Positions 1-64,000 of a stretch of 64,000 nt of DNA are shown here, one piece after another. The stretch comes from Amphiscolops sp. MND2022 (taxonomy: Eukaryota): NCBI GenBank assembly GCA_964187785.1, contig OZ076409.1, positions 41,356,001 through 41,420,000 of the forward strand, given 5' to 3'. A model generated the notes under the pieces. It saw only the letters and a program-made list of their open reading frames with translations. It made no database searches and had not been told where the DNA came from. Each line of letters begins with the position of its first letter. Position 1 is the stretch's first letter. The position numbers and the translations under genes were made by a program.

Positions 1-1629
1 GAGCTCGCGCGCTTCATATATCAAAATTGCAGGATTTTGTCTATTTTTGGCTACTTTACTCCAGTGCTTATGCTTATGAGCAGTTCGTAGTTTGCTTCTG
101 ATGGGTTCCTTGACAGATGCTACTGAACTTTACACAGGTATGGAGCTGCACTTCAGTGCGTGTTGCCCAAACCGAGCCGAACTGTGAACAAAAAGTGTCA
201 AAAAAACAGCTTGTTTTCCTTTTAAACAGTGGTTTTTCCACTGAAAAGTTTTAGCGAAAAGAACTTTTAACTGTGCTGCAAACTGAAATTTTATTGCCGT
301 GGAAAAGATGTTTTGCTGAGAACCACGTGCGCTTTGGAACGTGAGCGCTCCGTAAAAGAAATTTTAGACGTCCAAAAACCCAAGTGTCTAGCAGGATCCT
401 ATTCAGACTTTTGCAGAAAACTCGTGCTAAAAGGTGGTGCTTTTTTGATTGATGTATGGAATCTTGGATTTGATCAATTTCAAGGTGCATTTTTGAGTAC
501 TGGTTTTCTAGCTCTCGAGCTAGCTCTGTTTCAACAGTTTCTGGACGATGCAGGTTCTCTGGATGGCTAGAAGCAAGACCTCATGGTTGCCCAATCAGCA
601 AGAGATGACAGTGCCACTGTACCGTTGCAACATCACCAGTTTGAGATCCCCGTGGATTGCACTCATGATGTGGCGATGTATTCAATGCCAGCTTCTCCGC
701 ATGACAGGGACGTCATGCATAAAGCCCGGGGAGTGATGTAACGGCAAGCTCTGGTACAGCAATATCAACCGATTTTGCAACTTTGACATGTTCAGAAATT
801 TTGTCAAAAATTCTAATTCGATGTGTGACGTGGCACTGAGCATGTGATTGCTCTTTTCGCTGTTTCTACGAAATTGGCAGGTACTTCGACAACAAAGAGC
901 AAGAACGAGCAAAAACACGGGCGCGCCGCCATGACAGAAGCCAGAGACAACAAGAACATCCGAATATAGACTCTTTTTGATGTGCTAACCCCGGTTTTTA
1001 TCGATTTTCAGCATTATGCTACCCTATGTAGCAGAAACCGGTAAAATGAGTCTTTTCGCTTAATTGTCCTTGTTTGGTGCTTGGAGCCCCTGCGCCCCAG
1101 CTTTTTAGCTGTGTGGTTTGCCATTCCGATGTGTGCTTTGATGTATTTTTGCTGGATTTAGCCGTTTGAACTAGCGCCAGCGCTGGTTTGTGCAATTTTA
1201 GATCCTATTCCCCATTTTAGATATTTTTCCGATATCAGGTGGAAGATGGAAATTTACACTGTTTATTCTTGGCATTGTTTTTAACGGCTGTCTAAACAGT
1301 GGTCCCAGGCGAAGGGCCGAGACGGATGCCCGTTATTCTCAGCAGTTGCAGACTGGGACCAGGCCAGAGAGCGTCCTACAAGACGGTTCCCCCACCTTGG
1401 GACTGGCTCCTTCGGAGGGAAATGAGCTAGGGCGGCGGAGATCTTGGTCCCAGATTATATTCGCTGTTCTAGTTCCTCCACCCTAAGTTGCGGTTCAAGC
1501 GCCAGCGCTTATCGTTACAAGCCTTTATTGTAAAGTGCTAGTGCGAGTGGAAAGATAGACGTTTCGCTTCATCATATCGATGATACATCGCCCGATTCTT
1601 TGTGTTGTAGTTTTGAGTTTGGTTTTTAA

Positions 1630-3740
1630 ATACGTTTCGTGAGAAAATAACAGTCACCATGACGATGTGCTCGTATCCCGCTGAACATGGCTGGTTGGGT
1701 TGTGTCGATTTCGAGGATATCTTCAGGTCCCATCGAAAGTTCGGTACTGCTGATCATTCTGAGTCCGATCTGTTCCCCTGTGTTTGATGCATTCTTGACA
1801 GGGTATCACCCAGTGTTTGATGCTTCAAGCAAGACTGGGGTAGTGGTATTTTTTACTGCATTCTGAATCAGTTTTGTATTACATGGATGCTTCTTCATTG
1901 TTCCGTTGAATGTTTGTATTAATTCCGTCAGCAGTTGTTCTGGTAGGACTACCTGGAATTGGATTATTTGCTCGTTTTTGTGATGAATTTTGCGCAAAAG
2001 TTTGATGTCTTTTAAAATTGGTTCTTCTTTGTGGCTGCCTAACCTCTTTTTTCATGGATCTCTTCTCAGAGGATCTTTGTCATATTCTTCGTGTAGTTGA
2101 CGTCACTTAAATGCGACAAGACTTCTGAATCGGCGCCAAAGGCTTTCGGACGTATTGGCTGAGATTGTATTTGAGTCGATAATTGTTGCTTGTTTTGTTT
2201 GAACTCCTTCTTGGGTTGTTTTTATTTGTGCATTGGCACATTCGATTTTGAATGGTGATTGGGGTATTCTTTGACGCTCATTTCCGGGTTTTTTTGTTTC
2301 ATTCAGGTTGAATTGGACGCATGGTATTGCGTTTATTGGTATTTTCCAAAGTCTAAGGATAGGTATTGTATCTTCTCCGGGCATTGAGAAGGATCGATGA
2401 TGTTAGAGGTATGTAGTTGTTGTATCCCTTGAGTGTAATGGCTTCCTTGATTAAGTTCATGAATGACGGAAAAATTGTCTGTTTGGGACGTATCAATGGT
2501 TTCGTGAAAAGAGTTATCGGGATCATAAGTATTTGCATTCCTGGTTGTTTCTTGTAATGTTTGTGGATCAAGTGTTTCGTTTTCGGGGGACTGTCGACGA
2601 GAACTTCGACAAATTGCTCTTTGTTTCAATGATGCCTGTCCTGCTCCAGAAGTCACATTTGAGGATTTGTCGTTGACGTGTGTAGGTTCGTTTACGCATT
2701 ATGCTAGTGGGTGTTTTGTTGTTATGTAGCCTTGTTCAGATTCATTTATCCACTGCGGATGTTTTTTGATTTGTACTTTTTAAGTTGTTGTTTGGATGAC
2801 GGCGAGTTTTATGTCGATTCTGCCAGGCTTGTTAGGTGATCTTTGATTGTTTATTCCTTCGCGGCTAAAGGTTCCCAGAATCGTAGGCCCAGCGTTTTAA
2901 AGTTTTTTAGTGGTTTTCTGTATCGTTCATGTCGGTGGCATTGTTCGTCTCCTATTCCTGGTTGAAGCGTCGTTTAGGCCGTATATCAATAACTACGTTC
3001 GCACTGTTTCTGCTGTCTTTGGTTTTGAGTTTTTTTGCACGTTTCACTTTTTCTTCTAAGCGGTCCGGTGGCGTTAGACTGTTTTATTTCAGTAATTCTT
3101 GATATTTGCCTCGCTTCAACTTGGGCTATGTAGTGTCCAATCTTGCTGCAGTCGAAATAGTATCATCTTCTGGATTTATTTTCTCTAGTTTCGATTGGGG
3201 TGGGTCTATTTAGTTCAGAAGGACCAGGATAACTTCATCCGGCGCTCCTGAGCTATTAAATCGTCTTTGCTTTTCTGAGTTGAGGACGATTTCGTTGTAT
3301 GGTTTGTCCTCAAAATTCGCTCGGCTTGGTCTCTTGTTCACGTGGTCTGTCTTTTGTGGTCGGTTTCATCGTGATTACCAAAAAGGTGATCAATGATTAC
3401 AAAAAGTTAGTTTTGAGTGAATTTCGTTTGATCTCTTTTGGTTGTTTTCAATCTAATAAATCGCGCCGTCATGGTTCATTTACGTTGTTGTTACCACTGC
3501 TGAAGTGTGAATGTGGGAAAAGGATTTCATTCACTGTTTTGGAAATTGTTCCGGCGCGGACTGTGGCAATGGTAGCTTGATTCCAAGAAACAAAGTATGA
3601 ACGTGTCAGGTCAACTCGGAGTTGAAAAAAAAAGTGTATTCCACGTACAAACAATGACTGGCTTTATTGGCCACGAAACAAATCTTCGCACCGTCAACAA
3701 AAAACGTCACTTGAACATGTTGACTTCTTCTTATACAAGC
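1630..3740 (-). mobile_element. Heavily decayed Gypsy remnant (LTR-like promoter end, gag-like region, integrase N-terminal fragment)
   Basis: The minus strand gives integrase-like VVLPEQLLTELIQTF..KKHP..TKLIQ (1806-1997) and PCSAGYEHIV..IFSR (~1640-1700). A TATA-like TATAAG (~3735) and AATAAA (~3665) lie upstream. Many stops and frameshifts. Confidence 0.55.
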
Positions 3741-3867
3741 TTAGTATTACGGTATTATGTTTAGCTTGTTTAGTTTTTTGTTTGATCTGAATAATACAGC
3801 TGCCTCATTCAAACTTGGTCCAGCTGCAATTTACATTTAGGTTTACACAATTCATTAGGGAAAATCT

Positions 3868-3887
3868 AGGTGACCCCGATGTGATTC
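3868..3887 (+). other. Primer binding site complementary to tRNA-Trp 3' end
   Basis: AGGTGACCCCGATGTGATTC versus expected TGGTGACCCCGACGTGATTC, directly after the LTR. Confidence 0.85.
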
Positions 3888-4559
3888 AAAATACCCACGC
3901 TGAAAACGAATGAACATTTCGAATTTGAAATCATCGTCTCCTAAATCTCTAAAATAAAAAAATGTATAAAAAAGAACGAAAAAAAGAGAGAGAGCCAGAA
4001 AAAAACACAGTAACGCAACAAGAAGTAAACAAAACAGTATCGAAACCCGAAGAGCGACACCAGAATGTCATTAAAATAAAACCAGAATTTTCGCCAGAAC
4101 TAAAATCCATACCCAAATATCCATACCACCGAAATGCAGTACACCATCGAATTTGGATCCTGAGACAACACTAAAAGTTTAACATCATTACAGCAAAACA
4201 ACTTTAACAACACTTCAACTTTATCTTCTTTAACATCATCCCAGAACCACAACACGCACCTGTAAACAGAGTAACCATGAAGTATCTCCATTCTACCGCA
4301 CAAACCCAACTGTTTGGTTTAAACAAATGTAATCACAGTTCATCTTACCTGGAATTACCAACGACACAAACAAATATCACCACAACCTCGCAGCAATCCC
4401 AGAAAACGTCGCAATCAACCTGCCAATGGAAATTGAAGCCCACACACATCGAACTGTCATTTCGCGCAAAATCACCTGCCGCACAGAGACACAAATAGCC
4501 CCACTCGTGTGCGCGGCAACCATTGGGGATCCCATATGCATCCGCCTTGCCGCCAAAAT

Positions 4560-7090
4560 CGACTCACAGTAAACTATTGTTTATCGCCGACAGTGGATCT
4601 ATGGTATCAATCATCAAATCAACGCTCGTCAACGCCGATTACACCACGCCGACAACAGTGAACCTCAAAGCAGAAAACGGAGACCGTATCAAAGTTCACG
4701 GAAAAATAACAACCATAATCACAACCGCCATACACTGCCTTCGACGTAACTACATTAACGACAACATTCTAATATTGGATTTCTTCACAGACAAAGACGT
4801 GGACATTAACTGTCGGAACATAATAGTAACCGACAACGTTACCAAATTCAATTCAACAGGAAACAATTTACCCGCACCACAAAGTCACAGCCCTGTTCTA
4901 GCCGTTTCTTTGGACCTGTCTCGCACACCCGATACGTCTTTCAGAAAGAAAACGGAACACCAATTATCAATTTTCGGAGACACAGACTTCATCACGCAAT
5001 GTACTCAGAATACCACGCATCGCATCGTCGTTTCGACTCAACCTAATTTTTGTACAGCTAGAAAACTTTGCCCTGAAAAGCTATCTGTCGCTAAATCATC
5101 TTTCGACAAAATGCAATGCTCAGGAATCATCCAACCATCGAAGAGCCCATACGCATCACCTTTGCATATGATACCGAAAAAGACCCCGGAGACCGTGCGG
5201 AGACTACCGCGCCCTCAACCAAATCACAGTTCGCGATTCGTACCCACTGCCACAACTTTCATTGTTCGCACTCCACGACAAACATGTTTTCAGCCAATTC
5301 GACTTAGTCAAAGCTTATCACCAAAGTCCAATGCGCACATATAGTTGAACCACTACAACAACTTCTCAACAAAGCCCAGCCGAAAACAAAACCCACCGCC
5401 GAACGATGAATTGACAACAACAACCAGCACCAACACCTTCCATCATTTCAGAAGATCTACGCAAAGCCTTTGCCACTTTGAAGACCGCACTCGCTAATTC
5501 AACACTTCTGTATCACCTCACAGCAAACTAAACGCTCTCCCACACTACAAATGCCTCTGATACAGCCGTGGCAGCCGCCTTACACGCAATAACAGACAAC
5601 AGTAGCTGTCCTAAAGCATTTTTCTCTCGCCGACCCACTGCCGCCGAAACAAATTACAGCACATTTGATGAGGAACTCCTCGCTATCTTCGCAGCAACAA
5701 AAAAGTCAAAAATCTGATGGAAGGGCGCCATACCGATAATTTCACAGACCACACAACAATAACCAGTTCATTTCAACGAAGCCAGAACAACACTTACAAC
5801 CCTCGACAGTCTCGACAATTTTCTCTAGTAGCAGAATACACTGTCGAAATTCAACATACCTCAGGATCAACAAATGTTGTAGCGGACTGCATTTCTCGAA
5901 CACCATTTGACGACATATCATTAACCGTAGCATCAACGTCAACAGTTTTCAAGAACACCTATGATCTAACAAGAATTGCCAGCCTTCGGGGCATTTCGTT
6001 TCAATAGCAATTGTTAGAACAATATCAAGATGGAACACAGATTATCAGCATCGGAACTCGACTCTCACTTGTGATAAAAGCATTCCTCCGCGACATTGTT
6101 TGCCCGAACAATGCCGTTATCCAATCTTCACCCAATTCGACAACTTTTGCCACAGCAACTGGAAATCAACGTCATCCTCGCCCGGTTCACGTGGCCAAAT
6201 GCCCAACGCACTATCAAAGAATGGTGCCACAACTACCTCACTTGCCAACAGATGAAAATCACTCGCCATGTACATCTTCCAACACGCCAAGTCAATGAAG
6301 CCATCCCCCGTTTTACCCACGTTCACATGGATTTTGTAGGACAACTACCTGCCATCAACCATTCGCCATTCCGATACTTCGTTACCTTCATCGACAGCAG
6401 CACAACTTGAATTGAAGCCCACCCAGTACAATCTATCACTGCCGAAGATGTTTGCCACGCTTTTCTTTTATCCGGGATTTTTCGCTCTGGAGTACCATTG
6501 TACATCACGACCGACCGTGGAACCCAACTTAAAAGTCATTTATTTGCACTACTTTCTCAAACTCTGGGTTTTTACAGACTCCGTACAAGTTCATATCAAC
6601 CACAGAGCGATGGAAAAGGTGAACGTTTTCATCGAACCCTGAAAGCAATGTTAATGTTTTCAAATACCGACTGGATAGCAGCACTATCCGTAGTTTTTTT
6701 CGGATTGAGGCGCAAAACGGACAGCAACCTCATTTCACCAACAGCAGCCACAACAGGACTAGATATTCTATACCCGCCAACAGTTGCAGAAGACTGCACC
6801 CATCACTCTCGCCTTCGTCAGAACACTTCGGGACAACCTCGAACAATTTGTTTTCACAAAAGATATCAGACAACATTCAACACAAAAACTTTAATCCCGC
6901 GTGAGCTCAACAACAATAAAATTGTTTGGTTGTGCGTCGACTGAGTAAAACAACCCTTGGAAGCATCTTGCACTGGACCGCACCAGCACATCAAAATCAA
7001 CAAAGTGACATCTACAGCAACAATCAAGAAAAGTAACGATCATTTCATCGTCAGCATTCAACGCCCCAAACTATGCACAATATCATGCAC
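4560..7090 (+). pseudogene. pol: pol pseudogene (protease, partial RT, RNase H, integrase)
   Basis: FIADSGSMVSII (protease); GIIQPSKSPYASPLHMIPKK (RT); NASDTAVAAAL / AFFSRR..AETNYSTFDEELLAI (RNase H); FTHVHMDFVG, TTDRGTQ, QSDGKGERFHRTLKAML (integrase). Frameshifted, with the RT core deleted. Confidence 0.9.
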
Positions 7091-7099
7091 AATTCATCA

Positions 7100-8808
7100 A
7101 AAAGATGAAACCGCATCACCTGAAGTGATCCACAGTACCCACAGAAGTTTCTTGCTATTGCCAACAACCATACAACAGGGAAATGATCAAATGTAGCAAG
7201 AACAACTGCAAAATTGCATGGTATACTTATGACTGCGTATCACTCACAAAGCATCCACTAACAACATTGTTTTGTTCAAGTTGCAGAACTTCTTCGACAA
7301 CTAAATGAGTAACCTCCGTTAGAACCCGCAGATACAAAACCGAATGCCAGCAGATGCAGACGACAGCAGAAACTTATTGAATTTTATTCCTTTAAAACGA
7401 ATATCTGTTAGAATTTCTTTGTACCTAGAAAAAACGCAGTTGTAAGCTAGTGTAAACTGACGATCACACAGCCTTACACGTGGACTCCCTCTTGGAGGAA
7501 GGAAGCCGTGTTGGTATTCGAGGAAGGGAACTTAGTGTTACGCTATTATGTAAGCTTGTTCAGCCTAGTTAGTTTTTGTTGATAAGAAGAAAACAGCTGC
7601 CTCCTTCAAACAGCTGCGATTTTCATTTAGGTTCCGACAATTCGTCAGGAAAATCCAAAGAAACCTAAAATTATTTGATGGATTTTCTATGATTTCACCC
7701 GGGTTGGCAATCGATCAAGTCACTGCCCGTCGCCACCATTGATAATTTTCAGTGATAAACTAAATTGCCTCCACTTGTGTCCACTGGTGTTCAACCGGTG
7801 GTTGATGGTGGGTTTCCAGCATGTGCAGACATCGAATTGAGATTTCCAGACAAACTGTCTTGGAAAATTCTGTGAGAAGCAACAGCTTGTTTAAAGTTCG
7901 TCGAATGGTTTGGATGTAGCTATGTTGTTCAAAAATTATCAACTCGCACATTCGATTGCGAAAAGATGAAACCGCATCACTTGAAGTAATACACAGTACC
8001 CGCAGAAGTTTCTTGCTATTGCCAACAACCATACAACAGGGAAATGATCAAATGTTGCAGGAACAACTGCAAAATTGCAAGGTATACTTATGACTGCGTA
8101 TCACTCACAAGGCATCCACTAACAACATTGTTTTGTTCAAGCTGCAGAACTTCTTCGACATTTAAATGAGTAACCATCGTTAGAACCCGCAGATACAAAA
8201 CCGAATGCCAGCAGATGCAGACGACAGCAGAAACTTATTGAACTTTATTCCTTTAAAACAAATATCTGTTAGAATTTTTTGTACCTAGAAAAAACGCAGT
8301 TGTAAGCTAGTGTAAACTGACGATCACACAGCCTTACACGTGGACTCCCTCTTGGAGGAAGGAAGCCGTGTTGGTATTCGAGGAAGGGAACTTAGTGTTA
8401 CTCTATTATGTAATCTTGTTCAGCTTGTTTAGTTTTTGTTGATAAGAATACAACAGCTGCCTCGTTCAAACTTGGTCACAGCTGCGATTTTCAGACAATT
8501 CGTCAGGAAAATCCAAAGAAACCTAAAATTATTTGTTGGATTTTCTATGATTTCACCCGGGTTGGCAATCGATCAAGTCACTGCCCGTCGCCACCGTTGA
8601 TAATATTCAGTGATAAACTAAATTGCCTCCACTTGTGTCCACTGGTGTTCAACCGGTGGTTGATGGTGGATTTCCAGCATGTGCAGACATCGAATCGAGA
8701 TTTCCAGACAAACTGTCTTGGAAAATTCTGTGAGAAGCAACAGCTTGTTTAAAGTTCGTCGAATGGTTTGGATGTAGCTATTTTGTTCAAAAATTATCAA
8801 CTCGCACA
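7100..8808 (+). repeat. Tandem duplication of ~850 bp (7100-7950 / 7961-8808) with a 10-bp filler
   Basis: Both copies start AAAAGATGAAACCGCATCAC and end ATCAACTCGCACA. The junction filler is TTCGATTGCG. Each unit holds the PPT, the 3' LTR and flanking exon-like DNA. Confidence 0.95.
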
Positions 8809-9519
8809 ACTTTTGAGAAGCTAGGCCAGTCTTATCGAACGCTTTTTAGATGTTCCAGAAGCGCAAGGACAAAAGGTATATTAGGACTGACATGACGTTT
8901 CGTCTTTAAGCGATTACTAACGAAACTTTTCTCATTATGTCGAGACTGATACGTTTCTGCTAGGCTACACCATACCAGTTTGCGCAGAACGTTTCGTCGT
9001 TTTATTCCGCGATCACAATTTCATTTATGTAGAAGGAGGAAAGTCGCCATCTTTGTAAATTTTTTCCAAATATTGCCAAATATCATTTTTACTATTCTTT
9101 TTAGATAGTGTAGTTACTTATCAGGTTACTTAGGTTTGTGGAATTTTACTCACAGTAGCGCAGTTGGTAGGAAATAAGTAATGAGTATATCTCACGTTCG
9201 CCATTTTTTTTTGCTTTTTTAAGAAGTATGGATGCGTTTCGAACCTCCTCTTTTCCACTTGTTGTGTGGCGAAACATATCTCGGTATTGTTTCAGTATAC
9301 TGAGTATTTCATTTTGAATCCGGATTGGCAAATTGTTTGGAAGATTCCTGGAGTCGTAGCTCTATATCTTTCCGACATATGACAGCTTCTGGAACCCTTC
9401 CGGTAGCTACGCCTCTTGGTTATAGGTTGAGTTTACATTGGAATGTTTGCTCGTTTTGTAACATTCTCACATCAAAGATCTTGCAAAGAATGAATTTTCA
9501 AAAAGTGAGGATCGTGTAA

Positions 9520-11202
9520 CCATTTCTCAACCAGGGAACCCTCTGTACCAAGAGTGGCGTTAAAGTTGAAGGAATTAGCCAGCAAAACCAAAACGAAACC
9601 AAAATAAACTTTTACCATCCTCTGACAATCGAAGGTTTTGAATTTTCGAAAGTTCTCATTTTGCTTGATAACAAAAACGATTTCTTCCAATTCGACGACA
9701 GTCATTTGTTCACTGCATGCACCAGAGCTTGCCTGAAGCTGCTAATCGTTACCAATGAATGCAAAGAGCAAGATGAAGACTGGTGGCAAAATTGTTTCGG
9801 AGATTTTGTAAGAAGTGAGGTGGGCAAAATTTTAGGAGGCGACGAAGAGGAAAAAACCTCAATTTCATTCGGTACAGAGCATCCATCTGTGTTGTTCGTG
9901 GGACGGATAAAAGATTTACTTGAATCTTTCAAATGCTGCAACACTGACCAAGAACATAAATACACCGGATTCCAATCGACAGTTTATGAATATGAAAAGG
10001 ATAACCGTAAGGTTTTACAAACTGATGATATATATCTGGAACAAGATTTGAAGAAGATGAAGGAAATGGGGGTGAAGAAAATCGTTTTTGTGACCGACAA
10101 CATTTGTGCCAATAAATGGCAACATTACTTCATGACTCTTAGCTACTGGTTCTGTTATGACTTCAACAGTCGGAATACGAACTATTTTCATATAAAAGAT
10201 TTATTGCAGAATGATAGTGAAACAAACTTCCAGATGAGTTTCCGGAAAGCGCTCCTTTGTCCAATTTCAGGCCAGGTTGACGTCGAGTTTCCTCGTTTCT
10301 GGCTAAAGTTCGAGATGAATTCTTCGCCTTCTTCTGCACTGCTCAGTTGGGAAAAATGGATAGCGAAAGCGGAAAAGTGTCATGAACAAGATTATATTAC
10401 ACAAGCAATTTTCATTTACGAGTGTGGAATTGAAACTTTACTCCAGCAAATCACGTCGAACGAATCAGAAAGCCTCCTTAAAAAGAAACTTGCTGATTTA
10501 TCACTTTTAGTTGCCGATACTTACATCGATAAATTGAATATCATCGTTGAAGAAAGCAAATGTTCTTACTGGGTCCCAACCACCCAATATGAAGTATGCT
10601 TGCTGAAAGCTTTCAGACATGCTGTCAATGCACTCAAATGGCATGCCTCAGATCTCAATTTGAAGTTTAATTCAGTAGAACGAATTTTTCAAGAGATGGA
10701 AAAGTACCCAACATCAGAACTGTTTAAACGAGAAGTTAAACAAATGAACAAAGACGACACTTCAGGAATGATTTTCGAAACCAGACTGAGACATGAATCG
10801 CCTCAAATTCCGATGCAATTATTTCCTGATTTCGAAGAAGGCCTTCGCAGGCTAGAACTACTTATCTGTAACTACGAGAAAAGAAGCTTCGGGAGTACCG
10901 ACATGAACCCCACGAGAGAGAGTATTTCAGAATTGGCCCGAAATTTAGTGGTGGAAAAGGTTTGCTCTTTATCTGAAGTGGAGCCAGGTGATGATGCGTT
11001 TCAAGCGGCAATAAGCAAGATGATGGTGCAACTTGATTATCCTGTGCAACTAGCTATGATAGCACTTCATTGGGATCACAAACTGGAAGACAATTTGAAA
11101 CTTCTATCTCATGAATTGTACAATTTGAAAAAAAGTTTCGAATTAGTCAAAAGCAAACAACCAGTGTCACGCACTGGATCAAATGAAACGTTAACCCTTT
11201 GA
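9520..11202 (+). CDS. C-terminal part of an SF1 (UvrD-like) helicase/NTPase protein with a helical, TPR-like tail; upstream part disrupted
   Basis: The frame is open from 9520. HPLTIEGFEFSKVLIL and SHLFTACTRACLKLLIV resemble SF1 motifs V and VI. An in-frame TAA at 9517-9519 separates it from the upstream ORF 9325-9519, and an exon-like stretch at ~8612-8875 carries a TGA. Probably a pseudogene or 5'-truncated gene. Confidence 0.7.
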   Translation, partial: PFLNQGTLCTKSGVKVEGISQQNQNETKINFYHPLTIEGFEFSKVLILLDNKNDFFQFDDSHLFTACTRACLKLLIVTNECKEQDEDWWQNCFGDFVRSEVGKILGGDEEEKTSISFGTEHPSVLFVGRIKDLLESFKCCNTDQEHKYTGFQSTVYEYEKDNRKVLQTDDIYLEQDLKKMKEMGVKKIVFVTDNICANKWQHYFMTLSYWFCYDFNSRNTNYFHIKDLLQNDSETNFQMSFRKALLCPISGQVDVEFPRFWLKFEMNSSPSSALLSWEKWIAKAEKCHEQDYITQAIFIYECGIETLLQQITSNESESLLKKKLADLSLLVADTYIDKLNIIVEESKCSYWVPTTQYEVCLLKAFRHAVNALKWHASDLNLKFNSVERIFQEMEKYPTSELFKREVKQMNKDDTSGMIFETRLRHESPQIPMQLFPDFEEGLRRLELLICNYEKRSFGSTDMNPTRESISELARNLVVEKVCSLSEVEPGDDAFQAAISKMMVQLDYPVQLAMIALHWDHKLEDNLKLLSHELYNLKKSFELVKSKQPVSRTGSNETLTL

Positions 11203-12316
11203 AAACACTCAACATGTAAATATAGTTAACTTACGACAATTTTATAGCTTCTGGGTAGGGGGAATTCTGCCTTCGGAAAATCAACGGAATCCTCTTGGAA
11301 ATGTTCAGAAAAAAAACATTCTTTGAAGCATAACTTGACACATTAGCTCCTGATGGTAAAAATTTCTTTGCATTCCCTTCGAACACTTTAACCAAGTGCA
11401 AAAGAAACATTTCAAAAAATACATCAACAAAGTAAAAGCCCTCTAATTTTTAGCTATTTAACTCCGAAGAAACTCTTATTTCTTATGGGAGTTGGGTTTT
11501 TAAAGGTTCAAGTTACGCTTCATTTGGGATCTGGTTTGTATTTGTATATACTATGACTTCTGAAAATTATTTATCACTGAATAGGTATTTATCAGCTAAT
11601 AAACTAGAATCATCTCTTGATAATTTTTCATCAGTCCGATAGAAAACTTTTAGGAAGGGTATTAGGAAAGAAAATTTCAATCTGAGAAATAGTACAATGC
11701 AGTGCTAACTACCACTTGGAAATATCAATTTGCAGATTATTAAATATGTTCCAGGTCCCGTGATCAAACCTTCCGTTCATGATAGAGACAATTGTCGAAC
11801 AGAACATCAAAAATTTCAAAAAGTCAATCCTCTAAATCTTTGGCACGAATGGAAGTGTCTACAATGCAGAGCAATCTCTAATTCATGCCAAGCAAAACTG
11901 CTCTGATTGGAAGTCACGTTGATGAAAAGTTTGAAACCAATTGAATCAATGACGTTATCACCATTTTTTAAACAAAAAGGTAAAACAAAAAGTTATTAGA
12001 AGAACACTCGAATGGGGTAGTAACAAGCAGGAAACAAATGATACATCGTTTTCGGTGAGAGTTTAATTAACCCAAATCTCTTGAGTAGCTTGAAGTAGTT
12101 ACCTATTGTTACTTCACAGTAGGCAGCTCGTTTCGACATTCGCATTTTTCTTGATTGCTTTTCCAAACGGGTAACGAAATTTGGAACTCCATTAGTGTTA
12201 TCGATTTTAATTAATTGCTAGAAGAGTGTTACTATACAACAGAGCAAAAACGAATAACGTTTCATCAATGTCAGCAACTTCCACAGCAAATTGAGCACGT
12301 TGGATGGAAAAATACA

Positions 12317-12691
12317 AACAAGCCGGGAACGGCCCAAGTCTGCGCCATATCTAAGGCTCAAAAAAACTCGAAAACCACTTTTTCTGCAACTGGAGACAAC
12401 AAAAGCTCTCGAAAAACTAAAAATTGAGAAAAAATTCCGATTTCGTTTGAATTTTTTTTCGAAGTTTCCGGTAAGTGGCATAGTGCCGAAAAATGTAAAA
12501 GGGGGGACGCTTTTTATCTCATGTTAGACGCTTTGGATGCGTTAAAAATGAAGTACTAAGTACATATGGTAAAAATTGGTAAATGTGCATTAATTGCCTT
12601 AATGCCCAAAAAGTGGACGTTCGCGTTGAACTGCCGAAAAAAACTAGCCACTGTAAGAGTCGGGATTTTCTTCGAAAACGCCGACTAAAAA
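12317..12691 (+). mobile_element. Short non-autonomous interspersed repeat, Helentron/HINE-like
   Basis: Shares 5' GCCCAAGTC.GCGCCATATCTAAGG and 3' ...AAAACGCCGACTAAAA with the copy at 52930-53413. It has a subterminal inverted repeat and a 3' hairpin. Confidence 0.55.
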
Positions 12692-14564
12692 TCGTAAAAA
12701 TTCTGTTTAGAGTTAGGGAAAAATCAATTGTCGCAAACGTTGAACACCCCATTTAGGAAAAGATAATTGCTACGTGTCGCAACTGTACTATTGCGCTGGC
12801 CCCATGGAGCATCCCTAAAACCAGAACAGCATTCAGAGGTGAAACATCGAAACATTCTTTGCTTTGTAGACTGTTTTAATGAACAATTTGATGTCATTTA
12901 GTAGTTATAATTATTTGGATGTTTTTTTCGAAAGTCACAAACAATGATTAATCATTTGTACCAAATTAATTGCTTTCATAATCTGCGCAAAGAATCATCA
13001 ACGTTGCTATCTGTGATAATATTTAAGATTGTTTGTATTATGCGTCACTAATCGTGTAGAGCTACAATGAATGAGCGCAAATGTGCATTTCCATTGTGCA
13101 CGTTATGCTGAGTCATACATGAAAATATAATAAGAGTATACGTTGTTAAGCGTTTTTGAGCCAGTAGTAGCATGCAATGACACGTGTCACTGAAGTTTAT
13201 TTATGCCTCATCACGCATAGTATAACGTATACACGACATCATGCAGTGAATGAGTATGCAGTAATACGCGGTTGGTGAAACAACGCATAAACGTAAACAT
13301 ACGTTTTTTGTTTATACGCTATTGTACATGTTCTCAACGCGTGTTAAAGCGGTGATATGCGTTTTTGGCCCTTAAGGATGAGTGCTATCGCCTATATTGG
13401 TATATACGTCATCCGACCTTCCACTTAACATTGATTATACGCTAATAAGCATAAATCCGTATACCGCTTTCGCGTAAACATACATTATCTCTGGAAACCC
13501 TGGATTTAGTTGTTTTGAACGTCATGTATCTACAAATTTGTACACCATAAAAAGGATAACATCTTTTGACGTAATTCTTTTTATATCTAGATGGGGAAAA
13601 TGACTCTCTGAAAAGAACGTGTCATGGAAAACTTTTTTTCTAGGATAACCACTGTAGTAAACAACCTTCCACTTCACAAATAATCCTCACCTAAAACAGT
13701 TGCCAAATAACCCTACAGTGTATTTGTAAAGATTTTGCTCTGGATACATTTCATATCTCTCTCTACATTTTTATTTCTCCTCCAGTTGGAATTTACAATT
13801 TACTCTCATCTATAATTGTGAATGATAGTAAAGTTTCGACGAATCGATGCACTATTGAGGAAAATATCGATGCACTATGACATGATATTTATGAATGAAA
13901 TATATGTTTTAGTTTGCATGTATAATCTAAGGCATTTGACGTCTAGTTAGGCTAGTGTTCTTTTCTCATTTAATAATTTCATGCATATTGTTTGACTGAA
14001 TCAGTTTTTCCCGGCTTGTGGCGACTGAATGTCCCCGTCGTTAATTCCATTCTTGCAATTGGGCATGACAGATACATGTGCCGCAAAAGTGAACTATATC
14101 ATTCAGTGTAAAGTGTTTTTTCCGTAAAACGAGAGCGAACCGTATTCTAGTCAAATAGTGCACCGTGTTTATTGCGGATTGTGATGCACAGTGTAATAAG
14201 AAATTGCGCATGGTAAACATGCAGCGTGATTGTGTAAAGTAGTCATTTCCTGTATTATGATCACTACGCCTAACGCTAAATCACACAAGCAAATGTGTGT
14301 AACAAGCAAAACAGGTAACGCGTCCTTGAAATAATAACGCGTTTTTATTGGCTGTTAATCGAACTAGCAAGGTCTTGCTAGTTCGTTGCGCTATATGTAT
14401 CGTAATGTAAGTTTTCAAAAGTGTTTTCCCTTCTCCCATAGCTTTTAAAATTTCGTATTTCTAAGGAACAAAGAAAATCTTAGTTTTTGTCGCGGTCTTT
14501 TTTATTTTTCCACGACAGTGTCTACCAAAACAATTCTATAACTAAGTTCATTTCAATTTTTTTT

Positions 14565-14790
14565 GTGGCACCTGGTCTAGTGGTTAACGCGGAATTCCAG
14601 GCCTCGTGACATGGCTTGAAAAGCAGCAGTACGCGGGTTTGAGTTCCGATCCGGACCAAAATTTATGAACCAAGCAAAATAATTGAGCACTATTGCTCGT
14701 TTCGGCAATCTAGGCTACAAAGGGTAGCGTGTTGCTATTATTAGACCACAACTTTATACACTGTCAAGGTGCGCTTAGGGCTTGCCAATT
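14565..14790 (+). mobile_element. tRNA-derived SINE-like element
   Basis: A-box TGGTCTAGTGG (14573-14583) and B-box-like GGTTTGAGTTCC (14636-14647) with no complete cloverleaf. The body motif AAAGGGTAGCGT recurs inverted at ~52400. Confidence 0.5.
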
Positions 14791-14936
14791 GAGCTTTTTC
14801 TAACGTTACCGGAGTTTTTTTGGCCTCTTATCGGTTCCTCAGTCAGCTTTCAAACTCGTTCGTTTTGCCAAAATCGGAAACTTCAGAAAGAGCAGGGACG
14901 TTCCCAATTGCTACGTTGAATTTGAAAGAAAGTTTC

Positions 14937-16343
14937 TGTGATAATCCTCTTCTATGTCAGAGTTTTCGTTATTAGATGAGCGAACTCCTATAGACTTGGT
15001 TGTTTTGGATCCCGAAGGCTGTGGATCTTGTATTTCGTTGAAACCTGACCTTGGGTTTGTCATTGTTGATGCGGTTTTATTGATTTAACCTCTTCCAATA
15101 TCGCCTCAAGCTTGCTATCCATTCCATTTCTCATTTTCTCGATTTTATTGTCATTCTTTTGTTCCATTATTTGAGTCCATACTTGAATTTCACTGTTGAG
15201 TAAGCTGGGCTCAGTTAATTGATTTATAGAGCTGTTTTCACCCAAACCTTCTTGATCATTAACATTAGAATTAGTTAAAGTCGCATTACCTGGGTTTGGT
15301 GTTTCTACCTGTGTTTCGCTCATTTCTCTGCCATGGGATGGTGTTTTCAATCTCCTGGATCTTCTGTTTCTCTTATTTCCCATCTTGCTCAAGCGAAAAG
15401 GTGTATTTTGATTGTTGGGGAAGAATTTGAATTGTTTGAAAATATTTCAAATTCCAAAAGATTTTAACGGAAAACAAAGCAAATGTTGAAGGAAACTGCT
15501 TCTACAGTATTGTCAAAATGATGATTTTAGCAACTGATCGTAATGAGGGTCAAAATTGGAATGATTCCCGATGTTAGAGTTACTTTACTTTAAAAAACTG
15601 AGTGCATGACACTCCTTTTTAGAGGAATCACGCTAACCTGGGAAGCAGAAATAGAATAGCATCATCATTACGTCAGGATATTTATATCACATTCGAAACT
15701 GATGATTAGGTCCTAGAAAACCCTGGAAAACTGCATTAAAGACTTTCAAGCGCGTACTCGCAAATATAATTGAAATGTATAACACCACAGCTTATTTTAA
15801 ATGCTCATTATGCTAAAAACGTATACTGACGAGTATACGTCACTTATCAAACTGCGGGATACTGCATAGTGGTAGTCCGCATAGTGACGAGTAATCATCA
15901 GGTATCAAACTGTAGAGTGCCGCATAGTTCAACTAAAAAAAACTGCATGATTGCGATTTTTCAACAAAGCTCAAAACGTATAATGACGCATAGTCATCAG
16001 CACAAATGTTCATTTGATGGTGTTGTATTCAAAAATGATACTATTACGTAATCAATTAATCATCCGGTGATCTTTTTGGGGAGATTGTTTTATGTTTTAA
16101 CTAATTTTAGACCGTCGGTGGTGCATAGAACAAACTTATCACGGAGAAGATTGTTAAAGATTTACTTGGCATCTTTCAAAATGACAAATCAAATAAATGA
16201 CTCCCAATTAAACTGTTTACACAAGCTTTTCGAGAAGGAATCGGGTGGTTAGTGTTAGTTTTATTCATCAAGGTGAGAGCTTTCTCTGTTCTTCTTCACT
16301 CACTGCTGCACTTCGGACCCAGCACAGCTGACAGGCTGAGACA
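14937..16343 (-). repeat. 3' LTR (1407 bp, with a short deletion near its U5 end)
   Basis: Colinear with 26195-27732, and homology stops exactly at the TG and CA termini. Confidence 0.93.
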
Positions 16344-17360
16344 GTCGCGCTCTTTTGAAGATCAACAGGCAGCCTCAAACCCGTCGATGAACGCACGTGA
16401 CCTGACCCCACGATCTCTCACTGTCTCCCTGTCGTAGACGGTGGCTGTTAGGTAATTCCCCAAAGTCTCAAGGGCGACTTGATCTTATGTTTTTCCACAT
16501 TGGCTACATTTCCGGCTACATTTGGCATTACTGTAGGGAAAAGCCGGAAGTTTCATCTAACGTCGATTGGGATAAACAACACATTCGGACTATGTACCAC
16601 ATGAAAAGGAAAGCCCCATTGCACACCTGGGTAGATCGGAGGGTTGGGTTCCTGTAGGGTGTCAGGTCCTCCTCTGGATTGCAAGTGAATTATCAGAGGG
16701 GTCATGTTGGCAGCTGCAGAATTTTTGGGCACCCCTCCAAATGTTGGCATGGCGTGAGTGTCTGCAGTCTCCATATTGTACACTTGGCTGACATTGGAAT
16801 CTTGACCATTCTGCGCATTTTTTTGTTGTGGGCGAAATGCTGACGCTTCCGGTTTGTAGACCTGTGGATAAGTAGGTGGTACCGTACTAACACCGCCTGC
16901 CTGTATGCTGTTCATACGCGGAGTGGGAAGGATTACTGCAGTTGGGCGGCCATAACTGTTCACTCTCATGTTGTTCAGGCCGTCTCCTTTGAGTTCCTCC
17001 GATGATTCGTTAACCTCCTCAAATTCACTGACAACAAATGACGTGAGCGAAGCAGGGCTCAAAACCCTGCTCTCCTCGATCAGCTGCAAAAGTTCTTGTT
17101 CAATGCCAGTTCCAGCAGTATCTATGACTTGCCATGCAAGATGGGGTCATTGTTCTACGGAAAAAGCATCGCTGTTGCTGTCCCCATGAAGGTAGTCATG
17201 ACATCATGGGTCGTTTGGTTGACACTTAATCGCTCCTCCAGCTGTGGCATATTCCCGGGTTCGACCAATAACTCGTCTCCAGAGTTGCTCGAATTATATC
17301 TATCACGTCCGGTGATATTGGGGAATAGAGGGAATCCTCTTCCAGGATGAATTGCAGGCT
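16296..17360 (-). pseudogene. Sense-strand accessory ORF of unknown function (~350 codons, decayed), ending inside U3
   Basis: ORF 16553-17089 extends on both sides through a few stops and frameshifts (…RGFPLFPNITGRDR… to …VALETLGNYLTATVYDRETVRDRGVRSRAFIDGFEAAC*SSKERDCLSLSAVLGPKCSSE*). No env-like signal peptide or TM segment seen. Confidence 0.6.
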
Positions 17361-18219
17361 ACTCAATATTTTAAATTGTCAGGAAAATATTAGACAAAGT
17401 TTTATTTTGCTGAAGAAAAGAAAGTTTTTTTGTTTAGGCGACTGTATTGCAGTTTCACAAAGACCATATGGTGAGGGGTCTTGGAGTCCCTTTCGTTTAG
17501 GGGTAAAAGTCGCGAAAAAAATTGCTTGTCATCCTCTGATCTTCTCAATTCCCTCATAGGGGTTTTACGGGGTTGCTGATCACGAGTTTTAACGGCACCA
17601 AGCCATAAAAATATTCCATATTAGGTATTCAACCTTTCTTCATCACTTTACTTCCACACTTCAGCGTTCTTCACACTGTTTCATCGAAGTTTTGAATGAT
17701 ACGTAAACAATTTTAGCCTAACATCAAAGCGAAAGAAATGAAAAAGGGGTTTACGAAATTTTTCAAGATACAAAGACAAAAATATATTTATCCGAATTTG
17801 CATGACTGGAAGTAGAAAATGCAAATCATTAAAAGAAGGTTCACATTAGTTGAAACCGGCTTTATACAGGCTTTAAATGCAAGAAGCATTTTGTTTTGTT
17901 GTAGTCCTGCACTTGAAAAGTGCGTAGGGTTCTATTTTTCCAAATGATTTCTCTGAAACAAATGAAATTTGAAATGTAAATGCATAAAAATTGGTTTCTG
18001 ACTGAGATACCATATTGATAACCCATTGACAAAATAAATCACACTCAAAAGAACAACAAAGCCAAATATACTATGTATACCAGTAACATTAGGCGTTCAT
18101 TTGTATCAATTAACATGTAATTTCTTCAGTTTGTTACTAACAAAACGTAATTTTGATTCATTCACTCATTTCCATTCATTACCAATATTCATCTATCTTT
18201 TTGAACACACACAGCGAAA

Positions 18220-18620
18220 ACCGCAGGATGCCGAGTATGCGTCACTACTCGATCCGCATACTGTCGCATAGTCTTCAGTTGGCAATTCCGCACACTGCCG
18301 CATACTCGTCACTGCAGTTCCGCATACTTCCGCATACTCGTCACTAGTCAATCCGCATACTGCCGCAAACTCTCGCGTAGTAAATCGTTCCAATTGCTTG
18401 ACATTAATGTATTCGTGTGTATTCTCACGTCCAAAGGTATGATGAGTCAATCAATCACGCTGGCAGACGTGATTGACATTTTATTAGCCAATCAGATTAC
18501 AGGATTTGCGCAAACTTGTCTCATTTGCCTTTTTGCCTTGTTTCGTTATGCCACGCTTTTTGTATTGTCTCATTCATCAAGCTGTCATATAGTCAAGGCA
18601 GTATATCAGTCCAGAGTTAA
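18220..18620. promoter_or_regulatory. Putative internal (divergent) promoter with CCGCATAC motif array, CCAAT box and Inr-like TCAGT
   Basis: Eight CCGCATAC-like motifs (18254-18370), AGCCAATCAG (~18487) and TCAGT (~18606), lying between two divergently oriented accessory ORFs. Confidence 0.55.
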
Positions 18621-18758
18621 AAAAACATTGCAGTTCAATCTACTCTTTTACCCTCTACCAATTTCAGATTTACTTTCAGATTTATTTAATTTAGTTGTGG
18701 ATTGTAGATTCTAGTTTTGATCACTTTCCATTATCCCATTCTTTACGTCGCTTTCGGG

Positions 18759-21602
18759 ATGGAGGCACACCAGGAACAGAACCCTTCTGGAAAGAGGAAA
18801 GCGCGAAAAGGACAACCACCTCAACATCTTGGCGGAGGGAGAGAATATAATCTGTCTTTCTGGTCTGATCCAGGCAAGTTCAACTTTTAGTATAATTTTA
18901 TTTTAGTCCATTTGGAGAATTTTTGGTTTTCTGAGTTGGCCAGACTCATAAGTGAAAATGATCCGTGAATCTTCAGATCAATTTCAGATTTTTTGAACGC
19001 TTCCGTTTCTATCTTCTGAGTGGCCTCCGGTTTTTTATTCATTTTCTGTCACTGCGTCCGCTTTCAGTCAATTTAAACGGCTTCCACTTGCTCATATTTG
19101 TTTTGGTAATCGGATGATTTGTTTCAGTTGAACTAGGAACCAGTGGATTATCCCCGATCCAATCTCCGATTAAGGTTTATACACCTCTGCAGACATCCTC
19201 TCCCAAATCTTCTACTGCTCCGATTGCACAAGAATCTCCTAGTGTTGCTCCGCTTCACATTCACGAAGAAGTTAGCGTAGAAACAGAAGCTGTGGACACC
19301 CCCTTGGTTGCTCCAACAACGACCCCAGTTGTTCATTAAGAATCTGTAGAGGAGAAAAACTTCGCTACGACTCCAGCTAATCCTAACCTAGAGGCGACTC
19401 CCACAGAAAACATGGAGGGCTCTTTTGATAACATTAGTCGTGAAATACTAGAGGACTTCATAGACCCTGAAACGGCTCAAGCGATTTCTTCACATTATAG
19501 TCAATACATCCTTCAAGCTGCTAACCCCGGGCTTGGACATGCGATGTCTCAGATCGCTGGTCAAAACGTGACACTTGATAGTGAGCTGTCAGCAATACCT
19601 TCAGATGACCAAGGTGGGTTCTGTACCGTTGTCATACCCGAGGATACCCATAGCAGTATCAACATTACCAGGAGAGAAACCCTTACACTAACCAGTGTTC
19701 TGGAACGAATCCCACAAGAGTATGTCCTTAGTGAGGAAACTGGTGTTGGACAAGCGTTGACACTTAATATTGTAAAAAACATAGAAACAGCTCCTCTCGT
19801 TGCAACATCTAGTCAAGAGGAAATGCGGCAACATGATTTCGTCCGATGTTCACCCAGATGAACCGCAAGACACTCAGCTGGGAGAGGGAAACGTCGTAGA
19901 CCAAAATATTCTTTGACTGGTGCAATGTTCAAAAAGCACCCATTTTTTGAGATTTCCTGCTACCGGGGCCATTGATAAAGACAAGAAGCCCCACAAATGG
20001 TGGTGTAGAGTATGCAGAGTTGAACTCTCTCTAACGAGTAAAGGTAGCCTTGAATTACTGTCTCACTACAAATCCGAGTCTCAATTAGTGAAAGAACACA
20101 GGATGCGCATGGAGAAACCTGGTATGACCCTCTTCGACAGAGAAGGGCGAGTGATCTACAGGATCCACTACAAGAGGCCAAGAAAAAGTCCAAAAACACG
20201 TACCCAATCGCTCCTCAGCTAGACGTATGTCGACCCCTCGTGGGACAAGAAAACGTTCCATACTTCAATGCAGTTAACAGTCCTACCGATAAAGTCCTTT
20301 CGCAAATTTGTATCCTCGAGCACGGACTCCGTCACGGAGGACACATCAGAAGTCTAACCGGTATCTATGATAAACTTTCACGGTTGGCTTCCAGCGGTCA
20401 GATGTGTGAACAAAATTGGAGTCGGCAAGGACTTTTAGTTAGTAACTCATTTTCAGTTGATAGTTTCCATTTTCCGTTCAAACTGTATCTCCTTCAGGAC
20501 AAAAACTTTGATAAGTGAATTTACTCTCAACCCCCTTGTTTAATCATAGGGTCCGGACATGTTCTGTTTGTTTCACAGGGAATTCTCGTCTACATGTTCC
20601 GAGAGTTGATTGGATATTGTGCCACTGAGATCACCACATTTGGGCACTACTCTCTCGCTTTACAACACACCCCAACAGCAACATACCTCATACTCAATTT
20701 CTGGTCTGGGAATGTATTACACCACGTTTGCTTGGGCAGTGCCCCTCGGGGGATGTTGCTACCAAGGAAAATTTTGGCCACAATTTCATCATTCGTTAGC
20801 CTTTTTGAAGAAGCATCATCATGTGTTGCTCATTTTGACTTCGGCGAGAAGCTGAGTGAATGTCTAACTAGCTGCCTCCCAGGGGAATAACAATCTGCCC
20901 TTGTCAGTACTTATGGGCCAGAGGAATTCGAAAAGAGCCTCGCGTTCCTGACTTCACAAATCATCGAGCGCCACGATGTTCGAACTATTTTAGACTTTCT
21001 CTTGATGAAGTTGAGAACAGCTTTGGACCGAGATTGGCTGAAGAAGTTACCACTACTGTACAAAGTAACTAATTTACCATACTAACTTTGGTTATATGCT
21101 CAGGTCCCCTTTATGTGATTCTTCCTTTTCTTTTAGAGTGTAATTCGCGTGGAGTATTCTCTTCAAGATGCGTCATCAATCATAGAAGCCCTATCTAACA
21201 ACTGGGACCATGTACCTGACCACCTCAATCAAGTTGCGAGGCTACCGAGATCCCAAATCAGTAAGCCGGGTTTTCCGCCTCTTGGGCCGTGGGGCTGACT
21301 TGTTGGCAGATTGGAAGTTCTCTGTCTGGAACTTCATGAGAGGAAGTGGTGTTCGGAGAACGGCCTTATTGGAAAAACTTGAGACTGGGTACCGTAAGGC
21401 GGTTTTGCAACATGATAAGTCGATTATTTCATCAACTTCAACAACCCCTAGTGTCAGCAGGATGGGTAGTGTGAACAGTTCCCCTTCTGCGGATCCTAGT
21501 CTGAGCAGGATTAATGTACCCCTTGTTCGCTGTTCCACTTTTTCAGTTGAAGATACCGTCAAGGGGGCCTACTCCAAACTTGCAAAAAGCAAGCAAAACT
21601 AA
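18759..21602 (+). pseudogene. Antisense four-exon accessory gene (~790 aa): low-complexity N-terminus, BED-like zinc finger, hAT-transposase-like body
   Basis: Exons 18759-18873, 19128-20437, 20579-21064, 21137-21602. Introns GCAAGT..TTTCAG, GTTAGT..TCACAG and GTAACT..TTTTAG all preserve phase. Contains KWWCRVCRVELSL..GSLELLSHYKSESQLVKEH. A few stops (19337, 20888) and frameshifts. Confidence 0.8.
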
Positions 21603-21789
21603 ATGTGGATTGTAGTATATAACTGATTACTGTTTTCTTTTTGTTCTTTGGTTTGTTTAGTCTTGGATCATCGTATTCATTTTGATGAAACAATCTTTTG
21701 TGATTAAAGAAATGAAAACTGTAATGGGTTGAAGTGTATATCAAAAAATAGGAGGTGAAGAGATACGACTCTGCTGCAATTCTTTTTAA

Positions 21790-24700
21790 TATCGGAAAGA
21801 GTCAGAGTAGTTTGGGTTGGGATTTGGACGTAAATTGTAATTTCCACCACAGGTGTTTATGGATTCTTCTTGCAATGGGGTATTTTGGTCATCATCACTA
21901 GTTTGTTGTGGATTTTCATCTGCATGAATTTCATGGTTGTGATCTGGTTCAGTGGTCTGTTCCACTCGGCTCCCCCACTATTTTGTCAAATTTCGCGGGA
22001 GGGAGGGTGGTTATGTTCGGGTTCTCCAATTGGTAGGTATTCAATATCTCCTACTTTTTGTGAATACTCTGGGGGTTATCCTCAAACGTGTTAGGACCAA
22101 AATTTGTATTCCAAGATTGTGCGTATAGATCATCATGGTCTATGGGCATTTGATTGTCTTTTTGCCAGTCTGTTTCTTGGACAAAAATATCCGCTAAAGG
22201 AGATTGTGGTGTAAATTTTCGTATACAAATTCGGTGCAGCAGTTGGGTTTTTCTGGTTCCAAGTCTTCTAACTGTGTAATTATTGTTAGGAAGCACTTTT
22301 TTCGACTTTGTATGGCCCTTGCCATTTGAATTCCCGAAAAAGTATTTTTGTTTCTTGAGTATCTGCTTTCGGGTTTAAGATGTAGCAATAATCCGTTGTT
22401 TCAAGAGGAGAAGCTTTTGCAATATTATGCAATAATAAACAATAATAGGCTTTGTATTTGAGATAGGATTGCATTATATTCTTTTTCGTTTGGTCAAGAA
22501 GTACCTTCATGCGTCTCTGTATTTCTTCTGCTAAATCTGTTTGTGGTAGATATTTTGGATTAGGGTTGTATCCAAGTTTGTAATCGACTATGTTATATGG
22601 TATTCTCCCATGAAAAACTCGTGAAGGTTCACAACCTAATGATGCATGGTAGGTTGCGTTGTGATTTAGTAATGCTAAAGGGAGATATTTGTGCCAATTG
22701 TGCCGAAACTCTCCCGTTGCTGCTTTAAGTTAAGTTTTTACGGAAGCATGTGTTCTTTCTAGGATTCCAAGTCTTTGAAGAGTTTGAAAAACGGTGATAA
22801 TCGTTCAGAGAGTTTCGAAATGTACTTGCGGTAATAGTTTAAGAATCCTATATACCGTTGAAGTGCTTTTTTGGGTTTGGGAAAATTCAGTTTTGACAAG
22901 AAATCTTTGACTTTGTCGGCTTGCGGGGCGACACCTTCAGGTGTGATTGTACGGCCCAAGAAGTCGACTTGTTTAACTCCGAAGTGACATTTGACATCAT
23001 TAGTTTCAATCCAGCATTTCGGATACATTCAAACACAGTCCTGATGTTTGCACATAGTTGTTTTGCATCGTTTGCTGCATATCCAATGTCGTCTACATAT
23101 TGTGCTCATTGATCGGCTTTATTGGCTTTATCAAGAAACTCTCTCATGGAACTTGAAAATGCCGAGAGCGATTTGCTCAACCCTTGTGCAAGTCTGCGGT
23201 AAGCAAAGGTTCGGCTTGCAAAATTGAAAGCAAGCATTTGAATGTATTGATAATCAGCCATTTGAAGGCAATGGTAAGCCTGGGAGCAGTTTAGCTTGCA
23301 AAAAAGCTTCTTTCCTGCCATGTGTTGTGCTGCATCCGATAAGGTGCTCACCGGGTGGTTGTTATTGATGTAGTTTTCTGTGATTAAGTTGTTGATCGTT
23401 CTGAGGTAGACTAGAAGTCTAAGACGTCCCTTGGGTTTTCGTTGAGCGAAGATAGGACTAGCGTTTTTTGAAAATGGTAGAGTGGTTATGATTCCATATT
23501 TATGTAGAAGAGCAAGTTCTACTGTAATGTCGTCTTTGAGATTGATTGGTGTTGGTAGGTTTTGACTATATGCTGGTCTATCGTCGTTTGGTGTGCGTTT
23601 GACTTTGAATTCACGGTTTGTGCCGATGTCAAAACGATGTCTAGCGAAAATGTCGTGAAACTCCATGAGTATTTCTTCAATTTGTTGTCGTTGTTCTCGA
23701 CTGAGCGTTGTGTCAGACCAGTCAAAGTTTGAAAGAAATGATTCCTTCGATGTTTCGCTGTCTTGGGGATTGAGTTTCTCAAGTTGTTCGAGTTCTAGAA
23801 GTTCTGTGTAAATTCTTTGTTGTATTGGGGTATACGTTGTAGGATCTCCCGGATCTTCTGGTGTTGGGAACCAATATGATTCTTGTTCTGAGTTTTGAGA
23901 AGGAACTTTTAAAAGTTCATTTATGTAGATCTCGGTTGTATCTTCATGTTGTATCATGAAAGATAGCATCGCTGGATCCACCGGCTGTATATGTTTGATT
24001 TGTTCTGGGGTGAGGATTTTGGAATCTGCTAGATGTGTATCACAAATTATCGTGTACGGGAGTTCAGAGAAATTGAATATTTGGTACCCGTAAGCATTGT
24101 TGTTTACTGTACTGAGGGACGATGTGATGAAAATACTATCGTTGTGTTCGAATTGAGTTGAAGGTGTGACTATTCTTGTTGCGTCATGGTCCAACAGGTG
24201 TTGAATTCTGCTCGCAATGGCGAGGGTTTCGCCTGGTGGCATTGTAAATGTGCTTTCCGCAAACAGTGGGGTTGCTTGTCGTATTGCTATTTGAGTGTCA
24301 AGTTTGAGTTGCATTGACAGGTATGGGAAAGTCAAGATGCCGTGGGTGACATCAAAAATTGCATTATTTCTGCGGAGAAAGCAGAGACCAGTTAAAGGTT
24401 TGCGTAAATTTTTCATAATGATGAAATTCTCTCGTAACATGAAATCAGCTACTTCAAATTCTAAAACTACTGTGCCGATTGGAACTTCGAGTTGTCCATT
24501 GGCCACCATAATTTGTCGGTGGGCCAGTTTTTTTTATTGATTCATTGGCAAGTAGTTTGATTTTTTTCAAGACTTGCTCAGGGATTGCACTTGTCAGGGC
24601 TCCTGTATTGATGATTCCATCGGATGTGAGATTTTAGAAGTCCATCAGCATATATTACATATGACGTTTGCGTTTCAATGTTAGAGAGGTTGAAAACGGT

Positions 24701-25047
24701 AAGTAAGACAAGTTACGTTCCTTGTCGAACTGTATGTGATTAGCAATATCATTGTCCAAAAGGGGTTGTTTGCTTTCATTGCAAGAAGAATTTGTTGTTT
24801 CACAAGTATTTGTGATTGTGTTGTGGTGAATTTTTGGTGTTACGTCCTTATTTGGGCTCTGTGTTTTATGTGGGTTTGTGAAGTAATTGTCTGATGCATT
24901 GCTCAGGAGTTCGTAGAGGGACTCCTGGGGGATGTGTTGTTCGGTTGTTTGTGGTGTAGTTGAAGGTGAGTTGGGTTCAGTCGTCAGTTGTTTGAGTTTT
25001 ATGCTTATAGAATCCACTTGATGCTGCCAGTCGTCTTGTGGTTTCAA
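21790..25047 (-). pseudogene. pol: pol (protease, RT, integrase C-terminal half); RNase H and integrase N-terminus deleted at ~22770
   Basis: DGIINTGALTSAIP (protease, D to N); ASPIFAQRK, LFCKLNCSQAYH, YRRLAQGL, YVDDIG, VDFLGRTIT (RT). The frame then jumps to ERTHAS..NWHKYLPLALL (integrase) and ends YNLRPNPNPNYSD. Confidence 0.93.
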
Positions 25048-25082
25048 TGGTTCTTCAATTGTATTTGTAAGGCGTGGCGTTT

Positions 25083-26771
25083 CTAGTTTAAATCCTTCGA
25101 AAAAGATTGTTGTTGTCGTTCCATTTTTGGTTTTGTTGGCTTTTTAGCTCGTTTATAGTTTTCAATGACCTTTTTCTGGGCTTCTGTTAGGGTCCATTTG
25201 GGCGGTCGGTTTTTCATGCTTGCGCGAAAATAGCAATTTTCTTCATCATGTCCAGGTGTGTTGCAATTTTGGCATTCTTCGGCATCTGGGTCTTCCTCCA
25301 GTTTGCGAGGTTTGGCTAATTTGGGGCAGTCTGCCATCATGTGACCTGTCTCTTTGCAGTAACGGCATTGGTCATTTTTGAGGGTTTTGTTAGGTACTGC
25401 TTTTGGTGTTTGTGTTTTAGCTTTTTCAATTTGTTTCTTTTTGGCTCTCTCTTCATTTTGTTCTTTTTTCGTAACTGGCATCTGGGTTTTGACCAGAGGT
25501 TTGTCAGATTCTAAACTGTTAAGTTCCATCTCTCGTTCGAGATGTTTGACAATTTGATGGTAGGTTCCATTTTCAAGGTATGCTTGATTAAAGTACTTTT
25601 TGAGATGGGGATGCATTTTGGCATAGAGTAAATTTTCTATCATTTGATATGCAGTCTCCCCAAAGGCTTTCTCAGCACTCTCTTGTAGTTCTTCTAAGAA
25701 ATCTAGAAGTTTCTGGTTTTCTGGATCAAATGCAAGTCTGTTGAATCTGTGTTTCGCTGACGCACTAGATTCCGGTTTAACATATTTTCTGCGGAAGACC
25801 TTTAACATGTCTTCTAAAGTCGTTTTGGGAGTTCGTTGGATGTTTTTAAACGTTTTGAGTGCCAAACTCTTGAGATGTGCTGGGAAATGGTTGATTTTCA
25901 TCTCCCCAGTTAGGTTTGGTTGCATTTTTAGGGTTGTGTGAAACAAGTCTTCGAAGTATTCAAATTTCTAGTTTCTGTCGTTTTTCCCGTTGAAGGTCAG
26001 TGTGTTCTTTGGGTGGAAAAGTGATGGTTGTGTGTTTTTGTTGGCCAATCTTTCGATTGCAATTGCAATTTGGTTGACTGGATAAAGTGGTTTTGTTGTC
26101 AAATGGGACAGATTTTGTTCTGCATTTGATCCTTTTGTGTCATTTGGGTTTTGAGAATTTTGTCAATGGAGTTGTCGGTTGGCTCCTGTCACCATGTGAG
26201 AATCCTCTTCTATGACAGACTCTTCGTCAGAATGTATAGTTACTTCTACAGCAGATTCACTCCGGAATTGAGGTTTTGTAGGATGATTCAGATCTTTCAT
26301 TTTAGAAGTTCTAAGAGGAAAGTCGTAATTTTCCGAATCTGAGTTTTCGCTATTAGTTGCGCGAACTCCTATAGACATGGTTGTTTTGGATCCCGAAGGC
26401 TGTGGATCTTGTATTTCGTTGAAATCTGACCATGGGTTTGTCATTGTTGATGCGGTTTTATTTGATTTAACCTCTTTCAATATCGCCTCAAGCTTGCTAT
26501 TCATTTCTTCTCTCATTTCCTCAATTTTTTTGTGATTCTTTTGTTCCATTGTTTGAGTCCATACTTGAATTTCACTGTTGAGTAAGTTGAGCTCAGTTAA
26601 TTGATTTATAGAGCTGTTTTCACCAAAACCTTCTTCTTCTTGAACATTAACATTAGACTTAGTTAAAATCGCATTATCTGGGTTTGGTGTTTCTACCTGT
26701 GTTTCGCTCAATTCTATGTCATGAGATGGTGTTGTCAATCTCCTGGATTTTCTGTTTCTCTTATTTCCCAT
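25083..26771 (-). pseudogene. gag: gag with two CCHC knuckles; ATG lies inside the 5' LTR
   Basis: MGNKRNRKSRR.. (ATG 26771) reads through ..EEDSH/MVTG.. at the LTR/PBS junction. One stop (26163) and a frameshift precede the capsid-like region, followed by CRYCKETGHMMADC and CQNCNTPGHDEENC. Confidence 0.88.
26177..26194 (-). other. Primer binding site (tRNA-Leu-like)
   Basis: TGGTGACAGGAGCC directly follows the LTR terminal CACA. It has one mismatch in 12 to the tRNA-Leu(CAG) complement TGGTGTCAGGAG, so the tRNA identity is tentative. Confidence 0.75.
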
Positions 26772-27732
26772 CTTGCTCAAGCGAAAAGGTGTTGTTTGAT
26801 TGTTGGGGAAGAATTTGAATTCTTTGAAAGTGTTTCAAATTCCAAAAGATACTTATGGAAAACAAAGCAAATGTAGAAGGAAACTGTTTTTACAGTATTG
26901 TCGAAATGATGATTTTAGAAACTGATCGTGATGAGGGTCAAAATTGGAATGATCCCCGATGTTAGAGTTACTTTACTTTACAAAACTGGGAGCATGACAC
27001 TCCTGTTTAGAGGAATCACGCTAACCTGGGAAGCAGAAATAGAATAGCATCATCATTACATCAGGATATTTATATCACATTCAAAATTGATGATTAGGTC
27101 CTAGAAAACCCTGGAAAACTGCATTAAAGACTTTCAAGCGCGTACTCGCAAATATAATTGAAATGTATAACACCACAGCTTATTTTGAATGGTCATTATG
27201 CTAAAAACGTATACTGACGAGTATACGTCACTTATCAAACCGCAGGATACCGCATAGTGATAGTCCGCATAGTGATGAGTAATCATCAGGCATCAAACTC
27301 TAGGATGCCGCATAGTTCAACTATAAAAAACGCATGATTGCGATTATTCAACAAAGCTCAAAACGTATAATGACGCATAGTCATCAGCACAAATGTTCAT
27401 TTAATGGTGTTGTATTCAAATAAGATACTATTACGTAATCAATTAGTCATTCGTTGATCTTTTTGGGTAGATTGTCTCAAGTTTTAACACATTTTAGGCC
27501 TTCTGTGGTGCATAGAACAAACTTATTACGGAAAAGATTGTTAAAGATATTTACTTGGCGTCTTTCAAAATGACAAATCAAATAAATCACCCCCAATTAA
27601 AATGTTTACACAAGTTTTTCGAGAATGAATCGGGTGGTTAGTGTCAGTTTTAATCATCAGGGTGAGAGCTTTCTCTGTTCTTCCTCAATCACTGCTGCAC
27701 TTCGGACCCAGCACAGCTGACAGGCGGAGACA
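26195..27732 (-). repeat. 5' LTR (1538 bp)
   Basis: TG...CA termini, TATAAATA at 27067-27074 (minus strand), flanked by the TSD and the PBS. Confidence 0.93.
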
Positions 27733-27737
27733 GTTTC

Positions 27738-28360
27738 CAAGACACTTTCATCACCATCACCGTCACCAAAGACTGGAGGGTACATACTAAGTAAACCCTA
27801 CGCATGATGTCTCTGTCATGCGTTGAGTAGCTGGCAGAAATCAATACCTCTCCACATACCTCTGCTTCTTTCATGGCTTTTGAATTCTCATTTTAGTTTG
27901 AGCCTCAGGACTACAAATCCAGCTCTCAAAACAAGCACATAAAACATTCTCTTCATTGTTCTTTGTCAAATGTGTCTTCTGCAAAATGTTTTGCATTGCA
28001 TATTTCCAGCAATCGTTTGCTGGTTGAATTTTTTATGGAGCTCATGGGCTTCACATTCTGGAGCCCGCATTCTTGGCAGCAAAACGTTTTTGTGCCAGTA
28101 TAAAACTGCACTTTGGAGCAGCTGTTGGAAAATGTTTTCCGCAAAATTTCTTTTTCGTGGAACACCACTTTTTGAAAAAAAAACAAAAGTATCAAATTTG
28201 GTGAACTTGTGTTTGCAGTTTGTCCTCTGCTTATTGCGAATCCACATTACGATTGCATCTGTCATGAAAAGCATGAAAAGCAAATGACAAACTGGTCGTG
28301 AGAAAGACCACACATGTATTCAAGCCAAACACAGGTTAGTTGCTCGAATAGAGACATCTA
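27738..28360 (-). pseudogene. Decayed Cys-containing ORF of unknown family, interrupted by the Gypsy insertion (continues at 14931-14820)
   Basis: Removing the element and one TSD restores the frame ..PPVFGDGDGDESVLET|FFQIQRSNWERPC.. Upstream CxxC motifs (CFSC, CQEC, CFMC). Confidence 0.4.
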
Positions 28361-28729
28361 GAAGACGAAGCCCTCCACAACTACAGGTGTAGCTTCCAGG
28401 TGTAGAAAAATGAAGAGATTTCTACATGTGTAGTCTAGCGTAGAGCATGAGTAGAGAATTGAATAAAAAGTGAACACAAATTGAACCTTCGGAAAGCGCC
28501 AACAAAACAAGTTTCCAACCGTATTATTTGTCTAATAGTTGCACTTAACGAGGAAAAATAATAAGTATGAGCATACTCCCCGAAAAGCCATGAAAACGGC
28601 TGTTAAGTACGTTGAACAAGCAAATCAAATTTCGAAATCGAGTTTTTGTTGCAACCATAAAAATATAAATTGAAAAATATCAAGTCAGATCTCTCTGTTG
28701 GTTGTCAACTTGAGTTGTGGGAATCGGCG

Positions 28730-29400
28730 GTGGTTTCATCCACTGAGAATTCCAGTGATTTCTGGACGTAACCGGGACCGTTGAAGACTCCTTTCATTTA
28801 AGTGGAGTTTAGTATTCATGGACAGAATTGTGGCTGATTTTTCGCGAAACGGGAAACTATGTTTGTAGGCCCAGCGGTCATTGTGCCCTTGTTGGATCTG
28901 ATTTTTGGAATTCGTGGGATGTGCTTGTCTGACAGAAGTGTTCTAGGGCGGTCTCTCTGCGATGACTATTTTGAAATATGAGCTGCACCATCTGTAGTGG
29001 CCGTTCGCTAATTGAACGCGTTTGTTGATCACGTTTGTGCACAGCCGGGCGCGTTTTGGCTGGACAACAAGACAATCCCTTTGTCAGAAGTGCCAAGTCA
29101 ATTTGAAAAAAAAACTCATGTAGGCTTTTTAGATCAAACGTTGCTTCAAAAAATGGGGTTTTTCATGAAGACAGGGGTTTTCTCTGGAGCCAAATCAAAG
29201 ATGCCAAGTTAAGTTTCCGTTGAATGAAACTTTCCACTCTTCATATTTACAATTGAAGTTTATTCTCCAATCTTCAACAACTCGACGACTCCATAAGGGA
29301 ACCTAAAAGGAATTTCAACAGTTTTCTAAAGTAACATCCACCTAGTTTTTCTTCTTCGGCAGCAAGTGCCAGAAAAGGATTTGAATAGAAGGACCAATAA
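28730..29400 (-). mobile_element. Possible Penelope-like element N-terminal fragment
   Basis: QIDLALLTKGLSCCP resembles the LL.KGL.F.P motif that precedes Penelope RTs. No RT core present. Confidence 0.4.
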
Positions 29401-30309
29401 ATAGTGTAACGGCAAGCGCTGAGCGGTTGTATCGTGACATTGGAGTGGAGGAACTGGCACCATCGATATGCCAGCTTTTGTCACAATTTGTAATTACGAC
29501 AAATTGACTCTCAGGTTAGTTAGTTTTCAATCCACACGAAGTGACCAAAATAGTTTTTGAGAGTTCTACGAAATTTTATGGTTTCAAATTGAATCATTTG
29601 GCCCAGCGAACTGAACCAAAAAGGTTTTTCTTCTTTTTCCGCGTAGCATACGACATTTTCCGCGAGACTTTTTTCAAATTTTTTTTCTGCTGAAGGGTCC
29701 CCGGAAGCTACTCGAGGCTCGTGAATAATGAAAAAGGTTCTATTTTTGACCTAGCCGTTAACTGGATTTTCCATACAATGAGCGAAGGACTTCCGATTTA
29801 GACAAAAGCCCAGTTTTTTCTGGTTTTGACTTTTTGGTTGCTGCTTGCTTTGGCACTCTGCGCCTTTTTTCCAAATTAATTCAATTTACTGAAGGATCCT
29901 CTTCAATAATTTTGATTCCAGCGAGAACAGACCTTTTTGCGAGCTTACAAAGTCTGTTTTAGTCTTTCGGCTGTGGGAGTGTTTTCGGGATAGAAACCCT
30001 TGAAACGTTTTGGGTTTTTGTTGTGTTCAAAACTTTTTTTCGAGGTTCAGTGGGCAGTGATGATAAGTTTTTGTTCCGTACTGTGAGTCTTAAGGATTCA
30101 GTTTGAGGGAATTGAAAAAACACAGATCGTTTTGAATTGGTTGGAGGCCTTGTTGTCTTTTACCACTGTCAGCGCAATCACTTCAATTTAACTTACTGTG
30201 ATGATCAAATGGAAATGATTTTTGTGACGTCACTATCACGCAGACGGTATGTAGAGAATTGTCTCACAGAGGCACAGCTCCGTCAAAGCGAAGGTAATGA
30301 ATTCAAAAT

Positions 30310-30555
30310 TACATCAACGCTACGTCACAACTACGGTAGAAAGATTAAAATGAGTTTACGTCAACACTACGTCACATCCTTGGCATTAAGGAAGAACTTA
30401 GGTCAACACTACGTCACGAACGAAGTAGTACTTTGAATCTACGTCAACACTACGTCGCAAATAAAGCAAAAAGGACTGATTTTGAAACTACGTCAACACT
30501 ATGACAACGATTGTATCAAATTATGAAGACGCATTACGTCGCATTTGCGTCAACA
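30310..30555 (+). repeat. Degenerate minisatellite built on CTACGTCAACACTACGTCA
   Basis: About six imperfect units 40-50 bp apart. Reverse-complement motifs occur at 51380-51495. Confidence 0.75.
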
Positions 30556-33103
30556 TATTTACCAAAATGAAAAGAAATATATCAAGACTGTTCTCTCTGC
30601 GAATGAATTTTTCAACAATGCTTTTCAAGCATAAACAAGGGTTGGCCTTACGTCAAAGTGTTGTTTTTGTGTGAGAGCTTTGTTTAAAGTTTTAGCGCAA
30701 TCAATCGTTGACCTTATTTCAAAAGATGGTTTTTATTTCATGCCTAGGGTAAAGTGATCGGCAAACGTGAAAAATTACTAATGTTGCAAAATTGACACCA
30801 AATTGATAATATAGAAACCCCCTTTGACGTATTAGTTTCAAACAAAGATTCGTTCACGATATTCGTTCAGTCATTTTGTTCGATAACTATTTTTTACGTA
30901 TACTTTCGGTTGCTTGAGCCATATTGAAATGATATAAAGACTTGACGCAGTCATCACGCCAATTGTTCGTTATACAACTTTCATGGCAGATAATTTTTGC
31001 GCTAATATTGAAAGTTTTCCACTGATAACTGTGATAAAGTTTAACACACGTCGGTTTACCCAGATGTTACAGTTCCTGTCTACCCAGATCTAGCATCTTT
31101 GTTTATTTCTCCCACGAAATATCAGTTTCAATAATCACCTCCGCGTCAAGTTTCCGTCATTGTCCACCGAACTATCATCTTTGTTCACAATTTCTTGCGT
31201 GGTTGACTAACGCAGAATATGCTGCAATGTTGATGATACGTCGTGAACAACCTACAGCTGAACAAAAAAGTTCCTTACTGTTTGGTCGATTAATCAACGA
31301 AAGTTTGAAACAATGTAAGAATTTGTGTCGACAAATGCTTGATATAATCCTAAAGTAGTGGGTATTCTCAATTTAGTCAAAAACATTTCACGCATTTCAA
31401 ATTTCACGCTAGGAAGTTTTAGGAATAAACAAAAAAGGCTAGGAAGGTTTAAATATGAAACCAACTTGAAATCAACAAATACGCAACAGGAACAGAACAG
31501 GAACAAAGAGGACAGACAAAGTCAGTCTGAACTCAGAGCGAGAAGAGAGTCGGTGTCATTACCATTACAATACATATCCCGGCAAGCAGTTTCCCAGATC
31601 TTGTGAATTGCATTAAAAAACCATCAACAGCGAGTTAATATGATAAATACAGTTTTAATTTGTTTCTCAAATTACCACAAGTGATAACTAGCTACACTGA
31701 AAGACCAGAGTTCACTAATTGACTGGTTTACACTATTTTCTGAAGCAAAAAAAATACACTAATCGACTGGATTACGCACTTTTGCATTCCTACGGACTTC
31801 GACTAAATTAGGCGACTTTTCACTACACATTTTGGCTGAATTACGCTGTTTTATTAACTACATTGTTTAAATTAGTCAAATAGTGTAGCAGAGTAAGTAA
31901 TTCGACTATTTTACGCGTCTTGTGCGTCATTGGTTTAACTATTTTAAAAATTGTGTTGTGATGATCATGTCATGATCAGTAAGCAGTTAGTTCAAATCAT
32001 AAAATTACGGTCGAAAGTTTTGCTTACAAGTATGATTAGTAAGCAATTAGTTTACGGAGTTCTAAGTGATTCAAAGTGAATCACAAGATTTTAATCATAA
32101 AGTGTTTGATTTGAATCAGGCGTGTTCAATAAAGAATAACGAGTAAGAATAATTAAAATAAATAATGTGAAATGATTTATTTTTACACTTAGGTGAATAA
32201 AAATAACTGTTTTTGGACCTGTTAGAATAAAAAAGAGTTATTTTTGAGATACCTAAAATTAAGAACCTTTAATTTAACATTTCGTCAGCGAATTGACTTG
32301 AGAATGTTTAATCATATTTGACATTTTAGGCTCTGTTCGACTTTTCAAAATAAGTGTAAACAAGTTTTCATAAGTTTGCTTTTGTTTTTGTGGTAAAGTA
32401 CAGAAAAATCCTGTTTCGGAGTTATCCCAAGTAGTTCCATCACACGAAATCGGCAAAAAACGGCAAATATAGACCATCATGTTTGCTGAACACTAAAAGC
32501 AAGGTGTTTGAACCAACCTTTTGTAGACGCATCATGAAATTTCTTTGAAAAGAAAGGACTGTTTTATGATAGTATGTGTTCGGGTTCGCAGAAAAACGCC
32601 GCTGTATAGTGTAATTTGCGAGTTCACATAATGCTTGCACTGAATTCGACAAAAAGGCTGAAAACTCCTTCTTCATTGACTTCGGAAATATTTACCGCAT
32701 TGGATAATTCAATTCTGTTAGCTAAACCTGAAAGGAATGGCTTGAGAGGCAAAACTTCTAGTATTCTGAAACTATGCCGCTACAAATAATCTTATGAGTC
32801 ACATTTAACAGAAGTAACGTACGGTTCAAGTACGAGACGTCTTTTAAAATTTGATCTTTTATGATGATTTGCCCTCAAGTAGTGAAAAAAATAAAATCTC
32901 GAATGAAATACAGAGTACATTCAGAGATTTTATTTCAGAAAAAATATGTGTTTTGTTTGATTGAACAATAATGAACCTGAACAAGGACAAAATGAACCCA
33001 TCATTTTCAGCAGAGCGTTTTCAGTGGGAAAATATTCCGAAGGAAAATTTTATGGTAGACAGCAATTTCAGTACATGAGGGTGTCATTTGTTGAAGATCC
33101 CAA

Positions 33104-33451
33104 ATAAAATCATCAAGTCAGTTATGTAACGAAGAAGGAAAACGAGTTCTGCGAAAAATTTTGATCCTCCACAGCGGTCAAAAATTCCATATTTTGACAA
33201 TACGTCTATCCATTGTTGTAAAAAAATTGAAAAATTCAATTTCAACAATTAGAATGCACAAAAGGGGGAAATATTGATCAATATTTCCCCCTTTTGTGCA
33301 TTCTAATTGTTGAAATTGAATTTTTCAATTTTTTTACAACAATGGATAGACGTATTGTCAAAATATGGAATTTTTGACCGCTGTGGAGGATCAAAATTTT
33401 TCGCAGAACTCGTTTACCTTCTTCGTTACATAACTAACTTGATGATTTTAT
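33104..33451. repeat. 348-bp spacerless palindrome
   Basis: 174-bp arms centred on TGA|TCA (33277/33278); two mismatches seen. Confidence 0.97.
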
Positions 33452-34538
33452 CGAGGAAACGTATTTAGATCTCTTCGGTATCCGGTAAATATCCGGTAGA
33501 AAAATTTCCGAAATATCTGGTGTCATGCAAGAATACCAGTAAATTCTCATCCGGTTACAACCCATGTTTACTGGACAAAATTGTTTTCTGAACTGAGAGA
33601 AAAATGTGGAGCAAACTTTACAAAAGTCATCGACATCTCAGAAATACAAATTGCTCGTATCTACATTTGGTTTGGCCTGCTTCAGTTTTTCCACCTGGCT
33701 TTCTGATTATTTCTGCGTGATGAAAACGCGAAAAGCATTTGCAATTCTAATGTTAGAGAAACGTCTCAGACAACGTTTAGAGAATGCTGAAAAACCACCA
33801 ATTTCGGTTTGGTAATGAAAAATAATTACTTAACATTATTTTCATAACACACTGAGAACACTTAATGCGTGCGGTCCAAACAGAGATATATAATGAATGT
33901 GACCATCTTATACTTTCTTGAACCTTCAAATTTTCTTGTCAAAGTTTTCACATAGAATCATTTTCCACGAATTATTTTATCTTAATTTTACTTACTTACC
34001 AATAATTTTAGCTCGCTAATTTCCAATGTTATCACTTTCCAATTTAGTCGTCTAAATTTCGGAAGAGATCAAACTGTGAGATGACAAGGGTAAATTGCCA
34101 AAGGTCAGTTAATTAACAATTTTTTGCATTGCCTGTAATTTTTATTGAGAATTGAGATGCAAATTAAAGTAAGCCGTTTGTCATAGAATGCCTCGCGCGA
34201 ATTACCAGAAATGACCATCATCAGTACCAGATGTAAAAAGTACTTGAAGCCCTTGGGGTAGATTTCTCTTGTCATTTCACTCCAGATAATTCGCTCCTTT
34301 TATTTTGCTATAACCAAATCAATTTTCCGAATTGAAACCTAATTGAATTTATTTCCTGCCGTCGCGCATCAAGAACTTTATGATTCGAAGACTCCATGAT
34401 ATAACCCTTTCATTTGAACTCTTGTTCTTCACAAACCGTCCACCTGTGAAATACCTTCCATAAGCCCCAAAAAACTTTCAAAACCTAATTAATACTTCTC
34501 GACTTTCTGATTCATTCAAAGTTGGAAAAAAAGCAATA

Positions 34539-35030
34539 ATGACTCAAGTTAGTGATATCCCAGAAGATGTTTCGCTGTTCTACAAAGAATTGGATGAGTT
34601 CGAAATACAATTACCCGGTAACAAGTTGGAATCCTTCTGCTGTGATGAACCTTTGCTAGAAATGACCGAGAAACAGTATCCGGAATGGAAAAAGCAGGGT
34701 TGGAAAATTGCGCCAGATTTTTGATCAAAACATTCCTTAAAAAAGATCGTTATAAGGCAAATATTTAATGTGAGACTCTGCTTCAAAAAATTCAAAAAGC
34801 CTTACCAATAATTCGAAATTATTCTCCTCACAAGAAAAAATGATCCAAAAAATTGTGTGAATTCCATCTGAATACTTTGAATGATGATCTGTTTTCTCTC
34901 TTGTGAAAGAATAATTCAGCATAAAATCAAGCATTTAGACAACTTGAAGCAAACCTCAAGTCAATATTAGGGACAATCATATCTGGGAAAAATTCATACA
35001 TTGTTTCTAAGCCTATATAAAGCCTTTTGA
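34539..35030 (+). pseudogene. Possible N-terminal fragment of a NERD-family paralogue
   Basis: MTQVSDIP..KQYPEWKKQGWKIAPDF* then, after a frameshift, ..NNSA*NQAFRQLEANLKSILGTIISG, which parallels GEEAEQQLYRIF..GVMIFP at 47.7 kb. Multiple stops. Confidence 0.4.
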
Positions 35031-35093
35031 TATGAGTTAGTAAAATTCACAAATTATCAACTATCTGTTAAACCCGGGATAACTCCACACGCA

Positions 35094-36000
35094 TGTCGTA
35101 CTATGTGTAAGGACTTATCTCCCCAGTGTCCCTAATGTCAAAGACAGACCTTATAGTCCTTCCCTGTTAAATTTGTATTTATCCCGTTTGTCTTCTCACT
35201 GATGTCTTGATTTTTAGTGGGCGTTCTGGACTCGGTGTCTTTCTGTCCAAGAGACATTTAACGCATAATAATTTGTATCTCTGGGATCACTCTATCATTG
35301 ATGCTAGAATTGATCGCTCTACTTATCCGCACTTGCAGGATGTTCATGAGGGAACCGATCACTTGGTATAACCTGAGATTCAATTCCTCTAATAACATTT
35401 CCATAGAGTGTAACGGTCTATCTGGTCTAGTGGTCTCAATTCTACTGCCAATGTTTCCTGTCTCAATTTGCTGTGAATAAAGTTTATAGGTAGGAATGAC
35501 CACGCTGTCACCCTGGCCAAGATAGTAATATATTTGGTGTTGCAATTTCCTTTCTATATAATTTGAATTCTTTTCACCAAGCATCATGTCCATGTTGTTA
35601 TCATTGGACTTCATGTCCATATCTCTAGAAGGTCCATGTCGCTTTGGCTTTATGTCTCCTAGTAGGAGGCATAGGAAAATTTTACAAGGGAAGAAATTAA
35701 TTGTTTTTGATTTGTGAATCAAACAGTTTTACAAGTGTTCTGAATATCAGGGTAACAAATTCAATTGTGGCCCGGGGAATACGTGTCTCGAGTAAAAATA
35801 CTCAAATTACCGTGACACCCATAATTTAGAACAACGTCAATTTTTAATTGGATCACAATTATCTAAAAATAGCGTCGTGACGACAACTTCGTTCTGAATA
35901 TACACATCAAATACTAGTGGTATTTGTGTACCAGGCCGACATCGAACATTACATCAACAATCATACATGTAATTCACTAAAGCATAAGTCTTCATGCATA
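35094..36000 (-). mobile_element. Probable solo or 3' long LTR of a related Gypsy family containing gag N-terminal coding sequence
   Basis: ORF 35258-35722 (MKSNDNNMDMMLG..RAINSSINDRVIPEIQ) resembles the Gag leaders at 55.8 and 60.0 kb. It ends TACGACA with no PBS after it. The upstream boundary is uncertain. Confidence 0.5.
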
Positions 36001-36789
36001 TAATTGACTACAAGTGGTATGATGTCCTACATGTCCCAATATATTTTGGGCTTTTACTGCAAACTGACCCGTGCACGTGAAACCTCAAATCCAAAGTCAC
36101 ATAAATGGATCAACAGATATCTTGAAAGTAATAAAGGTCGATGTAGAGTAATACATCTTGAAGGCAACAAAGGGTATTCCATCCTGCGAATTGTCGGTAC
36201 GAGCAAAATAGAAGCGCAATGTTGTGAAACAGGTCGAGCATTAAAATTTTGTCAAGTAACCTTGTAGAACAAACTCAAAGGAACCAAAATTGAAACAAAA
36301 TGAATTACAAAAACAACAGAAGACAAGGTAATGAAAGAGCGAGGTGATGTTTCGTCACTCTAAGTTTCTATCGAACAAAATGGGTACCTTGGATTACTCA
36401 AAAGAAAGAAATGGAAGAGCACGGGAGTTTTGCATTCGTATCAATCATTCAAACTTTGGAAGAAATTAATTTGCCATTTGAATTGCTAACACAGAGTGCA
36501 AAAGTTACAATCGTACGATAGCAGGTACAACAGGGGCATTGTTTTCAAATGATGGTGTTTCATGCCAGAACTCTACTGCTTTGAGAAGAAAATATGTGCT
36601 CGGAATTTTAAAAAAATTTACACTATTATACAATGGAAATTGCCGCTCACTCTATGCATCTGGCGCGCATTTTGAGATGGCTTGGGTGAAGTATTCACGT
36701 ACTATGTGGTTACAGCTTTGTGGAAGAGTTATGCAAAATTTGAAAAACCACCCTTGAACCTTTAAAAATGGGTGGAAGGTACTTTGATA

Positions 36790-37530
36790 GTGGCAGAAGT
36801 CCAGCACGGCTTCCGCCTTGAAACATTAAGTGGAGATTTTCAAATCTTGATTAGGCTGCATGGAGACCTACAAAACAACCTGCAAAGTAACAGCAATGGG
36901 TCAAGAGCTCTCCTCTTTGATATCAAGGAAGCATATCTTCGAGTCAACAAAATCATACTGTGGGAAATGTTGCTTGCGAAAGTACGGCATCAGAGACGGC
37001 ATCATCAGAATCCTACAAGGCCTGCAGCAAAACACGTCGTACGAAATCCGAGGGAAGGGAGGAAACAGCTCGCAATGTAAACCTCTCAGAGGGCTTCGAG
37101 AAGGAGATGCGATCTTGCCCGACCTTTTCAATATTTATCATGTAAAATCAAAAAGGATTGTCAAAAAGAAAAGAATGAAATGTGCAGATAGTCCGGCATA
37201 TGGACATGACATTGTGTCCCTGGATCTTCTTTCCCCCCAAAAGACAGAATAAACTTGTAGTAACAATGCCATCCAACAGCTTTTGATCCAAGACGTGTTA
37301 ATTGCAGATGACAAAACCATCATCGGTCTCGGAAACGGAATCGAACCAGGAAAACAGACCATAACCGACATCATTGAAAGTTTTGAGGAAGTCTGTCACC
37401 CCGATAAGCAGGAACCATGAGTATAGGTCAGCCATACAAAACACGTGTCCCTGCCTCAAATTGTGATAGTGGGCACGTTCTCAGAATGCCAAAAACGAGA
37501 CTAACAAAGAATACCATACTGGGATGGCCA
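36790..37530 (+). mobile_element. Non-LTR retrotransposon RT fragment, RTE-like
   Basis: LLFDIKEAYLRVN, RGLREGDAILPDLFNIY, DVLIADD, and GHVLRMPKTRLTK..ILGW; frameshifted. Confidence 0.85.
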
Positions 37531-38550
37531 GGCAAGTGGATCAAGCAAACAACAGTTCACTTCTGGAAATTAAAAACCAGGAATGCTGGATAAAACATAG
37601 AACCCGAAACGCTTCGAAACTCTAAAATGCTCTCAAGTGAAATCAAGTGCGCCAAAACTGGAACCCAACCAAATGAGGTTTCACCTAGCCCTAGCGAAGT
37701 TAGTTGTGTAGAGTGATCAAAATCTGGGACCATCTGTGTAGCAGTATTTTGAATTTTCACAAATGCCCATTTTATTATTTCATTGAGATATCGTGGATAA
37801 TTATTAAATTACATATTTTTCCGTCTTGCCCAGAAAGTAGGTGGTCGGTATGCCTCACCTTCGCAATACCTTTTTGCTTTTCAACAATATTTTCGTATGG
37901 TGAAAAATGTTCCAGTGCTTAGCGGACGTCTTGTACTTATCATATAATTGTGAACGAGAATGGTGCCTAGTTATGGCGTTACATCTATGTTCGCGTCTTC
38001 TTTCTTGTGTCTTATGGCGGGGCCAGTCTACTAGTTATGCTCGGCGCTTCCTCGACTTTGAGCTTGTCTTCCAGGGTGATAGAGGGTAAGGTTACACAAA
38101 GTATTGGGGAACGCGAGAAAGAATTTGTGTACCCTGAGCGTATTCGCAGTTGACCAGTGCGCGTTCGTTCTCAGAAAAAAATTGTCATTGCAGTGCGTGT
38201 TAAGAACTACGAATTTGTAACCGTTCTCCAATCCTCTCTCGCTTCGTAAGATCTCAGTCGTCCTCAAATCTATTTAGTTTGAAAAAGTTTAAGACACAAA
38301 GGTTGGAAATCACTCTTGAAAGTTTACTTTTGATCATTTGAATGCGCTGGGTCCCTTATCAATTACATACAAGCTGCCCTCAAGAGACAACCATTAACCT
38401 AAGTGAGTGCGCGTATTAACTTATCAAGCGCGTATCCTTGGGTGGCTCCCTCGAATATTTTTGATACGACGCGCACTCGATGAGCAACGTTGGCATTGCT
38501 CGATTAATCCCAGTGTCCGCAGCGCAGACGGCAACTGGTAACTCACTGGG

Positions 38551-38785
38551 GTTGTTTCAAGCCTACTTTAGACAACTACTTTGCAAAGTTGCAGTATGAT
38601 TTGTGTAAAAAACCAGTGGTTTTTTACACAAGTCATACTGCAACTTTGCAAAGTAGTTGTCTAAAGTAGACTTGAAACAACAATGATTTAGCATAATAGA
38701 CAAGCTCTTCAATGCTTCCAAGCTTCGTTCTGGCAGAACGAAGCTTGGAAGCATTGAAGAGCTTGTCTATTATGCTAAATCATTG
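38551..38785. repeat. Two abutting palindromes (38551-38681 and 38681-38785)
   Basis: 65-bp arms around G38616 (two mismatches) and 52-bp perfect arms around G38733, sharing base C38681. Confidence 0.97.
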
Positions 38786-39029
38786 CAAATGAGAGGGTTA
38801 TACTCGCAAGGATCAATTTTTGAGCCCAAATTTCATCTGAGTTCACGTATTCTGGGCAATTTCAAACTAATATGATTTTTAACCAATTAGTATTAAGCTA
38901 GAAACCACTAAAAACGCTCTTGCAACAACTGAGTGCGCTTGTAAATATTCTGTGAATTTATGGTTATAGTTCATGATTGCCACACTTTTTTTACAGTAAG
39001 ATAAACCATATGCGTTTCGTATTACGATA

Positions 39030-39601
39030 TGTAACAGGAATTACAGTACGAGTTGCATCGTTCAAAGGATCTTGCTACGAGCTTACTACGATAAGCGTAT
39101 TGGTGCTGTGAGGGTCAACCTGGAATCATTATCACTTAGTAACTTCCCATGAAATTTCGTGGATTGCTCATAAGTAATTGTCATGGATGAGTCTGTGATG
39201 CCATGATGCATGTCCTCAAAGATTCTTTAAATTTGAAATAGCTTGAACTCCTAACCCAAGTAATTAGCAGATGTAATTCTAATTGAAAGCTAATTATTCT
39301 AGAAGAAACTTCATTTAATATATCCTGTAACAAGCTTCTTAGATTCATCCTGTTGCTGTCACATTGTTAATTGATGAAACCTACCCTAGTTAATAGAATA
39401 TATCTACTCGGAGAAAATGAGAAGTCATCCTGACGATCGGTCTTCCCTCTAGCACTTCAAGAACTGAGATCTCAGAAAAAGATTGAACTTAGAACTAGCT
39501 AGCTACAGGACTTAAAGTAAGACGACTTCGCTGTTAAAATAATAGACTTCTTGTGTCAGTAATAAAACATCTCAAAGAAACAACAACACAACTTTTTAAC
39601 A
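39030..39601 (+). repeat. 5' LTR (572 bp)
   Basis: TG...CA, AATAAA at 39561; 39194-39601 is near-identical to 47104-47511. Confidence 0.9.
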
Positions 39602-39796
39602 GTTGGTGCGACCAAGAAAATTCTTCTTTCTCTCCCACTCATTTCACAACTCTACAATTTTTGTACACCTTTTCTCGACTTTCTCATCCGATATCTCTTT
39701 GTTCGACACACAGTTTCTCCACCTCTCAATATCGCCTACCGTTATTAACTTCAACGTTGCAACCAATTTCTATTCGAAATTGATTCGTGTTGCTAT

Positions 39797-39925
39797 GGTT
39801 CTGATTACGTCCTCTCACGTAATTCCTGTCAGTTACACTTCTTGGTTCTGACTGCGTTTCTCAACGTAATTCCTGTCAGTCATATTTCTTGGTTCTGACT
39901 ACGTTTCTTAGCGTAATTCCTGTCA
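39797..39925 (+). repeat. Three 47-bp tandem repeats in the element leader
   Basis: GGTTCTGA..CGTAATTCCTGTCA units start at 39797, 39844 and 39891. Confidence 0.9.
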
Positions 39926-40331
39926 AAAGATTTTTCGTTCCAACCACCTCTGAGTGAATTCGTGTTGGCTTTCTCTTGTTCCTCCGTTCCAACCGCAGGA
40001 CTGCGATACGTGTTGGCCCTTCTACAGTGCTATCCAGCGATTCCTGCTAGTAAATTATCCTTGGTTCTAGCCGCTTGGATCAACTTTAAAGTTGGCACAC
40101 CTATATAACTTATATTTTACACATAACCTTAACCTAATACATCTTTCTTCCTCTTTAATAGTACACACACCATACAAAATTCTTTGCAAACTGCTTTACG
40201 GATCCAAATACACAACAATTACAAATATATAACAAATATATCAAACAATTCTTTATATAACTCTCATTTTTCACACATATACATAACAAAATTTTATACA
40301 AATTTCTTGACATACTCCTAATAGAACTTCA

Positions 40332-40460
40332 ATGTACATGCCGTCATCAGTAGACATTGTAGTTAAGCTCATTGTCTGCGTTTGGTTCTTTGTTGCTATA
40401 GTTGCCGGTCTTGCACTTTTTCGTGACAAATTCCTAATTTCATTTATACCAAAATTTTAA
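40332..40460 (+). CDS. 42-aa hydrophobic small ORF upstream of gag
   Basis: MYMPSSVDIVVKLIVCVWFFVAIVAGLALFRDKFLISFIPKF*, with a single TM-like stretch. Confidence 0.35.
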   Translation: MYMPSSVDIVVKLIVCVWFFVAIVAGLALFRDKFLISFIPKF

Positions 40461-40479
40461 GATACAACCTTTCCTTTCT

Positions 40480-40713
40480 ATGTTAACAAATATAATACTA
40501 CCTCTTTTTGGACTGCGTAGTATTTACCACACCTTTTATACACTTAAACAATATATACAAAACCCATTTCTTCTTTTCCTAAGTACAGCACTTACAATAC
40601 TTTTACAAGTTATATTCATAGACCAAATCTTACTATATAATTCACAATACAATACAAAATATCTTCTTTTCCAATACATCTATCCTTTATGGCAATCTTG
40701 TTATACTAACTAA
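40480..40713 (+). CDS. 77-aa hydrophobic small ORF upstream of gag
   Basis: ATG-initiated, contains FLLFLSTALTILLQVIFI, and ends 15 nt before the gag ATG. Confidence 0.35.
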   Translation: MLTNIILPLFGLRSIYHTFYTLKQYIQNPFLLFLSTALTILLQVIFIDQILLYNSQYNTKYLLFQYIYPLWQSCYTN

Positions 40714-40728
40714 ATTTTACACCATATA

Positions 40729-43700
40729 ATGCTTCCTACCCCATTTACATTAACTACAGAAAAAAGACAAAATCGGTTTCTTATACAAGATGTAACACCT
40801 TTTCTAAATAACATCATCTTTCAGTACACAAATCCACTTCCATTTGAAACAGAACCCCATACATTACATACTATACCATTGGCACGAAAACATTGTGACT
40901 CTTATCTTTATTACATTCGATATAAAACACTTGAAATAACATCATCACAAACCCTTTTTCAAGTTATTTTTAATTCAGTTAAAGGCATAAATCCTGGAAC
41001 ATTTTATAGAACCATCCGTCCACAAAATTTTACACTTTCTATACAAGATGTTTTTCGCACATATATGCAAAAACTTATTGAATTCAATGAAAACCAAGAT
41101 ACACCACTTTATTGTTCTTCTCATCTACAAGAACTAAGACACAGATCTGAAAATTTTGAGGTCCTTGATCTTGACACAAGAGTTCAAAGACATAATAACC
41201 CTCATTACTGACTACAACGAGAAATTTTACAAATATAAAATTATCAACACAGATTCTTTAACAACATTATTCTTACAGATGACACGATACCCCAAGTCAA
41301 AATTTTTACTCATTTTCTATTAAAGTTTTTCCGTTTTAACTATCAATTACTTTGGGAACAAAAAGATCAACAAGCTTACAGTAACTTCCCTCAAATACTA
41401 ACACACACAGAATTTTCACCATACATCAAAAAAAATGAAAACAAACATTTACTGTACAGGGATCTTACATCATTTAATGTTACACATTTTGAACAAATAA
41501 ATCTAGATCACAACTTTTTAGTTGAACATTCTGAAACATCAGATAATCGACCTTTTACTACATCCGATACTTCCCCTGAAACAACTCCTGAAGAACAAAC
41601 CTCTAATGTTGAACCTTTATATACTAGACAACAATCAGAACAATCAGAACAAGAAGACTTTACTAACCTTTTTCAAAATTCAGACCCTCCTCAAGAACAT
41701 CCACTATATCCACCACTATCACAAGTCTCAGATATACAACAAGAGAATCCTTCTGAAACAGCTACAATTCAAAATACATCTGAATTCTCTGAACGAACTG
41801 TACAAAATACACGAAGTTTTACAATAACTCAAATGTTCGATGACTCAAATCTTATACAAATTCCTACCCACAATATTACACAAAACGAATTTAACAACCA
41901 AAACCAAGACAACACTTTAACTACAAATCAAGACAATACCTCTGTTTTATCTACATCCCATACTAATATTACACAACCCCCTCAGACACAATTATCACCT
42001 CGTCGAAATTATGATCCACCTTCTATTCCACCCCAATTTTCAACTCAGATCCACACCCACAATTCTCCCCAACAAACTTCTTCAAATACACAACATATAA
42101 CACAGAACACTAATATAGGACATTTTCAAACACCAACCTCACCATCACCTACTGAAGTACACACTTCAACCTCTACTCCAGCTCAAACTAACCCAGTACA
42201 AACTACACAACCTACCTTAAATGTTAACACCATTCATTCAAATCCATCCTTCAATTACACCACTGCCAGACACCTTTCTCGACCTCCATTACAAACCATA
42301 TTAAATAATCCCTTATCGTACAATCTTACCAGTACTAATCCAAATCATACACAACAATCTCAGACAAATAATAACAGACCCAATTCATTAAATACGCTCT
42401 CTTCTCAACACACGCCTAATACAATCACACCTACATTACAAACTTCCCAATTTCAAATACAAAATCCTCCTTCAACAACAATTAGAACCAACCCACACTT
42501 TCACAACACTTCTACCACTTCCTTAACTAATATTTCAAATAATCCTACATACAATACAGCACCACCATCTGCCATATCTCCTAATACTATGTCACACCCA
42601 ACATATTTTAATTCCTCTACTTCTATATCAAAACCCATTAAACTTTTTGATGGACTAGATCATAATTATACACCTGAAGAATACTTACAACGTATTGAGG
42701 CACGTGTTACATTTTCTTTAGGTTTACAACCTACATCACAACATAAATATAAATTTTGGCACGCTCGTTGAATGGCTTTCAAACAATGCTCTTTAACAGG
42801 GACAGCACTCAGTTGGTACATTCGTTTAAATAACACCTACAAACACGATTGGCACGCTTTTGTACAAGCTTTCAAAAAACAATTCTCCTCACAAAAGAAG
42901 GCCTATTATGCTCAAGTTGAAGCCCTTAAATTAACAAAGAAAGATAATGAAACAGTACGTCACTTTGCACTCAAAGTTCAACAGCTGGTTGAAAAAGGCT
43001 GGTGTAATGAGAATGCATCCACTATTAACCTCAAATGTAATGAAATTTTCACAAAAGGACTCCCAAAAAACCTTAAAGACTTTGCGAATAAAAGACAAGT
43101 AAAACACACTTCTACTGTTTTAGAACCATCAATTCCTTTTCATACACTAGTAAAACTTGTTGATGCTGAAGATATTGCAAACGATAAAATTAGAACACAT
43201 GACCTTGCACTTGAAATAAACAATATTACAAAACAGTTGAACACTCAAACTCTTGACCCTTCATCTCAAGAACAACTTATGTTTACACAACCCACAGACC
43301 CAAACAACAAAAATACACCTGCATATAAAAAATATTGCTCAAACTGTCACAGAACAAACCATTCCATCTCTGCGCGTTTCAAAAAACAACGAGATGATGA
43401 AGACAAACGAGATGCATGTGCTCGATCGAAATCTCCACAAAAATCTTTGGTACAGTACTTCCGTTCTCCTTCCAATGATAGAACAAAACACTATGATAAT
43501 CGATACCGAAGCCGAAGTAATTCACGAGTCAACTCCGACAACAAAAATTATTCACAAAATCGATACCGTTCTACATCTAGAGATAGATTTAGTTATGACA
43601 AAGGTACTATTCCTCCATACTACTCTAGATCACGATATGATACGTACAAACGTGATTCCCGGTCTTACCGTTCTCCATACAGATCCTCATACAGATCTCC

Positions 43701-44270
43701 TTATCGACACAACTCTCGCCCTAGATACAGATCACGCTCCTATTCCAGAGATAACAAATTTACAAACTATACAAATTCATACAGACCACCTTCAAGACCA
43801 AGAGACTCTAGATTTTCTAGATCTCGTTCTTACTCCAATTCCAGAAACAAAATTAATATGATACAACAACAAGATCAATCTGACCCTATTAACTTTGAAG
43901 TACACATGTATCACCCAACAGCAATGGCGAACGCTGTAACACCTACAAGTTGGTTTTATACACTATATGTTCATACACCATCAAGTATAGCACAAAGAGA
44001 CAACCCATCTAGATTGGAAATTGCATTCCTTCTAGATAGCGGTGCTTCCATTTCTGTATTAAATTACCCAACATACATAACTCTTACAAAACTCTTAGAT
44101 ATCAGACCAAATCATAATTCTGACGTTGGACTTGGTCGAAATTCCAAAACATTAACAGTTGCAAACCAAACTGAAGTTCCTATTTTACATTATGCCAATA
44201 TAATTTTGAACACCACTATTGATGAAAATTCTCGTTACTTTTCAGTAACATCTATTAAATGCATCTATCG
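40729..44270 (+). pseudogene. gag: gag-protease (long N-terminal extension, T/Q/N/P-rich linker, capsid, degenerate knuckle, RS-rich tract, protease)
   Basis: FDGLDHNYTPEEYLQRIEAR, LTGTALSWY, CSNCHRTNH, RYRSRS repeats, FLLDSGAS; a few in-frame stops. Confidence 0.88.
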
Positions 44271-47018
44271 TCTATTAAATACAACATACTTGGTACACCA
44301 TTCTTTGAAGATAATATACAAAACATAAACATTCAATACTTTACACTCGAATTCAAATACCAATCACAAATACACCCAAATTATGCAAAGTTTACAACAC
44401 TTCTATCTAAAGACTATCCATATTTCTCTTACATTTATAGAATTAATTCAAAAACTCAAACTCGTCTAAAACCCAAGTCTTCAAAAATTGCACACTTTCC
44501 AATAAAAAATTATCATAACCTTCATTTTACAACTACACCCCAAAATCACTTCTTCCCTTCAGTACCTCATACCTATTTTGCTACTAAATTTCGTACAAAT
44601 TTCAATTTTATTGAAGTATTCACAGATGACAAACCAGATATTTGTGCAACTATCATCCAGAACACCTCAAAACATGTTGCAACACTACCTACAGGACATA
44701 TTGGATATATCGAAGTTCCAATCACAAATGCAAAACCCAAATTCTTTCAAGTTAACGATATTAACACCTTAAAACAAAACGTTACTCATACCTACCATCC
44801 TGAAGTCACTGAACCAGTTCCACAAACTAACTATATTGTACAATACGATAATCCTACAACTCCTCCCCCTCAATATTAATTACATCAAATTTATATGACA
44901 CATGATGACACTCCAAATCAAACTTCTCCTTCATATAACGTTCAGCCTACTTCTCATACTTCTGAAAAACGCATTTTTCCTTCTCTACCATACACTTCTG
45001 AAAATCTGAAAATTATTAATAAATTTAATTTCCAATTTTCTGACCTTACAGACACTGAATACATTACACTTTGCAATATTTTACTCAAGTACAAAACATG
45101 TTATGCAACTCATAAAAAACTATGTTGGAAAAATTTCAACGCCCTTCCGTATTAGACTTAAACCTAATGCTCAACTTATAACACAACGACCTTCTAAAGT
45201 CCCTATTCACTATCGAGACAAACTTAATGTACTCCTCAAAGAACTAGAAATATATAACATTATAAAACAAATTGATTCCTCCCCACAAGATAAACCAGTT
45301 TATGGTACAACTTATTTAAACCCTCTCATTATAATCCCCAAGGGAGATACTATAAAATGTGTATTAGATGCTCGACATCTTAATTCCAATACAGAACAAT
45401 TCGATGAATTTTGGCCTATTGAACCTCTCGCTCCACAATTAGCACGCGCAAATAAAAAATAACCCTATGTATGCCTATGCACATACACCTCTTGATGAAG
45501 ACACTATTAAACTTACAAGTTTCTCCTCAGAAGATAAACTCTTCGCTTTCATCCGAGGCTTCTATGGTCTCAAAGACTTCCAAACTTCTTTACAAAACAA
45601 ATGTTTACCTTCTTTAAAACTCTTATAGAACAAGGTTTTGCTCTTGTCTACATAGATGATATATTACTCTTATCAGACTCTAAAGGGCACATGTGCAAAA
45701 CCCAAATTCTTTCAAGTTAACGATATTAACACCTTAATACATAACGTTACTCATACCTACCATCCTGAAGTCACTGAACCAGTTCCACAAACTAACTATA
45801 TTGTACAATACGATAATCCTACAACTCCTCCCCCTCAATATTCATTACATCAAATTTATATGACACATGATGACACTCCAAATCAAACTTCTCCTTTATA
45901 TAACGTTCAGCCTACTTCTCATACTTCTGAAAAACGCATTTTTCCTTCTCTACCATACACTTCTGAAAATCTGAAATTTATTAATAAATTTAATTTCCAA
46001 TTTTCTGACCTTACAGACACTGAATACATTACACTTTGCAATATTTTACTCAAGTACAAAACATGTTATGCAACTCATAAAAAACGATGTTGGAAAAATT
46101 TCAACGCCCTTCCGTATTAGACTTAAACCTAATGCTCAACTTATAACACAACGACCTTCTAAAGTCCCTATTCACTATCGAGACAAACTTAATGTACTCC
46201 TAAAAGAACTAGAAAAATATAACATTATAAAACAAAATGATTCCTCCCCAAAAGATAAACCAGTTTATGGTACAACTTATTTAAACCCTCTCATTATAAT
46301 CCCCAAGGGAGATACTATAAAATGTGTATTAGATGCTCGACATCTTAATTCCAATACAGAACAATTCGATGAATTTTGGCCTATTGAACCTCTCGCTCCA
46401 CAATTAGCACGCGCAAATAAAAATTGACCTTATGTATGCCTATGCACATACACCTCTTGATGAAGACACTATTAAACTTACCAGTTTCTCCTCAGAAGAT
46501 AAACTCTTCGCTTTCATCCGAGGCTTCTATGGTCTCAAAGACTTCCAAACTTCTTTACAAAACAAATGTTTACCTTCTTTAAAACTTTTATAGAACAAGG
46601 TTTTGCTCTTGTCTACATAGATGATATATTACTCTTATCTGACTCTAAAGAACACATGTTCCAACTTATTGAACAACTACACATTTTTAGTACAAAGAAC
46701 AATCTTAAACTAGCCAGTGAAAAATCCTTTTTCTTGCTTCTTAAAGTCAAATTTCTTGGACATGAAATTGGTTACAAAACAATTAAACCAATCCATTCGA
46801 AAATTGCAGCTATCCATAAACTTCCTTCTCCAACTGGCAAAGTTGCCCTAATGAGTTTCATTGGCGCACTCAATTTTTACACCAAATTCATTGAATAACT
46901 ACATATTAACTTTAAACCATTTTACGATCTTTTACATGAGAACACTACTTGGAAATGGACAGATGAACACGAAAGTCTTTTTCAAAAACTTAAAATGTCT
47001 CTCACTTCTGAAATTGAA
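44259..47018 (+). pseudogene. pol: Reverse transcriptase, frameshifted and partly duplicated
   Basis: YLNPLIIIPKG, CVLDARHLN, LVYIDDILL, VKFLGHEI, FIGALNFY. Confidence 0.92.
44729..46658 (+). repeat. 965-bp internal tandem duplication (44729-45693 / 45694-46658)
   Basis: Both units start TGCAAAACCCAAATTCTTTC and end ..CACATG. ORFs 45103-45462 and 46068-46427 are near-identical. Confidence 0.96.
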
Positions 47019-47103
47019 ACTTTAACATTTGAGACAAAAGCTTTTAGAACTCCTCAAACCCAAAGTGCATATATGTAATTTTAATTTTAAATTCCCGGTT
47101 GAT

Positions 47104-47511
47104 TGTGATGCCATGATGCATGTCCTCAAAGATTCTTTAAATTTGAAATAGCTTGAACTCCTAACCCAAGTAATTAGCAGATGTAATTCTATTTGAAAGC
47201 TAATTATTCTAGAAGAAACTTCATTTAATAAATCCTGTAACAAGCTTCTTAGATTCATCCTGTTGCTGTCACATTGTTAATTGATGAAACCTACACTAGT
47301 TAATAGAATATATCTACTCGGAGAAATTAAGAATTCATCCTGACGATTGGTCTTCCCTCTAGTACTTCAAAAACTGAGATCTCAGAAAAAGATTGAACTT
47401 AGAACTAGCTAGCTACAGGACTTAAAGTAAGACGACTTCGCTGTTAAAATAATAGACTTCTTATGTCAGTAATAAAACATCTCAAAGAAACAACAACACA
47501 ACTTTTTAACA
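47104..47511 (+). repeat. 3' LTR, missing its first 164 bp
   Basis: Matches 39194-39601. Confidence 0.92.
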
Positions 47512-49649
47512 GCTCAAGTCAAACAAGGATATGTACACGGAATTATATTAAAAGCAACTTCAACCCTGGCTTGCTAGGCAAAGTGACGTCAGTCCCAGTG
47601 GCAAGAGTCCCGAAACTGTTTATAGATAGTGAGCAAATGCATAAAAAGCTACAGCATGAAGTCAAAGGAACTATAAAAGGAGAAGAAGCCGAGCAACAGC
47701 TGTACCGAATATTTACGGAACACTCTGGTTGGAAATATGAATTCCTCACAACACAAAAGTCTCTATTAACTTTTTATTTTAGGTCTTGTCCAAATTGAGT
47801 TTCATGGCAATGAATCGGCGTTTCTGTTTCATTTGCATTTCATTTCTCTCAATTATATCTTGAAGTAGTTACTGAAAATTACCGTTTCATAGGAAAAAAT
47901 GTAGGAACAACATCTGCTATAATCTTAAGTCAAGAATTTGAATTTGTTATAAATTTGATAGTCAAAATCTGAAATAGCAATGATTTTTCACAGTCTTCAT
48001 TTGCCGGGATCTCGAATTGTTAAGACCTCCAATTGGAAGTGATGACTACAATTGAGGTGATGACGAAATTGCAGTACCTTAATTTGCTAGGATCTTGACA
48101 TTTGATAATCTCGAACAGCCATGATCTAAAATTTCCAATATTTTGAACTGCCAGGATCTTCAGTTGGCCAAAATTTTGAATTGAAAGGATCTAGAATGTT
48201 AAGGATCTAGATTGGCAGGATCTTGGAAGCTAGTAACGTTTTTTAGAACGCTCTCAATAACTTTATTGAGTTTTACATTTTGTCGGCCTGGTTAAGGTTT
48301 TTAGGATTTTGCAAAAATTTTGTAACTGGAGAAGGAATACATTTGTGGTCGACAGGAGAGGCGTTTAAAGATCAGTTCGGAGTAATGATTTTCCCAAACT
48401 TTGATGGTTCCCACATCTTCAAATCCAAAGTTGCTTGTGTTGAAATTGACATGGCTCTCATTCATCCCACAAAAGGAGTTTTTGTTTTCAACGTGAAGAA
48501 GGAAGGTAGTTTCAACCGCAAACAAGTTCACTGTGACAAACAAACTGAAGGAGTCAAGAAAGATATCAAGAAACACACGAATTTCATTCGCTTGCTCATA
48601 AACTACAAATCCAAAGCCGATCTTCCAATACACTCAGTCATTTGTGATTTCGCGAGCGAAAACTCCAAATTAACTGAATTGAAGAACGAAGATTCCAGCG
48701 AAAAGATTATCGTTTTTTCAAAAGAGGAGCTGAAAAAAAGTAATTTCGTCAAATTCTGGAGCTCTAAACTTGCAGAGATTGGATGCAAAGCGAAGCCCAA
48801 TGAGGTTGATTTGGTAGTTGCTCGTATGATAGCTCTTGCTTCAATTGAAGGAGCGGCCGTTTTAATAGGCGAGAAGATGAAAAGAGGTTTACTTCAATCC
48901 GTTTCTCAAAAGAAACGTTTACAAACTCAGTTGGGTGCAAACGACGACGAGAAATTCAAGGAAAACGTTTGCAAACTCTCTGAAATTGAACCTTTGCAGA
49001 AACATTCTGTTGAACGCCGGAAAAAAGTTTTTATTCTTTGGAGTGCAGATCAGTTGAAAGTTATTGGAAGATTATATGCTCACCTAACAAAAAAATTAAC
49101 TAAAGGAGCACGAATTTTAGTCAATGGCAGGGTTTCCTAGCATATCAATGAAATAATATGCTTCTTAACATTTCAAAAGAAACACCAAGTGGATGGGCAT
49201 TTATCACATCCTCCAAAATTTAGGCAATGGAATCGGTTATCGCCTCCATGATCAATTTTCGCAATCAATCAGATAGAATAAAATAGTCGTGCTAAAAAGG
49301 AAAGTATTTTGCACATTCAATATTTTTTGCGACACTACACTACTTTAGGTGTTAGAAACTCCCTTCTCAAGGAAAAAAAAACATATAAATCCTAATTTCT
49401 ATGGAATCCTGACTGCAGGGGGTAAAGGCACAGGAAAAACTATGTTGCTAGTTTTCCTCGCCAAAATGGCAACAATAATGCTGGAGTCGGAACACGAAGT
49501 AGCCGAAGAACTTCAACAACCCAAGAAAGAAAAGAAAAACAAAAAGACGTCAATTTTGGTGTGTCACGGTGATCTCAGCTGTCGGAGTTTGACCACAGCA
49601 CTCGGGGAAGCTCTTAAGGATATTGACGTCACTGTGGAGGATCTAAAAC
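47463..49649 (+). CDS. Spliced NERD-like nuclease + P-loop NTPase gene (three exons seen, ~417 aa; C-terminus not found)
   Basis: Exons 47463-47727, 48371-49126, 49419-49649, phase-consistent and stop-free. Motifs KGEEAEQQLY, EIDMALIHPTKGVFVFNVK (NERD-like), and spliced RILVNG|GKGTGKTMLL (Walker A). Confidence 0.78.
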
Positions 49650-52600
49650 GTTAGTCCAATGCACGCATTTACTCGCGTTAAAGTTATCCCAATTAACCAA
49701 CAGGGTTATCGTTTTTCTGAGAAAAACAAATTACTTCGGAATAAAAATTCTCAAAATCTAAAAAATTCGATATACAATTCGTTGAAGAAACAATCTATTA
49801 CTGCATACAGAAGTATGCAATGTATCTGAATTATTTGTTGCTTAACTCTGTAGATATACATAGCCACCAAAACTCAAAACTACCAAAATGATAGTAACGA
49901 TCCAAACCAGAAGATCAGCGGGAACTTTTCAGCTACATCTATTTCAACAAATTTACTGCTTGAGCGTTGCCAGTGAACTACGAAAAGAGTTCAAGAAAAC
50001 TTTGACTGGTTTAGTTCATCTTTTTGGTCACTGCTGTTACGAGTTGTGCAAGGGTAGTTATTTTGAGTAGAGTTTATTCTCACTGATTTTGTGGGAGTAT
50101 AAAAACTTCTAGTTTCATTCTCTAGATCATTTTTGTCTTATTTTTTGCATTCTCTCCTGTTTTAGGTTTTAACAGCTTTAACATCTCCCTTTGGAATTCT
50201 ATCAGAAGATTCCTAATCTCAGAAGTTATTTCTTTTTTTTATATCTTCACTTTATCAAAGCCCTTCGTTTTCAAATCCTAGGGCATATATAACTTCCTAG
50301 CATCATTCGATCACGAGTGTGTTCCAAATTTTCTCTGGACACTTAGTCGTTTCCTGTGTCTCGGGAATAAAATTCATTTTGATCCCCAATTTACGTCAAC
50401 ATTCCGTCAATTTTCAAAACACGAAGATCCTAATCTAGTTATAGTCATATAGTATGATCACAATACTTCACCCCAGGGTCCTATTTTTTTTCTCCCAAGC
50501 AGGAAGTAGGTTTTTAAGTCGATCGAACCGGAAATATTTCTCTAATTTACTGCTTTGATTCGCGGGAAATTGACGCCGAGCTGACACTGAAGTGAATAAC
50601 AAATGCATGATTTTGAATTTAAAGTTGATGAAACTTTGACTAATTCACAAAATGGTTCCCCAATGATGCTAAGAAAGGAAAATGCAAAGGTTGAACTCAT
50701 AATTTGGATCATTACACTCAATTAATTTGCTCGTTTAATTACATGCAATAGTCAATCGTCTAATCAACGTCAACATTTATGCACTGATTATTAACACAGG
50801 AACTGTAGCAATTTCCAACACATAATAATAATATTGCACAACACAATTTCCAAAGAAACGGGTGGGGAGGATAAACTCTTCAAACGAAAATTTACAAAGA
50901 ACATCCGTCTAATAACTGGTACAAAATGGCTATTACAAGGCATATGTGAACCGGTCACAAGTTAAGTGACGACGTAGCAACATCAGCTTGTCAGATGATC
51001 TCACAAAATCAGCATTGGATGTTAAGTACAAAAGTACAAGCATACGAAAATTTTGTTACAGTGTGAAAATACATTTATTTTACTTCGCTTCCAGTTATAA
51101 ACTGTGAATTTTGAAAAATTTCTTTAGCTTAAGCCCCCAAAACATTTTAATCTTCCCGAAAAATTTCATCTTTATCTGACGTTGGACGGCCGTTAGACGC
51201 AAAAAAGACTTTGTTTTTACTAAAGCATGACGCAATCGGGACGTAAAAAATAGCAATACTACATTTTCTGAATCAAATGACGTTGTATTCACGCAGAATA
51301 CATTTTTTTGCCTAATCCTTCTTTGTAAAAGCTGCAATTCCTTCAAATTTAATATCGCTTATACTTCTAACTTATGAATTTGTGACGTAGCATTGACCAA
51401 AATCTAGCTAGCTGCCGTAGCCGTGACGTACGTAGTATTGACGAAGATTTGGAATGAAATCTAGCTGCCATTACAGTGACGTAGTGCTGACGTCACAGCT
51501 AAAACAAATATTAGCTGCCACGACCACAATAATTTGCTCAACCACATGTATTCGTCTCATTTCGCTTTAATTGCCTTTCAAAGAGCAATAAGGCTGCCTT
51601 TTCTCAGAAAAGCGTAAATCTTTTATTGGGTGTCTCAGATGTAATTTCTATTTTAGATCACAGTATATTCCCATTTCAGGAACCATAATTCCGTTTATTT
51701 CTGTTTAGATTAGCTCATGATTTTTGGCTCTAAATTAGTCCTTAAAACAAGTTCCATGTTGAGAATGACTGATCGGCTTGAACGTGTCAGCGGAAGTGTG
51801 TGAAATTAACTTTGATCTGTTCATTCTTGGCGTTCATTTCCGTTTTAGATGCGTTCAATTTTGGAAATATTTTTTATTTTTCTGTTCGCTCGACAGTAGT
51901 CATATTTTCTATCTTAAAGTCACATTTTATTTCGATAAGGGTTTAAGTCTAACAGTTGAAGCACCACCTTATGAACCTTGAGCCACAGCCATGTCCTCTC
52001 TGGATGCCTATTCGCCTGCACCCACAAGTCAGTCCGGGAGCGATCTGTGACAACTGCAAAAACTCATAACCCCAAGAACTTTCCAAAAAGTAATTCTTTT
52101 TCCACAGCAAATCAATGAAAAAATACGAATTGAGTACATTTTGGATCTTTTTATATCTTTTCTCGAAATGGAAATTCCATGTTTCTCCAAAACAAGTGCT
52201 GAATAGCTATTCATTTTGTTTTTGGATACTCATACCAGCAAAGACATCCAAAAACTAAAACGTTTCGAATGAAACAGTGCGAAAGTTGAAAACAAAAAAG
52301 AATGTTCAATTCAAGTATACAACGGGGTAAATGCCGAGTAGGCATTTCTGCTTTCTGAAACAGTGATCCCTCTGAATACGGATACTTCCCATAGCAAGCT
52401 ACGCTACCCTTTTAACTGCCAACTGGTAAGATATAGACCGCTTGTATCTGTGATTTCGTAGCGACTTGCTCTGGTCACTAAAGTGTCACTGCTCGGAGTT
52501 GTCCTTTCCTATTTAGTTTTTTTCCCATGGGCAAACCAAATGCTGGGATTACAACAAAATTGGCTTGAGGGAGGTTTATAAATTATTGCAACACAGTCCT

Positions 52601-52929
52601 GAAGCTCTTACTCACTACAACATGATCCTCAAAGACTAATTATTTAGTTTTTTTTTCTCAATCAATCACACTTTTTTGAAAAAAAAAACATAAATTTGTT
52701 CAAAAAGTGTGTTTGGTAGCCTGAAATGCTGATTGTCTTCTCTTCATCTCTGGATCTTTACGCCTACAGAAACACACAAAAATGCAAAAATGTTCGAAAC
52801 CTATTTTCTGCGTTAACGTGGACGTTTTTTCACAAAAAAGAAAGCTGAGAAGCCAAAAGTTCTCTTTCTGTGAAGACTCATACATACAAAAACACCCAAG
52901 ATTTGACCAAAAATGCATGAAACAATAGA

Positions 52930-53413
52930 AACCAAATCGTGACCTGCCCAAGTCGGCGCCATATCTAAGGTCAAAAAATAGCAAAATGTCAAAAGTATTG
53001 GTGAATTGGGGACCCTTTCATGAAAACAAATTTTGAAAAAAAAAGTCTCTTAATGCCGAAAAAACTGAAAGGTTGACCCTTTGGGGTTTTTCAACATCCA
53101 TTCTGTCGCAAAACTCCGAAAACATTGAAGAGGACCCAAAATTTTCCCGAAAAAAAAGTCTCGCAATGCCAAAATCTGAAGGGGGACCCTTTGGTCTCGT
53201 CCGCTATTGTATGTTACGCGGGAAAATTTTTTGGTTCAGTTCCTTGGGCCAACGAGTACAATTTGGCGTCTTGTTAAAATTTTGTAGGACTTTTGGGGTA
53301 GAACTATTTTGGTCACTTCAGGTGTATCGAAAAAAGAATTAAATAGTAAAAAAAAACACTGACGAAAAGCATGACTATAGTCGGCTCTTTTCAAGAAAAA
53401 CGCCGACTAAAAA
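52930..53413 (+). mobile_element. Second HINE-like repeat copy
   Basis: 5' AGTCGGCG is the inverted repeat of 3' CGCCGACT, with 3' hairpin TAGTCGGC..GCCGACTA. An inverted internal fragment occurs at ~29590-29700. Confidence 0.6.
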
Positions 53414-55268
53414 GACACTATTTGATTCAGTCAACGCAAATCTCTGCATGGAAAAATAAAAACGTTCTGAAAATTAGTATGCAGCCAAAAAAGTATTGTT
53501 TATTTCGTCGGATTATAATACCAACGAAAAGCAAGTATTGTACAAGGAAAGCGTAAAATGATTTTTTTAAATGGCATTTTTTTGGCATTCCTTCAATTTA
53601 TTTCTTTTCGACATTAATAAACCTCGCGTTTCTCTCCGAAGTGTTCTAAGTAATAAAGTTTTGTCTCTTTGAGTTGGCGTTGAGTAATGGCTATCAAAAC
53701 ATCCAGAAAATGAACAAAGGTCGCATCAGAACGTCAATAGTGTCAGAAAAATTGTTCTTTTGCTTTTTTCGGCATTTCGAGGCTTTTCCAAATACTTAAC
53801 CGAAAATTTCTCTCAACAAAGAAGTGTGCGAACAAAGTTTTATTTTGTGTTTGAAGTATTGGTTGAGTAAAACTCACCAAAACATTGAAGAGAAAACGGA
53901 AAAACGTTGGAAAAATGCATTTTTTGAATCTAACATTTTTAAAGAATAAGTTCCGAAGGTTTCTATTCAACAAACTTTTTCAGATTTCTCTTGACAAAAG
54001 CTTCAACTCTTTCGACATACACGTAAACACGTACCCACGATCCTACTTTTATGGCAGGTAAATTCTGCAGAAGTCATGTATAAAATGTGTTTTAAAAAAA
54101 GAACAAGCCAAATTTTGGGAAAAATGCGGCTAAAGTATTGTTTTTCTATCCCACATGGACAAATGAGGAAACAATGTACACAAATTACACGGAAAAGTCA
54201 AAAAGGGTAATACTGACACGCATTGAATAAAACGTCCCCAAGAATATCTCATTGTTCATCTTTACAAAAAATTGCTATGTAGCAGAGTGTTTTGTAGTCC
54301 GGCCCAGTGGACACTCATGCCCAAAATTGCATGAAAAGGTCCGGGGTTTCCTGTCCACACACAAACAGGCTTAATAATATAATAACAGGATAAAGAAAAA
54401 ACGCCAAAAAAAGTAGGCTGAACAAACATAATTGTGGTTACATGCTGACTATAGACTAGATCTTATGAGGTTCAGTCCACGGTTTGGTCACTCCTGTAGC
54501 TGTTTTTTTAGTAGCTGATGAGTTAGTCATCACTAGCAAACATTATTTAAAATGTTGAGTATATCTGAACAAACGCCGTTTTGTACAGCATAACTGAACA
54601 AAAAACGTGCGACTAAAGCTAAGCTACTTGATTGGCGTCTAATGCTGATTTATTCGTGATTGATTTCGATTGAAGCACAAGACTTGTTCTAAGTTGAGAA
54701 AAACTGCAACAAAACTATTTTACTCTGGAACCAAATGCCTCGGTATTTCGTGACTCAAAGTGATGAAAAACATTTCAAAAGTACATGTTTTGAATTTAGA
54801 AGTGTTAAGATTCTCATCGTAATTTTGATCATAGAATTCGCCCATTTTCGCTTTGAACAATCAACCCAGTTAACGAGCTTTTGGCTGTTTTCAGTAATTT
54901 GCACTTTTAAAAATTCTATGCTACCGGAGGAAACAACATGCTACCTTTAATCAACCACGTTGTGACGTCACAGTCACAATTGTTTACAGAGCGATGAAAT
55001 CATCCGCTTTTACAAGGTGAAATTTATGATTTACAAAAAGAAGGATTTTTTCCCTCAGCACAAAGCATCACCGTAAAAAGGCTAACTAATAAGCAATTAA
55101 TTTGATCTACATGGGGACGACTCAAAACGTAAAGAATTCAAAGCGTCAGAAGCAGCTAACACGCAATCACGTGACAAAAATTGCATTAAATGAGTCAATA
55201 AAATTCGGGTAAAATACAGCAACAACATATCGACGTTTTGAATATTGTTGCACGTTGCTGCCTTTGAC

Positions 55269-58200
55269 TGTATAATCCACCAAACTCCAGCAAAAATGAC
55301 AATACTAATCCCCCACCAGGGGTATTACCCATTTAAACCACGCGGACCTTCAGTCCGTATAGCCACACCAAACTTATATTTTTAGCTTGATTATATTATG
55401 TTTTCTTATTTATTTATTTCTTCTGTGCTATTTATTGAAACATTGTTGATTGAATATTCAAAGTAGCTATAATGTCCATGTAAAAATAGTGCAAAGTGAA
55501 TGAAAGGCATGCAATTGTGCTCAAGGAGAAAACGAGTTCAAATGATCTACTGCTGTGGATTAATGTACACGCTGTCCTGAATTCAATCGACCAATGAGAG
55601 TACAGCGCAAACATAAACTTTCTCTAGTCGGACAGACTTAACGTCCGTCACGGTGTAATTATAGTACTCATTGTCTGACCTCAAATTGTTTGCCATGTGT
55701 TGCTACCAGTTGTATAAAACCAGGAGACAATATTGAAAGGAAAAGCGCTCCAGACAGTCGGATGTAAAATCTGACTCAGCAAATATGAATGTAATGTTAA
55801 GTAGTCTTTCAAGAGGAAAGATAGAAGATGATCAAAATGAGGATGACATAAACCTAGACCTAGAGTCTGACAGACCGCAGCGAAAAGCTATCCCAGTTAG
55901 CCAAAACTTCAGATCAATATTGAATACAAATAGTAGAGAGAACAGTGATGTAACAATTGAGACGGTTTGGATGAATAATGAAGAGAACATGCCTAGTTGC
56001 TGGGAAAAAAAGATAAAATCAAAAGCAACCTAATTTCACAAATGGTAGCCACGATTAATTCTACGGTTACCCAACAGTTTCTTCTCTTCTTTCAGAATAC
56101 ACTGGGTTAACAGTGTGGAGGAAATAACACCGAATAGACCCTTGGTCCAGTGGGCTACACAGAAAATTTCGAGCTTTTCGAGGATCTTTCTCACGCAATA
56201 ATTTTCTTACGTTATTGCGTAAGAACGCGCTAACAACTTTTAACAACATAAATTCATCCAATAGGCAAACTTTGGAAAAAGTGCTGGTAGTTTACAGACG
56301 AAAATACGCTGAGCCAGAGTCTCAAGCAACAGTCAAACATAAATGGCATAAAATGATGCTTGCCCCAAATGCCATGAAACTACCCGATTGGCTTGAAGAC
56401 TTCAATCAAGGGGCATAGGAAGACGATTGCCGTAAGCTCAAAGGGAACGAGGAGGCTAAACACAATGGTGCGCAAACAGATAAACAAGAGTACCCCAAAG
56501 ACTCCACTTGCAACAAAACCAACCACCCGGGTGAAAGATGTTGGAGGGGCGCTGGGGCTAACCTCAAGCCTAAAAAACCTCAATTAAATAATTCCATAGC
56601 TCACGATACGTCTACCAGCCATAGCGATGCCAATAGCAAATCAACTATATCAAATATAGACTCACCACGACTCCAAATCCATGAAAAACTTCGAGACAGA
56701 GAATATATAGTATGTGACCCTCCCGATGTAATTTATACTGAATATTATTCGTAACATAAAAGCACTGGCAGCAGCAGACGATAAATACTCCTACTTTCCT
56801 TACCTGACTCGGACCATGAGTCCAACAGAATACATCAAGACAGGTACACGACCACCATATAGTTAATCATACATAATCAGAACCCAAACTACCGTTTTGA
56901 CCCAAATGTGATGTTCAATAACATTTTTGACAAGAAACACAGGGTGTGATTGGCACAGCATCGACGATGCTCTAAGCAATGTCTTGGCAAACGCGCTAGT
57001 TGATCCATGGCAAAGTAAACGAGACGAGCGGGTGGACTAGTTTCACCGAAAGGACCACAAGTCCCTTTGGCTACTGTAGGGGAGGCACGTTTTGTGAATA
57101 CGCTAGTCACTAGATCAGGATGACCTGACTACGAGCCAATGACACACATCTTGGGCTCAAACATAAACGACGAATGCTTCATTTCCCGATTTCGGTAAAC
57201 TTACAGTAGATGGTCTTGTCGACAAAGGTGCTCTCTCTAGCGCAATCCCGAAATCTGAACTAGGTAAAATCCAATTACCTGCCCCTCAGTCATCTTACTT
57301 TAAAAGAGAGTCCAACTCCCAACTTTCAATTATTGGTCGCAAGTCTACAGCTGGAAAATCCCAAGGGCACTGTCTAATCAAAAATTGAGGTCGGCAATAC
57401 CGACTTCCAAATTTTTTCAGTCATGGAAAAACTTACAAGTCCGGTAATTGGTCTCTCATTCCTTCAATGGTCTAATATGACCTTAGACATGCAGAAGGGA
57501 GTCCTGAACTTCCCCTTTTACTGAATGCAAATGAAAACAGTGGATCACAAATGTACAAATGTCATGGAACCAATCTGTACCCGGGACGATGTAACTATTC
57601 CCTCCAATGACAGGCAACTCATCCCAATGCACTTGAAGGTGAACGCTGACAACATTGTCACTGGCATCCTTCAACCGAGCGATGCGCTCACTGACGACAG
57701 CGATATAGTCTTCTGTGCTGCTCTTGTCACACTGATCAAAAGTCAGGTCACAATTCATGTGAACAGTTCCAACTCAGCTCATATACATCCAAACAGGGTT
57801 CGCATGTTGCTAATTTTGATGTGCTGACCCCAGAACAGACATGATATGTCAAACCTACAGATCCCGTGTTCACATGGCACCTGCTACAGAACAATCCCGA
57901 AAATGCTGCCTTCAAAGCAAGCAGCTCAATCAAGTCCACGGTACCTAAGGTATTCAAGTAAAACTACTGGTTTCCTACACCAGAAAACCCTGGTACCCCT
58001 CAGTATCACACACCATTTCAGCAACGTATGATGGAGCAACTACAAAACCTTAGCAAATTTAGCAACCTTAGCAACATATCCTTCTTGCCAGTTTCGAGTG
58101 GACAGATTCCCTGCTACAGCCACAAGAAATAGCTCGCATAGAAGACCTCTTAGTCGAATTCCACGATAAAATTGCGAGACATCGTTTCGACATAGTCGTG

Positions 58201-61200
58201 AACCTGGAACATATGTCAAATCGACGCCAAATGATAAAAGTCAAGCCTTTATTCAAAACGTGCCGACGCCGATCAATCTCAAGGAAGATATCCACAAAAA
58301 AACTGGCACTTCTACATCAATATAGGATAATAACAACAATTCCATTTTCCAAATATGCATGTCCAAAAACTCAGGAGACAAAATCAGACATTCAGACAAA
58401 ATTCAAAGTAATAAACAGTTAGTATCCCGTGAAAGCAAGTAAAAAATTGTTCTTACGACCATTCTGCCGCGAAATGGATCTCCAATTCACCCTTGATGAC
58501 CTCAACGCACACTCAGTTAGTCCGTGCTATTTTTCCTCAGATGACGAAATGGAAGTGTACACGCTCTCAGTGACTGGTTCATGACAAGCCTCGAATGACA
58601 GTGAGGTGGCGATAATTGCCGGTTACCGTCAGGTATCGGTTGACCAGGAAGGCGCGCTAGCAGGACGCCAAATAACCACTGATTTTTCGAATTATCCAGA
58701 TAGCAGTTTCCCGGAATTTCTTTTTCCCGGGAACATTTAAAGAAGACCTGTGATAGACTGAGCCCGAATCGAGTCCGTTGCATATGGGGACTGGCCCGGA
58801 CGGACACAGATCTGTGCCAACTGCCCAGTAACTTGATGTGCAACGTTAACACCAATCGTGGACGTTGTCATCATCAATTATTGAGCAGGGACCTAGTTAT
58901 GGCAACTGCAGGACCGAATCTCATCGACTATTCTTCCACGATCAAATCCTACTTTCAAAAGCAAAAGTATTAGCATCGCTACTCGTTGCAGAAAACCGAA
59001 CGCCGCTGAGCAAGGGGACTGCATTGTCCGTGGACGTAGTTTTGAGCAAACAAATGAAACTGCCGTATGATCTTATCTGGAATCTACATCACGTTGCGAA
59101 GAACGCTACCTAGAAAGAGAAAGAAGATTATATAGCAGATATGGATCGAAGAACAGTGTTCTTCATTTCCAGGGGTAACGGTAATTGCTACCAACAACCA
59201 GCCAAAATGACAAACTAATCCCCGCCAGGAGCATTACTTGTTTAATCCATGCGGGCATTTTGACTGTATGGCCACGCCAAAAGATTAATTCTAGGTTGAT
59301 AAAATTTTGTTTTCTATTTTATTAGTTTCTTATATGCCTGTTCCATTGTTGAAATATTGTTGGGTGAAAGAGCGTTCAATGTAATTATAATGGCAATGTA
59401 AAAATAGTGCAAGTGGAATGAATGACATGCAAATGTGCTCAAAGAAGGAAGTGGGTTGAAATCATCTACTGCTGGGAATATTGTCCACGCTGTCCCTAAT
59501 TCAATCAACCAATGAAAGTACAACTCAAATTTATACTTTCTCTAGCCGGACAGGCATAACCTCTAGGCATAATTATAGTATTCCTTGTTTGTTCTCATTT
59601 TACCTCCAAAATAATATAGCTATCAATTACAAAAACATGTAAAACGTGAATATGAGCCTCTCAAGGTAATTCCCAGACCTAAAAGACTAACCGAACTGTC
59701 CACTTCTACTCCTTTGATGCTTTTTATATTCTGTCACTGATAAGATGTAATATTGATGTCACCTCGAACGGGCTTTTTCAAAAAACGCTAGTTGCTATTT
59801 TCAGTGAGTGTACGAGCGTTATTTGGCTTCACGTGTCCCACTAACTATATATAAGAGAGATTGACTGTCCGGAGGACTTAATTTACTAGAGAGCTAAAAC
59901 TGATAAAATGATCAAAAACATCAAGTAGCATTGTTTCGACACTTCACGTTTGGTTAAACTCCTGTTGATAACTCCAAGTAGCTTCGCAAGATACTTTTGA
60001 GATGCAAACTTTTCTTACGAATTTAAAGAAAAAGACTTCCAAACAGTCGGATGACATAGAAAATATGGATGTCATTTTAAGTAGTCAGTCAACCAGGAGG
60101 AGAGTTAGAAGATCATCAAAAGGAGGACAACATAGAAGTAGACCTAGCGTCTGACAAACCACAGCGAAAAGTTATCCCATTTAACCAAGACCCTAGATCA
60201 ATGTTGAATACAAATACTAAAGAGAAACGTGATGTAACTACAAAGACAACCAGAATGATTATTGAAGAGATTACTAGCCTAGTTGCTGGGAAAAAAGATG
60301 AAATCAAAAGCAACCTAATTTAACAAATGCTAGCCACAATTAATTCTGCGAATACCGAATATATTCTTCGCGTTTTTCAGAATACACTGAGTGAACGGTG
60401 TCGAGGAAATAACACCGTAGTAGACCCTTGGTTCGGTGGGCTACAGAGAAGCCACGACGATTAAAATGTTAGAAAAACACAAAGAACACGCCTCAAACAG
60501 GTTCCAAAAGTAACAATGGAGATCATACCAATAGGTGAGTTTAGTACGATCCATACCAGTGAACAACATTAGGACTTGGCGACAGGATTCAACCCCACCC
60601 CTCGTATGGTTCCTGAATTTCTCACTGGACGCCCCATGCAACCGTTATCCCTGCAACGCTAAAATTCAACCCATAAGGGGTCTCTGGACACCATCTTACA
60701 AGTTCCAGAAACTATGCCCTGAAATACCACTTATGATCCCATGAACAGCCTTGCATGAATAACAGTTTATAAGCGCAAACACTGACCGTACGACAAGTCA
60801 GCAGCACCACACTGACAGTTGATGGTCAATCAGAAAGGAAAATTGGAGCTTTTGTTTTTGCGTAAGAACGCGCTACAAGTTTTCGTAATATATTGTCAGC
60901 CGATAGGTAAACTTTGGAAAAAGTTCTGACAATTATTAGACAAAAAACTTTAAGCCAGAGTCTCTAGCTACGGTCAAACATAACTGGCTAAAAATGATGT
61001 TTGAACCAAACCAAAGGAAGCTACCTGATTTCTTTGAAGAACTCAATCAATGCGCAGAAAAAGCGTTCGGTGAAAACGCTCAGGGTATGAATAACCACAA
61101 AAATTAAAACGCTCAGTCCACGTGGCAAGACTGGAAAATCCCACGTATGTCGCAATTGTTACGCACCGAATATAACGTCAATTAGAACTCAGTTGTCTTT

Positions 61201-61460
61201 TTGACTGAGGGAGGTGATGACAAACCCGCTCCTTCGACGTCACGTCAGAGAAATGGACTTCTTTCTTCGGGCATTGACCTTGGCACAACTTGCAACTACT
61301 GTAAGAAACCAGGCAAAGACCGTTGCCGTAAGCTCAAAAGGAAAAAGGACCCTAAACGCAGGTGATAGGCTAAACATATGAACATGAGTGCCTGCCCCAG
61401 AAGCCCTACTTGCCACAAAACCTACAACATGGCTTAAAGATGTTGGAAGGGCTGGGGAAT
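55269..61460 (+). mobile_element. Old Gypsy structure LTR-gag-pol-ORF-LTR-PBS-gag, related to the 12.8-kb element
   Basis: 55270-55690 and 55740-56165 align with 59185-59600 and 60030-60450. Gag RRKYAEPESQATVKHKW is homologous to RRKYVKPESSASAKHRF. Protease VDGLVDKGA, RT start YWFPTPE, and PBS-like TGGCGACAGGA at 60577. Confidence 0.8.
58474..59218 (+). pseudogene. Decayed sense accessory ORF (~245 codons) ending inside the LTR
   Basis: MDLQFTLDDL.. to ..FFISRGNGNCYQQPAKMTN* with one frameshift (~58725) and several stops. Its last codons are also present at the start of the upstream LTR copy (~55280-55308). Confidence 0.5.
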
Positions 61461-64000
61461 TGGACTACTGATTGTGAGCACTGATTTGGGCTGGGTTGAA
61501 AGAGACCCAAATCTTCAGAACAAAAAGTATTTTGGAAAACTCTATAACCTGAAAAACTGTTAAACGAGAGGAAAAATGCTTGAATTTTGATGCTGATTTC
61601 AAACATTTTTATGATCTTTTCGTGAATAAAATAAAAAAAACATCAAAAATATGACTTTTACAACTGATATCATTTCTTAATTAATTTATTTCGTTTTTCG
61701 AAACCCTTGAAAGTTGGCAACCATTCTTTTTAATCTCTCATACGTTTTCCAACAAACGTATTCTCTCAAATAACTTCCTATTCGGATTATTGGAAAACAG
61801 TTTTCTTGAAGAGGTTTATTCAGAGAAAAAAGTTCAATGCAAGGTATTGAGATTTGGCATTCAGAGTTTGAGAAACCCCTAAACAACTACATGTCTGATA
61901 ATCCTTTTCTGTATGGTCTTTCACAATGTTACCTAAATCGAGAAGTTACATACATACATGCTGTAAGGGCGTTCAATGTTCGTTGACTTGTTGGTCTGAA
62001 AAGAGTATCTTCTGTTTCATTTTCTTTTCTATGGATATCAGTTTGGCGGTTTCTATTCCTGAGGTAGTTTGCTTGTTTTTTTATGTTTTTCTACTGTCTC
62101 TTCTCTCATCATTTTTTACAGCGCTTCATTCCTTTTCTCAATTCAGTCTTTTCGCTGTTTGTTTTATCGTTATACTTTCGTCCACACATGCATTTTGTTC
62201 GCGTACTGTGTACCATCCATTGGAACTGTTTTCTCTGCACCTAACAGAGCTAACACACTTAAAATATTCAGGAGTCTCAATCTTAGTTTCATTAGTTTCA
62301 ATGCCTTGTGACGCCTCCGGTTCAGGAGAATTTATCTATCTATCAAGTGAGGGTGATTGTCCTCATCTGGATCTCTTGTTTTTTTTTCAATTCGCATGTG
62401 TTCAATTAGAAAAAGATGTGGTTTTGGTGTAGAGAAGAATATTGAATAAAATGAAAGAAGTAAAGTAATATGAAGTAAAGAACAAATTTACAGGGGTAAA
62501 ATACAACTAAATTGGCAAAATAAACTCGAAGTTGAAACGAAATCTATCACAGTTTGTGTTTTGAAATAGATAGAAAAGTAGGTCAGGTTTCCGCAGTACT
62601 TTTTGAAGTGTTGGAATTTAGGGGGATTTTTCTTCCAGCTCTTCGTTTGATAGGGTTTGTTTTTAGCAGTGTGAAGTTCATTTTTCACTCAGTCACTCTC
62701 CTATCATCATTACGCAATTACTGAAATTAGCGCAGCGAATAAATTATACATCATTGAATATAGAAAGAGGATTTTGGACGATATCATAATTATAAACAGA
62801 ATCTTACGTGACGTATATTACATTGATTTCTGATTGGCTGCTGCATCTTGTCATCTGCATCGTTATATTAGTCATCAATGGGACCTATTGCTGTAGGTGG
62901 TACGATGCATTTCGTCCACAACTATTTTGTCATGATATATACTGCCTCAGTATGAATGAGTAGTCCTAATGAATCATACTTCCAATAATCTCTGGTATTT
63001 TTTACTGGAAGTTATACTGCATCTTGCTGTAAGCCGAGTCCAGCGTTTGCGCAAAATGTTCAGGTTTCACTTACATTACTACTGTAGTAAGGCTTAGTAA
63101 GGCCGTTCATATTATTCTTTTCACGGCTAACTGCACAGGGTGGTTATACGTAGAATGTCAACAAGAAATATGTACCTAATACTTTTAATACTTAGTCTTA
63201 AACAAATCAACAAAGACAAATTTACACGACTTAAGCTTCCTAATAGAACAAGTTTCGAATGCCAAATGTTTCAAAGGCGGTTTGAAGCCCTTTTGCATTC
63301 CTTGCTGCACTCCGGGTCGAGACTGCAGCAACATAAATAGGTTTTCTTGAATTTTCTGAAAACAAAACAAGTTATCGTCATTAATCGATAGATTAGTTTC
63401 TGTGGATAAAACAAAAATGTAAATTTAGGGCTCTAGAACACGTTAATTTCGCAAACGCTTCCTAGATTAGGATTTAGTAGTAAATACAAGTTGTTGAAAT
63501 GATAAAACAAAACTACAACTTTGTTGGCTAATTCATAGGTTTTTGTATCATGATAGACAGTGGAGTATGTTTCCTCTTTGGAAAACCATCGAATATTTCT
63601 GGAAGTCCATATCAAAATCAATCTTCCCTAAATCCATTCTCCTTCAGTCACGAGATTTAAAATTTTTCTTGTGCCTGAAAACCTCTAAATGGAGACCAGT
63701 TCCCCTTTATTGGCCAAGCAGGTGAAACGATCGTTTGATATTGCCTCTTTAAAATTATGTTTTTCCAATTGAAGGAGCTGTATGTAGGTTAATTGAATAA
63801 GTACTTGTCTGTGGAAAAACTTATTGAAGGATGTCACAGACTAGAGCTTGTGTCGGGTCCGTAGTGCAGCAATGCTGGCAAATGTCTCACCCACCTACAG
63901 CAAACTAGAGAAAACTCATCACTTCATGAAATTCATTTTGTATGAAATTATGTACAACTTTTGAATATCAGCATTGTTGGAATTTATTTACCATTACAGT

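Follow-up and report, generated by a model that had tools for sequence, protein, structure and literature searches.

A Gypsy retrotransposon family of Amphiscolops sp. carrying a conserved multi-exon antisense gene of probable DNA transposase origin

Structure of the element

The window was a stretch of 64,000 nucleotides from Amphiscolops sp. MND2022 (contig OZ076409.1, designated C1, positions 41356001-41420000), and the assembly searched (GCA_964187785.1) comprised 1.07 Gb. As originally predicted, the element was bounded by a pair of LTRs with TG..CA ends and by a perfect 5-bp target site duplication (TSD), GTTTC, in the flanking sequence (14932-14936 and 27733-27737). The 5' LTR (26195-27732, minus strand) had its full length of 1538 bp. 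The 3' LTR (14937-16343, minus strand) lacked, near its outer end, a 123-bp stretch that was present in the 5' LTR and in five sister elements. The two LTRs were 93.2% identical over 1406 columns (K2P 0.072). A candidate primer binding site starting with TGG lay directly after the 5' LTR (26177-26194, minus strand), and a purine-rich tract adjoining the 3' LTR (16344-16356, minus strand) was a weak candidate for the polypurine tract.

The minus-strand location of gag-pol was confirmed. The gag gene (25083-26771) encoded zinc knuckles, started inside the 5' LTR and contained two in-frame stops; pol (21786-25143) comprised a protease region, the RT and the integrase C-terminus, with stops and frameshifts. 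About 510 codons, covering RNase H and most of the integrase, were gone from pol at 22771/22772. Pfam analysis detected Retrotrans_gag (weak), zf-CCHC and RVT_1 (weak) in the window, and RT_RNaseH, Integrase_H2C2 and rve, in that order, in sister elements; for the protease, Pfam gave no match in either. Direct LTRs with TG..CA ends, a TSD of 4-6 bp, and gag followed by a pol of the order PR-RT-RNase H-integrase assigned the element to the Ty3/Gypsy group.

The antisense gene and the second ORF

On the plus strand, a gene convergent with pol was found, as had been proposed. Exon 1 (18759-18873) had a GC donor in the window and a GT donor in another subfamily. Exon 2 (19128-20437) encoded a variable, acidic and Ser-rich N-terminus, a basic NLS-like run and a CxxC..H..H zinc finger. 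Exon 3 (20579-21064) encoded an RNase H-like fold resembling a DDE core, in which the catalytic acids were not conserved. The original prediction of three introns was correct in its coordinates (intron 1, 18874-19127, GC-AG; intron 2, 20438-20578, GT-AG; intron 3, 21065-21136, GT-AG), but its fourth exon (21137-21602) spanned a deletion junction near 21245, and five introns and six exons were present in other copies. The deletion, of about 1.5 kb, reached from within exon 4 to a point two thirds of the way through exon 6 and had taken introns 4 and 5 and exon 5 with it, so that a truncated exon 4 (21137-21245) ran into the 3' third of exon 6 (21243-21602), which encoded a basic C-terminal tail and ended at the stop codon. 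The multi-exon gene existed, but its frame was broken here, with one stop plus frame changes in exon 2 and one stop in exon 3. In the window, the family is represented by a copy that is both dead and recombinant.

A second accessory ORF, overlooked in the original prediction, was located on the minus strand at 16300-17365 (start approximate), in the same orientation as gag-pol and diverging from the antisense gene. It had an acidic N-terminus and a C-terminal CxxC, terminated inside the 3' LTR and was frameshifted in the window. Open frames of about 350-390 codons recurred among 151 matches, and dN/dS was 0.21-0.29 in one pair. Of 24 loci, 22 (both distant ones among them) had a V/I-V/I-D-I/V-S motif, which we take to be SIM-like, near the beginning of the ORF. 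Pfam gave no match for this ORF, and in comparison with the env class no hydrophobic helix was evident by eye.

Between the two genes, a conserved non-coding block (18442-18496, plus strand) was found about 290 bp upstream of the ATG of the antisense gene, as a candidate internal promoter. It contained TGAGTCA and CCAAT motifs and was conserved in 5/5 aligned sequences.

Conservation of the gene within the family

A DNA search with positions 18400-21750 returned 697 candidates, and the best identities among the 40 scored were 69-78% over the main block. Twenty of 30 returned loci were aligned, leaving out those that were partial or internally duplicated. In these 20 loci, the gene had five introns and six exons, the first five of 115, 1313, 486, 135 and 82 nt and the last of about 1.1 kb, and amounted to about 1,080 codons in the subfamily of the window. 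At the first six sites, 18-20 of the 20 copies had intact splice dinucleotides, and at the next two 19/19 did; donor 1 was GC in 15 copies and GT in the remaining 5. Seven of the 19 other copies were free of stops and frameshifts across the measured part.

The exons were under strong purifying selection, in answer to the dN/dS check suggested with the original prediction. Between subfamilies, NG86 dN/dS was 0.062-0.069 over about 630 codons (three pairs), with 0.04-0.06 in the small exons 4 and 5 and 0.25-0.35 in the variable N-terminus, while shifted reading frames used as a control gave 1.6-2.2. For exon 6, dN/dS was finite in only 5 of 91 near pairs (0.085-0.20), because synonymous sites were saturated.

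Family copies carried the gene at the same position: in all 20 exon-6 loci sampled, the integrase lay immediately downstream on the opposite strand. These loci represented one per open-frame class, so that intact copies were favoured in the sample. On contig C1, an exact integrase motif was found 1107-1292 bp from 43 of 64 exon-6 motif matches, against 0.5 expected, and all 43 pairs were convergent; the 21 unpaired matches included three known family members and about ten chance matches. Conversely, 43 of the 88 integrase motifs on C1 were paired with the near-clade exon-6 motif, which is absent from the distant clade described below. Each of three elements selected by pol and read carried the antisense gene (3/3). 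Degenerate motifs matched the genome 461 times for exon 6 (control, 73) and 904 times for the integrase (control, 0).

Independent insertion of sister elements, a check suggested with the original prediction, was evident from their TSDs. Ends could be located in five of the seven elements tried, the outer LTR end of the other two not being found in the stretch examined. Each of the five had a TSD of its own (four perfect, one with a mismatch), and these and the window TSD had no common sequence. No terminal inverted repeat (TIR) bounded the gene among the 25 longest inverted repeats listed for the window and two sisters, consistent with the initial observation. Linkage, independent insertions, selection and the conserved exon-intron layout were, taken jointly, practically certain. 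Position, TSDs, the missing TIR, selection, the conserved splice sites and the promoter-like block supported the original view of a retroelement that stably transmits a multi-exon gene.

Second clade, mosaic history and repeat arrays

A second clade was reached through the remote homologue P0227; it was about 54% identical to the window family in the integrase and about 20-25% in the last exon. The gene position was the same in both deep clades. Trees of the integrase and of exon 6 (27 rows) both showed a deep split of 8 versus 19 rows, and the separating branch was about 8 times longer in the gene tree (a quick method) than in the integrase tree (bootstrap not settled).

In L034 and L105, two loci of the distant clade, the zinc-finger exon was likewise followed by a phase-0 intron. 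The next exon was 621 nt, exactly the length of near-clade exons 3 and 4 together, exon 5 was 82 nt (in L105 after a one-base donor shift), and the last intron was in phase 1. Locus L105 also had a phase-1 first intron and three more predicted introns in the N-terminal region. Exact exon lengths at such divergence are hard to explain without splicing, and the antisense gene is very probably spliced, as judged from sequence. The matching lengths also imply intron gain or loss within the element.

The window copy was a mosaic. On the left (16.3-18.4 kb) it was 79-87% identical to L032/L033, and on the right (21.7-22.6 kb) 79-90%; identity to these loci fell to 60-67% in the middle part (18.7-21.7 kb), where it was 70-84% identical to L002/L003 and their neighbours. 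In trees, the window integrase grouped with L032/L033 (99/99, set of 9) and the window gene with L028/L030 (97). One junction fell at the repeat array and promoter, the other at the integrase tail, positions that would fit template switching.

The array upstream of the antisense gene (18215-18378), in or near which the left junction of this cassette swap lay, had a 33-bp period. A cluster of repeats with a CGCATA/CGTATA core was present in the 3' LTR (15813-16000), with a counterpart in the 5' LTR (27201-27387), and a common repeat core was shared by the LTR, the intergenic array and intron 5 of near-clade copies. The core of the 33-bp repeats was looked for in L104 and L105 and was absent from both, which weakened the arrays as a universal binding target. 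In the near clade only, the protein may have its targets in the arrays of the LTR, the promoter and intron 5.

Domains and fold of the antisense protein

In the comparison of the predicted core, the match to the Hermes transposase spanned 153 of 162 residues, whereas integrase matches covered only about 80, and a separate exon likewise ranked Hermes first. A long helical region was predicted after strand 5 of the core. The zinc finger, N-terminal to the core and presumably BED-like, had an invariant CxxC and near-invariant His residues in 55 rows; Pfam gave no match for it, and hhalign paired it with the hAT finger at a probability of just 0.3%. At model-inferred positions, the columns expected to hold the DDE triad held Leu/Gln and Gly/Asp/Asn, and neither a CxxH after strand 5 nor an invariant Glu after the LCLP-like helix was seen. 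The gene is probably of transposase origin; given that origin, the loss of catalysis appears somewhat more probable still.

Pfam searches with the exons and homologues, PDB sequence profiles, Foldseek with exon 6 against PDB and BFVD, and Atlas with distant-clade exon 3-4 were blank or insignificant. At the C-terminus, the dimerisation domain PF05699 had no Pfam match and a weak Atlas lead (0.90). HMM and hhalign comparisons with seven hAT frames of the same genome were insignificant, these frames being Ac-like and maybe of the wrong subgroup. PF14291 had no match in the genome, where the controls were blank too, and a JGI metagenome scan with one alignment gave 154 pattern matches, none of which was confirmed.

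Proposed mechanism and alternative explanations

The explanation we favour, with reasonable though limited confidence, is that this Gypsy clade carries between pol and the 3' LTR a fixed accessory cassette, in which the antisense protein, probably transposase-derived, would serve as a nuclear, DNA-binding activator or anti-silencing factor. In the cassette, two divergent genes would flank an internal promoter region. The ancestor of the antisense gene was probably a cut-and-paste transposon from the insertion-domain DDE group (hAT/Mutator-like) that inserted antisense into an ancestral element and would then have lost its ends and catalytic residues and been retained. Introns antisense to the genomic RNA are not spliced from it and hence survive reverse transcription. 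The LTR-driven genomic RNA would hold the gene in this orientation, its introns invisible to the spliceosome, and the gene could be copied along with the element because they are not removed beforehand. The internal promoter would yield a spliced mRNA, and the protein would most likely be nuclear, bind DNA and act in trans on its own family, by analogy with TnpA and VANC. Purifying selection along element lineages suggests that the protein aids the spread of the element, and sequence-specific DNA binding is suggested by the zinc finger, the NLS-like runs and the probably inactive transposase scaffold. These features and the TnpA and VANC precedents made an activator or anti-silencing role preferable to integration targeting or a non-transposase origin. 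Regulation of its own element by the antisense protein is, as a separate claim, a candidate role that we put slightly below even. More tentative is the full scenario of a class I lineage that permanently domesticated a class II transposase as a trans-acting sequence-specific factor, in a multi-intron antisense unit with intron gain and loss, a SUMO-interacting partner ORF and cassette exchange between subfamilies.

The same transposase-derived gene might instead act at integration, as a tether or nuclear-import cofactor of the pre-integration complex that steers insertion sites. Such a role, which has been proposed for plant antisense ORFs in the available part of a review (PMC7264820), would suit the NLS-like basic runs, the zinc finger and the DNA-binding ancestry, but the lack of anything in common among the six TSDs and the promoter-like block of the gene's own make it unlikely, and the gene evolves several times faster than the integrase, which fits a conflict with host silencing at least equally well. 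A similarly low probability was given to a real spliced accessory gene from outside class II, either a host gene that was captured or a duplicate of an integrase-like domain of RNase H fold; against it stand the short integrase matches beside the nearly complete Hermes match, the helical region after strand 5, the separate exon that also ranked Hermes first, and a finger placed N-terminal of the core.

Improbable, too, is that the protein matters little and that the cassette is kept for antisense RNA regulation, for a service to the host, or as a drive or addiction factor. Fewer than 200 bp separated the stop codons of the gene and pol in the window and in L034, so that the transcripts may overlap, and roles of dsRNA are raised in the accessible part of the plant review (PMC7264820). 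However, dN/dS near 0.07 indicates that the amino acid sequence is the conserved quantity, and selection acted along element lineages, in numerous subfamilies whose synonymous sites are saturated. A nested DNA transposon, carried within the Gypsy element as a passive passenger, was largely refuted and is very improbable. The transposase-like fold is compatible with it, and nested insertions are common, Coe1 being an example (PMC2426827, in the part available), but no TIR among the listed repeats bounded the gene in three elements, its position was the same in both deep clades, the catalytic acids were not conserved, and purifying selection operated under element transmission, whereas a passive passenger would decay neutrally.

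Comparison with known systems

HTLV-1 HBZ is a spliced antisense regulatory gene with one intron that survives reverse transcription; it encodes a small bZIP protein, uses a promoter in the 3' LTR and overlaps sense genes. The gene described here, by contrast, is large, has many introns, occupies its own non-overlapping region and has an internal promoter-like block.

In the available parts of the plant literature, a conserved ORF lies antisense between pol and the 3' LTR of the Gypsy elements Retand, Grande and RIRE2; tandem arrays occupy this region too, an internal promoter is described for Grande gene23, and the ORF is suspected to act in the nucleus or on DNA (PMC11963269, PMC7264820). 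TRP28 or Smc domains are present in these ORFs, for which the authors, as far as these parts go, saw no TE similarity supporting a nested-TE origin (PMC11963269, PMC7264820). The word "intron" is absent from both main texts. Like Retand, the present family has such an antisense ORF in most copies; it differs in its five or more introns, about 1,080 codons, DDE-transposase-like fold and second divergent ORF, and TRP28 (PF04195) had no Pfam match in the gene or its homologues.

According to a preprint, transposases regulate cognate copies, domesticated ones lose DDE, and TnpA and FAR1/MUG are sequence-specific regulators, many of such proteins being transposase-derived without DDE residues (10.64898/2026.08.24.746577, consulted in part); VANC anti-silencing proteins work via tandem repeats (PMC5735166, likewise). 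These act in DNA transposons or as host genes, whereas the gene here lies in a Gypsy element and its role is predicted; "retrotransposon", "LTR" and "Gypsy" do not occur in the main text of the preprint. Coe1 of Beta vulgaris is a multi-exon DNA transposase gene between LTRs, for which the authors favoured a probable CACTA insertion into a decayed Copia-like element, with no evidence of co-transmission in the part available (PMC2426827); in contrast, hundreds of copies, a fixed position and purifying selection were found here. Gypsy-type elements of bdelloids capture non-env extra ORFs modularly, their ORF3s being GDSL, DEDDy, env-like or coiled-coil and lying downstream of pol (PMC5408684, available part); "intron" and "transposase" are absent from its main text. 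No report of a Gypsy clade stably carrying a selected, multi-intron, transposase-like antisense gene was found in the literature covered, which was incomplete, with most subscription journals and Repbase outside its scope.

According to the available parts of the plant studies (PMC7264820, PMC11963269), neither the origin nor the function of antisense extra ORFs in LTR retrotransposons is known; for the ORF of this family, capture of a DNA transposase is a plausible origin. The family suggests that one kind of mobile element adopted the protein of another kind as its own helper, and that spliceosomal introns can persist and turn over within a reverse-transcribed genome. Self-encoded counter-silencing and intron gain or loss become testable in a family that has hundreds of copies, many subfamilies and natural cassette swaps. 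Repeat annotation would miss such genes or miscall them as host genes.

Gag and pol of the main Gypsy element

The gag start of the main Gypsy element fell within the LTR, so that the part of gag located there (26195–26771, about 575 bp of coding sequence) was present twice, at both ends of the element. A comparable short frame was observed at L104 and L105, two loci carrying other copies or relatives of the element. Gag and pol lay in different frames and overlapped at 25083–25143, and a heptamer resembling a slippery site was located upstream of the gag stop; the overlap is presumably crossed by -1 frameshifting.

Rearranged copies of the Gypsy family

Several family copies were rearranged. 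In the copy at L031, the integrase and exon 6 of the antisense gene were tandemly duplicated; in that at L017, exon 2 was fused to the integrase by a deletion; and the copies at L016, L021, and L024, all on contig C6, contained duplications inside the antisense gene. The match pattern at G000:C4:67278-74171, on another contig of the same assembly, suggests two tandem elements with a single LTR in common.

Other repeats and reading frames in the window

The second LTR element (39194–47512) had LTRs of 409 bp that were 97.6% identical, a long gag region matching Retrotrans_gag (41239–44328), and a tandem duplication of approximately 970 bp (44723–46659); no match was found between its 5-bp flanks. 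Decayed Gypsy remnants with integrase and RNase H fragments occupied 4499–8808 and ended in two head-to-tail copies of approximately 850 bp (94% identical), which are probably tandem LTRs.

A near-perfect palindrome of 348 bp (98.9%) was located at 33104–33451, and two adjoining near-perfect palindromes of 131 bp and 105 bp at 38551–38785; these are possibly foldback or MITE-like elements. Several direct repeats of 140–440 bp (74–79% identity), spaced about 4–5 kb apart at 55279–61457, were interpreted as an old duplication or repeat pair. Two further reading frames gave domain hits: one of 560 aa (9520–11202) to superfamily-1 helicase C-terminal, and one of 297 aa (48247–49140) to the NERD domain.
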